Shown: positions 1-64,000, counted from the first letter of the stretch. The stretch is 64,000 nt of DNA from an uncultured cyanobacterium (GCA_963706595.1 OY970166.1:3232001-3296000), one strand, 5' to 3'. Notes: generated by a model not told the origin, from the letters alone. A program made the numbers and translations.

Positions 1-91
1 TGTCTTTGCAACTTGATTTAAACCAGTTGTTTGTGTTTGATACTGCTACAGGCGATCGCATCTCACCGGAGTAAAAGCCTGGGTATAAAAT

Positions 92-940
92 TTAGCTGGA
101 AGGTACAAGTTTAAATCCTGTTGCATTCAGGATTTCTTTGTCACCTTGTTTGACTATCAGGGTAGATGGACCATTGCCATCTTCTGTGATAGCTTGTGAC
201 CAAATATAGCGATAATCTCCATTCACCCAACCCATTACACATTCACCACGCCGACAGCTAACTTTACCACCTGTTAAGTTGATACAGTTGCCTTGAGCGT
301 CACATCCTTTATAAGTCACATTTCCGGTATTGTTAACTCCTAACCAAGAATCGCTATTACTAATGGTGACAGTCCATTTACCATTACTGTAACTTGATGA
401 GTTACTGGCTTGGGGTTTAGTTGGTGATTGTCCCAAAATTTCCATTTGGGAAATTATCGATTCTTGACGACTTTTACCGCACGGTTCAATGCTTTCGCAA
501 TCATTTAATGATGCGACTTCATAAGATAGGCGGACTTTCTTATTTAAATATTTTTCTGATTCTGCACAAATTTCAAAGGATGCACTTACATTATGAGTTT
601 TTCCCTGTTCATCTACTATGGTGGCGTAGCAGATAATATCCCCTGTAACTAACTCTTTAACTGTACCAACTTGCGGTTGATTATTAGCAACTGCTTGAGT
701 TTTAGGATTATTGGGAGTTGTACTTACTACATCTGTTTTAGGCGGTTTACTACTATTATTTACCGGGGAAGGTTTAGTTTCATTAGAACTTACCGTTGCA
801 TCCTCTACTTGAGACTCGGTTTGAGTTGTTTCAATAGTATTAGTTGTAGTTTCCCTGACAGTATCAGTTGGCGAATTACCACAGCTAGTAATTAAGATTG
901 AAGAAACAATTAAAGCAATTGTAGGGATTAACTTATTCAT
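92..940 (-). CDS. Hypothetical lipoprotein
   Basis: 282-aa ORF; N-terminal hydrophobic stretch ending in lipobox-like LITSC, Thr/Ser/Pro-rich linker, two Cys-containing domains. Confidence 0.75.
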   Translation of the reverse strand: MNKLIPTIALIVSSILITSCGNSPTDTVRETTTNTIETTQTESQVEDATVSSNETKPSPVNNSSKPPKTDVVSTTPNNPKTQAVANNQPQVGTVKELVTGDIICYATIVDEQGKTHNVSASFEICAESEKYLNKKVRLSYEVASLNDCESIEPCGKSRQESIISQMEILGQSPTKPQASNSSSYSNGKWTVTISNSDSWLGVNNTGNVTYKGCDAQGNCINLTGGKVSCRRGECVMGWVNGDYRYIWSQAITEDGNGPSTLIVKQGDKEILNATGFKLVPSS

Positions 941-1046
941 ATTTTATGCATTAAATTTCTGACATAAACCAACTACAGTCTTCACGTCCACAATTTCGCA
1001 CTTGTAGAGACGCGATTTATCGCGTCTTCTTCATATTATCGCGTCT

Positions 1047-2078
1047 TCATATCTGAGGTTTTGCCAAATTACCAGGAGCAAATGCCCCATTTTCCGTGAT
1101 TATAGCTGTAATTAACTCAGCCGGAGTGACATCAAAAGCCGGATTGTAAAAATCCACACCCGACGGTGTAAGCATAGTCTCCCCCACTTGGTAAATTTCC
1201 TCTGGGTTACGTTCCTCAATGGGAATTTGACTACCATCAGCTAAGGCAAAATCGACGGTAGAAAAAGGCGCTGCCACAAAGAAAGGGATATGATGGGCTT
1301 GAGCTGCGATCGCTACACTATAAGTACCAATTTTATTCGCAGTATCACCATTAGCAGCAATGCGGTCAGCACCCACAACCACAGCATGAATTAAACCCTG
1401 CTGCATACAATGAGCCGCCATGCTATCAGTAATTACCGTAACGGGAATACCTTCTTGAACACATTCCCAAGCCGTAAGTTTTGCCCCCTGCAAACGCGGA
1501 CGAGTTTCATCAGCAAACACACGTTCTAAACGCCCTTCTCGCCACGCCGAACGCACCACACCCAATGCCGTCCCATAACCAGCCGTAGCCAACGCCCCAG
1601 CATTGCAGTGAGTCAGAATCCGCAGCTTTTCCGGGGTGCTAGGTAATGCCTTTAAACCATGATCACCAATCGCCTGACAGGTTTGCACATCCTCAGCATT
1701 AATAGCTTGGGCTGTTTGCAAAAGACGCTGTTTAATTTCAGCCACAGTTCCCAAACTTTCGTAAGCAGTCTTCTTCATCCGGGTAATCGCCCAAAATAAA
1801 TTAACTGCTGTGGGACGAGTAGAACCCAACAACTCAGCGACCTTTTCCAAACCTTCTAAAAACTCATGCTGACTTTCCGTCTCAATTTCCCGCGCCCCCA
1901 GATACATCCCATAAGCAGCAGCCACACCAATAGCCGGCGCACCCCTGACAATCATAGTTTTAATCGCCCGTGCCATATCCTCACTACGGTGAATCTGCAC
2001 AAAAGTATACTCATTAGGTAAACGAGTTTGGTCAATCAGAGAAACCGAATCATTCTGCCAAATAACAGGATAAAGCAT
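1047..2078 (-). CDS. mtnA: S-methyl-5-thioribose-1-phosphate isomerase
   Basis: Motifs [49 protein letters not shown]. Confidence 0.95.
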
Positions 2079-2190
2079 AAAAAATGGGGTAAATAACTCA
2101 ACTCTTCTCCTCCTCTCTGCGCCTCTGCGCGCGCCACTTGCTCATGGGGGAAACCCCCAAGACCGCAGTGGCTTCTCTGCGTGAAACTTC

Positions 2191-4200
2191 CTACTGAGGA
2201 AAATATGCTATAATCATCGCCACTTGAGGATGATTACGAGCGATCGCCTCCGGTGCATGACCCAGAAGAGAGAACAGCTGACTTTTCTGTTCAACAGTAC
2301 CATTTAACACCAGCAAATCATTAGTTTTAAGTAACCGAGAAACTTGGCGGACAAAATTCCCACGCACCTTTTGAATTGGTGTATCTGGCGGTAGTTCAAT
2401 ATCAGTAAGTTCCACAGTTGCCCCTCTAACTGCTACGACGTGCAACAATTGTAGCGATGCTTTGAGTTCTGTAGCCAAACTTTTAGCTAATTGGATACTT
2501 TGGTTAAAAGAACTAGCATAAGTCTGTTGAGTCGTGAAAGCGATAAACACACGCCTTGTATGTTCAATTGGTAATGGAAATCGAGTTACTAAAACTGGTA
2601 CAGAACTACGATTGACAATCTTATCAATCACACCACCAAATAGATTTTCCTGATAAGTAGAATAACCCTTCCAACCGCAGACAATTACACTAGCTTGTTT
2701 TTCTTCAGCGACACGGGCGATACCCTTATCAATTGATTCATCAATGCGACCAATGGGCGTAACATTAGTAACAGCAGCATGAGCAATCATTTCCGCAGTC
2801 GATAATAATTGCTTTTGTCTGGTTTTATCCTCTGGGGAAATAGTGGAATTCTGCTCAAGTAAAATGTGAAGCGGTAGCAGAGTTCCTTTAGCCGATTTTG
2901 CGAGGAGAATCGCCAATTGTAGCAGATTATCTTCCGTACTGGGGTTAGCAACTGGGACTAAAACGCGATCGCCTATTTTTCCTATCTTCGGGCTTTGAGT
3001 CGTGACTTCTCCAGGCTTCATTTTTTGTCCCCATTGCGCCGTCACCCAAGGAGAAGCAACACAGGTAACTAAAATCATGGCAATAGTACCATTTACAGTC
3101 AATTGGTCAACCAACTCAATATTAAAAGCAACAGTAATCGCCGCTAGAGTAGAAGCAGCTTGAGCTACCGATAGCCCAAACATCACCATAATATTGTCAA
3201 AATTAAATCCAAATAACTTACCTGCACCCCAAGCCGGGATAAACTTGGCAGCAAGAGCAACAGTCACCATCACACCTGATACTACCAGCGCTCGTGGTTC
3301 TTGAAACAGAATGCGGGGATTTACCAACATTCCGACAGAAATCAGGAAAAATGGCACAAATAACGTATTACCGATAAATTGAATCCGATTCATTAACGGG
3401 CTAAGTTGCGGTATCAGTTGGGTAATCGCAACTCCAGCTAAAAAAGCCCCAATAATTGGCTCAATTTGGATTAATTGAGCAGCGTAGGAAACCACAAACA
3501 AACTAGCTAAAACAAAGGTAAACTCTGCCCCTTCGTCATGTCCAAAGCGCTGAAAAAACCAACGTCCCAGACGAGGTAATCCCCACAGAATCAGGAAGGT
3601 ATAAATAATCAGTGAGGGAATCAGAAATAGCCAAAACTGTAAAGTTAAATTACCTTCATGCGCTCTCACTACTACCGCTAACACTAAAAGTGCCAAAATA
3701 TTGGTGATTAATGTTCCTCCCAGAGTGGTAGTCATCACTTGCGATCGCATAATTCCCAGCTTACTAGCTACAGGTAATGCTAATAGGGTATGAGAAGCGA
3801 AACAGGATGCAACCAAAACAGCCGGCAATAAATCATAGCCAATAGCCATCATCCCTCCAGTACCCAATACCATCGGTACTAGAAAAGTCGCCAGCCCAAA
3901 AATTACCGCCTTATCAGCGTTATATCTCATGTCATCCAGGCTAGTTTCCAGTCCCGCCATGAACATGAGAAATAATAAACCGACTGTACCCAGTAGGATA
4001 ATTGTGCTATCTCGTGCTAACAATCCCAGGCCATTAGGACCAACTACAACCCCAGCCAAGATTAATCCCACAATCCCAGGTAGGCGAATTTTCTCAAATA
4101 GCAGGGGAGCGATGAGCATAATCCCCAAAATCATCAAAAACACCGGTACTGGGTCTTTAATGGGTGTTGATATGAGGGTATTCATTAATATATTAGTCAT
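2191..4200 (-). CDS. Cation:proton antiporter (CPA2) with C-terminal USP-like domains
   Basis: About 12 hydrophobic segments, FLMFMAGLE and GAFLAG motifs, soluble tail beginning RVLVPVANP. Confidence 0.88.
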   Translation of the reverse strand: MTNILMNTLISTPIKDPVPVFLMILGIMLIAPLLFEKIRLPGIVGLILAGVVVGPNGLGLLARDSTIILLGTVGLLFLMFMAGLETSLDDMRYNADKAVIFGLATFLVPMVLGTGGMMAIGYDLLPAVLVASCFASHTLLALPVASKLGIMRSQVMTTTLGGTLITNILALLVLAVVVRAHEGNLTLQFWLFLIPSLIIYTFLILWGLPRLGRWFFQRFGHDEGAEFTFVLASLFVVSYAAQLIQIEPIIGAFLAGVAITQLIPQLSPLMNRIQFIGNTLFVPFFLISVGMLVNPRILFQEPRALVVSGVMVTVALAAKFIPAWGAGKLFGFNFDNIMVMFGLSVAQAASTLAAITVAFNIELVDQLTVNGTIAMILVTCVASPWVTAQWGQKMKPGEVTTQSPKIGKIGDRVLVPVANPSTEDNLLQLAILLAKSAKGTLLPLHILLEQNSTISPEDKTRQKQLLSTAEMIAHAAVTNVTPIGRIDESIDKGIARVAEEKQASVIVCGWKGYSTYQENLFGGVIDKIVNRSSVPVLVTRFPLPIEHTRRVFIAFTTQQTYASSFNQSIQLAKSLATELKASLQLLHVVAVRGATVELTDIELPPDTPIQKVRGNFVRQVSRLLKTNDLLVLNGTVEQKSQLFSLLGHAPEAIARNHPQVAMIIAYFPQ

Positions 4201-4438
4201 ATCCTGCCCTAAAGTTGCGATATCTACAATCAGCTACGCTAACGCCGCTAATTTCGTAGCCATGTTCAGGCACTATACTTAGTTGCACTGACTAAAATAT
4301 TAATACTTTCTCAAAACTTCAATCCCATTCATAGTGTATTAAATATGTATCTTTTAATTGGGGATGGGGACAGGGGAGAGATTACTCCCTAATGGGGCAT
4401 AAAAACTAATATTAATATGAATTCTACCAAGATTAAAT

Positions 4439-4532
4439 CACGACTTACGCAAAAACTCTCTCAAACCATTATTCCTCTGTGTTCTCTGCGTCTGGAGTGG
4501 TTCTTTATTCCGTAATTCGTGCGTAAGTCCTG
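4439..4532. mobile_element. MITE, about 94 bp
   Basis: Ends CACGACTTACGCA / TGCGTAAGTCCTG, flanked by TAAAT at 4434-4438 and 4533-4537. Confidence 0.65.
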
Positions 4533-4645
4533 TAAATATGAAGTTTTTATAAATTTATGACTATGATTTTTTCAGTAAATTAACTCTGACAGTGGCAATA
4601 TCAAAATTCATAGAATAAATAAACTAACTCAATTCTTATTTATTT

Positions 4646-5035
4646 ATGAGATTTTACTCACATTCCTGGGCATTTTTAACTTATTCTTGGGGATTATTAA
4701 CAATTAGTTTTGCTGTTTCATTGCCAGCTCAAGCATCAATTGTTTGTGAACCAGGAACAATTATTAATTATACTAACAACTCATTAGCAGGTTGTATCCT
4801 TGGTCAAGACATGACCGTGCAGTTGTCTAGTGCTAATGCAGGAACATCTAATTTTCCTTGTCGAGCCAAAAGTTATATATCTTTTGATGATAAAGGGCAG
4901 TTTCAGAGTTGCCAACTTGCACAAGAAATTGAAATTAAACAAGGTAACTCTATCACAAAATGCCCAGCAGATTATAGAGTATCTGTTTCAGTTTCAGAGA
5001 ATGGTATTTTCTCTATTAATTGTAGTCGTTATTAA
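4646..5035 (+). CDS. Hypothetical secreted Cys-rich protein
   Basis: 129 aa; signal peptide ending PAQA; six Cys in the mature part. Confidence 0.7.
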   Translation: MRFYSHSWAFLTYSWGLLTISFAVSLPAQASIVCEPGTIINYTNNSLAGCILGQDMTVQLSSANAGTSNFPCRAKSYISFDDKGQFQSCQLAQEIEIKQGNSITKCPADYRVSVSVSENGIFSINCSRY

Positions 5036-5042
5036 TTTACTT

Positions 5043-5153
5043 GGCGTTGCTGAAACCAAGTATGAATTTAAATGTAGAGACGTTCCATGGAACGTCTCTA
5101 CAGGGGTTTTGACATCATCACAAATCGTGTTCATACTTCAAATCAGCAACACC
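5043..5153. mobile_element. MITE (111 bp) with internal REP-like hairpin
   Basis: Imperfect TIRs GGCGTTGCTGA..AAGTATGAA / TTCATACTT..TCAGCAACACC; 8-bp direct repeat ATTTACTT at 5035-5042 and 5154-5161. Confidence 0.75.
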
Positions 5154-5205
5154 ATTTACTTAACTGAACATCAACCGAACTCAAAGATGTATTTTCCAAA
5201 ATACT

Positions 5206-5235
5206 TGTAGAGACGCGATTTATCGCGTCTCTACA
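5206..5235. repeat. GTAG-type REP-like palindrome
   Basis: TGTAGAGACGCGATTTATCGCGTCTCTACA; related copies near 1003, 5073, 16968, 30320 and 62586. Confidence 0.8.
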
Positions 5236-5259
5236 TTCTCACCAGATGTCTAATGTTAA

Positions 5260-7167
5260 CTAGACAACAGGAGATGCTTGCTTTTGAAAGAAAGCAGCCA
5301 TAACTCTTTCGGCGATTTGACGGCTAGTTAAACCTAAGTCTGCCTTAGATTCATCCGGTGTCGCATGATCTACCAATATATCTGGTACACCAATCCGCTT
5401 CACAGGAACCACAACATCAGCATCTAGTAATGCTTCAGCCACCGCTGAACCAAAGCCACCCGTAACACAGCCTTCTTCCAAAGTGACAACCCGGCCGATT
5501 TGCTTCGCCAAAGGCAAAATTAATTCTGTATCCAAAGGCTTGACAAAACGGGCATTAATCACAGTCGCTTCAATGCCGTGTTCGCTGAGAATTTCTGCAA
5601 CCTGCATACTGGGATATACCATAGTCCCGTAACCGATGAGTAAAACATCATCACCGTTACGCAGAATTTCTCCCTTACCAATTTCTAAAGGTTCCCAACC
5701 TTCTTCCATCAGGGGAACACCGTAACCATTACCACGGGGGTAACGCATAGCAATTGGTCCACTTGTATGATTAATGCCAGTTACTACCATGCGTTGCAGT
5801 TCGGCTTCGTCTTTAGGTGCCATCATCACCATATTGGGAATACAGCGCAGATACGCGATGTCATACATACCTTGGTGTGTGGGACCATCAGCACCAACAA
5901 TTCCCGCCCTGTCTAAACAGAAGAACACAGGCAGGTTTTGAATACAAACATCGTGAATTATCTGGTCGTAAGCCCGTTGTAAGAAAGTGGAGTAAATAGC
6001 CGCTACAGGGCGCATTCCTTCACTAGCCATAGCTGCCGCTAAGGTAATAGCGTGTTGTTCCGCAATCCCGACATCAATATATTGATTGGGTAGTTTAGCT
6101 TGGAGTTTATCTAAACCTGTTCCCGTAGCCATTGCGGCGGTAATTCCCACAATTTTGGGGTTTTGTTCCGCAAGTTTGACTAAGGTGTGGGAAAAGACTT
6201 TGGCGTAAGCCGGGGGTTTAGGCTTCGTTGAGGGAACCGCTTTACCTGTGGTCAAGTTAAATGGGCTTTGGGCATGGTAGCCTACTTTATCTAGTTCGGC
6301 GATTTCGTAGCCTTTGCCTTTAACTGTAATCACATGGACTAAAACAGGACCTGTCATTTCATGTGCTTGGTTGAAGCTAGAAATTAAGTCTTCTAAATTA
6401 TGCCCATCCACTGGTCCAATATAAGTAAAACCTAGTTCTTCAAAGACTGCACCGACCTTGGGAACCGCTAAACGCTTCATTCCTTCTTTGATGCGTCCCA
6501 GTTCGGGAGACAAGGATTCACCAACAAAGGGAATTTGCTTAAACTGTTCTTCAAAATTATCTTTGATAAACTGCACGGGTGCGCTGAGGCGCATTTTATT
6601 AAGGTAGCGGGGAATTGCGCCGACGTTGGGAGAGATAGACATCTCGTTGTCGTTGAGAACCACCAGCAGTTTTGTTTTCGGTAAGTGTCCCGCATGGTTT
6701 ATGGCTTCTAAAGCCATACCACCAGTTAAAGCACCGTCACCAATTACGGCTACTGATTTAAATTTTTCTCCTTTTAATTCTCCCGCTAAAGCCATACCCA
6801 ATGCGGCGGAAATACTGGTAGAAGCGTGTCCAGCACCAAAGTGATCAAATTTGCTTTCACACCGCTTGAGATAACCAGCAACTCCGGCTTTTTGTCTAAG
6901 GGTATGAAAGTCGTTGTAGCGTCCTGTCAGCAGTTTGTGGGGATAGGCTTGATGTCCCACATCCCAAATGACTTTATCCCGATCTAAATCCAGTGTCTGG
7001 TAAAGTCCTAGTGTTAATTCTACAACTCCCAAACCAGGTCCGAGATGTCCCCCACTTGTGGCTACTGTTTGTAGGTGCTTGTCTCGAATCTGACGGGCGA
7101 TTTGTTGCAATTGTCGGATCGACAAACCATGCAACTGGTTAGGATGGGTGATTTCACTCAGATGCAT
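5260..7167 (-). CDS. dxs: 1-deoxy-D-xylulose-5-phosphate synthase
   Basis: [46 protein letters not shown]. Confidence 0.97.
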
Positions 7168-7246
7168 ATTATAGGGTGTTCCTCTCTAAACTCTACTTCT
7201 AACATTTTTTGATTTTCCCACGGTGGGGATGCTTGTCAGATTATTT

Positions 7247-7297
7247 GGTCATTAGTCATTAGTCATTAGTCATTAGTCATTAGTCATTGGTCATTAG
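7247..7297. repeat. STRR heptamer tandem repeat (TCATTAG)n
   Basis: About 7 tandem copies, one variant TCATTGG. Confidence 0.9.
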
Positions 7298-7301
7298 GAA
7301 G

Positions 7302-8039
7302 TTACAATTTCCCCCCTGCTCCCTGCTCCCTGCTCCCCTGCTTCTTCTCCCCACTCCCCACTATTGGCATTTCTGGTTGTGGCTGCTGTCTTTGTAAATA
7401 ATGACTCAATAAATAAGCCATGTCTCCACGGGTCATGGGTCGTAATGGGGAAATGTTATTTTGGTCATCTGTGTTAATAAATCCTTCCGCAACTACTGTG
7501 GCGATCGCTCTTCTCGCCCATACTGGAATTGATGCTGCATCTGGATGCGGCTCAAGTATTTCGTTTACGGTGCTATCACCAAATTGAAATACACCATAAG
7601 CTTGGGCAAAAATAGCCAAACCTTCTGCCCTGGTGACTCTTTGATTAGGGAAGAACAAATTGCCTCGATATCCTTTCATAATATCAGTTTTAAGAACTGC
7701 CTGAATGTCATTAAATGCCCAATGGGAACGGGGAACATCTGCCACAGTTTTCGCCTCTTGTTGTTTAACAGCTTCGCGTTGGTCGAGTCTAAATGCCTTC
7801 ACCAAAATGGCAGCTAATTCTGCACGACTAATCATCCTTTCTGGATAAAAGTTTCCATCAGGTGAATTGGTCATTAAGTTAGCTGTAATTACCTGTTTAA
7901 TTGCTTGAGATGGCAATGTTTCAGTTGGTTCTAGCGCTCTAGCAACACTTAATGGCAGGTTTTGCAGTAGTAATACTAAAGAAAGAGTACCTAGCAACTT
8001 TCGCATCTTGATCATGATTTTCATTTTGCTACTCTGCAT
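7302..8039 (-). CDS. S-layer homology (SLH) domain protein
   Basis: Signal peptide; three SLH-like repeats (FYPERMISRAE, FFPNQRVTRAE, ISPLRPMTRGD). Confidence 0.88.
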   Translation of the reverse strand: MQSSKMKIMIKMRKLLGTLSLVLLLQNLPLSVARALEPTETLPSQAIKQVITANLMTNSPDGNFYPERMISRAELAAILVKAFRLDQREAVKQQEAKTVADVPRSHWAFNDIQAVLKTDIMKGYRGNLFFPNQRVTRAEGLAIFAQAYGVFQFGDSTVNEILEPHPDAASIPVWARRAIATVVAEGFINTDDQNNISPLRPMTRGDMAYLLSHYLQRQQPQPEMPIVGSGEKKQGSREQGAGGKL

Positions 8040-8380
8040 CTATAAGCAACTGAGAGACTCACCTTTGTGGGTGATGTTCCAAATATTGACGCATTTTCGC
8101 TTGACAAAGTTGCCCTGATTAGGTAGAGAAGTAATTTGGCTATTTTTCTTTAGTAAATCATGGCTCACTAATGATGTGGATGGGCAGTTTTTGCTAATTT
8201 GAATTTAATTAAATTTCCTCCTTTTTGATTTCGTCTGCATAGTCTATATTAACTAACTTTATTGGGACATTTCAGGTTGTTAGTATTCAGATTAATCTAA
8301 AATCTTCCTAATTTAAAATGTCAAGTTACGTTTTATAGGCACTATAGAATCAGCCCTAACAGTGGGGCTGTGAGCATCTA

Positions 8381-8520
8381 ATACCATTTTTTTATCAAGC
8401 TGCATAGAATTCAATCCCCCCTAGCCCCCCTAAAAAAGGGGGGAAAATTTCTTCAAGTCCCCCTTTTGAAGGGGGATTTAGGGGGATAGAGATATATGCA
8501 ACTTCACATTAAATTGGTAT
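8381..8520. mobile_element. Probable MITE with GC-rich internal hairpins
   Basis: Ends ATACCATTT / AAATTGGTAT; internal CCCCCC..GGGGGG stems. Confidence 0.5.
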
Positions 8521-8772
8521 AACACTGAATCGGCGCAATGAATATCAAGTAATCATGATCACAAATTTAAAAATAATTTTACTGAGGATTAACTGAGAAA
8601 TTTCAGCCAGAGAAATATTATAACCTAACTGCAATTATGCGGTTGTGTAGCTGATAAATCAGGTATTTTGCGGAAATAATGAGGAATTTTGGGTGAGTGA
8701 ATTAGGAATTGCCGAGGATGTAGTATAGTCGGTCGTGATAGAGCATTGACTCAATATTTCAGGAGTTTTGGA

Positions 8773-9483
8773 ATGAGCGCAACAGTAGATCCAGTAAAGT
8801 TGATGAAGCAAGAAGTTGGCAAGGCGGCTGCCGCCCTGGTAAAATCAGGCTCGATAGTCGGTTTGGGTACGGGGTCAACTACAGCTTATACAATTCAGTT
8901 TTTAGGCGATCGCATCAAATCCGGTGAACTTAAAGATATAGTAGGTATCCCTACCTCTTTTCAATCAGAAGTGCTGGCGAAAGAATACGGCGTACCTCTG
9001 ACCACCTTAGATGCTGTTGACCACATTGATATTGCCATTGATGGGGCTGATGAAGTTGACCCCCAGAAAAATTTAATCAAAGGCGGCGGTGCAGCACATA
9101 CCCGTGAAAAAGTAGTAGATTACTTAGCAGCGCAATTTATCGTTGTAGTTGATAGCGGTAAATTAGTCGAGCGTTTGGGTTCCACTTTTGCAGTACCTGT
9201 AGAGGTAATCCCAATGGCCATTACCCCTGTTACCAACGCCATCAAAAAACTCGGTGGTAAACCTGAACTCCGCATGGGTGTTAAAAAAGCCGGTCCAGTA
9301 ATTACGGATCAAGGTAACTTTGTCTTAGATGTCAGATTTGATTCTATTGACGACCCCGTTACCCTAGAAAAAACATTGAATAATATTCCTGGTGTCTTGG
9401 AAAATGGCATCTTTGTAAATTGTGTAGATGTTGTTTTAGTGGGCGAAGTTAAAGACGGTCAGCCTTTAGTGCGTCAACTGTAA
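8773..9483 (+). CDS. rpiA: Ribose-5-phosphate isomerase A
   Basis: [30 protein letters not shown] at 8761 favours the ATG at 8773. Confidence 0.96.
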
Positions 9484-9944
9484 GAGGGGCTAGGGCGTGT
9501 TTTAAAAGTCTAAACGTCGGTTGGGACTGGGAAGAGGCAGAGGGGAAGGGTGCAGGGCTTCGCTGTCAGCGTCAGCCGTAAAGCCTACGGCATAGCTGCG
9601 CTTAGAGCATAGTTTTCCGAAGGGTACGGTGCAGGTAAGAAAATACAGAACCTCACCCCCAACCCCTCTCCTTACTAAGGAGAGGGGAGAATTTGACGCA
9701 ACTTTTTAGGCGGGGTGAGGTCAAAAACCAGAATTTGGATGTTGTTTAATTCATATTCCTAAGCTCGACTTTATCCAAAATTAAGAAATCAGTTTCTTTC
9801 TCTGGCAAAAATCCTGGCTTTTTGGCAAATACTTTTTCTACGTCACAGAGGATCGATGAAGTTAAAAAAGTAAGGTTTCACTTGAGAAAACTTTCACATC
9901 AGGTTAAGCTTCCTTAGCTTAACCGCACGTTATAAAATCAGGCG

Positions 9945-12362
9945 ATGACCAAACCTCTGTCCTCCGTAATTCCTGCTTGCACTTGGAGCCGTCCCATCGG
10001 CTTAGGCTGGGACAAGCCTTATACTGTTCGCTACGCTAGTAATATTGATGATGGACCTTGGCACGGTATGCCTTTAGGTGGCTTTGGTGCGGGTTGTATC
10101 GGTCGTTCTTCACGAGGAGATTTTAATCTGTGGCACATTGACGGTGGTGAACATACGTTTCAAAATATCCCCGCTTGTCAATTTAGTGTATTTGAATCTG
10201 ATGGTACATCTGCTCAAGCTTATGCTTTGGCTACAGAACCGCCGGCAAATGGTAGTCTCGCAGCGTGGAATTGGTATCCAGCATGTACAGCGATACAGTC
10301 AACAGGAACTTATCACGCCTTATATCCCCGGAGTTGGTTTGTTTACGAAAATGTCTTGCAAGCACAGTTAACTTGTGAGCAGTTTTCACCAATTTGGGCA
10401 GAAAATTATCAAGAATCTAGCTATCCGGTGGCGGTGTTTAACTGGAAGGCTCATAACCCTACAAATGCACCTATTACCCTGAGTATTATGCTGACTTGGG
10501 AAAATATGGTGGGCTGGTTTACTAATGCGTTGAAGTCTCCAGAAGTGCGGATACGGGATGATGGTAGTCCGGTTTATGAATATCAGCCACGTTTAGGCGA
10601 TAGTCAAGATAATTACAATTTAATAGTTGAAAATACAGAATACTTTAGTTCTATTTGTAGCCGGGTCGTTGATGATGAGTCAGTAGCAGAAGGCGATGGT
10701 AGTTGGTGTATTGCGACTATCAAACATCCTCAAGTAGAAGTATTTTACAATACTCGCTGGAATCCTGCGGGTACTGGGGCAGATGTGTGGGAAAGTTTTG
10801 CTGCTGATGGTTCTTTGCCTAATTATCAAGATGCTACTCCGGCGTTAGAAAATACACAAATCGGGACGGCGATCGCCCTGCGTTTTACTCTCCAGCCAGG
10901 GGAAACTTTAGACATTCCTTTTGTCCTAGCTTGGGATTTTCCGGTAACAGAATTTGCCGCCGGAATTAATTATTACCGCAGATATACAGACTTTTTTGGG
11001 CGTGGTGGTAATCATGCTGGGGCGATCGCCTCTACTGCTCTGACTCAATATCAAACTTGGTATAAAAACATAGTAAATTGGCAACAGCCGATTATTGATA
11101 GAGAAGATTTACCCGACTGGTTTAAAATGGCTTTATTTAATGAGCTATATGACCTAACTAGCGGTGGAACTCTCTGGAGTGCAGCCTCAGAACTTGACCC
11201 CATTGGTCAATTTGCGGTGCTGGAATGTTTAGATTATCGTTGGTACGAAAGTTTAGATGTGCGGTTGTATGGTTCTTTTGGGCTATTACATCTATTCCCC
11301 GAACTGGAAAAATCGGTGATGCGGGCATTTGCTAGAGCGATTCCCCATAGTGATCATCACCAGCGTGTCATAGGCTATTATTATACCATCGGGGCAGAGA
11401 CAACTACCGCAGTTCGTAAAATCGCAGGTGCAACACCTCACGATTTAGGCGCACCAAATGAACACGTTTGGGAGAAAACAAATTATACCTGCTATCAAGA
11501 CTGCAATTTGTGGAAAGATTTGGGTAGCGATTTTGTCTTGCAAGTATACCGAGATTTTCTGCTAACTGGTGCTGATGATGTCCAGTTTTTGGTAGATTGT
11601 TGGGCGGGAATTGTGCAAACTCTCGACTATCTGAAAACCTTTGATTTAGATGGTGATGGGATTCCTGAGAACTCTGGCGCACCTGACCAAACCTTTGATG
11701 ATTGGCGGTTACAGGGTGTGAGTGCTTATTGTGGGGGTTTGTGGTTGGCGGCTTTAGAGGCGGCGATCGCGATTAGTGATATTTTATTAAAAAACAACCT
11801 TGGCGACCTTGGCGACTTGGCGGTACAAAAATCCACCTACCAAAAATGGTTAACACAGTCACTTCCTGTTTATCAAGAAAAGCTCTGGAATGGTCAGTAT
11901 TTTCGCTTAGATAGTGAGAGTGGTTCTGATGTGGTGATGGCGGATCAATTGTGTGGACAATTCTATGCGCGGTTATTGGGATTACCGGATATTGTACCAA
12001 GCGATCGCGCCTTGTCTGCTTTACAAACTGTTTATGATGCTTGCTTCCTCAAATTCTGTGATGGTGAATTTGGGGCGGCTAACGGTGTGCGTCCTGATGG
12101 TTCACCAGAAAACCCTAATGCTACCCATCCTTTGGAAGTCTGGACAGGAATTAATTTTGGACTGGCGGCTTTTCTCGTCCAAATGGGAATGCAGGATGAA
12201 GCATTGAAGTTAACAGGCGCTGTGGTACAGCAAATTTATGACAATGGGTTACAATTCCGCACACCGGAAGCGATTACCGCCTCTGGGACTTTCCGTGCTA
12301 GTACCTATCTGCGGGCGATGGCTATTTGGGCAATTTATCTCATGATTGATTCCAAAATATAG
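9945..12362 (+). CDS. GH116-family glycoside hydrolase
   Basis: GMPLGGFGAG, FAVLECLDY, PHDLG, DQTFDDW motifs; 805 aa. Confidence 0.9.
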   Translation: MTKPLSSVIPACTWSRPIGLGWDKPYTVRYASNIDDGPWHGMPLGGFGAGCIGRSSRGDFNLWHIDGGEHTFQNIPACQFSVFESDGTSAQAYALATEPPANGSLAAWNWYPACTAIQSTGTYHALYPRSWFVYENVLQAQLTCEQFSPIWAENYQESSYPVAVFNWKAHNPTNAPITLSIMLTWENMVGWFTNALKSPEVRIRDDGSPVYEYQPRLGDSQDNYNLIVENTEYFSSICSRVVDDESVAEGDGSWCIATIKHPQVEVFYNTRWNPAGTGADVWESFAADGSLPNYQDATPALENTQIGTAIALRFTLQPGETLDIPFVLAWDFPVTEFAAGINYYRRYTDFFGRGGNHAGAIASTALTQYQTWYKNIVNWQQPIIDREDLPDWFKMALFNELYDLTSGGTLWSAASELDPIGQFAVLECLDYRWYESLDVRLYGSFGLLHLFPELEKSVMRAFARAIPHSDHHQRVIGYYYTIGAETTTAVRKIAGATPHDLGAPNEHVWEKTNYTCYQDCNLWKDLGSDFVLQVYRDFLLTGADDVQFLVDCWAGIVQTLDYLKTFDLDGDGIPENSGAPDQTFDDWRLQGVSAYCGGLWLAALEAAIAISDILLKNNLGDLGDLAVQKSTYQKWLTQSLPVYQEKLWNGQYFRLDSESGSDVVMADQLCGQFYARLLGLPDIVPSDRALSALQTVYDACFLKFCDGEFGAANGVRPDGSPENPNATHPLEVWTGINFGLAAFLVQMGMQDEALKLTGAVVQQIYDNGLQFRTPEAITASGTFRASTYLRAMAIWAIYLMIDSKI

Positions 12363-12364
12363 CT

Positions 12365-12402
12365 GGGGAGTAGGGAATGGGGAGTGGGGAGTGGGGAGTG
12401 GG
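12365..12402. repeat. STRR-type (GGGGAGT)n tract
   Basis: About 5 imperfect copies; same family at about 22087-22118 and, inverted, 30376-30414. Confidence 0.85.
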
Positions 12403-12769
12403 TTAAAACCCGAATGGTGTCTAAGTTTGATTATCCCTTTATGTTTTACCATGCAGCTTCTGGTGGTTATTGTCTCTCCAGCCAAAAAACTAAGTAGCTG
12501 CAATTTGTGGTTTTATTTTCCGGGTGTTTCATGAACTAAAAGAACATATAACTAGGGTTAAAAAAAGATTTCCCATACTTACGAAGTAAAACTGCTTTTT
12601 GCCAAAATACGAAGGTTATTAATTTTTATCATCCAAAGAATTAGTAACCTTTTCATCAAATATGATTTGACATCAGAATGCAACAGCATCTGGTGAAAAA
12701 TCTGATGTTCATTGCATCTGGGCTTTGTAAGTAAATTTTTATTTTAATAATTGTCGTGTAAAAAAAGCC

Positions 12770-15700
12770 TTGTCAAAAGTTGATGGAGATATGAAAAACA
12801 ATACCACAAATCAACAATCTCCTACTCCAGCAGCTTCTATCCTCCAACTTTTACAGATAGTTGCGGGGGATACAAGTTTAGGATCAGACTTTAGCCAAGC
12901 TTGGGTAATTCAAGAATTTCAACCAGGAGAGGATCTGAATGGAGACACTGAAGATACCAACAATTTCCTATATTTAATCTGTCAGGGACAAGTGCGCTTG
13001 TGGGGTTTTGATGCAACTCTGGGGCGGAAAGTTTCTACACAATTGCTATTAGCAGCCCAAACTTTTGGCGGAGAACATTTATTTTGTCATCAAACTTTAC
13101 CATATCGCGCGATCGCAGCTACTGCTGGCTGTGTAGCGAAAATAGCTATTGCTGACCTCAAACAATGGTTAGACTGTATACCTAATCTCGAAAGTGACTT
13201 ACAGCTATTCACTTATCAGCAGCAAGCACTGATATTTTTTCAAACATATACTGAGTGGCGTTCCCTCACCGGTGCCACTGCTGAAGAATTGCTATCCTAC
13301 CTTGTAGCCCTAAAAATTACGGCTGGTTCCTCCTTACGAGAAGCAACAGCGCCAACACAAGGACATTTTTGGTTGGCGGGGGGTAAAATTGACAACTCAC
13401 AACAGATAGGAGATAGCTGGGTATATCCTGATGTCACACCTAATGATGGCATTGCCCAAACCGATTTGTTAGTCTACCACCTGTCAACAGAAGATTGGGA
13501 ATCGCTCAGAGCAATTGCCCCTGAAAAGCCGGAAACAGAAAAACAGAGCAATTCACATCTCATCCAAATACCGCTTCCTGTTCCCCAGAGTCCCGCACAG
13601 TTAAATCATGTCGATACCTCAGAAGTAGCAAATATTGATTTTCCTCCAGAGGGAAACCCGCAAAAATCAAGGGCTAAATTATGGACTCACTATCCGTTTA
13701 TTCAACAACAAACTGGGTCAGATAGTGGTGCAGCTTGTTTAGCAATGGTTAGCCAATATTGGGGTAAGCGGTTGGGAATCTACACCCTGCGAAATTTAGC
13801 GCAAGTAGACCGCATGGGTGCGTCTCTCCACGGTTTAGCCGCAGCCGCCGATAACTTGGGTTACGATGTGGTAGCAGAGCGAACCAGTTGGGATAAATTA
13901 GATACTTATAAAAATCCTTGGCTTGCCCAGTGGCCAGAAATGCACTATGTTGTGGTTTGGCAAGTTAAAGGTTCGCGCCTCTTAATTTCTGACCCAGCCA
14001 TAGGTAAGCGGTGGCTGTCACTGGCAGAATTTACAGATAATTGGACAGGATACGCTTTATTTTTAAACCCTACTCAGCGTTTTTATACCCTCAAGAGCAA
14101 CAAAGTTGCTCTCAAACGTTATTGGGATACATTGGGGAATTACCGAAAATTACTCGCTCAAATTATTCTCGCCTCAATGTTGGTGCAAGTAATTGGGCTA
14201 GCGACTCCCCTATTTACCCAGGTGGTCATTGACCAAGTAATGCCCCTGAAAGATTTTGATACCTTAAATATTTTTGTTGTCAGCTTCCTGAGCTTGGGTA
14301 TTTGGCGCACTGTCTTAATCACACAGCGTCAATACCTTTTGGAGTATATTGCTAATCGTATCGACATTCACTTGATTAGTCGTTTCATTAACTATACGTT
14401 GCAGTTGCCGTTACAGTTTTTTGCATCGCGTCAAGTCGAAGAGATGATCAACCGCGTTCAGGAAAATAGCAAAATTCAACTGTTTCTGACTCGTCAAGCT
14501 GTTAGTGGCACTATAGACACCTTCATGGTGGTGATTTATTTGGGGCTAATGGCTGCTTACAATTGGCAACTAACTTTTCTGGTGTTGCTTTGGATGTTAT
14601 TCATTGTCATTGTCAGTATAGTTTCCAGTCCATTCCTCAAAAAAGCGTCGTGGGAAATTTTCACCGCATCAGTGGGACAAAACTCTGCCATCAGCGAAAT
14701 GTTTACTGGTATTGTCACAGTCAAAACCGCAGCTGCTGAATATCCAGTGCAGATGCATTGGGAGCAGCGTTTTGAGAAGATGTTGAAAGTGCGGCGGCGC
14801 GGGCGGAAGTTGGCGAGTAATTTACAACTCATCAGGAGTGCGATTCATCATCTGGGTAGCACAGCTATTTTGTGGCTGGGGGTAAATCTGGTGATTAGTC
14901 AACAGATGTCACTGGGTAGATTTGTGGCTTTTAATCTGCTTGCGAGTCAGATTAGCATCGCAGTTTTAGCATTGGTGCAGTTGTGGGATGAGTTCCCAGA
15001 AATACAGGATGCTGTGGAAAGGTTAGAAGATGTTTTCGCTACCCAACCAGAAGAAAATTCCCAAATACCGCTCCCTGTAATGCCTCCGATGCGGGGGGAA
15101 GTGCATTTTGATCATGTTTCCTTTGGTTATCACCCCGATGAAGACGGCGAGACTTTGCAAAATATCTGTTTTAAGGTGAAACCACAGCAGACTATTGGCA
15201 TTATCGGTGAGAGTGGTTCGGGTAAAAGTACTTTAGTGAATTTGCTGGCTGGTTTATATCGCCCCGACACAGGGCAGATTTTGATTGATGGACAAGATAT
15301 TTCTTTAGTTTCGCCCCAATCGTTGCGGAGTCAGTTGGGTTTTGTGCCACAGGAATGTTTTCTGTTTTCTGGAACTATTTTAGAAAATATCACCCTGTAC
15401 AATTCCGAGTTTACTACAGAGCAGGCGATCGCATCTGCCCAGTTAGCAGAAGCACACAACTTTATTCAAGCATTACCTTTGGGGTACAATACCCAAGTCG
15501 GAGCCACAGGTGTCAAGCTATCTGCTGGACAAAAACAAAAAATTGCGATCGCTCGCGCCTTGATTAGGAACCCAGCGATATTAATTTTGGATGAAGCAAC
15601 TAACGCCCTGGATGCTGAATCAGAATGGCGCTTTCAGCAAAACTTAATTCAGATCAGCGAATATCCTACCACTTTTATTATCTCTCACCGTTTATCTAGT

Positions 15701-15826
15701 GTGCGTCACGCCGACTGCATACTTGTTCTAGACAGAGGTGTGCTGCTTGAACAAGGTACTCACCAGGAATTAATGGCAAAAGCTGGACTTTATCGCCACT
15801 TAGCCCAACTGCAATTACAACTATAA
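12770..15826 (+). CDS. hetC: HetC, peptidase-domain ABC exporter for heterocyst differentiation
   Basis: cNMP-like N-terminus (LYLICQGQVRL..VSTQLLLA), C39-like domain, TM domain, ATPase (GESGSGKST, LDEAT); resembles Anabaena HetC from recall; lies upstream of hetP. Start may be the ATG at 12791. Confidence 0.85.
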   Translation: MSKVDGDMKNNTTNQQSPTPAASILQLLQIVAGDTSLGSDFSQAWVIQEFQPGEDLNGDTEDTNNFLYLICQGQVRLWGFDATLGRKVSTQLLLAAQTFGGEHLFCHQTLPYRAIAATAGCVAKIAIADLKQWLDCIPNLESDLQLFTYQQQALIFFQTYTEWRSLTGATAEELLSYLVALKITAGSSLREATAPTQGHFWLAGGKIDNSQQIGDSWVYPDVTPNDGIAQTDLLVYHLSTEDWESLRAIAPEKPETEKQSNSHLIQIPLPVPQSPAQLNHVDTSEVANIDFPPEGNPQKSRAKLWTHYPFIQQQTGSDSGAACLAMVSQYWGKRLGIYTLRNLAQVDRMGASLHGLAAAADNLGYDVVAERTSWDKLDTYKNPWLAQWPEMHYVVVWQVKGSRLLISDPAIGKRWLSLAEFTDNWTGYALFLNPTQRFYTLKSNKVALKRYWDTLGNYRKLLAQIILASMLVQVIGLATPLFTQVVIDQVMPLKDFDTLNIFVVSFLSLGIWRTVLITQRQYLLEYIANRIDIHLISRFINYTLQLPLQFFASRQVEEMINRVQENSKIQLFLTRQAVSGTIDTFMVVIYLGLMAAYNWQLTFLVLLWMLFIVIVSIVSSPFLKKASWEIFTASVGQNSAISEMFTGIVTVKTAAAEYPVQMHWEQRFEKMLKVRRRGRKLASNLQLIRSAIHHLGSTAILWLGVNLVISQQMSLGRFVAFNLLASQISIAVLALVQLWDEFPEIQDAVERLEDVFATQPEENSQIPLPVMPPMRGEVHFDHVSFGYHPDEDGETLQNICFKVKPQQTIGIIGESGSGKSTLVNLLAGLYRPDTGQILIDGQDISLVSPQSLRSQLGFVPQECFLFSGTILENITLYNSEFTTEQAIASAQLAEAHNFIQALPLGYNTQVGATGVKLSAGQKQKIAIARALIRNPAILILDEATNALDAESEWRFQQNLIQISEYPTTFIISHRLSSVRHADCILVLDRGVLLEQGTHQELMAKAGLYRHLAQLQLQL

Positions 15827-15847
15827 TCCCCAGACTGACGATTTTTT

Positions 15848-15876
15848 TCCGGATTAACTTTAGTAACGTACTCTAC
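15848..15876. promoter_or_regulatory. Possible DIF1 motif (TCCGGA) plus NtcA box (GTA-N8-TAC)
   Basis: TCCGGA at 15848-15853 and GTAACGTACTCTAC at 15863-15876, just downstream of the hetC stop. Confidence 0.4.
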
Positions 15877-16328
15877 AAAATAAACTGCGCTGATTTTTTG
15901 AATTACATCAATAGTTTTCAGACAAAACCTGCTACATCATACTTTTAGAACATCCTCAAAAGGATGTTTGATTTTAGGCAGCTTCAAAATATTTAAAAAT
16001 TTTATAAATAATACCATGAAGCATTAATAAGTACAAATTATTCTTTGTAATTACTTGCTTAAGCTCAGAAAAATAAATGATGATTTTCTGTAACTTTATC
16101 AGGTGTATTTTGCCTAAAAACAGTTCATAACCAGCTATTTTGGTCATTTATCGGAAATAAAATATTGCAAATAGATAGGAATTATTGGCAATAATTAAAT
16201 CTTCATCAGATATTTTTGGTTTTTTGATGTTGTTTACATGGCTTTAATTATCAGTTGTTTATGAATCTATTTAGTGGTAAATTTTCTAGTACGCTGATAA
16301 ATAAACAAGTCTCAAATGTGTTACAAGC

Positions 16329-16345
16329 GAGGGGTTCGACCCCCC
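16329..16345. promoter_or_regulatory. HetR-binding inverted repeat upstream of hetP
   Basis: GAGGGGTTCGACCCCCC resembles the Anabaena hetP HetR box (recalled as GAGGGGTCTAACCCCTC) and sits in the hetC-hetP spacer. Confidence 0.75.
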
Positions 16346-17144
16346 TAGTGATTAGTAACTAAATAGCATAAAATGAACTTACACAATACATGAGTAGAGA
16401 TGAAAACAGTCAGTAAATGTAATGATATATCTCCTGAAATCAGAGATGACATTAATAGGAAAAAGTAGTATAATTACTAAAAGTGTTCTTACTTAATGTA
16501 CTCATCCAAGTAGTTCACTTTTAAAATAATTAACTAAATTTTAAAAAATGCTCTTAACTTGAGAGCAGAAAAAATATACAAAAGATTATCAGGGAAAACT
16601 AATTAAATTAGGAATTGAGACATTCAAAAGAGGTCAAAACTGCATCTACACAGCAGACAGACTTTTAATTGAAGGTCCAGCTAATGGAAAGAATCATCAG
16701 GTCAAATGCAGTCGTAACCTCAATTCAAGGGAGAAGTTTAGACATGAAACTTTATGATTTTTATTTTTACTCCTATTTAGCTTCTCAGGTGATGTCAACT
16801 GATAGCAGTCTTGTCGCCCCAATAAAAACGAATTTACTAAAAATAAATATCCTGGTGTGTCTCTGGCCGCAACCTTTAATATTTTGGCTCTTAGTTTTCA
16901 AATCTGAAGCTAAAACTCTCCTAAACTTTGTCTCAGTCCAACTCAATAGATATCTGGTGGACAAGAATGTAGAGACGTTCCATGGAAGGTCTCTACAAAG
17001 ATTCTAAGAAACGTTTGTATTTACCTGTGAATAAAATTCTTATTCCCTCAATCATCAGCCGCACAACTAACGAGTAGCTGTAATTCAACTTTTACACCAA
17101 AAAACAACGAACCTAGACTAGTCTCATCAAGGATAACTAACACT

Positions 17145-17507
17145 ATGAATCAAAATATTCCTGGAATTAGTAGCAACTTCAATAAAGCAGTAAATCCGCA
17201 ACAATTCGATCAAATAGTAGAAGCAATTCTTGCTGGTAAGTATTCCTGGGCGTGTGTTTTAATGCTACGCATAGTTGGTTACAATCCTTTACATTACATT
17301 CCCTATCGCACTTATAATCGATTGTTGAAAGACAATACTCAAGTTAGCAGAGCGCAGCAACAACATAATCAAAATATGCAAGCTGCTAAACCATCAATGA
17401 ATACTAATGCTTCAGCCAGTTGTTTAAGTAAAATTAAAGACCTTGCTTATTTGGAAGTCGTGGGAAAGCAAACAAATAATCTTCGTGGTGGCGGTTTAGA
17501 TAATTAG
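17145..17507 (+). CDS. hetP: Heterocyst commitment protein HetP
   Basis: [41 protein letters not shown] signature; [15 protein letters not shown]; follows hetC. Confidence 0.92.
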
Positions 17508-17533
17508 TTGATTTCATATAAGATTCACAATAA

Positions 17534-17574
17534 ATGGCTCTATCCCTACCTTGAGGAATAGAGCCATATTTTTT
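17534..17574 (+). terminator. Intrinsic terminator after hetP
   Basis: Stem ATGGCTCTAT / ATAGAGCCAT followed by a T-run. Confidence 0.65.
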
Positions 17575-18315
17575 AGTTTCTGATGGTGTGTGTTATTTAA
17601 CATATCTCTCTGCACGTCAGTAAACCTAGTTGATAACAATAAAATTGATCAATAAAAACTGCCAAAATGGCAAATATTGACCGACAAAATCCTATACATT
17701 AGAGATAACTACTAAACACGAGGTGATTCAATAAAAATTCATTTACAAAAATCACATCAATGAATATCTGACTATGAATCATATCGAACTGACTGTTGTT
17801 GCTGAAGCAGTCAGGATCTCAGGGAGTAAATAACTCCTTAACCAAAACTGACGATTCCAGCGTTACTATTGGTGGTTCTTTTTTCCAGGAAGTCTGAGCA
17901 AAGAAAATTCAGAATAGCGTCTCCCCGTAATTTTAAATTTTAATGCCTGGTATTCAGTCTCTAGACGTGGAGAAACTGAATAAAGCTTCTTGACTGAATT
18001 TGATGTTATCTGGCTCTAAATAAAGTGATATTTAGCATCATGTCCAGTAGTGAAAAGAGAAAAAGTAAAGTTTCAATCGTAGTTATGGCTCAATATGATT
18101 CAGTTAACAGTAGATGAGGTTTAAAATAACCAAATCAAACAATTAAACATCTTAATTTATCGGCGTTTATCGGCGGGTAATTATTCCTATCGGAACCACA
18201 TAGGGTGATAGCTGATAGATTTTATAGCTCTAACGCTTTTTTTCCAAAAATATAATCCTTTTTCTCCCAAACAGGATTATTTCTGCTTTATAAGTTAAAA
18301 ATTTATACAGCAACT

Positions 18316-18351
18316 ACTGGAAGCTCGAAATGAGTAGCTTCCAGTTTTTTT
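18316..18351 (+). terminator. Intrinsic terminator-like hairpin
   Basis: ACTGGAAGCT..AGCTTCCAGT followed by a T-run. Confidence 0.6.
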
Positions 18352-18634
18352 ATCTTGATTCAATCAACCAAATATCTTTCAAACGCTCAAATAGCAGCAT
18401 TATTAAGGCTTTGGTTTTGTACTCTACCCGCTTACACACCCTACTGGACTGGCAAGCCTAAAACAGTATATTGGCGTGACAAGCTTAAAATAGTGCATTA
18501 CGAAAAAGGCATAAGTATTGATTTATCTTGATTTTCTCAAAAATCTATTGCAACATTTTAGCCTTGTCACGCCAGTAGTGGCGTGGCAAGCTTAAAATGT
18601 TGCAAAAACAAATTAACACGATACACCAAAAGGA

Positions 18635-21292
18635 TTAAATATTTGCTTGTTGGCGTTGATATAGTGACCAGTACAAACCTTTTTGTTGTAACAAATCTAA
18701 GTGAGTACCGCGTTCAGCAATTACGCCTCGTTCTAAAACTAAAATCATGTCAGCACGTTTGAGGGGAGCGAAACGGTGAGCAATTAAAAACACAGTCCGG
18801 TGAGATGAAACCTTTTGTAAGTTTTGCAAAACTTGCTGTTCTGTTTCAGAATCTAAGGCGCTGGTAGCTTCATCTAAAACTAAAATTGGGGCTTGGGAAA
18901 GAAATAATCTGGCTAAGGCGATGCGTTGTCTTTGTCCACCAGATAGGGCTGTTCCTCTTTCTCCGACGTTGGTTTCGTAACCGTAGGGTAATTGACTAAT
19001 AAAGTCGTGGGCTACAGCTAGTCTGGCAGCTTCTACTACTTGTTCTGCACCAATATCAGGATTACCGAGGGTGATATTTTCCAAGACAGTACCATTAAAT
19101 AAGAAGTCTTCTTGGAGAACTACGCTAATTTGTTGCCGCAGTGAGGCTAAATCAGCACTTTTAATATCAAATCCATCAATTAAAATCCGACCTGATTCAA
19201 TTTGATAGAGGCGTTGTAACAGCTTAGAAAGGGTACTTTTACCAGAACCACTGCGGCCAACTATTCCCACGAATTGCCCCGGTTCCACGTCAAAAGAGAT
19301 ACCTTTGAGGACAGGTTCAATGTGTGGTTGGTAACGGAAAAAGATTTGCTCGAAGGTGACTTGACCTTTTAGAGATGGTAAAACTAAGCCTGTACCTAAT
19401 TCTGCTTCTGGGGCGATGTTGAGAATATCACCAATCCGGTCTACAGAAAGTAGAACTTGTTGCAGATTTTGCCATAGTTGCACTAGACGCAAGAGTGGTC
19501 CGGTAACTCTTCCCGATAGCATTTGAAAGGCGACAAGTTGCCCAATGGTTAAGTTTTGCTCAATCACTAATTTGGCTCCAAACCAGAGAATCAGTAAGGA
19601 GGAAAAGTTGGTGAGAAAGTTACCGATATTACTGCTAATGTTAGAAGTGGTGGAAGCTTTAAAACCTGTACGCACAAACCGAGCAAATAATCCTTCCCAG
19701 CGATCGCGTGCTACTGGTTCGGCTGCATGGGCTTTAACTGAGTGTATCCCTGAAACTGTCTCTACCAGAAATGATTGACTATCGGCACTGCGATTAAAGG
19801 TTTCGTTGAGCCACTTACGCAGAATTGGTGTAGAAATAATTGTCAACGCTGCAAATAACGGCAACACCGCTAAAGCTACAAAGGTGAGTTGGACGTTGTA
19901 GTAAAACATCAATACCAAGTACACCACAGCAAAAATACTGTCTAGAATTACAGTTAATGCTGTCCCGGTGAGAAACTGGCGGATTTGTTCCAGTTCTTGA
20001 ACTCTGGCGATGGTGTCTCCCACACGCCGAGACTCAAAGTAAGCTAAAGGTAAACGCATCAGATGGCGGAATAGTTGCGCCGATAAGCTTAAATCTAAAC
20101 GCCGGGCGGTATGAGTGAAGATAAATAGCCGCAGTATACCCAGTATAGATTCAAATGCGGCGATCATTAAGAGTGCGATCGCCATGACATCAAGAGTGGG
20201 CAAACTCTGCTGCACCATCACTTTGTCAATCACAACTTGAGTAATCAGTGGTGTCCCCAAACCCAGAAGCTGCAACGTAAAAGACGCTAATAATACTTCT
20301 CCTAGCAGTTTCCGATATTTCCAAACTGCGGGGGTGAACCAACCCAGGTTAAATGTGTCTTGTTTCGATACCAGTTCAACTTGCCAGACTCTACCATCCC
20401 AGGCAGACTCAACCACGGATTGAGGTAAACTTTCACAAGCATAATCATCATTAAGGGGATTAGCAATAATCAGGTTAGACCCTTGCACTCCATAGGCTAC
20501 CACCCAGGAAGCTGGCGGTGATGAATCTAATTGCCATTGAAGTATTAAGGGAAACGTTAACTGCCGCAAATCCGCCCAACTAACTTGCAACTTCCGCAAC
20601 ACCAAGCCTAACTTTTCCCCTGCTTCCACCAGATGTTTCGGGCTTTGTCCCCGTAGTTGGCGTTGCACCCATTCCAAGTTCACCGGATGTTCTAAGTGTT
20701 GCGCCACCATTGTTAAGCAAGCCGCACCTGTATTCCAATTAGAAACGAAGGGATAACCAGATTTGACTACAGTTGCGGATGGGAGAGGTTTCTGTATTTC
20801 CTTGATTTCTGGGCTTATTTCTTTACTCTCCCCCGTTTTATGGTGTTCCTGGGCAGTTAACCAAAACTCGTCTAATTGGGGAGTGGAAAACTCTGCCCAC
20901 AGCGCCGTATTCCAACACACTACTACTACTTCTTTGCTAGCAGCTACGGCTTTGCAATCCACAGTTAGATGATATAAGTCGCCAAACCAATCCCCTGCTT
21001 GTAGCGCTGCTAAAGGCTTACCCTCTCCTTCTGACCGCAACCGGACTTTACCAGTAAAAATCCAAAACTGCTCACCGGCGGCTGCGGTTGACCAAATTTT
21101 TTCTCCTAGACTATACTGACGGATTTCCGCCTGATTTTGCAATTGAGATTGTTGTTCATTCGTCAGCCAAGATAAGGGCGGTTGATTCCAAGGTATGGAA
21201 GCGAGGGCGTTTACTTGTAGAGATTGATTATTCAGAACTTTTAGCTCATTTGTAGTTTGACCGTCAGCTTTTGAATTTTCTCGACTAGCCAT
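18635..21292 (-). CDS. Type I secretion ABC transporter (HlyB-like) with cNMP-like and degenerate C39-like domains
   Basis: NTGAACLTM (no Cys at the catalytic position), TM region, GRSGSGKST, LSGGQ, LDEAT. Confidence 0.9.
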   Translation of the reverse strand: MASRENSKADGQTTNELKVLNNQSLQVNALASIPWNQPPLSWLTNEQQSQLQNQAEIRQYSLGEKIWSTAAAGEQFWIFTGKVRLRSEGEGKPLAALQAGDWFGDLYHLTVDCKAVAASKEVVVVCWNTALWAEFSTPQLDEFWLTAQEHHKTGESKEISPEIKEIQKPLPSATVVKSGYPFVSNWNTGAACLTMVAQHLEHPVNLEWVQRQLRGQSPKHLVEAGEKLGLVLRKLQVSWADLRQLTFPLILQWQLDSSPPASWVVAYGVQGSNLIIANPLNDDYACESLPQSVVESAWDGRVWQVELVSKQDTFNLGWFTPAVWKYRKLLGEVLLASFTLQLLGLGTPLITQVVIDKVMVQQSLPTLDVMAIALLMIAAFESILGILRLFIFTHTARRLDLSLSAQLFRHLMRLPLAYFESRRVGDTIARVQELEQIRQFLTGTALTVILDSIFAVVYLVLMFYYNVQLTFVALAVLPLFAALTIISTPILRKWLNETFNRSADSQSFLVETVSGIHSVKAHAAEPVARDRWEGLFARFVRTGFKASTTSNISSNIGNFLTNFSSLLILWFGAKLVIEQNLTIGQLVAFQMLSGRVTGPLLRLVQLWQNLQQVLLSVDRIGDILNIAPEAELGTGLVLPSLKGQVTFEQIFFRYQPHIEPVLKGISFDVEPGQFVGIVGRSGSGKSTLSKLLQRLYQIESGRILIDGFDIKSADLASLRQQISVVLQEDFLFNGTVLENITLGNPDIGAEQVVEAARLAVAHDFISQLPYGYETNVGERGTALSGGQRQRIALARLFLSQAPILVLDEATSALDSETEQQVLQNLQKVSSHRTVFLIAHRFAPLKRADMILVLERGVIAERGTHLDLLQQKGLYWSLYQRQQANI

Positions 21293-21999
21293 TTCTCAAA
21301 TAATTCATTTTGTAGTGCTTGTTGGAGTTGTATATCTTCTAAAGACGCTGGCAAAAATTGTTCTACGCGAAATAAGCCATAACGTCCTTCGATTTCTATA
21401 GGGCCGACAACTTGACCAGGATTAGCTATATCAATAACTGCTCTCAATTGATCTGGCATTGTGCCTCGGCTGACTGGCCCCATCATGCCGTTGACCATTC
21501 GATCCTCTGACAAGGAATATTCTTTAGCTAGTTGCTCAAAACTACCTCCTTCTTCAATTTGGGTATGTAGTTCTTCAGCTATTTCTCGATTGTCAACAAC
21601 AATCCGGGAAACTATCACCCGATCTAGAAAAATTTTGCGTTCAATAAAGTATTCAGAGATTTTTGGTTCTGTAATCAAAACCTTCAATTTTTCTAATTTG
21701 AAACTAAAGGCAATTGATTCGTAAAATGCCGCGTAATCTGTCACATTTTTCTGTAACCATTCTTGAAAACTTTCGGGGTCATTTAGTTGATTTTTTAAGC
21801 GGAAATCAATGATGGTCTGTTCTGTTAAAGCCGGGCTGATTTGGATGTCATCTCGCTCTTGGATTTCTTGGGAGATTACATACTGTTTGAGAATGTCGCC
21901 AATGAAGTGCGCTAATTTTCCAGAGGCTTGCAGATATTTTACTGCCTGATTTATAAATATTGGCTGGTCATTTACTGTCAAAAATGATGAAGATTCCAT
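21241..21999 (-). CDS. Parvulin-type peptidyl-prolyl isomerase
   Basis: GGSFEQLAKEYS, GMMGPV, GQVVGPI; overlaps the start of the T1SS ABC gene. Confidence 0.88.
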   Translation of the reverse strand: MESSSFLTVNDQPIFINQAVKYLQASGKLAHFIGDILKQYVISQEIQERDDIQISPALTEQTIIDFRLKNQLNDPESFQEWLQKNVTDYAAFYESIAFSFKLEKLKVLITEPKISEYFIERKIFLDRVIVSRIVVDNREIAEELHTQIEEGGSFEQLAKEYSLSEDRMVNGMMGPVSRGTMPDQLRAVIDIANPGQVVGPIEIEGRYGLFRVEQFLPASLEDIQLQQALQNELFEKWLVEKIQKLTVKLQMS

Positions 22000-22306
22000 G
22001 AACTAATCTGATAAAGAACAGCGAAAGTTTGATATTTTACAAAATATATATAGTAAGGCGCTTTGATTTTTGATAGCTTGCGTAGGTGGGGAGTGGGGAG
22101 TAGGGAGTGGGGAGTGGGAAAAAGCCATTTTGAGTTGTAAGCGCAAAGCGCAGGCTACGCCAACAGAAATCAAATAGAAGTCCTATATGAGATATATGAG
22201 CAACTTTACATTTTAGACAAGCGGAAATTTTAACCGTTGTATAGATACACGGAAGTTACACCTGAAGAGTGTTATGTAAATTTACTTGTAATTTTTGAGA
22301 AAGAAT

Positions 22307-23122
22307 TTAGGCAGAGAATGAAGAAGTAACGATTGTCCAGAAGAAGGCGATGAGGATGGCAGCGATCGCACCAATTAATGTATTAAAAATGTTTACTACT
22401 TCATTGGTAAGCCAGTCATATTTAGATTGCAACGTTGCGCCGATGACACTTTCTAAATTGGTAGCGATAAATGCTGCTAATATGCACCAACCTATTCCGA
22501 ATAAATCTATCAAACCAACTGCCCATCCGACGCAGGCGATCGCAATTGAAGCCACCACACCGGCTAAGGTTCCCTCTAAACTCACTGCTCCCTCTGTACC
22601 ACGAGATACAGGTTGGAGTGTAGTAATCAAAAAGGTGCGTTTACCGTAGGCTTTACCCACTTCGCTCGCAGTAGTATCAGAAAGCTTCGTACTAAAACTC
22701 GCCACATAGCCTAACAACAGTAAAAACTGGAGATAAGGAACTAAAGACTCGTTACTGGGTATAACTAATCCCGAATTTAAAATACCTACACCCAACGCAC
22801 ACAAAGCCGCAGTCAGAGCCGAACCCCAAACATTTTCCGGTCCTCTAGCTCCAGAACGCTTTTCAGCAATTCCTGCTGCTTCTTTCTCTGCCATGCCAAT
22901 ACGTGTTACACCAGAACCAACCAAAAAATAGAACCCCACCACTAAATATCCTTGCCAACCCAGAGTTACCCAAATCAGTACCCCTAGAAACCAAGCGTGA
23001 AATATTCCTGCTGGAGTGAGTAGCTGTTTGGGAGCAATCCATACTAAACTCAATAAAATTGTGTTCAATCCAATTGCTACCAACCAGGGATTTGCAGAGT
23101 CAATAAAAGATAACATCAGCAA
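22307..23122 (-). CDS. DUF92/TIGR00297 membrane protein (VTE6-like)
   Basis: GARGPENVWGS, KLSDTTASEVGK, GTEGAVSLEGT. Confidence 0.88.
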   Translation of the reverse strand: MLMLSFIDSANPWLVAIGLNTILLSLVWIAPKQLLTPAGIFHAWFLGVLIWVTLGWQGYLVVGFYFLVGSGVTRIGMAEKEAAGIAEKRSGARGPENVWGSALTAALCALGVGILNSGLVIPSNESLVPYLQFLLLLGYVASFSTKLSDTTASEVGKAYGKRTFLITTLQPVSRGTEGAVSLEGTLAGVVASIAIACVGWAVGLIDLFGIGWCILAAFIATNLESVIGATLQSKYDWLTNEVVNIFNTLIGAIAAILIAFFWTIVTSSFSA

Positions 23123-23488
23123 TAAATCATGTGTAGTTTTGCCAGAATATCAACAGAATAACCAATTTTAGAACTGGGATGTTTAATTCCTGCCACTACC
23201 GCATTTAAAAAATGCCCAAGTTATATTCCTCTTACAAGTCCAGGAGAACAGAAACAGGGAAAACAATAAAAATAATCTTTCCCTACTTCTCCAGAGGCAA
23301 TTAACCGCTTCTCCACCCCAATTCAGGCAAACATCGTTATCAGGATATAAGAGGATGTTATTTAAAACTGTGTGCAAATTGACCGTGCCAATTTTAGATT
23401 TTGGATTTTGGATTTTGGATTTTGCTTCAAGTCCCGCCGCTATGCCCTCTGATCAATCTAAAATACTTGCACTCGCTGCGTACACTAA

Positions 23489-23661
23489 GAGGATGTTTTA
23501 AAAGTTTTGGGCGAATATAATTCGCTACTACAGAGGCCAAGTCCACCTCCGTGGACTAATGAAAAATTAAGGTTTCAAACCCACGCAGGTGGGTTTCGTT
23601 TGTGTAGCCGCGACTTCTAGTCGCCAGGGCTAGTAATAAATTAGACTTTTCAAACAACCTC
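23489..23661. mobile_element. MITE, about 173 bp
   Basis: TIRs GAGGATGTTTTAAAAGT / ACTTTTCAAACAACCTC; TAA on both flanks; internal hairpins. Confidence 0.7.
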
Positions 23662-23703
23662 TAAGAAAATCGCAAATATAAATTTTTATTAATAACAATA
23701 GCT

Positions 23704-24135
23704 ATGAGCCAAACTTTATTTCATCTAGCTTTTCCCGTAACTGATATTGCTCAAACTAAAGCATATTATGTTGATGCTCTCGGCTGCATCCCAGGGCGTG
23801 AAAGTCCCCAAGCGCTGATTCTGAATCTCTACGGTCATCAGTTGGTGGCACACATTACGAAGGAAACTCTATCACCCCAACGGACTATATACCCCAGACA
23901 CTTTGGACTAATTTTTATTCAGGAACATGACTGGGAGGAATTACTAGAAAAGGCACAGAAGGAAAATCTGGTTTTTCGGGAATCACCTAAAAATCGCTTT
24001 GTTGATTCTCCCTTAGAACATCGCACTTTCTTTTTAGAAGATCCTTTTTACAACTTGATGGAATTTAAATATTACTGCTACCCAGAGGCGATTTTTGGCA
24101 GTTATCAGTATAACCAAATTGGTGACGGGGCTTAA
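23704..24135 (+). CDS. VOC/glyoxalase-family protein
   Basis: FHLAFPV, GHQLVAH, PRHFG, DPFYNLMEFK. Confidence 0.88.
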   Translation: MSQTLFHLAFPVTDIAQTKAYYVDALGCIPGRESPQALILNLYGHQLVAHITKETLSPQRTIYPRHFGLIFIQEHDWEELLEKAQKENLVFRESPKNRFVDSPLEHRTFFLEDPFYNLMEFKYYCYPEAIFGSYQYNQIGDGA

Positions 24136-24733
24136 CTGGCTCGGCTAAAGCAGATGCTACTGCTGCTAAACTCCTAGAATCTGTCAACATCCAAGAGTGC
24201 AGTACAACTGGCACTACTACTTCTTTTCCCAGTGACATTTGTGAACTATTTGCCGGAACTATCATCAAATCATAGGGTGTCCATATTGATGTAAAGTTTA
24301 ACTGTTCTAACATCTGAGCATCAGCATTTAAATCCTGGATAAATTCACTATTGCGGCGCATTTGCAAGCAGCCGTGACGTTGAGAAGCATAAGCAATTAC
24401 AGTTCCATGATGAGGTGAAGAAATGGTGACAAACCTCTGTAAACGGTTAATTCCTCCTAGCCGTTGAACATAGTAACGGCTGACAATTCCTCCCATACTG
24501 AAGCCTATCAAATCGATTGGTTCATCTGGGACAAAGGTTTTGAGGACATAATCAGCTATCTGCTGTGCCAAAATATCCAGACCAACTTCACCATTATTCG
24601 GAACGAGATTTAGGGTATACACAGACCAACCCAATTGTCTGAGATAACTCGCCATTTTCTGGAAAACGGCTTCTGTGTCGCCAATACCATGTATCAATAA
24701 CACCGAGTTACGCTGTTGGTTTTTGGTGTTCAT
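24065..24733 (-). CDS. Alpha/beta-hydrolase lipase/esterase
   Basis: LIHG oxyanion motif, GFSMGG nucleophile elbow, SPHHGT. Confidence 0.9.
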   Translation of the reverse strand: MNTKNQQRNSVLLIHGIGDTEAVFQKMASYLRQLGWSVYTLNLVPNNGEVGLDILAQQIADYVLKTFVPDEPIDLIGFSMGGIVSRYYVQRLGGINRLQRFVTISSPHHGTVIAYASQRHGCLQMRRNSEFIQDLNADAQMLEQLNFTSIWTPYDLMIVPANSSQMSLGKEVVVPVVLHSWMLTDSRSLAAVASALAEPVKPRHQFGYTDNCQKSPLGSSNI

Positions 24734-24890
24734 CTCCCAAGTCTGCCTGCATTTAAAGTCTGTAGGAAATTTAGCTGAATACTGTTATTGCCTGCCATTG
24801 GGCTATGACAGTTTTCCCACTGGTTAGAAAATAGGAAAATGCAATCCTCGTGAAGCTTTTTTTGATGCTAATTTTTTTTAGCTTAAACAG

Positions 24891-25352
24891 CAAGAAGCCT
24901 CTCACTTAACACGATAGCGGAAGTGATGAGATGAATTGCGCGTGAATTGACGACAGTCTCCCGACCAATGCGACAGCGAGGAAGGGAGACACGGAGGAAA
25001 CGAGCAAAATATTTTAAATTTGGTATAATCGATTTGGTTGACTTCACCCATATTGGTGTCTGATAAGCCTCTGTCCAATAGCATTACGATTATTGGTAAG
25101 CGACTCCGTTGCACAGCATAGAAGCAAGTAGGCACATCTTGATTAATACAGATCACCTCCGGGTTTGTCCTATAGCGCGAATCAGCCAGCATCTCATCCA
25201 GGACAGTAAAATTTGTAGGGTACAAGGTAAGAAATTGCATAGTCTGCGGAGGGGCTTCTCGTGGACTTAAAACAAAGCTCAGTCAATGTCTTCATAGAAG
25301 AGTCGCTGAGAAGCCTACACTGTATGCTTGCATCAGTGTAGGAGTATGTCAC
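24891..25352 (+). mobile_element. Probable non-autonomous IS200/IS605-family derivative
   Basis: Both ends carry AGAAGCCT followed by a subterminal hairpin (CTCACTT..AAGTGATGAG; CCTACACTG..CAGTGTAGG); right end finishes at TCAC; no tnpA/tnpB ORF; left boundary approximate. Confidence 0.6.
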
Positions 25353-25645
25353 GCAGTCTGTGTTATCTGAACCAAAAAATGTTAAGTTTGATTAAGCATT
25401 CTTTGAGAATCTTGCTCTTAGCCACCATAAAATTTAATAATTAATTCTTGATATCTACCAGTTGCGAGTGCTTCTGCACTAAAGAGTTAAGACTATTTGA
25501 CCTGTAGTTTTACTACAATGTTAATTAAGTAGATAATTATAAGCTTTGTCACCCCAATGGCATAGTTGTTGCAAAGAAATGTAATATACTGCCTGCGATT
25601 TTTTTACACCACGATCAAAGATATATAAAGACGGGAGAAATTTTC

Positions 25646-26104
25646 ATGTTCGGTTTTATCAAAAAGTTAATCACTGGTATTTTGGGTTTCCTCACTGGGT
25701 TGTTACCTGGTAAAAAAGGCAATGGCTACTACTTGCAGTTAGATGAACCGACATCGGAGAAAGCACCAGAGGTGTCTCCAGCAGCTACAGCTACAGCGAA
25801 TGGTACAAAGGCTGCGGCATCAGTAGCAGTAAAGCCAGCAGATGCGCTTACTACTCAAAACAATGCATCCACTGCGACAAAAGCTCCCAAAGTAGAAGCA
25901 TCAAAAAATGGCAAAGCGCCTAAAGCTGAACCCGTCGCAGCGCCAGCCGCAATGTCCAATGGGACAAAACCAGCACCTGCTGAAACTACATTTGCACCTA
26001 AATATCTTGCGCCATCAGGTTCTAGCTCTAATGTTCGTCGTCGTCCAGGTGCGAACATGAGTTCTTACCTAGATATGGCTAGTAAAATGAAAACTTCTAA
26101 CTAA
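25646..26104 (+). CDS. Hypothetical protein, Ala/Pro/Lys-rich
   Basis: 152 aa; GGAGA upstream; C-terminal RRRPGANM motif typical of a cyanobacterial family. Confidence 0.8.
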   Translation: MFGFIKKLITGILGFLTGLLPGKKGNGYYLQLDEPTSEKAPEVSPAATATANGTKAAASVAVKPADALTTQNNASTATKAPKVEASKNGKAPKAEPVAAPAAMSNGTKPAPAETTFAPKYLAPSGSSSNVRRRPGANMSSYLDMASKMKTSN

Positions 26105-26111
26105 GTTAGGT

Positions 26112-27176
26112 TTAGTTCATAAATACCAAGCCACTATATAAATGAAACGCTGGGTCCCAATTGGTCTTTTCCCTCCGAAATAGGTGAATGTAAGACTGAA
26201 TGTTGCCCAGCATTTCTGTGTGATCTAATGCTGTTTGTGCGAAGGGTGTAAAATTTGACCACGTTTTAACTTGTGGTATCTGTGGCGAAATCCATTTTAC
26301 TAAGCTCTGCCAATTAATTGTGATGGTATTTTGGCTAGCTTGAACAGCAATTTCTACACCTTTCTGGAATTCATAACCATGATCATAAAGTCGGAGAATA
26401 GAATTTCTACTGGGTAGATGTAAATCACAAAATTGAGCATAGTCTTGGGTTTTGGTTTTCCGTGTTAATTTACGGCTGCTGTCAACGTCTATAACTTGCT
26501 CAAAAATGGGTAACAGTCCGACTACTCTGGCTGTGATTTCTGACCAGTCAAATGTTAGGGAACCTAGTTGATTTTCTCGGTTGCGACAAACAACAGTAGG
26601 TTTGGGGTCAGATGCTGAAAAATGTTTGACCTGAAAAACTTGAATTTGCTGTATTGCAGCTATGGTTGTCCAGAAGCAAGGAACCCCAGCCTGCTGTAGC
26701 TGTTGACCGTAAAATTGGAGTTCTCCTATTTGTCCAGTTCGATATAATCTCCAACCGCGACTTGGTAGCACTAGCCTGGCCGTGTAGGGGTCTAGCTGCA
26801 TAATTTGAGCAAATTTTGGCGCGGCGATAGTTTTCAGTTCTGTGGCTAAAGGTTCTAATACTAATACGCCAGGTTCAGCATGACTGGGTTCGGATGTGGC
26901 TTGAGATATGGCGCGTTGTCTTTCTTCTTGGTCAATTTCTTGGAGTCGTTGCAAACCTTGGCGGGCTTGGTTGACTATTTTGGTGTTGGTTGTAGTCTGT
27001 AGCAGTTGGCGATAAATTTTCTCGGCTTCCTGGCGCTTTCCAGATACTTGATGCAGCTGTCCTAAATAAAATTGCACCCAAGGATTTTCCGGTGTTTCTT
27101 TTAATAGCTGTTTGAGGAGTTTGGCAGCTGTGTGATAATCTTTACGCTCAAAGGCAGTTGCAATTTGTTTAATCAT
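26112..27176 (-). CDS. Tetratricopeptide repeat protein
   Basis: N-terminal TPR-like helices (PENPWVQFYLGQL..EAEKIYRQLL). Confidence 0.8.
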   Translation of the reverse strand: MIKQIATAFERKDYHTAAKLLKQLLKETPENPWVQFYLGQLHQVSGKRQEAEKIYRQLLQTTTNTKIVNQARQGLQRLQEIDQEERQRAISQATSEPSHAEPGVLVLEPLATELKTIAAPKFAQIMQLDPYTARLVLPSRGWRLYRTGQIGELQFYGQQLQQAGVPCFWTTIAAIQQIQVFQVKHFSASDPKPTVVCRNRENQLGSLTFDWSEITARVVGLLPIFEQVIDVDSSRKLTRKTKTQDYAQFCDLHLPSRNSILRLYDHGYEFQKGVEIAVQASQNTITINWQSLVKWISPQIPQVKTWSNFTPFAQTALDHTEMLGNIQSYIHLFRREKTNWDPAFHLYSGLVFMN

Positions 27177-27275
27177 TTTATAATTCGTAATTCATAATTC
27201 GTAATTAAGAGGGTAGAAGTTTACCCTGATTGCAACTACGAATTATTTTGAATAAGAAAGATATTCCTAAATTAT

Positions 27276-27998
27276 TTATACTTCAAAAGTTGCGGAAATT
27301 AGGGTTAAGGCTACTACTGGCGCTGTAACTGCGCGCAAGATCCGCCGACCCAGGGATACTGGTTGAAATCCAGTTGCGATCGCATTCTCAATTTCTGCTT
27401 CTGTCCAGCCTCCTTCTGGTCCTGTAGCAATGACAATTTCTGAACTGTCAGATTTAAGCAAACTGTTTAAATGGGGATAATCTCCACGTCCTTCACAAAT
27501 ATAACGGTGATTTGCTTGACTAGAGGTAATCGCCGTACTAAAAGCTACAGGTTCTAATATTGTGGGTACAAAAGCCCGTTCTGATTGTTCGGCGGCTTCT
27601 GTGGCTATACGTCGCCAGCGTTCGAGTTTTTGCGGACTGGGATTTAGTAAGGTGCGATCGCTCAATACCGGGGCAATACAAGTTACACCCAATTCTGTAC
27701 AATAACGGACTATTTCATCGAATCCATTACCTTTGGGTAAGGCTACCATGAGCGTAACTGCTACAGGTAATTCTGTTTCTACGCTCAGTGTTTCTAACAC
27801 CTGGGCTTGTTCTGCTTCTAACTGCGCTAACCACCATTTTCCTTGACCATCCATTGCAATGAAGCGATCGCCTGCATTTAAGCGCAACACTCTTCTGAGA
27901 TAATGTTGTTGCTCTTTTGTCAAGGTAATCAGAGTTTCTTGAATTTGAGAGGGTGCGATCGCAATTCGTTGTAGTTGCGCCATGTTAGGGACTTCCAA
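27276..27998 (-). CDS. rsmE: 16S rRNA m3U1498 methyltransferase
   Basis: HYLRRVLRL, TELGV, EAAEQSER, GPEGGW, SLGRRILRAVTA. Confidence 0.94.
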   Translation of the reverse strand: MEVPNMAQLQRIAIAPSQIQETLITLTKEQQHYLRRVLRLNAGDRFIAMDGQGKWWLAQLEAEQAQVLETLSVETELPVAVTLMVALPKGNGFDEIVRYCTELGVTCIAPVLSDRTLLNPSPQKLERWRRIATEAAEQSERAFVPTILEPVAFSTAITSSQANHRYICEGRGDYPHLNSLLKSDSSEIVIATGPEGGWTEAEIENAIATGFQPVSLGRRILRAVTAPVVALTLISATFEV

Positions 27999-28235
27999 TT
28001 AAAAAAACATTCCATCGCTGAGGTAGGCAGGGGAGCAGGGAGCAGGCTTGCCGTGAGCGTAGCCGAACGGGAGCAGGGGGGATAAAAAACAAATATGGTC
28101 TGATGAAATGGGGCAATTTATTTTCTGGAAATCCCTTAATTATCTGAAACTGAAGCTGTAAACAGCATAAAATTCAACCTACTCTCTATTAAAAGTAATG
28201 GAGAATAGGTTGAAAATTAAGTACAAACTTCTGAT

Positions 28236-30155
28236 TTACGGCAGATTCTGGAAGTAAGCGTCTAACGCTTCATTTACCAACTCAGTCATTGGTCTATCTT
28301 GGCTAGTGGCGGCTTCTTTCAGCTTGAGATATACTTCATCCTTAATACTGATGCGATGGCGAGATTTACTGGCAGCAGTGGTAGTCGGGGGTTGGTAAGT
28401 AGCAGCAAATTCACGTAGGGCATCAAAACCCAGGCGATCGCAAAAATCCCCAAAGCTTTCCTCATATTCCCGAAAATTCTTGAAGTAAACGAAAATCGGC
28501 TCTAAAAAGCTTTCTATGTCGTTATGGTGTAGCTTCTCTATATAAGGTTGAGCCAATCGCGTCTGAGCCGGCGAACCTCCCAGCCAAACTTGGTAAGATT
28601 CAGGAGCGCTACCCACAAAACCTAATTCTGCCATGTAGGGACGAGCGCAACCGTTGGGGCAGCCTGTCATCCTTACCACAAAATGTTCTTTTTGTAAACC
28701 CAATTTATCCAATAGGGTGCGAATTCGTTCTAAAATACCTGGAATTGCCCGTTCTGATTCGGTGATAGCTAAACCGCAGGTGGGTAAAGCCGGACAAGCC
28801 ATTGCATACCGGACTAGAGGTTCGATGGTTTCAGGGTCATCAACGATACCGCAACTTTGTAAAATTTCCTGAATGGCTGACTTATTTTCTGGCGCAATGT
28901 CGTAAAAAATGATGTTGTGGTGGGGTGTCAAGCGCATGGGTAAGTTAAATTGCTCAACCACTTTCCGCAAGGCAGTTTTCAGTTGAAAGGAACCTTCATC
29001 TTTAACTCGACCATTATCAACGGAAATGCCTAAAAATAGCTTGCCATCACCTTGTTCATTCCAACCGAGGAAATCGTAATATTTAAACTCTGGTAGTGGT
29101 TGGAAGGGTGCGACTGGTTTACCGAAATAATCTTCAACTTGGGTGCGGAACTTATCTACACCCCATTCGTTAATTAAATATTTTAATCTGGCATGACGAC
29201 GGTCTGTGCGATCGCCATAATCTCTTTGAGTGGCAACAATTGCTTTAACTAGCTGGTAGACATCATCTTTGTCCACATAGCAAATCTCGTCGGCTATTCT
29301 GGCAAAGGTTTCTTCCTTATTGTGTGTCCTGCCAAAACCGCCCCCAGCAAACACATTAAATCCTGCTAATTCTCCCTGCGGATTGGTAATTACTACCAAA
29401 GTCAAGTCTTGGGAATATAAATCTACAGAATTATCACCAGGTACAGTCACAGAAACTTTAAATTTACGGGGCATATAATGAGTCCCATAAATCGGTTCTT
29501 CGTTATCGTGGATAATTGTACCGGTGCCATTACGCTGTCTGGCGGCTTTAACTTCTGGGCTTTCTTCCGCGCTAATGACTTTTTCCCCGTCTAACCAAAT
29601 TTCGTAATATGCCCCGGTTTGCGGTGTGAGTAAGTCAGCGATATTATTGGCATATTCCCAGGCGTACTGGTAATCTCGGCGATTCTTAAAAGGGGCTGGT
29701 GGAGCCATGACGTTACGGTTGAGGTCTCCGCAAGCGCCCAAGGTGGAACCCATATTTTTAACTATAGAGGCGATCGCCGCTTTCAGATTCTTTTTTAAAA
29801 TCCCATGTAGCTGAAAACCTTGACGCGTAGTAACTCGTAAAGTGTGGTTTCCGTGTTCATCAGATAAATTATCTAAAGCCAGATACAACTCCGGCGGTAC
29901 AAACCCACCAGGATTTCTTGTCCGCAGCATAAACTGATAATCTTTCTCCTGTCCCTTGACACGGTTATCGCGGTTATCTTGCTGGTAGGAACCATGAAAT
30001 TTGAGAAGTTGTACAGCTTCTTCGCTAAAATGAGTTGTATCTTCAAGGATTTGCGTAGCTACAGGTTCGCGTAAAAAATTACTTCTTTCCTTGATACCTT
30101 CTACTTTAGAAGGCTGATCACGATTGGCAATGGGAGCAGGAGCAGATTTAACCAT
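28236..30155 (-). CDS. sir: Ferredoxin-dependent sulfite reductase
   Basis: [29 protein letters not shown] and TGCPNGC siroheme/Fe-S ligands. Confidence 0.95.
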
Positions 30156-30422
30156 CAGAATTGTTATAGTATTCTCAATAAGGCATCGGTCAACGCCGAA
30201 GCATTTTTTCGGCTGTGTGATTCCCGGTAATCCGGTCGGAGATAAGAGGAATCATCTAATTTTAACACGCCAAAAAGCCGACTTTATCAGTGATTTAACA
30301 CTTCAAAAAATCGGCTGTTTGTAGAGACGCGATTTATCGCGTCTACAATAAATTCTGATATCTGAGCGGTTAATTCCCCACTCCCCACTCCCCACTCCCC
30401 ACTCCCCACTCCCCCGAAGAAG

Positions 30423-32043
30423 CTATCCATTACCCACATCTTTCTTAACATGGCTGTAAAGCAGACTGTGTGGGGATGACATAGCTTCCATGAGAGGGGA
30501 TGGTTGACAAACTAGACAAAACATGAAAATGAATATATCTATATTGGGATGCGATCGTTAACCAGAAACATCAGATGGGGAGTGGGAATGGAGAAGTTTC
30601 CAGGTAGCGGCGATATCGTGTAATCGCCGTAAACCCCGCCAAATAGTTTTAACTCCCGGCTCACCATCTCCCTTGCGAGCCAGAAAGCCGCCGAGAGTGG
30701 CAATCATTCGCACCGCTTCTCGTAAAGATGGAGGTTTTTTTGGTGGGGTGGGATTTTTGTTGACAGTGGCACATAAAGATTGCCATTCATCAGTTTCTAA
30801 AACAGCATCAGAGGATAAATCAGGGTGAACTCGTGAGGAGTAAGTTAGCCATAATAAACGCCAAGCGACAACAGAATAAGTGGCTAGTGCCATATTGATG
30901 CGGTCAGCAGTGGACAATTGTAATTGTTCAATTCTACACCCACTCTTTAGAGTGTAATGATAGCGTTCTATCAACCAACGATAGGTGTACCATTGCACAC
31001 AACGCGCGGCATCTTCTAAGTTATGAATCTCAAGGCTGGTGAGCAATAACCAACTAATAGGATTGACTCCGGGTGGTGGATGATCTTCTGATGCCAGAAT
31101 TACTTGTAACTTGACAGGTTTTAGCTGTGAACGCCCGATGTGATGTAATGGGACTTGGATATCAACACTAGTGAATCGAATTGTAAGTATCGCTTTTCTA
31201 GCACTATGTTCTGGACTGCGTTTGACCTCTGCTGTCAGTGTTCCATTGGGTTCAATTTGGCGGATTGCAAGATGTAGATATTTCGCACAATGGTCAACTT
31301 TGCGGTTGTGAGTCCCACGAATTAACAAATGGGAATTTTCTGAACGTTTGAGATTAAATAAGTCAAATATGTCTGCTTCTGAGTCACCTATTGTCACCAC
31401 TTGAATCTCTGATGGGACTGAGCTTTGTGTGACTTCTAATCCATCTAACCAGCGCTGACTTTCTTTTAAAAGTGTTTCCCTTTGACGACGTTTTTTCGCT
31501 ATGCCCAAATTTTCAGGTGGTCTAGCCCATACCTGCTGTTCAATAATTCCTAACGGCACTCCATTACTTGTGGCAGCAAATGTTGAATGTACTTTCAATC
31601 CTGATGATTGACGATGGTCAAGATAACCCACACCTTTAGTTTTGGGGTGGTCTGTTAAATCTATGTTTGTTGTGTCTTGAATCGCTAAGACTATTTGATG
31701 TTCTTTGATTCTTTCGATTGTGCTATTTATATGCCCTTGACGAATTTCACTGGCGGGAAAATATGGTGATTTCCAAAAGTTATATGCCGCTTTGGTTGCT
31801 GCCATATTTCCGCTCGCTTGTGGTACGCTGCTATCCGGCTGTGCGGCTAAGTCCTCTACTATCTTGATTAACCGCTTGTTTCGACGAAGGTCTCCTAGGT
31901 CTACCCCAGACAGTTCCTTGGCTGCCCACTTTTCCATGATTCCATTACCCGATTCTGTTCTCTCCACACTATACTTAGCAAGCTTTTTCCCTTTATATTA
32001 AGTATCTTGTTGGATTGTTAAGAAAGATGCGGGTAATGGATAG
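30423..32043 (-). mobile_element. IS4-family (IS50/Tn5-like) insertion sequence, 1621 bp
   Basis: 28-bp TIRs CTATCCATTACCC(A/G)CATCTTTCTTAACA with 1 mismatch; 10-bp TSD CCCGAAGAAG at 30413-30422 and 32044-32053. Confidence 0.95.
30558..31967 (-). CDS. IS4-family transposase
   Basis: LGDLRRNKRL, QDTT, DSEAD, YTYRWLIERYHYTLKSGC (YREK), LGGFLARKGDGEPG. Confidence 0.95.
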   Translation of the reverse strand: MERTESGNGIMEKWAAKELSGVDLGDLRRNKRLIKIVEDLAAQPDSSVPQASGNMAATKAAYNFWKSPYFPASEIRQGHINSTIERIKEHQIVLAIQDTTNIDLTDHPKTKGVGYLDHRQSSGLKVHSTFAATSNGVPLGIIEQQVWARPPENLGIAKKRRQRETLLKESQRWLDGLEVTQSSVPSEIQVVTIGDSEADIFDLFNLKRSENSHLLIRGTHNRKVDHCAKYLHLAIRQIEPNGTLTAEVKRSPEHSARKAILTIRFTSVDIQVPLHHIGRSQLKPVKLQVILASEDHPPPGVNPISWLLLTSLEIHNLEDAARCVQWYTYRWLIERYHYTLKSGCRIEQLQLSTADRINMALATYSVVAWRLLWLTYSSRVHPDLSSDAVLETDEWQSLCATVNKNPTPPKKPPSLREAVRMIATLGGFLARKGDGEPGVKTIWRGLRRLHDIAATWKLLHSHSPSDVSG

Positions 32044-32175
32044 CCCGAAGAAGCAGGGGGTACTGGTGCAGGGAGCAAGGGGGAGTTAGAAATAGAAATT
32101 ACTTTAAACTTCTTTACTTAACAACCGTTCCTCTTCTCCCCTGCCCCCTGCACCCGTTCTTCTTCTCCCCACTCC

Positions 32176-32712
32176 CTATCTAAAGCGATAACCTACACCG
32201 CCATTGATGGTGACAGCAGAACCTAAGCTATTTTCGTAGGCACGGATTCCCACTTTTGCACTGCTATAAACTAGGAAATTCTTCGCAACTTCCGATTCTA
32301 CCCCAGCACCCACCACTACAGAATCTTTATTGCCCAAGGGAGTAGGTGAGCCATTTTTTTCTATAAAAGAATAACCGCCAGTGACAAAAGCGTTCGTGCC
32401 ATTAGCAATCGGCACGTCGAAGGACACTTCTGGGATAATCGCAGTCGTCTCATTATTCCAAATCACATTACCGCGTACCGACAATGGTGCATTTCCCAAT
32501 TTCACCCGACCTGTGAGATTACCACCAAAGTTAGCCGCATTGTTTTCGTCTCCACCATCAGTTAGACCACCTGTAATACCAGCACCAATATAACTGGCAT
32601 CTGTACCCCTTTGTGGTTGGGCAGAAGCAATACCAGCATTAATAATAAGAGGAGCAACTACGAAGGAAGATAATGCTGAAATTGCCACAAAAGACTTGAG
32701 TATATTTTTCAT
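32176..32712 (-). CDS. Secreted/outer-membrane beta-barrel-like protein
   Basis: Signal peptide, alternating beta-strand pattern, C-terminal GVGYRF. Confidence 0.7.
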   Translation of the reverse strand: MKNILKSFVAISALSSFVVAPLIINAGIASAQPQRGTDASYIGAGITGGLTDGGDENNAANFGGNLTGRVKLGNAPLSVRGNVIWNNETTAIIPEVSFDVPIANGTNAFVTGGYSFIEKNGSPTPLGNKDSVVVGAGVESEVAKNFLVYSSAKVGIRAYENSLGSAVTINGGVGYRFR

Positions 32713-33142
32713 AATCTTGCAAAAATTTTGTAGTTTATGCTTATATATTCAAGGTCGAAAACAGTATCAAAAGGTTCCAGATAATTTCTAGATTTTTTTC
32801 ACCCTTGTAATCATTGATGCCGGAGATTTAAGGCTTGTTGGCTGGAATTTATGTAAATCATCAAATTTAAATTAAATAAATCTCTAACTCCCCCTTGCGC
32901 CCTGCTCCCTATCCGTTACTATTTTGGCTATCTGAGATTTTTCCCGAAAAGTAGGCACTTGATCAACTGGCACAATCAGCAAAAGAGATTTCAGCGAAGA
33001 TGTGGTGGCTCAAATATTTAATTAATACCTGTTGTTATAGCTTTTCACTTATGATCAAATAATCGGCTGTAGCAGCTATGGCAACAAGCTTGAGAGGGAA
33101 TCTATAAAGTTAAGATTTGGTAATTCTCATGGAGAGTGAATA

Positions 33143-34090
33143 ATGCTAACCGCTACAAAAACATTGTCTGGTTTGATGGGTTTATGTGTCGGTGATGCGT
33201 TGGGTGTACCAGTTGAGTTTACTAGCCGCGCGGAACGAGTGAAATCTCCGGTGACAACGATGCTAGGTTATGGTACATGGAATCAACCGCCGGGAACTTG
33301 GTCAGATGACAGTTCATTGACATTTTGCTTGGCAGAAAGCCTGTGTAGAGGATTTTCGTTGGATGCGATCGCCAATTCCTTCTGGCGCTGGTATAAGCAA
33401 GCTTACTGGACTCCCCGTGGCGATTTGTTTGATATTGGTCAAAATACCCATGAAGCAATTATGCGCCTGAAACAGGGGATTGTACCTCATCAGGCAGGAG
33501 GTAAGGTAGAAAATAGCAATGGTAATGGTTCTTTGATGAGAATTTTACCGATGGCTTATTGTCATCAAAGCATAACTTTTGAGGAATTGATGGCGCGGGT
33601 GCATGATGTTTCTGCGATTACTCATGCTCATCTGCGATCGCAAATGGCCTGCGGGATTTATATTAGTATTGCCATAGCTTTACTAGAAGGGGCTAACCCG
33701 CAAACCGCTTATTTACAAGGGTTAGAAAATATCCAATCAGTTTATGTTGACCGGGAATACATTTTAGAAAAGCCGCATTTTCACAGGATATTCAGTGGTG
33801 ACATAGCTAAAGTGCCAGTGGAAGAGATTAATTCTGGCGGCTATGTGATTGATACCCTCGAATCAAGCCTGTGGTGTTTGTTAAATAGCTCATCTTACTC
33901 AGAGACAGTGTTGAAAGCTGTCAACTTGGGTGGCGATGCGGATACTACTGCTGCCGTGACTGGGGGGTTAGCAGGCATTTACTACGGTGTGGAAAATATT
34001 CCCCAAGAATGGATCAACAAAATTGCCCGCAAACAGGACATCATGAAGCTGGCAGAGCGTTTTGCAGACGCTATGGACGCTCAGATGTAG
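33143..34090 (+). CDS. ADP-ribosylglycohydrolase family protein
   Basis: GDALGVPVEF, WSDD, GNGSLMR, GGDADTT. Confidence 0.93.
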   Translation: MLTATKTLSGLMGLCVGDALGVPVEFTSRAERVKSPVTTMLGYGTWNQPPGTWSDDSSLTFCLAESLCRGFSLDAIANSFWRWYKQAYWTPRGDLFDIGQNTHEAIMRLKQGIVPHQAGGKVENSNGNGSLMRILPMAYCHQSITFEELMARVHDVSAITHAHLRSQMACGIYISIAIALLEGANPQTAYLQGLENIQSVYVDREYILEKPHFHRIFSGDIAKVPVEEINSGGYVIDTLESSLWCLLNSSSYSETVLKAVNLGGDADTTAAVTGGLAGIYYGVENIPQEWINKIARKQDIMKLAERFADAMDAQM

Positions 34091-34097
34091 ATACAAT

Positions 34098-34124
34098 CAC
34101 CCCTCCCGCTAGCGGGAGGGGTGA
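34098..34124. terminator. Palindromic hairpin between convergent genes
   Basis: TCACCCCTCCCGCTAGCGGGAGGGGTGA. Confidence 0.55.
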
Positions 34125-34175
34125 AAGCTGGGCTTTGAGGGGATTTGTGTGAATTTACCGGAAATGACACAACTC

Positions 34176-34502
34176 CTAATGTTTAACCTGTTCAGAAATC
34201 CATTGCAAGTAGGCTTGCGAACCCGCAACAATAGGTAACGCGATGATTTCTGAAACTTCGTAAGAGTGGAGTTCTCGAACTTTGGCTTCCAAAGCTGAAA
34301 ATAGCGACAAATCAGTTTTAATCAGCAACTGCCACTCATACTCTTTGTATATTTCTCCTTGCCAAGCGTAAATTGAATGGATTGGCAACAAACTCACACA
34401 AGCAGCTAGTTTAGCTTCCACAAGGGCATTTGCAATTGTTTCTGCCTCCTGCTTGTTGGCTGTTGTCACCAGTACTACACCATAATCAGCAGGTATCTCC
34501 AT
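34176..34502 (-). CDS. cutA: Divalent-cation tolerance protein CutA
   Basis: LAACV, SIYAWQG, LLIKT, HSYEV..IIALP. Confidence 0.93.
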   Translation of the reverse strand: MEIPADYGVVLVTTANKQEAETIANALVEAKLAACVSLLPIHSIYAWQGEIYKEYEWQLLIKTDLSLFSALEAKVRELHSYEVSEIIALPIVAGSQAYLQWISEQVKH

Positions 34503-34507
34503 AACTT

Positions 34508-35527
34508 TTAGACCATAGACAGAGAATAGACCTGACCATCAATCAACAGTCGCGTAATGCCCTTGGCTTGCAGATGAGTTGTAGCCTTGTGCAGAACTTT
34601 ACTGTCGGGAACTTTAATTACGCGATCGCGCTTGGTAGAAAATCGCTTTGCCACTCGATGGTTATCAAACACTGGCAAAGTTTTTTGCAAGGTTTCTAGG
34701 TTAGGAATTTGTCCCAAGTCACCAAAATCCTTGAGTGGCCGGGTAATTAACTCAGAGGATCTATCAATTACCAAATAGCAACTTTTCGGCAACTGTGCTG
34801 TGGAGAATGGTAAGACTTGAACAGGTGCTTCACTTACCCTTCGTCTTGTGACTAAAGGTGTGGAATCGTCTAAGTCTTCTTCCTCGTCCTCGTAATCGTC
34901 CTCATAATCGTCCTCGTCTAAATCATCCTCTAAATCTGACAAATCCTCTGACTCATCGAGCAAGTCTTCTCCCAGGAATTGAGCGATGACGGTGGCTTCG
35001 GGATTTTCGTCCTTTAAAACCGGAGCAGGAATACTGCTGATTTCGAGCGGTTTGGGTTCGACTATTTCTAATCGCTTGGCTGTGCGTAGCTTTGGTTTTT
35101 CTTCTGCTGAGGAACGCCGCCGCACTCTTCTCGCAGAGGGTGTGAATTCCTCCTCCTCTTCTTCCTCTTCTAAGTAACGTTCTTCTACAACTGGCTTGGG
35201 TGGCAAAATCTCTGGTAACTTCAAGCGAGGAGTTGCTTTTTCCTGGCTTGGTAGCTCCTTCTCTGGCTCTTTGTCCGGTTGACTTAACAAAGGCAACTGC
35301 TCATAACTTACCTGCGCCCTGCCTTCAGGAGTTCTGGCAGCACGTTTGAGAGATACGAGATATTCGTATTCATCTTCTGGTAAGGTGCTTTTGAGCAGGC
35401 GACTAATTGTCGAGTTACTCACACCATAGCGTTCTGCCAAAGTTGAGGTTGTTTCGGCAGTTTCTCGATATAACTTCAGAATTTCTTGTTTGTCAGGATC
35501 TGTTAATTTTCTCACGGTAGACACCAA
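34508..35527 (-). CDS. Conserved cyanobacterial protein with N-terminal HTH and acidic linker
   Basis: TLAERYGVSNSTISRLLK HTH; Asp/Glu-rich centre; globular C-terminus. Confidence 0.8.
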   Translation of the reverse strand: MVSTVRKLTDPDKQEILKLYRETAETTSTLAERYGVSNSTISRLLKSTLPEDEYEYLVSLKRAARTPEGRAQVSYEQLPLLSQPDKEPEKELPSQEKATPRLKLPEILPPKPVVEERYLEEEEEEEEFTPSARRVRRRSSAEEKPKLRTAKRLEIVEPKPLEISSIPAPVLKDENPEATVIAQFLGEDLLDESEDLSDLEDDLDEDDYEDDYEDEEEDLDDSTPLVTRRRVSEAPVQVLPFSTAQLPKSCYLVIDRSSELITRPLKDFGDLGQIPNLETLQKTLPVFDNHRVAKRFSTKRDRVIKVPDSKVLHKATTHLQAKGITRLLIDGQVYSLSMV

Positions 35528-35532
35528 ATTTT

Positions 35533-36384
35533 CTAAGCTCGTTTGCGCCCGCTCGAACGCCGAGTTCGGCTCAATGATGCGTCATGTTCTAGGACAGCGC
35601 CCATACCAAATAAAACTCCACTAAATACCCAAAACACTTCTAGTATCTCCCCACTTTGATAGGTTGTCCCTTGAGCATATTTAAACCACATATCTGCAAT
35701 GTAGAGCGAAAATGCGGCGGCTGCAATCATTCTCCAAGATTGGGCAACTCGTCCCCCCCAAAAGGCTAGTAGCAAGGTGGTAGCAATAATCAACAAAACC
35801 ACATCACTAACTACGTAAAACCAATTCAAGATAGCGACTAGCGGATCAGAAGGGACTGCTTGCTGCATAGAGATCCACCATGCGAACAGACTACCAAATA
35901 AAGCAATTGCCAACACAATCAGCAATTGCCATTTTTCTAAATTGATTCGTCTGGAAGCTACAGCTAAAATCATGCCTATGCCAAGGGAAATATAACTCAG
36001 TACAAAAAAGACATCGCCAATAGACACATCCGGTTCTTCGCCTAAAATTACTTCTGTGTAACCGAAAATTATCCCTCCCAGGAAATAAGAAAACATACCA
36101 ATAGCAATTGCGAGCCAAATATTCCGGCTACTGACAATTTGCGGGCTACGCCAATTCCTCAAGCATAAGACACCGGCACCCAAGTAAGCCAAAGCTTCAA
36201 AAATATTTGTACCAATCACATACCAATCGGCACGACTTTCTATACCATCTGCGCCTGGGACTTTGGCACTAAATAATAAAAAGTATAACAGTGCCAGCAC
36301 AGCCCAGCCAATGCCAGCCAAGATGATGTTCTGATTGCTGAAAAGGGATTGAGAACGGTAGGATTTTTTGTCAGAGCTACTCAT
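35533..36384 (-). CDS. Hypothetical integral membrane protein
   Basis: About 8 hydrophobic segments; co-oriented with neighbours. Confidence 0.8.
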   Translation of the reverse strand: MSSSDKKSYRSQSLFSNQNIILAGIGWAVLALLYFLLFSAKVPGADGIESRADWYVIGTNIFEALAYLGAGVLCLRNWRSPQIVSSRNIWLAIAIGMFSYFLGGIIFGYTEVILGEEPDVSIGDVFFVLSYISLGIGMILAVASRRINLEKWQLLIVLAIALFGSLFAWWISMQQAVPSDPLVAILNWFYVVSDVVLLIIATTLLLAFWGGRVAQSWRMIAAAAFSLYIADMWFKYAQGTTYQSGEILEVFWVFSGVLFGMGAVLEHDASLSRTRRSSGRKRA

Positions 36385-36519
36385 GGAAATTGACTAGGTA
36401 AATGCACTCAGGAGATTTTGGTGTTCAGGAGGTATAGGAGCGGCCTCACTATCCAGTGATACACCAGTTGATCACCAGAATAACTGCTAGTAGCCGCAGT
36501 TTTTCCCAAACTTTCCATG

Positions 36520-37179
36520 CTACTGCCACAGTTTACTCAGTAATGATTGATTTAGCCAAGTGATAAACAGCGATCGCTCTGCTTCTGGCATATCTTGTAA
36601 CGTGTCAGTAACTTGATGGGCAAAGTTAGCATTCCCAAAATAGGTTTTTCCGAGTTTATGCAGTTCTTGTAATAAGCTAATCAGATGATTTTCTTGCCAA
36701 GGAGGAAGTTTAGCCAAATCTAGGGGGTTTGTTGTTACTAGAAGTTTGACGGCTTCGGGGGAAGTGGTCTCAGGAAATTGTTGGTTTTGTAACAATTCAG
36801 CAATATCTTTCTCAAAGAGTGTCGCTTGCCGATTGCCTAATAACTCTTCAATATCCAGATAAACTGCTTGCAGTAGCAAAAGACTCCCTTGAACGTAAAT
36901 TTCTCTTTGGCTATGGCTACCCGTGTCATTATCTATTTGATCTAAGCGAACTTTTCCCCAAACGCTAAAGCGGTCTGGTTCCTCTAACAGGACACAGGCT
37001 TTACCCCGATTATCAGTTAATTCTCTCCACAAGGCTCTAGCTTCTTCTTCTTGGCTAGCTTTGAAGACGCTAATCAAGCGAAAGGTTTGCCCCTGATAAT
37101 TGAGGATCGGCACTTGCTGATCCCGTTTTGGGTGCTGAATACTCGATATTTCAACATCCTGCCGTTTGAGAATAAACAT
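36520..37179 (-). CDS. Conserved cyanobacterial protein (Npun_F0813-like)
   Basis: MFILKRQDVEI..GKACVLLEEP..SVWG; internal ATG at 37179 is the likely start. Confidence 0.7.
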   Translation of the reverse strand: MFILKRQDVEISSIQHPKRDQQVPILNYQGQTFRLISVFKASQEEEARALWRELTDNRGKACVLLEEPDRFSVWGKVRLDQIDNDTGSHSQREIYVQGSLLLLQAVYLDIEELLGNRQATLFEKDIAELLQNQQFPETTSPEAVKLLVTTNPLDLAKLPPWQENHLISLLQELHKLGKTYFGNANFAHQVTDTLQDMPEAERSLFITWLNQSLLSKLWQ

Positions 37180-37538
37180 GGCACTAGCAAATAACTCCTC
37201 ACAGGGGCTTTGTGGATAATGCGATCTATAGTCGTGATTTGATAACATCGCTCAGAGTGCGATTACCTAGCGTACCATTGGGTTGAGCTTCGCGATCGCC
37301 AGAAGCTCACCTAAAGTCAGCCAGCCCGAGGGCATCTACATCAACACACAAATAACCTATTGAGAACACAATATAGCTAATCAATAGCCCATTTGCTGCG
37401 TTTTTACTGTAAATCAAATAACTAGCGACTTGAATCATACCCTTGCTAGTGAGAAATCTACCATTTTTGCTTGCTTATTGGTAGGAGATCACGATATAAT
37501 TGATCAGATAACTCATTTGAGAGCTACTGTATTAATTT

Positions 37539-37611
37539 GGGTGCGTAGCTCAGTGGATAGAGCCACGGATTTCTAATCCGTTGGTCGCAGGTTCGATCCC
37601 TGCCGCACCCG
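37539..37611 (+). tRNA. tRNA-Arg(TCT)
   Basis: Acceptor stem GGGTGCG/CGCACCC; anticodon arm ACGGA-TTTCTAA-TCCGT; GGTTCGATCC T-loop. Confidence 0.96.
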
Positions 37612-37633
37612 TGTTATGATATTAAACGAATAA

Positions 37634-38800
37634 TTAAAGCGGTTTCAGTTGGTCTAAAAGACCAGCATCAAGATACTTTTGTTCTATAACATCTACTGAA
37701 TTATCACACCATTTTGCCACTACAGCAGTAGGAACACCTTTAGCAATTTGTTCAGATATAAAAGTATCACGACATGAATATGGAGTAGTTTGACGGGCGA
37801 CTAAAGGGTCTACGATTTTATCCCAAGCCCGTCGGGAAAAGTTTCTATAATGTATTGATAGTCCTTCTGGAGATGGAAAGACTAAAGATTCAGGTTCAGA
37901 GTTTTCAGGCTTAATGGACAATAATAATGCTTGTAGTTTTTGATTACAGTTAAAACCGCGCATTTTATTATTCTTAGAGCCATTAACTCTTACCCTTTCA
38001 CCATTTCCCACCTGAACTAATGCACTATCAAAAGTAATTCTAGAACAATCAGACGTAATATGCTTCCATTGCAAGCCAATAGCTTCTGATGGTCTGCATC
38101 CGGTCAAGAATAAAAACTCTACAAATGAAGCATAATGACTGTAACCCATACCTTTTAAAGGTTTGTGATTTTTAAAAGCCTGAATTATCGTTTGCTTTTC
38201 TGCTTCACTAAAAGCATTAGGTTTTGAATTATCCTGCCAATTATGCTTGGGAAGTGACTTATACATTCCTTCAAAGGGATTAAAATTCACTAAGCCGTAT
38301 TTTATGCCCCATTTACAAGCTGCTGCCAGATACATCAGTACATCTTTAGCTTGTGAATTGGTTGTTTGTTGTAATAAAGCCAGTTTAATTTTGATACTTT
38401 CGTTCAAATTTTGATAACGACAGCGTTTAATATGTTTTTCCAGTACAGCCAGTTTATCTAATGTTCTCGGTTTCAGAGATGGACGTTTGTACTCAATATA
38501 CTTATCCCATAATGCTGAAATTGTGGCTATAGTCTGTTGTTCACCTGGAATAACTATAGATAAATGTCTCTGGGGTTTGTACTTAGTAAGTGTTCTGTCA
38601 AATTGCCCACAGAGAATATCTAACTCTATTTGATGCGCTGTCTGTTCTGCTATGTGGTGATTTTCCGGTGTATCAGCTAAACCCAGGGTCAGATACTTTT
38701 GTGAACCTTCATAAAGTTGTCTTGGTAATCTCAGACGTAATCTTCCCTGAAAGGATTCAATACCTGCTGATCCTTTAGAAGCCTTTTCTGGTTTATGCAT
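37634..38800 (-). CDS. Tyrosine recombinase/integrase with N-terminal arm-binding domain
   Basis: GRLRLRL..KYLTLGLADT arm domain; TGCRPSEA, YSCRDT, C-terminal catalytic Tyr (QKY). Confidence 0.92.
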   Translation of the reverse strand: MHKPEKASKGSAGIESFQGRLRLRLPRQLYEGSQKYLTLGLADTPENHHIAEQTAHQIELDILCGQFDRTLTKYKPQRHLSIVIPGEQQTIATISALWDKYIEYKRPSLKPRTLDKLAVLEKHIKRCRYQNLNESIKIKLALLQQTTNSQAKDVLMYLAAACKWGIKYGLVNFNPFEGMYKSLPKHNWQDNSKPNAFSEAEKQTIIQAFKNHKPLKGMGYSHYASFVEFLFLTGCRPSEAIGLQWKHITSDCSRITFDSALVQVGNGERVRVNGSKNNKMRGFNCNQKLQALLLSIKPENSEPESLVFPSPEGLSIHYRNFSRRAWDKIVDPLVARQTTPYSCRDTFISEQIAKGVPTAVVAKWCDNSVDVIEQKYLDAGLLDQLKPL

Positions 38801-38804
38801 ATAT

Positions 38805-38923
38805 TTTGACTATGAAAATAATGGGTTCTACCAAAATCATAGTCAAACCATAGTCAAAAAGGCAAGGATGATTGTTTAAGTTTTGGTCTCATAGTCAAAA
38901 TCATAGTCAAAATCATAGTCAAA
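38805..38923. repeat. CATAGTCAAA repeats, likely integrase arm-type sites
   Basis: Direct copies at 38838, 38849, 38890, 38902 and 38914; inverted copy at 38805. Confidence 0.75.
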
Positions 38924-39013
38924 AAAGCAGTCAGGAAATCATATATGATTCCCTGACTGTATTGGAAAGGCTGAAACCCTTGGTTTAGCGTTGATTATTT
39001 GATTAAATAAATA

Positions 39014-39085
39014 AGCCCGTGACGAGGATTGAACTCGTGACCTCACCCTTACCAAGGGTGTGCTCTACCACTGAGCCACACGGGC
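39014..39085 (-). tRNA. tRNA-Thr(GGT)
   Basis: Reverse complement GCCCGTG..CACCC-TTGGTAA-GGGTG..GTTCAATCC..CACGGGCT. Confidence 0.97.
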
Positions 39086-39174
39086 GAAAACTAGAAAGTT
39101 GAGTTTTTGAGTTATGAGCTATAAAGCTGTGAATATACCAATCACTTAGCCATTATAGCTCATTACTTTAAAAG

Positions 39175-39260
39175 TGGTGGGCCGGGCTGGATTTGAACCA
39201 GCGTAGGCGCTAGCCAACGGATTTACAGTCCGTCTCCATTAACCACTCGGACACCGACCC
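39175..39260 (-). tRNA. tRNA-Tyr(GTA)
   Basis: Reverse complement GGGTCGG..ACGGA-CTGTAAA-TCCGT, long variable arm, encoded CCA. Confidence 0.97.
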
Positions 39261-39357
39261 ATTCGTCTCACGATTACTAACGTTAGCATCAGTTTTTATA
39301 AATAGCAAGGGTTTTCTCAAAAAGATTTTATAACCGATTTATTTCACCAGATGAGAA

Positions 39358-41202
39358 CTAACTGAGCAATTCTCCGGTTTCTTGCAGAGAGTGCAAGCGG
39401 CGGTAAATGCCCTCATGACGCAACAGCTCATCGTGACTACCCACTTCGGCAATCCTGCCTTGATCTAGAACCACTATTTTATCGGCTTCCCGGACTGTAC
39501 TCAGACGGTGAGCAATGACAATTGTGGTGCAAGTTCCCTGAATTGAGCGCATGGCTAATTGAATAGCCCGCTCAGACTCGTAATCTAAGCTAGAGGTAGC
39601 TTCGTCAAAAATCAGCACATCTGGTTCCACTAGCAACGCCCTCGCTATTCCTAAACGCTGCCTTTGTCCTCCAGATAATCTGACACCACGCTCCCCCACA
39701 ACGGTGTAATAACCTTGAGGTAGATGTTCCATCACTTCATCAACTCTGGCAATTCTACAGGCCTCCTTGACCTCTTCCAGAGTCGCATTTGGTCTACCGT
39801 AGGTGAGGTTATCCAAGATAGTACCGTTGAAAATGTCCACTTCTTGGTGAACGATCGCCAGCCTGCGCCTATACTTACCTACATCCAAGGTGCGAATATC
39901 TTGACCATCAATGGAAATCTGACCTGCTTGAGGTTCAAAATACCGCAGCAGCAATTTAACTAAGGTAGACTTACCAGAACCAGAACGCCCAACTAACGCC
40001 ACTGTTTGATATGGTTCAATCAATAAATTGATATCTTGCAAAACTTGCCGGCTGTGATCATATCCAAAACTAATACGTGAAAATTCAATTTTGCCAGTGA
40101 ATTTATCAGGTGATTCAGCTTGGTTTTTCTCTTCTAAAAGACCAACTGAATCAGATGCAATTGGTGCTTGCAAAAATTCGTGAAATCGTAACATCGAAGA
40201 ATAGCGCCGGGCAAAAACTTCTGCAAGTGAGCTAATAGGTTCCAATTCGGCATAAGCCATGCTGGAAAGAGTTAAAGTCATGACAAAGTGGCCGAGAGTA
40301 ATCCTTCCATCTACAGTTGCAGCTAAAGTTAAACCTAAGATTACGAACACGCAAAACTGAATTACTGCCTTTTGCAAAGTCACCAGTTTGACATAATCTT
40401 TATGAATCCGATGATCAACAACCGTTAATTCCCGATCCAAACGTTGCTTTTGTCGCCTTAATTCCTGCGCTTCTGTGGCAAATGCTTTGACTGTTTTGAT
40501 ATTAGTAATTAATTCTGAAGTGCGGCTTTCTGTACTTTCCATATATTTATCAAGGCGACTTTCATGCTCAATTATTCGTCGCAAAGCCCTTAAAGTAAAG
40601 GTGATAATAAATATAAAGGAAATTATATATAAAACCGCAATTCGCCATTCAATCAATAAAATAAATCCAAAAATTCCCAATACACGAAACAGTTTAGGAA
40701 TTAATTGTCCAGCAATTTCAGGATATGTCCAAGTATGGTTAGCCAGTCCTCTGGCTATTCGCCCAGAAATACGTCCAGGGTTATTTTCATCATAAAATTC
40801 TAGTGGGAGAGTCAGAATTTTGGCTATGGCTGCTTCGGTTTGATCTCGGCGCGCCCTTAAGGGGATATCCCAATGAAACCAAACGGTAAGCCAAGGCTGT
40901 GTGGGTGCTTTGACTACGGTGACTACAAAAATTAACCCCAGTAATACACCCAATGATAGAGTTTGATTAACTGGGTAATTGATGAGTTTTGAAATGCTCG
41001 CGATCGCACTTTGCAATGGTCTATCCAACGGTTGATTAGACAAAACATTTAAAATCTGCCCAATCCCATAAGGAACAACCAAATCAATAATTTCATAAAC
41101 GCTGGATGCGGCAATAGTTAAAACACTCAGCTTCCAGTCTGAATGAAAGTAATTGAAAATATCTCGCAATTTGGCCATGATGCACACCATCCAAGAGCGC
41201 AA
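39358..41202 (-). CDS. ABC exporter, fused permease/ATPase
   Basis: TM N-half; GRSGSGKST, LSGGQ, FDEAT; real start possibly 41178. Confidence 0.92.
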   Translation of the reverse strand: MRSWMVCIMAKLRDIFNYFHSDWKLSVLTIAASSVYEIIDLVVPYGIGQILNVLSNQPLDRPLQSAIASISKLINYPVNQTLSLGVLLGLIFVVTVVKAPTQPWLTVWFHWDIPLRARRDQTEAAIAKILTLPLEFYDENNPGRISGRIARGLANHTWTYPEIAGQLIPKLFRVLGIFGFILLIEWRIAVLYIISFIFIITFTLRALRRIIEHESRLDKYMESTESRTSELITNIKTVKAFATEAQELRRQKQRLDRELTVVDHRIHKDYVKLVTLQKAVIQFCVFVILGLTLAATVDGRITLGHFVMTLTLSSMAYAELEPISSLAEVFARRYSSMLRFHEFLQAPIASDSVGLLEEKNQAESPDKFTGKIEFSRISFGYDHSRQVLQDINLLIEPYQTVALVGRSGSGKSTLVKLLLRYFEPQAGQISIDGQDIRTLDVGKYRRRLAIVHQEVDIFNGTILDNLTYGRPNATLEEVKEACRIARVDEVMEHLPQGYYTVVGERGVRLSGGQRQRLGIARALLVEPDVLIFDEATSSLDYESERAIQLAMRSIQGTCTTIVIAHRLSTVREADKIVVLDQGRIAEVGSHDELLRHEGIYRRLHSLQETGELLS

Positions 41203-41276
41203 ACTTAACTTGGATTTTATATATTACATATATAATACAGATTATGTTACACTTTAGTCAAGTGCTGGCAACTAAA

Positions 41277-42062
41277 TCAATCTTGAGAAGTAGGTGAAAA
41301 TTCCAAGCGATAGCGATAAAGGGCGACTGGACGAGAAGCTGCGGCAAAGTAATTTGGGTCTTGAGGTGAAAGATAAACAGCAGTTACTTGATCTGCCTCA
41401 ATTGTTGGCTTAGATGTAGACAATTTATGGTATGCAGTAGTAGATTCGACTGCGTTGAAATAGGGACGGGAACCGCCTTTAAATAGTTGTTGAAATACTT
41501 CTGATGTGATAAATTTGCTATTTGAAGGAGTTTCGATAGCGCGTGCAGTCACAATAGAAACTAATTGGCGATCGCCACGCAAAAGGGTAATTTGCCGATT
41601 GGGTGAATCTGGATCTATTTTAGTTGATAATACAGCTTCATCACCTAAATAAGCTTTGGCTAAATTCAAGCTATTAAAAGCTCTATCTGCGACTAAGATT
41701 GAAGATTTAGATATTTTTGGAATGAGTTTTAACCCAGTAATAGCAGGTTTTGCTTGAATAAAACGCACTAAAAAACTCACAGGCTGATTCAGTTGGGGGC
41801 GATTTGATTCAAATCCAGGGGTGACGATATCCGGTGCTAAAGGCGCAACTAAATCTACTAATGTACTTGTAACCTCCCATGAACCAGCAAACCAGTCTGG
41901 ATAAACCAAGTCGCCCTCAGCCCGTTGCACAGAAGTGAGTTGTTCCCATTGGGGAAAATTTGCTAGGCGTTCAGATAATTCTCCGGCTATTGCTGTCCCA
42001 CTCCATCCGAGTAGGCAGAAAATAATTAAGCAAAAACTCCAAATCGCCCTGATATTCAGCAT
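41277..42062 (-). CDS. Conserved hypothetical exported protein
   Basis: Signal peptide; YPDWFAGSW motif. Confidence 0.75.
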   Translation of the reverse strand: MLNIRAIWSFCLIIFCLLGWSGTAIAGELSERLANFPQWEQLTSVQRAEGDLVYPDWFAGSWEVTSTLVDLVAPLAPDIVTPGFESNRPQLNQPVSFLVRFIQAKPAITGLKLIPKISKSSILVADRAFNSLNLAKAYLGDEAVLSTKIDPDSPNRQITLLRGDRQLVSIVTARAIETPSNSKFITSEVFQQLFKGGSRPYFNAVESTTAYHKLSTSKPTIEADQVTAVYLSPQDPNYFAAASRPVALYRYRLEFSPTSQD

Positions 42063-42067
42063 GAATT

Positions 42068-42481
42068 TTATAAGGTTTCAATGGGTATGGGTTGCCAAAC
42101 TTCTCCATATTGTTGCTGTAAACTTTGCCAAGCTTCCACTTGTCCGGGTTCGTATTCTCCCGGTTTACCCCATTGCAAAAATAAGCTTAAAGCAACTTCT
42201 TGTTGTTCATCTAAAAACCGAATTGCATAGGTGGTAAAATTACCTCGTTTTGCTTCACCTGTTTCAAATTTCACTTGAGTAATTTTATCCATGTTAAAGT
42301 GAAATTCAAAGCCTTCAGTGTGCATATTTGCATATTTACCTTTAAGCAATTCGGCATAAAATAGCTTTTCTATTTTGCCGCGAGCTTCTAATACAGCAGC
42401 GCTGCTAGTCACGATAATGCGTAAAGTTCCTAAGTTTTGACAAGCTTCTAAAAAGTCTTTCAAAGTTTTATTCATAGTCAT
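42068..42481 (-). CDS. ChuX/HutX-like heme-utilization domain protein
   Basis: AVLEARG, YANMH..FEFHF, YAIRFLD pattern. Confidence 0.7.
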   Translation of the reverse strand: MTMNKTLKDFLEACQNLGTLRIIVTSSAAVLEARGKIEKLFYAELLKGKYANMHTEGFEFHFNMDKITQVKFETGEAKRGNFTTYAIRFLDEQQEVALSLFLQWGKPGEYEPGQVEAWQSLQQQYGEVWQPIPIETL

Positions 42482-42506
42482 TTATTAGTTATAAGGTGTT
42501 GCTGTT

Positions 42507-42589
42507 ATGGCGGTTATCAGTTAAGTGAGATACAAGAACCCCACCCCCAACCCCCTCCCCGCAAGCGAGGAGGGGGCTATGATGTACTT
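42507..42589. repeat. Dispersed MITE-like repeat, inverted copy of 63379-63461
   Basis: 83 nt matching the reverse complement of 63379-63461 with one mismatch. Confidence 0.85.
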
Positions 42590-42652
42590 TTTTCAGATTG
42601 GATTCCCCCCTCTCCTTACTAAGGAGAGGGGTTGGGGTGAGGTTCTTTCCCA

Positions 42653-43606
42653 TTATCTTTCATAACGTTCGTAAGCGGCGACAATACGCTGAACTAGGGG
42701 ATGGCGCACAACATCTCGTTGGGTGAATTCGCAAAAACCAATGCCTTCAACGTTGTTGAGAACTTGTAAGGCTACCGCTAGTCCTGATTTTTGGCTGAGG
42801 GGTAAGTCAGTTTGTGTGGTGTCTCCTGTAATTACCATCCGAGAACGGAAACCCAAACGAGTCAACACCATTTTCATCTGGGCGGGTGTAGTATTTTGGG
42901 CTTCATCGACAATCACAAAAGCATGATTGAGGGTGCGTCCTCGCATATAGGCTAGTGGGGCTACTTCAATTACACCACGTTCCATTAAACTGGGGACTTT
43001 TTCTGGGTCAATAAATTCATAGATAGCATCGTAAAGTGGGCGGAGATAGGGATTAATTTTCTGCTGTAAATCTCCGGGAAGAAAGCCCAGTTTTTCCCCA
43101 GCTTCTACGGCTGGACGGGTTAAAATCAGCTTTTCTACTTGGTTATTGAGAAGTGCTTGCACAGCAACGACAACGGCGAGGTATGTTTTACCTGTTCCCG
43201 CCGGACCAATGCAGAATGTCAGGTCACGCCTACGGATATCATTAATATATTCTTTCTGGCGAAAAGTTTTGGCACGGATTTCTTCACCGCGACGAGTTTT
43301 AGCTAGGACATCGCGCTGTAATTGCTGAAGTTCGTCTTGGCGATCGCTATCCAGGGCTTGGCGGGCTGTTAAAATGTCGGCACTGGAGAGAGTGTTACCT
43401 TTGGTCCAGATGGCTTCGAGCGATCGCACTAATTGAGCCGCCAAGTCAATTTGCGCTTCTGTACCACTAATGTGTAATTCTTGTCCGCGCAGGACTAAAG
43501 TGGCTCCTGTTTGTCGGGATAAGAGTTTAAGATTTTCTTCTCTATCACCGGCGAGAGCGATCGCACTGGGAATATTAGGCAGCTGAATGATCAAGGCATC
43601 TGCCAT
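42653..43606 (-). CDS. phoH: PhoH-family ATPase
   Basis: GPAGTGKT, RPAVEAGEKLGFLPG, DEAQN, VVRHPLV. Confidence 0.94.
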   Translation of the reverse strand: MADALIIQLPNIPSAIALAGDREENLKLLSRQTGATLVLRGQELHISGTEAQIDLAAQLVRSLEAIWTKGNTLSSADILTARQALDSDRQDELQQLQRDVLAKTRRGEEIRAKTFRQKEYINDIRRRDLTFCIGPAGTGKTYLAVVVAVQALLNNQVEKLILTRPAVEAGEKLGFLPGDLQQKINPYLRPLYDAIYEFIDPEKVPSLMERGVIEVAPLAYMRGRTLNHAFVIVDEAQNTTPAQMKMVLTRLGFRSRMVITGDTTQTDLPLSQKSGLAVALQVLNNVEGIGFCEFTQRDVVRHPLVQRIVAAYERYER

Positions 43607-43820
43607 AAGTATTTATTGTTTAATTTTTCAAGTGCAGTTTTTGACAACAAAATTTATCCGATGTTTAAGTTTTCACAACTGACCGATACTTCCTTAATGG
43701 TACAGTCCCCCAAATTTATCTTTGGAGTCAATCCAAAATCTAAAATCTAAAATCTAAAATTGTTTGACTGAAATATCTGAGCGGCGGTGGTTACTTCCGC
43801 CCAGAATTTTTCTTGCTTAA

Positions 43821-44279
43821 CTAACGAGTTCGGGGTTTGACAACAGGTCTGGGTATATTTACAGTTGTGTCTCGCGGTTTAATTTCTGGCGATGGCGCTT
43901 TGCTCATTGCTGAAGGCGATCGCTCTTGCTGATCGTCGTCAGAAGACATTCCCTCTCGTCCCAAACCATTACTGCCGTACATATCCAGGTATACTGATTC
44001 TCCGGCAAATTCTGCTGCGGCTGCAATTACCGTTCTAATCGCCTGAATATTGCGACCCCCTCGACCAAACACTTTCCCCTTATCTTGGCTTTCAAAGGCG
44101 ATGCGAATCCAAACCCGTTTGAGAGTCTGAGAAATTTCACAATCAATACTTAAAGTCTCTGGAGATTCTAAAAATGGCTGCATCAAAAACTTAACTAGCC
44201 CAACATAGTCGGGACTAGCTTGTGAGGATATTATTCCGGCGTTAGGATGCGGTTGTGGCACTGACCTGTTCAAAAACAT
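43821..44279 (-). CDS. KH-domain RNA-binding protein (KhpA-like)
   Basis: [17 protein letters not shown]; directly after rpsP. Confidence 0.9.
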
Positions 44280-44502
44280 TGGCTTTTACTAAAATGCTAC
44301 GGACGGTCTCGGTGGGTTGAGCGCCTTGTTGTAGTCGCTTGACGATACCGGGAACATCTAGTCGCACTTCATCAGTTCTGGGGTTATAGAATCCCAGTTC
44401 TTCTAGGGGACGGCCATCGCGGCGAGCAAGGCTATTAATGGCGATAATGCGGTAACTTGGTTCCCGTTTTTTGCCGAATCGCTTCAAGCGCAATTTAATC
44501 AT
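44242..44502 (-). CDS. rpsP: 30S ribosomal protein S16
   Basis: [32 protein letters not shown]. Confidence 0.98.
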
Positions 44503-44607
44503 GGTTGAGGACTGATTCTCCTACTTGTTTGTACCGAAATGACAATTTTAGCACTTGCCTAGCCTTGGCTGCTATGAAATCAGTTAACAGTTAACAGTTA
44601 ACAAATT

Positions 44608-46077
44608 CTACAGAGTGCCGAAGCCCTTTTTCTTTTTATCTTTGTTCTTTTTCTTTTTCGTGGTGCGATCGCCCGTATTATAACCCCGCCAGCCAGGGGC
44701 TGAGGGACGATTATCACCACCGCCAAAAGGATTACCCATGCCGCCGCCGCCAAACATTCCAGGCATTCCCGCCGGCATTTGACCTTGACCCATTTGCTGC
44801 ATGAGAGTTCGCATTTTTTGGAAATCCCCCACTAGCTTACTCACATCCGGCTCTCTGTAACCAGAACCTTTAGCAATGCGCCGCCGCCGACTGGGAGAAC
44901 TTGCTAATAAATCAGGGTCTTGGCGTTCTTGGCGAGTCATAGAGTTAATCATGGACTCGCAGCGCTTAAGCTGAGTTTCTCCCTGCTTCAATTGCTCATC
45001 TGAAATCTTGTTCATTCCGGGAATCAACTTCATGATGCCTCCCAGTGAACCCATATTTTTCAGCATCCGCAACTGTTTGACAAAATCATTAAAGTCAAAC
45101 TTGGCTGACAGGATTTTATCCTGCATTTTCTCAGCATCTGCCAGATCAAATTCTTCCTGGGCTTTTTCCACCAGGGAAAGCACATCACCCATGCCCAGAA
45201 TCCGCGATGCCATGCGCTCAGGATAAAAAGGTTGCAGTGCTTCGACTTTCTCACCTACACCGACAAATTTAATCGGCGCTCCCGAAATCTGTCTGACTGA
45301 TAGCGCTGCACCACCACGGCTATCGCCATCTAATTTGGTCAGAATCGCCCCGGTAATGCCGATTTTTTCATGAAAGGTGCGAGTCAGATTTGCTGCCTCT
45401 TGCCCAGTCATAGAGTCTACGACTAGTAAGGTTTCATGAGGTTGGACAGTAGCTTTAATCCGGGCTAATTCCCCCATCATGTCTTCGTCAATTTGCAGAC
45501 GACCAGCCGTATCAATAATTACTGTATTAAAACCTTCGGCTTTGGCACGTTCCACACCTTGACGGGCAATTTCTACCGGGTCGGCATCGCTGCCCAAATC
45601 AAATACTGGCACGTTAATTTGCTTACCTAACGTTACCAGCTGATCAATAGCGGCTGGGCGATATACGTCTGTGGCGACTAACAAACAGCTACGATCTAAT
45701 TTTCTTAAATGTAAGGCTAATTTAGCGGTAGCTGTGGTTTTACCAGTACCTTGTAACCCAGCCATTAAAACGATTGTGGGCTTTTCCTCGGTTTCCGCCA
45801 GGGGAACATTTTCCGCCCCCATCACCCGCACCAATTCATCGTGAACAATTTTGATGAACTGTTGGTCAGGTCGCACACCAGCCACGACATCAGCACCTTG
45901 GGCTTTGGTTTCGACTTCGCTAATAAAATCTTTAACTACCTGGAGATTGACATCTGCTTCCAATAAGGCGCGGCGCACTTCCCGCAAAGCATCTTGAATA
46001 TTGGATTGAGATATTTTGTCCTGTCCCCGTAGTTTCTTCCAGGCACTTTCTAAACGGTCAGATAAAGCATCAAACAT
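44608..46077 (-). CDS. ffh: Signal recognition particle protein
   Basis: GLQGTGKTT, DTAGR, TKLDGDSRGG, Met-rich M domain. Confidence 0.98.
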   Translation of the reverse strand: MFDALSDRLESAWKKLRGQDKISQSNIQDALREVRRALLEADVNLQVVKDFISEVETKAQGADVVAGVRPDQQFIKIVHDELVRVMGAENVPLAETEEKPTIVLMAGLQGTGKTTATAKLALHLRKLDRSCLLVATDVYRPAAIDQLVTLGKQINVPVFDLGSDADPVEIARQGVERAKAEGFNTVIIDTAGRLQIDEDMMGELARIKATVQPHETLLVVDSMTGQEAANLTRTFHEKIGITGAILTKLDGDSRGGAALSVRQISGAPIKFVGVGEKVEALQPFYPERMASRILGMGDVLSLVEKAQEEFDLADAEKMQDKILSAKFDFNDFVKQLRMLKNMGSLGGIMKLIPGMNKISDEQLKQGETQLKRCESMINSMTRQERQDPDLLASSPSRRRRIAKGSGYREPDVSKLVGDFQKMRTLMQQMGQGQMPAGMPGMFGGGGMGNPFGGGDNRPSAPGWRGYNTGDRTTKKKKNKDKKKKGFGTL

Positions 46078-46430
46078 AATGTAATTACAGGTAGTTCGCC
46101 AATGAGTCAGCCTGAACCGCTCAGTTTAAAAGTTTTTGAGGCGATTCAGAATTTTCGGTAAAATTTTAACGTGCTATTTACAGCTTAATAGTTTTCATGC
46201 CGAGTTGAGCAACCAGATACCGACGATAACTCAATTTATGGTGAGGTTAATTGCTAGAGGTTTCACTTTTAGCGATCGCGTTGCCCGTGATCAAATAGGT
46301 TATGTATCAATTATAACTCATGAACAAGTGTTAAAAGAACTTAGCCATAGTTGCACATAGCAACTTACCACAAGCATCTCCCTCATTGATCAATTACAGT
46401 GAGGGTAAAAAGAGATAATCAAATATCGCT

Positions 46431-47063
46431 ATGATTAGTAACACTCTGATTCAACCAACAGAAATTGTTCATTTATCAGGTATCAGTTGGCAAACTTATG
46501 AAAATTTACTCACTGAACTTAGTAATAGTCGCCGCCTACGACTTACATATAATCGTGGGAATTTAGAAATTATGGTTCCCTCCCCTGAACACGAAAGTTA
46601 CAAAAAAGTCTTGGGTCGATTTGTGGAGACTCTTGCTGAAGAATTAGACGTGAGGATTGAACCCCTTGGTTCTACTACTTTCAAACATCCAGAATTAAGT
46701 GGTGCTGAACCAGATGAATGTTTTTATCTGAAAAATGTTAACCTTATTAAAGGTAAAAAAAGAATTGATTTACAGCAAGATCCGCCACCAGATTTAGTAG
46801 TAGAGATTGATATTACCAGCAGTTATAAAAATCGCTTAGAAGTTTACGCTGATATGGGTGTGCCGGAAATATGGCGATATGATGGTAATGATTTTATTAT
46901 CAATGTTTTGCAAGATAAACAATACATAAATATTGAGCAAAGTTTAGCATTTCCTAATCTGCCACTAACGGAAATTTCTGATTTTCTACAACAGGTTGGC
47001 GAAAAAGATTATTTGGAATTAGTTAAAGAGTTTCGTAACTGGGTTAAAAGCCATCTTCAATGA
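46431..47063 (+). CDS. Uma2-family endonuclease-like protein
   Basis: ISWQTYE, EPDECFY, PPDLVVEID, GVPEIWRYD. Confidence 0.92.
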   Translation: MISNTLIQPTEIVHLSGISWQTYENLLTELSNSRRLRLTYNRGNLEIMVPSPEHESYKKVLGRFVETLAEELDVRIEPLGSTTFKHPELSGAEPDECFYLKNVNLIKGKKRIDLQQDPPPDLVVEIDITSSYKNRLEVYADMGVPEIWRYDGNDFIINVLQDKQYINIEQSLAFPNLPLTEISDFLQQVGEKDYLELVKEFRNWVKSHLQ

Positions 47064-47129
47064 AATAGATGAGGGACATCAATCTTATGACTTGGGTTTA
47101 AAAGAGTTTTTGCGTAAGTCCTGAATCTA

Positions 47130-47621
47130 TTAAATTTCCATAAGCATTTCCATAGTGGTTAAGCGAAAACCACAGGATTTAAATAGCTGTCGGGCGCTTT
47201 CATTAGCTGCTACTGTATCTAATCGAATTTGCTTAATTCCCATTTCTTGGAAGCGTTCAATACTCAGCTTGATTATCTGTGGTGCAATCCCTTTTCTGCG
47301 ATATTCAGGTTCCACCCAGATATCATGAATAAAGGCAAATTCCTGTAAGCTGTAAATTGATATTTCTGGCTCTACTGTTGCGGCTAAAAATGCTACAAGT
47401 TTTCCTTGGTCTTCCGCTACTAAAAATACGCTGCGCTCTTTATGCAGTAGACGGGTTAACCATTTTTCATAATACTGTTCTGGATGCGATGGGCTACGCC
47501 CAGCAGTAGGCGATCGCAAACCATATTTAGCAGCATCCCAAGACTCATGTAAAGCACAAGTTTTTGCTAACATTGGTAAAATTGCGGGTATATCATTTAT
47601 TGTGGCAGAGCGGATTAGCAT
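47130..47621 (-). CDS. GNAT acetyltransferase
   Basis: WVEPEYRRKGIA motif A; NESARQLFKSCGF. Confidence 0.9.
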   Translation of the reverse strand: MLIRSATINDIPAILPMLAKTCALHESWDAAKYGLRSPTAGRSPSHPEQYYEKWLTRLLHKERSVFLVAEDQGKLVAFLAATVEPEISIYSLQEFAFIHDIWVEPEYRRKGIAPQIIKLSIERFQEMGIKQIRLDTVAANESARQLFKSCGFRLTTMEMLMEI

Positions 47622-47696
47622 CGGCTTTCTTTTCCATGCTTGAAAATTGAATTTTTGCGAATTGATGCCAGAGTTGCATCTTCCTAAAGAAGTTTC

Positions 47697-49055
47697 CTAA
47701 TTACAAGATAAATCTTCTACAGCACTGGCTGAATTTGGTAAAGCATCTGTCAAAACTTCCCTGCCTGATTCTGTAACTAAAACATCATCTTCTATCCGTA
47801 GTCCCCGCACATCTGCAAATTCAGCTAAACGCTGCCAATTCACAATATTTTCATATTTTGAGCGCAAGTTAACATCATTTAAAATTGCTGGGACTTGATA
47901 AAATCCCGGTTCAATTGTGACTAACATTCCTGGGCGTAAGGGACGATTTAAACGCAGATAACCTAAACCAAAGCGCGAACTTCTATTTCTTCCTTCTTCA
48001 TACCCCGCTAAATCGCCCAAATCTTCCATATCATGCACATCTAAACCCAATAAATGACCAATTCCATGAGGGAAAAACAGCGCATGGGCATCCATATCAA
48101 CTAAATCTGCGGGATTTCCTTGTAAAATGCCTAAATCTACCAAACCTTCAGCGATGACTGTAGCTGCTAATAAATGAATATCCCCATACTCTACACCAGG
48201 GCTGATTTTGGCAATGCAAGCATCATGAGCCGCCAGGACTACATCATAAATATCTCTTTGGGTAGATGAAAACTTACCAGATACAGGCCAAGTCCGGGTG
48301 ACATCAGCAGCCCAACCCATTGCGGTTTCTGCACCGACATCAGCCAGAATTAAATCACCTGGTTGTAGTGGATGGTGATAATGTTCATTATGCAAAACTT
48401 CGCCGTGGACGGTGACAATACTGTTGTAGGAAGTGGTCATATTTTCACCAATAATCACCGCTTCCATCGCCGCCCGGACTTCTGCTTCTCGTTTGGCTTT
48501 TGATGTCGCTACTATCCCGGCTTTGTGTGCTGCAACAGTTACAGCCGCAGCTTTTCGCAATTCAATTAATGCGCCTGCGTCATGGGTGAGACGGAGGGAA
48601 ATTATGGCTTTGGCTAATTCTAAATCATTTTCTTGGGGCGGTTGTTGTGGTAAAACCCATCTATTTAATAACTGGGTTTGCTGTGTCCAAGTAGCTGCAT
48701 TCTGGACGGGAATTGTGGCTACACCTTCTAGATATGATTCTAATTCTGCCATTGGTCGGGCTGTATCTGCGCCTATTTTCTCGGCTATTTCTTCACGGGT
48801 GGGCATTTCTCCATGCCAAAGGGCGCTGCTGGGTGTGGGATTATCTATGAATAGTTCTAGTTTGCCTGCTTCTAGGCGAATGGCGGCGTTTGGTAATGGT
48901 AAGCCGGCGAAGTAGAGGAAATGGCTACTGGCGCGAAATGGGTAGATGTTGGCGGGGAAGTTGCGGGGGTTGGTGTTTCCTGACCACAGGATTGCGGGAA
49001 AGTTGATCAGGTTGGCTAGTTGTTGTCGGCGTTGGTGTAAGGTTTGTTTGAGCAT
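47697..49055 (-). CDS. pepP: Xaa-Pro aminopeptidase (M24B)
   Basis: DVGAE..ADVTRTW, HGIGHLLGLDVHD, TIEPG, RIEDD. Confidence 0.9.
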   Translation of the reverse strand: MLKQTLHQRRQQLANLINFPAILWSGNTNPRNFPANIYPFRASSHFLYFAGLPLPNAAIRLEAGKLELFIDNPTPSSALWHGEMPTREEIAEKIGADTARPMAELESYLEGVATIPVQNAATWTQQTQLLNRWVLPQQPPQENDLELAKAIISLRLTHDAGALIELRKAAAVTVAAHKAGIVATSKAKREAEVRAAMEAVIIGENMTTSYNSIVTVHGEVLHNEHYHHPLQPGDLILADVGAETAMGWAADVTRTWPVSGKFSSTQRDIYDVVLAAHDACIAKISPGVEYGDIHLLAATVIAEGLVDLGILQGNPADLVDMDAHALFFPHGIGHLLGLDVHDMEDLGDLAGYEEGRNRSSRFGLGYLRLNRPLRPGMLVTIEPGFYQVPAILNDVNLRSKYENIVNWQRLAEFADVRGLRIEDDVLVTESGREVLTDALPNSASAVEDLSCN

Positions 49056-49125
49056 GATTAAACGCAGAGGGGCGCAGAGGTAAGCGCAAAGGTTCGCGGA
49101 GTGGTTGTTTTATTTTAGGTGAGTT

Positions 49126-49923
49126 ATGGGATTGGTGATTTTTCAGGTTGATGCTTTTACGAATAGCTGTTTTGCGGGGAATCCGGCGGCTGTTTGTGTT
49201 TTGTCTGAGTGTCGGGATGATGGCTGGATGCAAAATGTGGCGCAGGAGATGAATTTGTCGGAGACGGCTTTTTTGCTGCGACAAGATGATGGTTTTAGTC
49301 TGCGTTGGTTTACTCCGACTGTGGAAGTTCCTCTGTGTGGTCACGCAACTTTGGCTAGCGCTCATGTACTTTGGTCTGAGGGGTATTTGTTACCGGATGA
49401 GGTGGCGCGTTTTTTTACTAAAAGTGGTGTTTTGATTGCTGAATGTTTGGGTGAGTGGATTTCTTTAGATTTTCCGGTGAATTTATCTCAGGAAATGGTT
49501 GTACCTGCGGAATTAGGCGAGGCTTTGGGTGTACCTTGTAAGTCTGTGCTGCAAAATTCTCTGGGGTATTTGGTGGAGGTGGAGTCTGAGGATTTGGTAC
49601 GACAAATGCAGCCGAATTTTCAGCTATTGAAAAAATTACCTGTGGCTGATGTGATTGTGACTAGCCAAACTCACGCAGATTCAGAATATGATTTTGTTTC
49701 TCGCTTTTTTGCACCAGGATTAGGTATAGATGAAGACCCTGTGACTGGGGCGGCTCATTGTTGTCTGGCGGCTTTCTGGCGCGATCGCCTGCATAAAGAT
49801 GAGTTTTTGGCATTTCAAGCCTCTCAGCGCGGTGGAGTGGTGAAGGTGCGCTATTCAGGAGGCGATCGCGTGTTACTCTCTGGACAAGCAGTAACTGTAA
49901 TGCGGGGTGAATTAATGAGTTAA
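49126..49923 (+). CDS. PhzF-family isomerase
   Basis: VDAF..GNPAAV, EMNLSETAF, EVPLCGHATLA, EDPVTGAA. Confidence 0.93.
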   Translation: MGLVIFQVDAFTNSCFAGNPAAVCVLSECRDDGWMQNVAQEMNLSETAFLLRQDDGFSLRWFTPTVEVPLCGHATLASAHVLWSEGYLLPDEVARFFTKSGVLIAECLGEWISLDFPVNLSQEMVVPAELGEALGVPCKSVLQNSLGYLVEVESEDLVRQMQPNFQLLKKLPVADVIVTSQTHADSEYDFVSRFFAPGLGIDEDPVTGAAHCCLAAFWRDRLHKDEFLAFQASQRGGVVKVRYSGGDRVLLSGQAVTVMRGELMS

Positions 49924-49938
49924 CCCACATTCTGCACT

Positions 49939-51172
49939 TCAATATGCACTATTAGTTATGTATCTGCTTACCAAGCGTATAGGTCGGATTAAGTAGTATA
50001 GGAAAGAAAGACTAGATGGCAATGGAAAAGATTCTCGGTCTGCTTGATTAGTACCAGTGATTAACAGGCTGATTGTAAAACTCAAAAATTGCCACACCAG
50101 ATAAACACGATCTGGCATTCTGCTGAGTGGCCCTCTGACCATCAATTGCTGAAAAAAAAGTTTAATCAACCGTGGAGTTTTAACTTCTGTGAACAGTCTG
50201 TTTCTGCATCCGCACAGTATAAATTAAAGTTGTTGGATCGATTTGAATCTGTTTTTGAATAGCTTGCTTGACTTGATCTGGTAATGGGACATTCAGGATA
50301 GTGTTAACTATCAACAGACTAATAAAAAAGGGTCTTTCGAGTTCCAGACTGTTTACTTTCTGCAATAATTTTTCCCAATCAAATCTCTGTTGAATACGCA
50401 ATAATTCAGCTAAATCGCAAATCTGAGCCAAAGACGCTTTACTTTCATTAATTCCTCTGGCAATTTGTACAGCGAGGATTATTAACAAATCATCACAAGA
50501 GAATTCGATGATAGATTCACCTTTGAGTGTTAAAGACCTGCTTCGTTGCCACAAAGTTTCAAAATCAGGAAGTTTAAAAGGGAAGTAAGATAAGGGAGTC
50601 AATTCATAGTGAATATCCACCACTATTTCTGGTTTCTGGCTATGGACAAAAGTTTGTTGCCAACCATAGTGGTCAACTTCTAGTTTATATTTCTGAGCAA
50701 TCAATAATTCTTGAGCTTTGACTACATCCTCTTGTTTTACCAGAATATCTAGGTCGCTAAATTGTCTCATGGCTAAATTGCCATAAATAGAAATAGCTAA
50801 AACAAGACCCTTAAAAGGAATTGCCCGAATTTTGTGAGCTTCAAAAAGCTTAAGGATGTTAAGCAATTCGTGGCTCAAAAATAAGTTGCGACTAGCATTA
50901 GTGTGATAATGATTCTGAAGCTGAGTTAAAACTTTTTTGGGAATAGCTTCTTTCCCAGTGGTCTTGAGACTCTGGTACAGGAGTGGTATCGTCCCATGAT
51001 GTGCTGCAACTTGCATGAGATATGTCCAGTCTATATTTTGCTGGAGTATGGTATTAATTCGCTCTGCGGTTTCGGGGTCTATATGAGTTCGGGTACAACA
51101 CAGAAGTAGCTCAATTTCCGGACGGCTAACCTTTTTTTGTAATTGAGTAAGAGGCTTGTTTAAGGTCATCAT
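49939..51172 (-). pseudogene. Nucleotidyltransferase (NTP_transf_5-like), frameshifted near the C-terminus
   Basis: FKGLVLA..RQFSDLDILV and VDIH in 50180-51172; the family-type tail LSFLYYLIRPIRL is in another frame (49939-50169); removing 1 nt near 50200 fuses the two. Confidence 0.75.
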
Positions 51173-51179
51173 AAATTAC

Positions 51180-52996
51180 TTATTTATAGTGTTGAGCTTG
51201 AGTTTCAAACAATTGTGCATAGCAACCACCCAGATTTATTAGTTCTTCATGGGTGCCGCTTTCCATAATTGAACCGTTTGCCATCACGTAGATACAGTCA
51301 GCCATTCTGACGGTTGATAAGCGATGGCTAATCAGAATAGCAGCTTGATTTTTAATCAGTTGGCGGAAATTCTGAAACACCTCTTCTTCGGCTTTCGGGT
51401 CTAAAGCACTAGTTGGTTCATCCAACACAATTAACTGTGAATCTCGCAAAAATGCCCTGGCCAAAGCGATTTTTTGCCACTGACCGATGCTCAATTCTTC
51501 CCCTTGTTCAAACAATTTACCGAGTATGGTGTCGTAACCTTGAGGGAGCTTGCTGATGACATCATCAGCACCGGAACGACGAGCAGCAGCAATGATTTTG
51601 TCGTGAGTGAATGGCAGATTGATATTTGCCATCCTAATATTTTCTTTAGCAGTCAGATGATATTTTGTATAATCTTGAAAAATTACGCTAATTTGACTGC
51701 GGAGGGCAGCAATTTCAAATTGACGTAAATCTATGCCATCAATGGTAATACTACCAAGGGTAGGATCGTATAAACGACACAAAAGTTTAATTAAAGTAGT
51801 CTTACCAGAGCCGTTTTCTCCTACTAACGCGACAACTTCTCCTGGGCGAATAGTCAGATTAATATCCTCAAGTGCCTGACGCTTCGTATTTGCATATTGA
51901 AAGCTGACATGATTAAACAAAATACCATTTTGCATTGGCATGGGAAAAGGTTTTGGATTTAACGGTTCTGTAACCTTTGGTTTCAAGTTAGAAATTCATA
52001 TAAGTTGGTGAGAAATAGGTTGTCTTCATATAAACCAGACAAACCACCCAAGAGACTTTTCAGGTCATTTTGTCCCCGTTGCAATGCTTGGTAATAAAGG
52101 ACTAAATCACCGAAGCGGATAGTACCTTGCATAGTTTGATAAATAATAAAACCATAGGCAGCAAAAACTAAAGTTGTCGCCGTTGCTTGAGCGCCAAGAT
52201 TAGACACAGATTGTCTTTTGATCATAGCTATGTTTTCTTGGTATATTTGTCGGCGCAAACGCAAATACCACTGACTAAAGAAAGAACCCAAATCAAACAA
52301 GCGAATTTCTTTAGCGTGTTGCTCTGTAGTTAGTATCCGGCTCAAGTATCCTGCTTGCCTTTCCTGGGCTGTCTTTTGACGCTGCCAATGATACATAATA
52401 CCGGAGTATTTCACCCGCACCACCATCGCCGGAATCGCAGCAATAAATAAGATAACTCCTATTCCCCAATGCAATGACAGTAGTAACGCCAGCATCGCCA
52501 CCAAAGAGATACTACTCAAACCCAGCCATCCCAAACGATGTAGGATTTGCCCCGGTCGAGAAGGAGCTTCTTTTTGCGCTCGCTGCAAGGCATCATAATA
52601 GTCAGAGTTCTCGTAATACTCCAGGTCTACCTCAATTGATTTAGCATGGAGGATGTTTTGCATATAGTCGGTGAGTCGCTGAGATTGGGCAGCATACACC
52701 ACTTCAGTCAGGGAAGAACATACGGTAGTCACTAGGGTGATAGCAGCAAAGAAGCCAAGCAAAAGTAATACTCGACTAAAGGCTGCTTCTTTGTCGGCAA
52801 GATTCACACTGGCGGCTACTGTATCTACAATGAGTTTGGTGAGGTAGAGAGAAAGTAAAGGTAATAAACCTTGAATCAATAAAAGTGCCACGAAAGCAAT
52901 AGTCAAACGAGGACTACTGTTCCAAACTAAGCGCAAGGCAGGCAGAATACGTAAGCTTTGCTGGATTTTATATCTTAAGGTTTTACCTGCTTTCAT
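51180..52996 (-). pseudogene. ABC exporter split by a 1-nt frameshift
   Basis: TM half (51983-52996) and ATPase half (GENGSGKTT, LSIGQWQ, LDEPT) abut at TTT CTA ACT TGA AAC; adding one base restores YEFL-x-LKPKV. Confidence 0.8.
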
Positions 52997-52999
52997 ATT

Positions 53000-53443
53000 T
53001 TAAATACACTCTTTTGTAAAAGATGCCATTTGGCTAAAATGAGAAAGGTCTGCAACCTTGCCAATTACAACCTGTCCCTGATTTTCTAACCACGCATGAG
53101 CCTTTAACTCTCCTTCTTGACCTTTGGCAACACCAATGCAGAGATTAGATGTATAACCGTGGCGACTCATGAAAAACTGGCAAGTTAAGGCACGCGCCAG
53201 ACACTTGACACCAGGCATATAATGACTGCTCACTTCAACAGCCCAGATGATTTTGTCAATAGAGATGTGGTATTTTTCTTGGCATTTAGGTTTGGTGTTA
53301 CTTAGCCTCAATAGAAGTTGATGCAAGGTTTTAAATGACAGCAACCACAAACCTAATCTAACTAATGTCAATATAATAAAAGTGCTAATTAAAAGCTGTT
53401 TTTTTTGATAATCTAATTGGAAAAACTTAGATAAATGCTTCAT
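53000..53443 (-). CDS. Lasso peptide B2 leader peptidase (transglutaminase-like)
   Basis: KCLARAL catalytic Cys, IGV..AHAW His motif; 147 aa. Confidence 0.9.
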   Translation of the reverse strand: MKHLSKFFQLDYQKKQLLISTFIILTLVRLGLWLLSFKTLHQLLLRLSNTKPKCQEKYHISIDKIIWAVEVSSHYMPGVKCLARALTCQFFMSRHGYTSNLCIGVAKGQEGELKAHAWLENQGQVVIGKVADLSHFSQMASFTKECI

Positions 53444-53834
53444 TCTTATTTAGATATTTGATGATTTTTTTATTGACAATGCAGTTTTGATTTTCTAAAT
53501 CTTCAGCAGATAGAGTCAACCGTGGTTTTGAATAATTATCATTGTTGTTCAAAGATGATGCAATAAAAAAATTAATAGCCGACTCTGCTGACCACTGAGG
53601 ATGAAAGTCTAAACATGAAGATATCTTGGAAATATCAGCTTGTGAATGTTGAATATCTCCTGCACGAGGAGAAACGAAATTAATTTCTGGTTGCCATTGC
53701 GGAAAATGATTTTTGAGAATATCAATCAACTGCACTAAAGAAGTAGATGTTCCAGTTCCTAGACCTTCTGATCACAATTTTTCTGTAAGATGAGAGCCAA
53801 TAAATCCGGCTCCGCCAGTGACAATAAAATGCAT
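53427..53834 (-). pseudogene. NAD-dependent sugar epimerase/dehydratase remnant
   Basis: Reads MHFIVTGGAGFIGSHLTEKL*SEG-LGTGTSTSL..PRAGDIQHSQADISK: Rossmann start, in-frame TGA, then direct junction to the C-terminal part with the middle missing. Confidence 0.85.
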
Positions 53835-53838
53835 GATC

Positions 53839-54780
53839 TTAAATTTGCTCAGTAGATATAGATAATTGCAACTCCTCATACCTAGCGGTTTCACCCCGCA
53901 TTTCTCGATAGCAATGCAAAACTCTACGCGCTTGCTCTATTTGATGATTTTGAATATGTAAATTGGCAAGTCCGAGGTAGATATCGTAAAAGTAAGGATC
54001 GAGAAAATTCATAGGAAAATTTAGTAATTCTGGATTGCGACCAATGACTTTTTCCTTAGTACGCAGGTAGTCAACGAACATCTGCTCTTTATCTTGACAA
54101 ATACTATTTGGCGATTGCCGATAACGTGTTAAGGGTTGGTTTAAAAAGTAAATCGGGAATTTTTCAATCACACGCAGCCATAAATCATAATCTCCACAAA
54201 TTCTCACAGTTTCATCAAACAAACCCACTTGATCTAAACAGTCTCGACGCACAACAACCGTTAGGACTGGAATGTAGTTGTATCTAAAGAGAGTCCATAA
54301 TACCTGAAGATTAGGGGTAGGAAATTCTGTATTGTACGAACCTGGAAACAAACCCCGTTGATCAGAAAAAAAGAGTGCATCTGAATAGATCAAACCAATG
54401 CGTGGATTGGCTTCCAAGACGGAAATCTGTTTTTCTAACTTCTGAGGTTCCCAGAGGTCATCATCATCTAAAAAGGCGATATACTTCCCTTTAGCAGAGC
54501 GAATTCCAGCATTGCGAGCGGCAGATAATCCTTGATTGGTTTGATGAATGGCGGTAATGTGATGATGATCGCTAAATTGAGCGAGGACTTGGGGAGTATT
54601 GTCCTGAGAACCATCGTTGATGACAATAATTTCGTAGTCTTTGTAGGTTTGTGCCAAAACGCTGTTAATTGCCTGACTGACAAGATTGCCACGCTGGTAA
54701 GTAGGAATAATAACACTGACGGTTGGCTTAAAAACTTGCATATTAAAAAATTTCCTTAGTAAATATAGGCAGATATTCAA
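53839..54780 (-). CDS. Glycosyltransferase family 2
   Basis: VSVIIPTY, INDGS, ARNAGI, FLDDDD; likely start at MQVFK. Confidence 0.92.
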   Translation of the reverse strand: MNICLYLLRKFFNMQVFKPTVSVIIPTYQRGNLVSQAINSVLAQTYKDYEIIVINDGSQDNTPQVLAQFSDHHHITAIHQTNQGLSAARNAGIRSAKGKYIAFLDDDDLWEPQKLEKQISVLEANPRIGLIYSDALFFSDQRGLFPGSYNTEFPTPNLQVLWTLFRYNYIPVLTVVVRRDCLDQVGLFDETVRICGDYDLWLRVIEKFPIYFLNQPLTRYRQSPNSICQDKEQMFVDYLRTKEKVIGRNPELLNFPMNFLDPYFYDIYLGLANLHIQNHQIEQARRVLHCYREMRGETARYEELQLSISTEQI

Positions 54781-54793
54781 ATTACTGGTGTTG

Positions 54794-55813
54794 CTAAACC
54801 AAAGTATGAATCAGGCGTAAGTTTTCTAAAATAACATCATAAATTTGCCCCAAATTTCCCAAATTATCAGGAAGTAATAACTCCCGCACAGGAACAGTTT
54901 TTGCCAATTGACCTAATTCTTGAAACTCCTGTCTACACTGTTGAGAAGAGAGGAAAGCACGCCCATAGGAATTGAACATTAGATGCTTCATTGCTTCAGG
55001 CAGAGAAAGAGAATTAATTATAGGTGCTGTGAGGTTTTGGTCACGTTCTGCTAATATGTACACAGCAAGTAGTGGCAAAGCTTGGGATTGAAACTGCCAC
55101 TGTTCGCTATCTTTTATTTGCAAATCTATAAAGCGTTTATCTAGATTTGTTGATACCAGTGATAACTCTTCTATTGAGCCGTGAATGGCATTTACAGAAT
55201 TAGGCCACAGGCGTAGACGAGGATACGCAGATTGTACCCAAAAACTTTTTTCATCAGGAATAAGTGCGGCAATATCATCTGCTAATACGGAGAATCCACG
55301 GATAGCCAACGCTGCTGCTGTGGTTGATTTACCTGCGCCTGATTGTCCTAAAATGGCGATCGCACTACCATCAACCGCAACCACGCTAGCATGAAGACAG
55401 GTCACTCCCCGCAGCCGTAACAGATGACCAAGTACACAACCCAGCAGCAAAGATACCGCATCTGTAAATAGTGCATCTCTAGACCAAAAACCCCAAACTT
55501 GACTACCATCAGGATTCAAGATGAATTCCAAGCAATCAACTCCATCACAAGACCTTATCCTCCAGTAAGTGCCGTCATCCCGGTGCGTCGTCCACAAATG
55601 GAAGCCTGTTTGTTGATACCACTCAAGCGGCACATTCCAAAAAGTTTGGTCGAGTAATGGCGGTTGACTCTGCTGTTCACCAACTAGGTGAATAGCAACA
55701 TCTATCGGTGCAGAACTGTTAACAGTAACTAACCCTGGGAGCAGTCGATTAATAGATAGGTTGAGTCCATAAAATTGATAGCAATAATTATCGTTTTTAA
55801 TTGACATTTGCAT
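54794..55813 (-). CDS. HPr-kinase-like peptide kinase (PadeK/PsmK type)
   Basis: LHASVV, Walker A GQSGAGKSTT, LADD; lasso-cluster context. Confidence 0.85.
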   Translation of the reverse strand: MQMSIKNDNYCYQFYGLNLSINRLLPGLVTVNSSAPIDVAIHLVGEQQSQPPLLDQTFWNVPLEWYQQTGFHLWTTHRDDGTYWRIRSCDGVDCLEFILNPDGSQVWGFWSRDALFTDAVSLLLGCVLGHLLRLRGVTCLHASVVAVDGSAIAILGQSGAGKSTTAAALAIRGFSVLADDIAALIPDEKSFWVQSAYPRLRLWPNSVNAIHGSIEELSLVSTNLDKRFIDLQIKDSEQWQFQSQALPLLAVYILAERDQNLTAPIINSLSLPEAMKHLMFNSYGRAFLSSQQCRQEFQELGQLAKTVPVRELLLPDNLGNLGQIYDVILENLRLIHTLV

Positions 55814-56009
55814 TTGTATTTATTTTTATCTGCAAACTCAGGAGTTTCAGAACCCCGATTTTTTGAGAAAGTTGGGGTTCTTTTGGCAAGGACTAACTTA
55901 CACACTTTATGTTCACAAAATGTTAAGGAAAAGGATAGGTAAAAAATCCCTTTTAGTCTAGATTTATAGGCACTTTTCTAACCACCTTTATTGGGTACTA
56001 CCAAAAAAA

Positions 56010-56132
56010 CTAAAAAGTGGTACTAACAAAACCACCGCTACCACCCACTTGTTGTGTCAAACCAGATATTTTTCCGTGAGCTTTCAATTCTGGTTGAGAA
56101 TATTTTTTTTTCGTGTTTTCAGATTGTGACAT
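56010..56132 (-). CDS. Lasso-type RiPP precursor peptide (40 aa, absent from the ORF track)
   Basis: MSQSENTKKKYSQPELKAHGKISGLTQ-QVGGSGGFVSTTF; leader matches YxxPxLxxxGxxxxxTx; AAGGA 8 nt upstream. Confidence 0.85.
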   Translation of the reverse strand: MSQSENTKKKYSQPELKAHGKISGLTQQVGGSGGFVSTTF

Positions 56133-56444
56133 TTGATCAATCCTTGTTGTTTGCGTTTTACTTGTTTGTAATTATCAGACTATAAAATATTACACTAATT
56201 CATCTCAATTGATTTATAAATTTCATGTAAAGTTATTACTATTTTCTGTGATCAAAAATTGCAACTAAAAATTGCCAAAGTCTATATTTACAGCTTTGTA
56301 AAAAATATTTTAATAAACAAAAATTCATATATTAATGTGATTTACATAAAAACTCTCCTCAACTATTATTCTTGCCTCTATCCTTTACAGTTAGCTATTT
56401 CGTGACTTATTGGTAAGTTCTAATCAAATTGAGTAATAGAAAAT

Positions 56445-57626
56445 TTAGGCAGAGACTACCTTAGTAGTAGATGCCAAATCTTCATATATTTGGAACATCC
56501 GTTTTTGTAAAATTGCTTCATCATATTCCTCGACAATAACTTGCCGTGCTTGTGCAAGATGTGCTTCTCGCTCTTGGGGAGGTTGATTGACAACTTTAAT
56601 CATTGCCTCTGCTAGAGCATCTGGGTTTTCCGGTTCTACCAAAGTACAAAATTCTTCAATAAAAGTGCCTCGATAAGCTGACAAATCACAGGTAATGACT
56701 GGGCGTTCACAGGCAACTGCTTCAATTAGTGTCGAAGGAAAGGCATCACTGACGGGATAATTGATAATCACATCTGCTAAGTTGTAGCCTGTAGGCATGA
56801 AGTTATAAGGTAGGGCGGGCATCCAGCGCAGATTATCTAATAACCCAAGTTCTTCGGCTTGTTTGCGGATGCTTTCGTAAATAACTACTGCGTCCTCTGC
56901 ACCGGCACGCCCTAGCTTTGAAAAGACGAGTACCGTCGGTTTAGTGAATTGAGGAAAAGCCTGTGCATAGGCTGTAAATATCTGCTCATGGTTGTACAGT
57001 TTAGACCAACCACGGGGCGAAAGCAGAATTGTGGCTTCTTCATCAATCTTCAATATTTCCCGTCGCCATTTTGGTAAATCCTTGGTGACTCCAGTACGAA
57101 AATGTTTAGGGTTTGTCCCTAAAGGAATTAATTCTACCCTTTGATGAGGGTTCAACAGTGCTTTGGATTTTTCTATCAAACTAGGTGTCTCTACAATCAG
57201 CACCCCAGTGTTCTTAAACACTTGGCTAATCCTATCGTTATGCTTGCTTTCTTCCCTTTCTGGTTGTAGTAAATGATTTAAAAAGCCCCAAGCAGAGAGG
57301 ACAAGAGGGCTGAGATTCGCCAGGACACAACACTGGGCGTGCCAACCAATGGCGTGGACATGGATAATATCAGGCTGGAATTCGTCTGCAAGTTTACGTA
57401 ACGGCTCTGCCATTTCCTCGGCCATCTGGTCTTCGTATGGGTAGGTGTTGGTAAACTCCTCTTGATACTTTCGCCAAACAGTGGGGAAATAGCGATAATT
57501 TTGGGGAGCTTCGGTTTCATAGGGGTCTACATCTCCTAGTAGCCAAACTTCATAACCTGCTTTTACGACCCAATCTAAGGGTCTTGTCAAGGCAACACCC
57601 CCAGCACCAATCATCAGTACACGCAT
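56445..57626 (-). CDS. Glycosyltransferase family 4 (GT-B)
   Basis: PDIIHVH, DAFPSTLIEAVACERPVI, LVEPENPDALAEA. Confidence 0.88.
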   Translation of the reverse strand: MRVLMIGAGGVALTRPLDWVVKAGYEVWLLGDVDPYETEAPQNYRYFPTVWRKYQEEFTNTYPYEDQMAEEMAEPLRKLADEFQPDIIHVHAIGWHAQCCVLANLSPLVLSAWGFLNHLLQPEREESKHNDRISQVFKNTGVLIVETPSLIEKSKALLNPHQRVELIPLGTNPKHFRTGVTKDLPKWRREILKIDEEATILLSPRGWSKLYNHEQIFTAYAQAFPQFTKPTVLVFSKLGRAGAEDAVVIYESIRKQAEELGLLDNLRWMPALPYNFMPTGYNLADVIINYPVSDAFPSTLIEAVACERPVITCDLSAYRGTFIEEFCTLVEPENPDALAEAMIKVVNQPPQEREAHLAQARQVIVEEYDEAILQKRMFQIYEDLASTTKVVSA

Positions 57627-57647
57627 AATTTGATTTTTTGCTTCAAG

Positions 57648-57938
57648 TTAAGAATCAGTAATTTCCACTAGTCCAACCTTAACCAATTTATCAATAAACT
57701 TGAGCAAGTCTTGTTTTAATTTCTCTGGCTCGACATCATACTCTTTTAGCAAGGTGTCGTAAGCTGTCTGGATAGAATCTGACTCAGTTAGCACAAAGAA
57801 TATTTTTGTACCTACCTCGTTTTGGCTAAAATATTCTTCGCTTTGCAGATTCAGTAAAACTGATTCCCCTGCTAAGTCTTGAGTGAGAACATTTGCAGGT
57901 AAGGATACTTTTTGATTAAAAACTATTTGTGTTGTCAT
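57648..57938 (-). CDS. PqqD-family RiPP recognition element (lasso B1)
   Basis: GESVLLNL..YFSQNEVG..EYDV..LKQDLLKFIDKL..GLV. Confidence 0.92.
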   Translation of the reverse strand: MTTQIVFNQKVSLPANVLTQDLAGESVLLNLQSEEYFSQNEVGTKIFFVLTESDSIQTAYDTLLKEYDVEPEKLKQDLLKFIDKLVKVGLVEITDS

Positions 57939-58119
57939 TTGTTAGGAAAAGTAATGGTTATGGTTGATTTCCAAAAGCCGCACACTCGTGACGAATAGTC
58001 ATGAGTTAGGCGATCCATATTCTGTTAGTAGGGGTGAAATGAGCATCCGTTCTGAAATTTACGCTAAGGACTTGATGAGTCACAATATTCAAAGATACTC
58101 ATATTATCAATTTTCGCCA

Positions 58120-58557
58120 ATGCCCACTAAACATCCAAATACTAAAACTCTGATCACAGCTTGTGACTGGCCAATTGAGCAATTACCTGGATTAAGTCAA
58201 GAAGAACAAGCCAAACTGCAAAATTGTGGAATTAAAACCACCAAAGAGTTAATTAAACACGGAAACACTGCGGAAACGAGGGTAAATTTAGCAAAAAAAT
58301 TACAAGTTAATCTGCAATATGTCAATAAATGGATCGCCTTAGCCGATTTAGCGCGTATTCCTGGTATAGGAATGCAATATTCCGGCTTATTACTGCATTC
58401 TGGTATTGCTTCTGTGGCACAACTAGCTCAAACACCTACCCATAGATTACATAAACAAATTATGCGCCTACAGGTATCAACAACGCAGCGACGAGACTTG
58501 TGTCCCACCATTGATGTAGTAGAACAATGGAGTCAACAAGCAAAACAAATCACCTAA
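58120..58557 (+). CDS. DUF4332-like HhH protein
   Basis: IEQLPGL, LADLARIPGIG, LLLHSGIASVAQLA; internal ATG chosen as start. Confidence 0.8.
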   Translation: MPTKHPNTKTLITACDWPIEQLPGLSQEEQAKLQNCGIKTTKELIKHGNTAETRVNLAKKLQVNLQYVNKWIALADLARIPGIGMQYSGLLLHSGIASVAQLAQTPTHRLHKQIMRLQVSTTQRRDLCPTIDVVEQWSQQAKQIT

Positions 58558-58598
58558 AACGCCTTCATCCGCGTTCATCTGCGTTTATCGGCGTTCAA

Positions 58599-59213
58599 TT
58601 ATTCTTTAGCCAACACACCATTGAGAAAGATATCAGCTAATCCTTCAGCCATTTGCTGCATTTCTTGAGGTGAAGCGTCTGGAGCCATGAGGGTATTATT
58701 AGAAAATCCGGCGATCGCAAACATTCCCAAAAACACCTTAGCGACTAATTTAGCATCAGTTTGGCGATAAATACCCTTATCCATCGCAGATTGAAAGAAA
58801 GCTTCAGCCACATCAGTCATTTTACCAATGACTTCTTCTTGAATGCGATCGCGCAAATCTGGATGAAACTGCACCTCCATAAAACAAACCTTCATTAAAT
58901 CTACATTTTTGTGTAAATTCCACATCCGACGACGCATGACTTGAGCGATCGCCTTATAACTGCCCATTTCACTCAACTCTGTGAGCAAATCTGTTAAGAT
59001 GTCCACCCAGCCACTAGTAGCTACTTCCACTAAAATAGATTTTTTATTGGAAAAATGACGAAACAAAGTGCCTTCAGCCACATTTGCAGCTTGGGCTAAA
59101 TCGCGGGTGGTAGTGCCATCAAATCCCTTAGAAGCAAATAACTTCTGTGCCGCCTGTAAAATGCGGGTACGTGTTTGTGCTTCTGAAGGTGGAGGTGAAT
59201 TAAAAACTCGCAT
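58599..59213 (-). CDS. TetR-family transcriptional regulator
   Basis: GFDGTTTRDLAQAANVAEGTLFRHFSNK. Confidence 0.93.
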   Translation of the reverse strand: MRVFNSPPPSEAQTRTRILQAAQKLFASKGFDGTTTRDLAQAANVAEGTLFRHFSNKKSILVEVATSGWVDILTDLLTELSEMGSYKAIAQVMRRRMWNLHKNVDLMKVCFMEVQFHPDLRDRIQEEVIGKMTDVAEAFFQSAMDKGIYRQTDAKLVAKVFLGMFAIAGFSNNTLMAPDASPQEMQQMAEGLADIFLNGVLAKE

Positions 59214-59411
59214 ATAAATTATTGTGTGATCTTCGGAACGCGACTTGTATCATTATTGTCTAACGTTCAGGTACAAAAAGCGCAGAAAGCTTAATACAAG
59301 GTTAATTACAGTCTAAAAAAGATTCCGGCTCCCTCTCCTTGCTAAGGAGAGGGTTGGGGTGAGGTTTTAGCTCCCACAGGATATTTATCAGATAATGGAA
59401 CTTTAATTTTA

Positions 59412-61025
59412 TTGTCGCTTATGAATCAACCCAATTATTCAACGATCAGATTGCGCCAGCTCGTGACCATTTTGATGGTACTCGTAATTTGCTGGTCGGG
59501 GTTACTTCCAGACATAGCTCTGGCACAAACTCAAACTGCAAATCCTCTCCAAAGAATTCGGCAATTTCGTCAAACTCCACCAAAGCCAAATTCGATTCAA
59601 CCGTATTTAGATCGGGTAATTGAGCAATTAACGGAGTTTCGCCTAGAAAATGGGTTGAAATTCATCGTCTTGGAACGGCATCAAGCCCCTGTAGTTTCGT
59701 TTCTGACTTACGCTGATGTGGGTGGTGTGGATGAGCCAGAAGGACAAACTGGTGTAGCCCACTTTCTAGAGCATTTAGCATTTAAAGGCACGACGCGCAT
59801 CGGCACAAAAGACTACGAAGCCGAAAAACTGTTACTCGACCGCTTAGAACAATTAGATGCTCAAATTAGAACCGCAAAAGCCGATGGTAAACAAGATGAT
59901 GCGACTCAATTGCAAACTGAATTTAAGCAAGTAGAGTCCCAAGCAGATGCACTAGTTAGACAGAATGAACTGGGGCAAATTGTCAACCAATCCGGCGGTG
60001 TAGGTTTAAATGCTACTACTTCAGCAGAAGCAACTAAGTATTTTTACAGTTTCCCTGCAAATAAGTTGAAGCTATGGATGTCATTGGAATCAGAGCGATT
60101 TTTAGAGCCTGTGGTGCGGCGCGAGTTTTACAAAGAAAAAGATGTGATTTTAGAAGAACGGCGGATGCGGGTAGATAATTCGCCTATCGGGATGATGGTG
60201 GAGAATTTTGTGGCTACTGCTTTCACCGTCCATCCCTACAAACGACCGGTGATTGGTTATGAAGAAGATATCCGCAATCTCACACCGGAAAATGTCCAAA
60301 ACTTTTTTGATGCTCACTATGTACCGAGTAATTTAACCATTGCTATTGTTGGAGATGTTGATCCGGCGGAAGTGAAAAGACTGGCAAAAATTTATTTTGG
60401 CCGCTATCGAGATCAACCACAAGCAAAGTCCAGTATTCCGGCTGAACCACCACAAACGCAAACACGAGAATTTACTTTAGAACTAGCTTCTCAGCCTTGG
60501 TATTTGGAAGGCTATCACCGCCCATCAGTTAGCCATCCCGATAATGCAGCGTATGAAATGATTGGTGGTTTATTAAGTAATGGGCGCACGTCGCGTTTGT
60601 ATAAATCTTTGGTAGAGCAGCAGCGTTTAGCATTAAATGCTCAGGGTTTTAGTGGCTTTCCTGGGGATAAATACCCAAATTTGATGTTATTTTACGCTCT
60701 CACTGCTCCTGGTAACACAGTGGATGAAGTAGCAGTAGCTTTGCGACAAGAAATCGACAAATTGAAAGTTGAACCTGTGGCGGCGGCTGATTTGCAACGG
60801 GTGAAAACCCAAGCACGGGCGAGTTTGTTACGTAGCCTTAATTCCAATATGGGGATGGCGCAGCAGTTATTGGAAGCAGAGGTGAAAACTGGTTCTTGGC
60901 GGAATTTGTTTAAACAATTAGATGAGATTTCGCAAGTGACAACAGCTGATATTCAACGGGTGGCGAAGGCGACTTTTACACCGGAGAATCGCACAATTGG
61001 CAAGTTGTTGTCGAAACAAGGATAA
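59412..61025 (+). CDS. M16 zinc peptidase, catalytic subunit
   Basis: GVAHFLEH (HxxEH), LNATTS, signal peptide. Confidence 0.92.
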   Translation: MSLMNQPNYSTIRLRQLVTILMVLVICWSGLLPDIALAQTQTANPLQRIRQFRQTPPKPNSIQPYLDRVIEQLTEFRLENGLKFIVLERHQAPVVSFLTYADVGGVDEPEGQTGVAHFLEHLAFKGTTRIGTKDYEAEKLLLDRLEQLDAQIRTAKADGKQDDATQLQTEFKQVESQADALVRQNELGQIVNQSGGVGLNATTSAEATKYFYSFPANKLKLWMSLESERFLEPVVRREFYKEKDVILEERRMRVDNSPIGMMVENFVATAFTVHPYKRPVIGYEEDIRNLTPENVQNFFDAHYVPSNLTIAIVGDVDPAEVKRLAKIYFGRYRDQPQAKSSIPAEPPQTQTREFTLELASQPWYLEGYHRPSVSHPDNAAYEMIGGLLSNGRTSRLYKSLVEQQRLALNAQGFSGFPGDKYPNLMLFYALTAPGNTVDEVAVALRQEIDKLKVEPVAAADLQRVKTQARASLLRSLNSNMGMAQQLLEAEVKTGSWRNLFKQLDEISQVTTADIQRVAKATFTPENRTIGKLLSKQG

Positions 61026-62577
61026 GACAATGAACCGCACAGACACAGAGGACAGGTCAAGCAAAAGGCAGATGGGATTAAGAATGTTCAATTTAAAATT
61101 GAGGTTGGGTAAGAGTAAGGGACTATTTTATAGTTTGATTCTGGCTGTTGCCTGTTTATTGGTCAGTTTTAACTTTTCTTTGGCGGCGACGGCGGCGGCG
61201 AAGCATTATACTGAGTTGGAACTTGCGCCGTTACCTGAGATTAAGTTGCCTAAAAATGAGCGCTTTGTTCTCAAAAACGGTTTGGTTGTGTATTTGATGG
61301 AGGATCACGATCTGCCGTTGGTGAATGGTACGGCTTTGATTCGCACAGGCGATCGCTTAGAACCAGCTGATAAAATCGGGTTGGCTGGTTTTACGGGTGC
61401 GGTGATGCGGACTGGGGGAACTCAGAAGCATTCGGCTGATCAAATCAATCAGATTTTGGAACAACGCGCTGCTAGTGTGGAAACTGCAATTGGTGAAGCT
61501 TCCGGTAGTGCTGGTTTTGAGTCTCTGACTGAAGATTTAGAAACAGTGTTTGATTTGTTTGCCGAGGTACTAAGAGAGCCTGTATTTGACCAAAAACAGT
61601 TAGATTTAGCAAAAACTCAGGCTAGGGGTGGTATTGCCCGTCGTAACGATGATCCAGACGATATTGCTAGCCGGGAATTTCAGAAATTAATTTATGGTCA
61701 AGATAGCCCCTATGCTCGCACACCTGAGTATGCGACGCTGGATAATATTTCTCGTGAGGATTTAGTTCAGTTTTACCAGGAATATTTTCATCCCAATCAG
61801 ATGATTTTGGGAATTGTGGGGGATTTTGAACCGCAAAAAATGCGATCGCTCATTCAAGCTAAGTTTGGTGATTGGGAACGTTCCCCTCAAATGACTCAGC
61901 CCCAATTATCCGAGGTAAAGCCAGCGAATACAGGTGGTGTATTTTTTGTCAATCAACCACAACTAACTCAGAGTAGTGTATTGATGGGGCATATCGGCGG
62001 TAAGTTTGACAATCCTGATTATGCCGCCTTGGATGTCTTGAATGGGGTATTAAATGGATTTGGTGGACGCTTATTAAATGAAGTGCGATCGCGCCAAGGA
62101 TTAGCATACTCTGTATATGGTTACTGGAGTCCTCGCTTCGATTATCCAGGAATGTTTATCGCCGGCGGACAAACGCGATCGGATGCTACAGTCCAGTTTG
62201 TCCAAGCCTTACAGACTGAAATCAAGCGTATCCAAGCCCAACCTGTTACCGCCCAGGAACTAGCTTATGCCAAAGAGTCTACCCTCAACTCCTTTGTCTT
62301 CAACTTCCAAGACCCCGCTCAAACTTTATCACGGTTGATGCGATACGAATATTACGGCTATCCGGCTGATTTCTTATTTCGCTATCAAAAAGCCGTAGCC
62401 GCCACAACAGAAGCTGATGTGCAACGGGTAGCGCGAGAATACCTCAAACCAGAAAAACTGGTGACTCTAGTCGTGGGGAATCAGACCGCCATACAACCGC
62501 CATTAACACAGTTAGCTGCATCAGTAACGCCCATAGATGTGACAATTCCAGGTTCACAAACACAGGCGCAAAATTAA
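60997..62577 (+). CDS. M16 peptidase, non-catalytic partner subunit
   Basis: No HxxEH; RLLNEVRSRQGLAYSV motif; true start probably downstream. Confidence 0.88.
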   Translation: MASCCRNKDKTMNRTDTEDRSSKRQMGLRMFNLKLRLGKSKGLFYSLILAVACLLVSFNFSLAATAAAKHYTELELAPLPEIKLPKNERFVLKNGLVVYLMEDHDLPLVNGTALIRTGDRLEPADKIGLAGFTGAVMRTGGTQKHSADQINQILEQRAASVETAIGEASGSAGFESLTEDLETVFDLFAEVLREPVFDQKQLDLAKTQARGGIARRNDDPDDIASREFQKLIYGQDSPYARTPEYATLDNISREDLVQFYQEYFHPNQMILGIVGDFEPQKMRSLIQAKFGDWERSPQMTQPQLSEVKPANTGGVFFVNQPQLTQSSVLMGHIGGKFDNPDYAALDVLNGVLNGFGGRLLNEVRSRQGLAYSVYGYWSPRFDYPGMFIAGGQTRSDATVQFVQALQTEIKRIQAQPVTAQELAYAKESTLNSFVFNFQDPAQTLSRLMRYEYYGYPADFLFRYQKAVAATTEADVQRVAREYLKPEKLVTLVVGNQTAIQPPLTQLAASVTPIDVTIPGSQTQAQN

Positions 62578-62826
62578 AACTTACCTAGAGACGCGATTCA
62601 TCGCGTCTCTATTCCCATGAAAAGACTCAATATAAAAACTGTTAATACTATAAAAAAAATCTCTTTTAAAGACACAATTACTTGAGATTTGTCTAGAAAA
62701 TCACCAAAATTCTATTGACTTTTCTTAATCAAATTGCCAAATATAAAGAATAGATTATAATTTTGCAGCATAATCTTTTTGCAAGTCTTACTGAGTTTCA
62801 CTGTAAGTATTTCAGGAGTTAATTAC

Positions 62827-63087
62827 ATGGCTAGGATAGAAATTGATGACTTGTACCCTAGTAATCATCAACAGCTTCTCAATGAAATAACAGACAGGGA
62901 AATGCAGACAGTGGAGGGACGAGAAGGAAACACAGTCAGCACAGGAATCAATGACCTGAATGAACAATCTTTAGCCAATACATTAGAGCAAAATATCGAT
63001 AATCTTCTTTTTCACCTGAGAAACCAAATGGGTGTAGTGATTTTTGGTGCTAGAAATCAATTTAATCAAGGATTCAATTCTTTTTAA
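62827..63087 (+). CDS. Small putative bacteriocin/RiPP-like precursor (GR variant of the GG leader)
   Basis: MARIEIDDL..LLNEITDREMQTVEGR; CAGGAG RBS upstream. Confidence 0.65.
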   Translation: MARIEIDDLYPSNHQQLLNEITDREMQTVEGREGNTVSTGINDLNEQSLANTLEQNIDNLLFHLRNQMGVVIFGARNQFNQGFNSF

Positions 63088-63357
63088 TTAATTTTGATAT
63101 TCAAATAACCATCCATTTTGCGTTTAAATTTATTTAAATTTTGAAAATTTCTGATAAAAATCAATAGCCACGATAGCAATATTCAATGGTTTGCAAACAC
63201 CGCGAGGCTCAGATCCCCGACTTCTTGAAGAAGTCGGGGATTTTTATTTATTGAAAACTCTGGTTTCTTCAAGACACTGGGCTTTTGAAGTCTCACAATA
63301 TATTCCAGCGACTATTAAATCTACATTTTGTATGTTGCAATTATTCAAAGAAGTGTT

Positions 63358-63461
63358 ATGGCGGTATGTACTTCAATGAAGTACATCATAGCCCCCTCCT
63401 CGCTTGCGGGGAGGGGGTTGGGGGTGGGGTTCTTGTATCTCACTTAACTGATAACCGCTAT
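63358..63461. mobile_element. MITE-like element
   Basis: Ends ATGGCGGT / ACCGCTAT; internal GC hairpin; near-identical partial copy at 42507. Confidence 0.6.
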
Positions 63462-63663
63462 AGTCTCAATTCAAAAACATGATTTGTCAAATAAAACTGA
63501 TATTTTCAGAAAGACACAACTCTTGAATATATGTCTTTTTTAGGACGAATTTAACCTTGACTTTCTAGTTTTCAATCAATAAAAATGACAGTATCAGTTA
63601 AGCAAACACAGCTTGATTGCTTACCGATTTCATTTACCAGCGACAAATGCTTGAGGAGCTAAT

Positions 63664-63921
63664 ATGGCAAACATCAAATTGTCTAAGCTAAATGCTACTG
63701 GTTCTGAGTTATTCCTAGATTCTGAGAGTTTTCTCAATGAATTGAACGATGTCGATTCAATTACTGGTGGTAGTACCTCTGGTCAAGGTTACAACCAAGG
63801 CCACGGCTATGAAGGATTCAGTGGTATTTCAACACTAACTAAATTAGCCGAGGCATTTGTCACAGTCTATGCGATTGGTCATGTTACCGAGCTAGCCAAG
63901 TCATTCAGCCACGGATACTAA
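63664..63921 (+). CDS. Double-glycine-leader bacteriocin/RiPP-like precursor
   Basis: MANIKLSKLNATGSELFLDSESFLNELNDVDSITGG then a Gly/Ser/His-containing core; GAGGAG RBS. Confidence 0.75.
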   Translation: MANIKLSKLNATGSELFLDSESFLNELNDVDSITGGSTSGQGYNQGHGYEGFSGISTLTKLAEAFVTVYAIGHVTELAKSFSHGY

Positions 63922-64000
63922 TGGCTTCAGGTAACTAGTAAGCTATCAGGCTCTTGCGGATTAGAGCTAATAAGTAATCTATGTGATTAACATGGACTTT

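Follow-up and report, generated by a model that had tools for sequence, protein, structure and literature searches.

The window, by which we mean the whole 64-kb stretch of DNA analysed here, contains at positions 49939..57938 a compact set of genes with the leader-binding protein, leader protease and precursor of a lasso peptide pathway and without a lasso cyclase. ORF calls and domain and family profile searches of the window place all genes of the cluster on the minus strand (Table 1). A preliminary description of the locus listed nine co-oriented genes; eight are recovered by profile or ORF evidence, and the ninth, the epimerase, survives only as a remnant. The cluster is not a chance assembly because 16 of the 19 genomes carrying orthologous clusters have an identical gene order on a single contig, also without a cyclase.

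Table 1. Genes of the cluster, with window coordinates, strand and the evidence for each assignment.
Gene product	Position	Strand	Evidence
B1/RRE leader-binding protein, PqqD family, 96 aa	57648..57938	-	PF05402, E 5e-14
GT4 glycosyltransferase, 393 aa	56445..57626	-	PF00534
Precursor peptide, 40 aa	56010..56132	-	NCBIfam lasso_cyano, E 6e-6, below its cut-off
HprK-like peptide kinase, 339 aa	54794..55813	-	PF07475, E 1e-7, just under cut-off; TIGR04352 weak
GT2 glycosyltransferase, ~300 aa	53839..54741	-	PF00535, E 5e-38
GalE-like NDP-sugar epimerase remnant	53427..53834	-	stop codon and 639-nt deletion
B2 leader cysteine protease, 147 aa	53000..53443	-	NF033537, E 4e-32, and PF13471, both over cut-off
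MsbA-like ABC exporter	51180..52996	-	PF00664 and PF00005, in two frames
NTP_transf_5 nucleotidyltransferase, PsmN/LppN-like	49939..51172	-	PF14907, E 5e-59

The median pairwise dN/dS of eight genes ranges from 0.12 to 0.40 at dS of about 0.2-0.3, which indicates purifying selection, and the catalytic motifs are kept in every copy that covers them, except for one L-to-V change. B1 (median dN/dS 0.12) resembles the solved lasso B1 proteins 9x90 and TbiB1, and the GT4 gene (0.19) lies only 22 nt from it. The kinase (0.17) has residues H141, K162, D179 and D180, of which H141, K162 and D180 are invariant across the alignment, and its GKST and DD motifs occur in all 20 orthologs; the FLDDDD motif of GT2 (0.25) is found in 19 of 20, the remaining one being cut by a contig end. 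B2, the least constrained gene of the set (0.40) and the only B2 of the genome, retains C81, H116 and E120; a search of the PDB by its sequence returned no match. Profile search of the N-terminal half of the exporter gave PF00664 alone and no peptidase domain. Scans for promoters and terminators yielded no surplus over shuffled sequences (24 versus 19.7 and 7 versus 6.9, respectively). The cluster forms a clean insertion in the source genome.

The copy in the window is partly damaged, a point on which the preliminary description was silent. The epimerase gene has a TGA after codon 20 and an in-frame deletion of 639 nt between 53761 and 53762, and the window copy has truly lost this optional gene, which is full length in 15 of the 19 other genomes (the intact orthologs match TIGR01179 GalE, below its cut-off). 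Compared with orthologs, the ABC exporter gene is short of one nucleotide near 51990 and is split by the resulting frameshift, with a sequence 98-99% identical to an intact copy (G392); the nucleotidyltransferase gene has one extra nucleotide near 50195 and encodes 330 aa rather than ~411. These two frameshifts are either real or assembly errors, with the chances of assembly error about even. The contexts of 16 indels in the assembly had no motif in common, and among the sequencing runs compared with the words of the window the best value was 0.25 and none reached half. The precursor core is also unusual in length, at 13 aa; the other 44 copies have cores of 16-26 aa.

The precursor set comprises 45 copies with 34 distinct cores, delimited by a cleavage site placed according to the lasso Thr(-2) rule; the genomes and precursors are related to each other, and the counts given here are not independent. 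The leader follows the pattern YxxPxL...G...T(-2), with Y, P, L and T(-2) kept in all 45. The core begins with a near-invariant GGSGGF-x-TT, including an invariant Ser5 in the G-S-G motif, and continues into a variable tail rich in Thr and Pro. According to PMC9266682, in the part accessible to us, the core of a lasso peptide carries Asp or Glu at one of positions 7-9. Here such residues are found at positions 7, 8 and 9 in 0, 0 and 1 of the 45 cores, the single case being an Asp at position 9; none of the 45 has an acid at position 6, 10 or 11, and the 13-aa window core has none at all. Counted over distinct cores, an acid at 7-9 occurs in 1 of 34, versus 14 of 20 for the cyanobacterial clusters that carry a cyclase, and the median Thr fraction is 0.23 versus 0.06. 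No core ends in Ser and none contains Cys (0/45 for both). The precursor genes are amplified to 1-4 copies with leader and core start conserved.

The preliminary description reported no asparagine-synthetase-like cyclase anywhere in the window, and indeed there is none among its ORFs. The same holds for the whole genome (5.57 Mb, single contig), where the sole PF00733 match is a 225-aa ORF that we take to be QueC-like and not a cyclase, and where tblastn with five cyanobacterial lasso cyclases gave a best E of 0.42. Intact orthologous clusters do not contain the gene either, with no tblastn match at E<1 in 24 family loci. In 13 of the 19 close genomes there is just one B2, and nothing exceeds 32% identity to a lasso cyclase. 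Genes of the asparagine synthetase family occur elsewhere in all 19, and in five of them one belongs to a separate B2-containing cluster. A lasso-clade cyclase is found elsewhere in 3/19, each in its own cluster with its own B1, B2 and kinase; this assignment comes from a quick tree of 28 rows, with the most divergent group left out, which separates lasso cyclases from other members only.

The 19 orthologous clusters belong to genomes of the same family as the source (GT4 identity 87-95%) and stand in 13 different upstream neighbourhoods; the cluster occurs in genomes named as Nostoc, Desmonostoc, Cylindrospermum and Anabaena. In two of the 19 the nucleotidyltransferase comes from a different lineage. 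The kinase of the genome G262 is split and its epimerase is a remnant, and the genome G139 has a fragmented copy. GT4 searches of genome samples gave 6/401, 3/301, 0/57 and 2/90 genomes, a kinase search of the phylum sample gave 9/401, and a plasmid collection contained no match. The 2/90 are genomes of one family in another order, whose cyclase-free set is 44-56% identical (B1, GT4, kinase), with cores that have G-S5-G, TT near 10-11 and no Asp or Glu at all, and with B2s just 22% identical to the window B2. A degenerate leader pattern, run against metagenomes, matched 82 loci, five with family precursors and the remainder chance matches; no cyclase was seen near the five, at least some of which are clusters already counted. 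RNA-library contigs of relatives span all cluster genes, at a depth that cannot rank genes or serve as evidence of expression. In trees built with FastTree or quick IQ-TREE and rooted at the midpoint, the family kinases form a sister clade to the kinase of a cluster with the gene order B1-cyclase-precursor-kinase-GT2 (L026, support 98), and B2 groups among canonical lasso B2s (support 95). The GT4 gene sits where the cyclase sits in that sister cluster.

Each of the three architectures places GT4 beside B1 and a Thr-rich peptide, including the simplest one: seven further genomes have minimal loci of an RRE (B1), a GT4 and a Thr-rich peptide alone (median Thr 0.48). No kinase, nucleotidyltransferase, B2, cyclase or exporter was detected within the DNA around these loci, three of which (G388, G389, G390) are on short contigs, and a genome-wide search of six minimal-locus genomes found no B2 in five of them. 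The minimal loci suggest that GT4 is likely a peptide O-glycosyltransferase, and we treat it as a candidate for this function. The subfamily is not always linked to a peptide, because relatives at 41-46% identity occur without B1 or a peptide nearby (G295, G350, G165:C28 and a broken paralog in the source genome); these relatives stand among sugar genes. Homologs of GT4 at 33-45% also exist outside cyanobacteria (e.g. P0067). An alignment-based model (pLDDT 92.9, versus 36 for a single-sequence model) has a GT-B fold and resolves the generic GT4 fold only; its best PDB matches are GT4s at 14-18% identity that act on small molecules (sucrose-phosphate synthase, BshA, MshA), with no peptide O-glycosyltransferase among the top structural matches listed.

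We consider it probable that the cluster represents a conserved cyanobacterial family in which the lasso leader, B1 and B2 are kept without cyclase or ring residue, and whose product is therefore likely a linear, exported, Thr-rich peptide carrying sugars and phosphate. In the proposed pathway, B1 very probably binds the YxxPxL leader. With about an even chance in our judgement, B1-guided GT4 would then place the first sugar directly on threonines of the tail, and GT2 and optional extra glycosyltransferases would extend it with NDP-sugars made by the epimerase. The kinase could, with comparable probability, phosphorylate the invariant Ser5; by analogy with PsmN, the nucleotidyltransferase might cap or sugar the Ser5 phosphate, a somewhat less secure step. 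Finally, B2 would, with good confidence, cut past the residue after Thr(-2), and the ABC transporter would export the core. The probable ancestor of the family is a cyanobacterial lasso cluster that carried a kinase and whose cyclase was replaced by GT4, and the cluster moves between genomes. A broader and more tentative proposal is that a class of RiPPs not described so far was founded on the module of B1, GT4 and a Thr-rich peptide, with RRE-guided O-glycosylation of multiple threonines leading to short glycopeptides that resemble mucins; the kinase, the nucleotidyltransferase, B2 and the exporter would be additions from a lasso cluster, and the minimal loci would operate without a dedicated protease, kinase or exporter. 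If so, GT4 would be an O-glycosyltransferase that is directed by the leader, modifies Thr at multiple sites and tolerates a variable core.

The most serious competing explanation, which we nevertheless regard as unlikely, shares the linear peptide and differs in how the sugars are attached. All of them would be added via phosphates made by the kinase, as in pseudomycoidin, GT4 and GT2 would merely extend the chain, and the tail threonines would be phosphorylated or bare. PsmN-dependent hexoses on a phosphoserine (PMC6993621) and the several phosphates that LppK adds to one Ser near the core N-terminus (PMC13381572), both taken from the accessible parts of these reports, are consistent with such a scheme, as are the kinase and nucleotidyltransferase retained by the full clusters and the modelled similarity of GT4 to enzymes with small acceptors. 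On the other hand, in the seven minimal loci the peptide is even richer in Thr and the DNA covered encodes neither kinase nor nucleotidyltransferase, which leaves GT4 there without a cluster-made phosphate as substrate. It is still less probable that GT4 and GT2 serve the envelope or an exopolysaccharide, with the peptide only phosphorylated (a B2-processed analogue of the linear polyphosphorylated peptides discussed below) or acting as a glycan carrier or primer. The genomic setting of the B1-less GT4 relatives would fit this, the minimal loci adjoin other glycosyltransferases, and clusters for polyphosphorylated peptides lie in capsule loci with boundaries that are hard to set (PMC13381572, accessible part). 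However, GT4 and GT2 travel within the cluster from one neighbourhood to another and into the clean insertion described above, GT4 in the window lies 22 nt from B1, and Thr richness tracks the combination of B1 and GT4.

The preliminary description left a choice between a decayed glyco-lasso pathway and a cyclase-independent linear system. Decay, with the cyclase deleted and the rest a non-functional remnant, is in our assessment very improbable and, for the family, largely refuted. The lost epimerase, two frameshifts and shortest core of the window copy would agree with it, as would the damaged copies in G262 and G139. The cluster is not a deletion remnant, however, because the 19 related genomes and the two of another order have it, all without a cyclase; the 16 colinear clusters evolve under purifying selection, the layout is equal in the more distant order, and the amplified precursors conserve leader and core start. 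The linear alternative gains from the same evidence, including the check for a cyclase in orthologous clusters that the preliminary description proposed, and from the cores without a ring-forming acid. We assign an equally small probability to a cyclase encoded elsewhere that acts in trans and yields a lasso. Asparagine-synthetase-family genes are present in all 19 genomes, lasso-clade cyclases in three, and one core has Asp at position 9; against this, the other 44 lack an acid at 7-9, the source genome has no lasso-clade cyclase gene, and the three cyclases are accompanied by B1, B2 and kinase genes of their own.

A linear product would mean that lasso machinery can lead to such products by a second route, here with B2 retained, and genome mining that requires a cyclase would overlook such clusters; RRE-Finder, in the part accessible to us, treats lasso RREs without a cyclase as possible false positives. 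Glycosylation is described as relatively rare among RiPPs (PMC11912497, accessible part), and leader-guided Thr glycosylation in a variable tail, if true, would be useful for production of defined glycopeptides.

Among known systems the most similar one makes linear polyphosphorylated peptides (LPP) in Bacillota (Popov et al. 2026, PMC13381572), and we compare the family with it as far as the accessible part of that report allows. It provides a precedent for cyclase-free RRE-kinase-NTP transferase-ABC systems that yield linear phosphopeptides. Common to both are an RRE as a discrete protein, a kinase resembling HprK, an NTP transferase, an MsbA-like exporter, the missing cyclase, a conserved YxxP leader with a variable C-terminus (1-3 precursors in LPP), a conserved Ser close to the start of the core and a patchy distribution; by analogy, Ser5 is a candidate for an LPP-type polyphosphorylation site near the core N-terminus. 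The leader peptidase differs, being in LPP a signal peptidase I of archaeal type and the lasso B2 cysteine protease here, and no ORF of the former type was seen among the window-cluster genes. The LPP core genes reported include no glycosyltransferase, whereas the cyanobacterial clusters always contain GT4, nearly always GT2 and usually the epimerase. The LPP leader consensus YxxPxVLxHQxIxFETxxS does not fit the family leader, which reads LKAHG and GLT where the two diverge. The Thr/Pro-rich tails and cyanobacterial hosts are further differences, and no counterpart of the minimal B1-GT4-peptide loci is noted in the accessible part of PMC13381572. That report does not settle what the end product of the LPP pathway is or what the PsmN/LppN nucleotidyltransferase does, and its authors suspect a partner encoded outside the core cluster. 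The compact mobile cluster described here packs candidate partners (GT4, GT2, epimerase) for this type of nucleotidyltransferase into one locus in named genomes, and the question of the LPP partner therefore becomes directly testable. The literature searched held no description of the cyanobacterial family, although RRE-Finder Fig. S11 and Table S10 and the supplements of PMC13381572 could list such clusters.

The preliminary description assigned the locus to the tailoring pattern of paeninodin and pseudomycoidin (PMC6993621, PMC9266682). As far as the accessible parts of these sources show, the gene content agrees, with split B1/B2, a His-Lys-Asp-Asp HprK-like kinase, a PsmN-like nucleotidyltransferase, an ABC exporter and a lasso leader. 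The kinase target does not, since in those systems the kinase acts on a C-terminal Ser (PMC9266682), a residue that none of the family cores has at its end; the macrolactam cyclase and, in all cores bar one, the acid at 7-9 are also missing, and the dedicated GT4, GT2 and epimerase are additional. Canonical cyanobacterial lasso clusters (NF033528 lasso_cyano; L021, L022, L026, L033-L039) have a homologous leader, B1, B2, kinase, ABC transporter and nucleotidyltransferase, and differ in their 600-680-aa cyclase and in cores with a ring acid and little Thr. The family thus has the [Y/W]xxPxL leader with Thr(-2), B1 (PF05402) and B2 (NF033537 over cut-off) of a lasso system without the macrolactam cyclase or the Asp/Glu at 7-9, and a threaded macrolactam product is predicted to be absent. 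Glycocins have Cys-containing cores with disulfides and a peptidase-containing exporter, unlike the Cys-free cores and peptidase-free exporter of the family. With glycocins and the davasin glycosyltransferase IgtG (PMC9576775, PMC11912497, accessible parts) the family would share sugars on Ser/Thr(/Cys), which are observed there and proposed here; IgtG is a GT2-family protein that acts on one Ser of the mature lasso, whereas the constant enzyme here is a GT4 beside an RRE. Overall, the cyanobacterial family appears to be a variation on known systems with a predicted chemistry.

The minus-strand gene set of the preliminary description stands, as does its lack of a cyclase, since no cyclase-like ORF is found within the 64-kb window; its epimerase turns out to be a remnant, and the exporter and the nucleotidyltransferase are frameshifted. 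Elsewhere on the plus strand lie two peptidase-containing ABC transporters with a PPIase-like gene (12770-21999), an IS4-type transposase (30558-31967) and a phage-type integrase (37634-38800), annotated by eye, and short ORFs of 102 and 85 aa (62779-63921) with similar 'I..DL...ELL.E' type N-termini, which presumably resemble cyanobacterial bacteriocin-type precursors.

Genes of the window cluster and peptides of the minimal loci
Feature	Position	Strand
B1 (RRE/PqqD leader-binding protein)	57648-57938	-
GT4	56445-57626	-
Precursor, 40 aa	56010-56132	-
HprK-like kinase	54794-55813	-
GT2	53839-54741	-
Epimerase remnant	within cluster	-
B2 (leader cysteine protease)	53000-53443	-
ABC exporter	51180-52996	-
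NTP_transf_5 nucleotidyltransferase	49939-51172	-
Minimal-locus peptide	L025:7487-7639	+
Minimal-locus peptide	L073:12060-12203	-
Minimal-locus peptide	L185:3518	-
Minimal-locus peptide	L186:9730	-
Minimal-locus peptide	L209:8687-8830	+
Minimal-locus peptide	L210:1716-1874	-
Minimal-locus peptide	L215:16723-16998	+

The search for a lasso cyclase proposed earlier was also negative for the whole source genome, G000 (one contig, 5.57 Mb, 94% complete): five cyanobacterial lasso cyclases gave a best tblastn E of 0.42, and the single PF00733 match is a short gene that we take to be QueC-like. The same five cyclases gave nothing at E<1 against 24 loci of the cluster family. Asparagine-synthetase-family genes occur in all 19 close genomes, divergent ones lying beside a separate B2 in G205, G112 and G392; lasso cyclases are matched at 47-60% only in G011, G159 and G392, each within its own lasso cluster, and at most at 32% in the remaining close genomes. 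B2 is single in 13 of the 19, and likewise in the distant G1051. The evidence argues against a cyclase acting in trans, and the core sequences also argue against a ring. Among 45 precursors from 20 genomes (34 distinct cores; core start inferred from the Thr(-2) rule, as given in the accessible text of PMC10368454), Asp or Glu stands at core positions 7, 8 and 9 in 0, 0 and 1 cases and never at 6, 10 or 11. Lasso cyclases require Asp or Glu at 7-9, according to the accessible text of PMC9266682; in cyanobacterial clusters with a cyclase, this residue is present in 14 of 20 cores.

G000 has one B2 gene and two PqqD genes. The second PqqD protein (L003:1396-2958, G000:C1:2201280 region; 163 aa, long C-terminal extension) adjoins an O-methyltransferase-like gene and is followed by an ORF that we take, by resemblance, to be nucleotidyltransferase-like; this locus is possibly another RRE cassette. 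Several other RiPP loci were seen. Same-genus and same-order lasso clusters (L022:5211-16836, L023, L024, L176) have an unusual tailoring set, with cyclase, kinase, methyltransferase and cytochrome P450, and cores with a common D-G-G motif. Cyanobacterial lasso precursors at L033-L039 have long cores (45-55 aa) with a D-F-x-F-F motif past the ring position and often paired tail Cys. At L028:3602-11298, B2 adjoins a nitrile-hydratase-like leader protein, a LanM-type enzyme (DUF4135 and LANC_like), an ABC gene and a nucleotidyltransferase, possibly a lanthipeptide cluster relying on a protease of lasso type.

At E<=1e-40, GT4 has matches in 29 of 389 Nostocaceae genomes, namely G000, 19 genomes from six genera with 87-95% identity and a further 9 with 43-65%, and in 0 of 10 same-genus genomes; named records from an independent scan belong to Nostoc, Desmonostoc, Cylindrospermum and Anabaena minutissima. 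The order B1-GT4-precursor(s)-kinase-GT2-(epimerase)-B2-ABC-nucleotidyltransferase is colinear on one contig in 16 of the 19 close genomes; the clusters of G214 and G262 end at contig ends (the G262 kinase is split), and that of G302 lies in two places. The same cyclase-free set occurs in 2 of 90 genomes of an other-order family (44-56% identity for B1, GT4 and kinase); GT2 is missing from one of the two, and both have B2 and nucleotidyltransferase placed differently. In 5/5 same-genus genomes, 68-543 bp separate the phzF-like and DUF4332 genes that flank the cluster here, and 13 different upstream neighbours are found among 19 loci; the cluster is, judging from sequence, mobile. Large flanking ORFs at L215:2461-10842 and L020:1643-6183, encoding a 2793-aa protein and two RTX/RHS-repeat proteins, are not conserved with the cluster; the start of the 2793-aa protein presumably resembles the SpvB/toxin-complex type. 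A collapsed copy in G139 (L188:8043-9033) retains only fragments of B1, GT4 and B2.

Two readings had been offered, a deletion remnant of a glyco-lasso pathway and a cyclase-independent linear glycopeptide system. Median pairwise dN/dS (dS 0.18-0.28; matches <55% identity excluded; pairs not independent) is 0.12 for B1, 0.14 for ABC, 0.17 for kinase, 0.19 for GT4, 0.20 for epimerase, 0.25 for GT2, 0.28 for nucleotidyltransferase and 0.40 for B2, and motifs are kept in B2 (Cys/His), kinase (P-loop and DD), nucleotidyltransferase (DxD), GT2 and GT4. Precursors, in 1-4 copies, have invariant core residues V2, G3, G4, S5, G7, F8 and T11, of which V2, S5 and T11 vary synonymously, and a variable tail (34% Thr, 16% Pro); in both other-order cores G-S5-G and a TT pair are retained and acidic residues are absent. 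The clusters are, on these comparative grounds, maintained and not decaying. For the family the remnant reading is therefore rejected, because colinear cyclase-free clusters are maintained in relatives, and the cyclase-independent one is supported by purifying dN/dS, orthologous clusters free of cyclase and cores free of ring Asp/Glu. In RNA runs X19 and X20 (one study) of a relative, short precursor contigs (L063:11224-11911) have word depths of about 7,800-12,000 and contigs over enzyme genes 37-300; depth is nearly flat in RNA runs X17 and X18. Since contig depth cannot rank genes and the precursors are multi-copy, the difference is no more than a hint of possible high precursor expression.

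The copy in the window does show damage. In its epimerase, codon 20 is followed by a stop and 639 nt are deleted in frame; contigs from four public sequencing runs of relatives contain the missing bases, and the loss looks real. The gene is full length in 15 of 19 relatives and a stub or absent in 4, and seems optional. Relative to all aligned orthologs the exporter is one base short and the nucleotidyltransferase has one extra base. Comparison with a same-genus genome shows net frameshifts in 16 of 185 shared genes, two of these 16 possibly being off-frame ORFs, and a second gene set has 4 of 100 affected. Among the frameshifted genes are ccmM and a fabF-like gene, both presumably essential. 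With P = 0.11 for two or more frameshifts in 7 kb at this indel rate, assembly error and decay are both compatible; public sequencing runs yielded no reads of the source strain. From the same T-run of the precursor an alternative frame continues for seven more codons to a stop, and the 13-aa core may be an artefact. With frameshifts in about 4-9% of conserved genes (e.g. G000:C1:167997-169674), any pseudogene call in this genome should be treated cautiously.

The sister of the kinase clade comes from a cluster with the gene order B1-cyclase-precursor-kinase-GT2, and therefore GT4 occupies the cyclase slot. Family B2 groups with canonical lasso B2s; full-cluster B1 groups with the B1s of minimal loci (support 92), and minimal locus L215 has the GT4 closest to that of the full clusters (support 92). 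In these loci (G031, G165, G386, G388, G389, G390, G576), B1 (55-62%) adjoins GT4 (45-66%), and next comes a peptide whose leader is lasso-like but lacks the usual Thr(-2) arrangement and whose tail is very Thr-rich; in L215 the tail repeats ten residues about three times. Neither kinase, B2, cyclase nor exporter was seen in the DNA of the seven loci (three of which lie on short contigs), five of the six genomes searched gave no PF13471 match, and GT2/TPR glycosyltransferases lie downstream of some, with no protease, kinase or exporter nearby. The median Thr fraction is 0.48 in minimal loci, 0.23 in full clusters and 0.06 in cyclase-bearing clusters, and four GT4 relatives without B1 have no such Thr-rich peptide. 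The stop-interrupted second GT4 of G000 (46%; L072:7024-8307, G000:C1:1973137-1974297) sits among sugar genes without B1 or peptide. The minimal loci may be a system of their own. Some full clusters have gained further glycosyltransferases: five have a convergent GT4, two have a GT14-like gene (Atlas PF02485, score 0.98) and one has a second GT2. The minimal loci make GT4 the likely candidate for a peptide O-glycosyltransferase. Against this role, its predicted structure (pLDDT 92.9) resembles only generic GT4s that act on small acceptors, and binding of B1 to GT4 is putative. That an RRE-guided multi-threonine GT4 founds a mucin-like RiPP class is proposed tentatively.

We envisage a pathway in which B1 would bind the leader, GT4 would prime tail threonines, and GT2 with accessory enzymes would extend the sugars; the kinase would phosphorylate Ser5, the nucleotidyltransferase would cap or sugar that phosphate, B2 would remove the leader, and the ABC transporter would export a linear phospho-glycopeptide. 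Because the cores are small and mostly neutral, we consider a surface/matrix glycopeptide or a signal more probable than an antibiotic; a role in conflict would likewise be consistent with the patchy distribution and the mobility of the cluster.

A literature search of incomplete coverage, including that of relevant supplements, found no description of this family. Its closest parallels, as far as the accessible texts describe them, are the linear polyphosphorylated peptides (LPP) of Bacillota (PMC13381572), which also combine RRE, HprK kinase, NTP transferase and MsbA exporter without a cyclase and have a Ser near the core start, as our cores do; in LPP this Ser is polyphosphorylated. The family is nevertheless not an LPP member, because B2 replaces the LPP-defining signal peptidase, the leader differs and glycosyltransferases are dedicated (PMC13381572, accessible text). 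It shares enzymes with pseudomycoidin, a phospho(glyco)-lasso peptide, but differs from it, as portrayed in the accessible part of PMC6993621, in failing the lasso tests and in cores without a C-terminal Ser.
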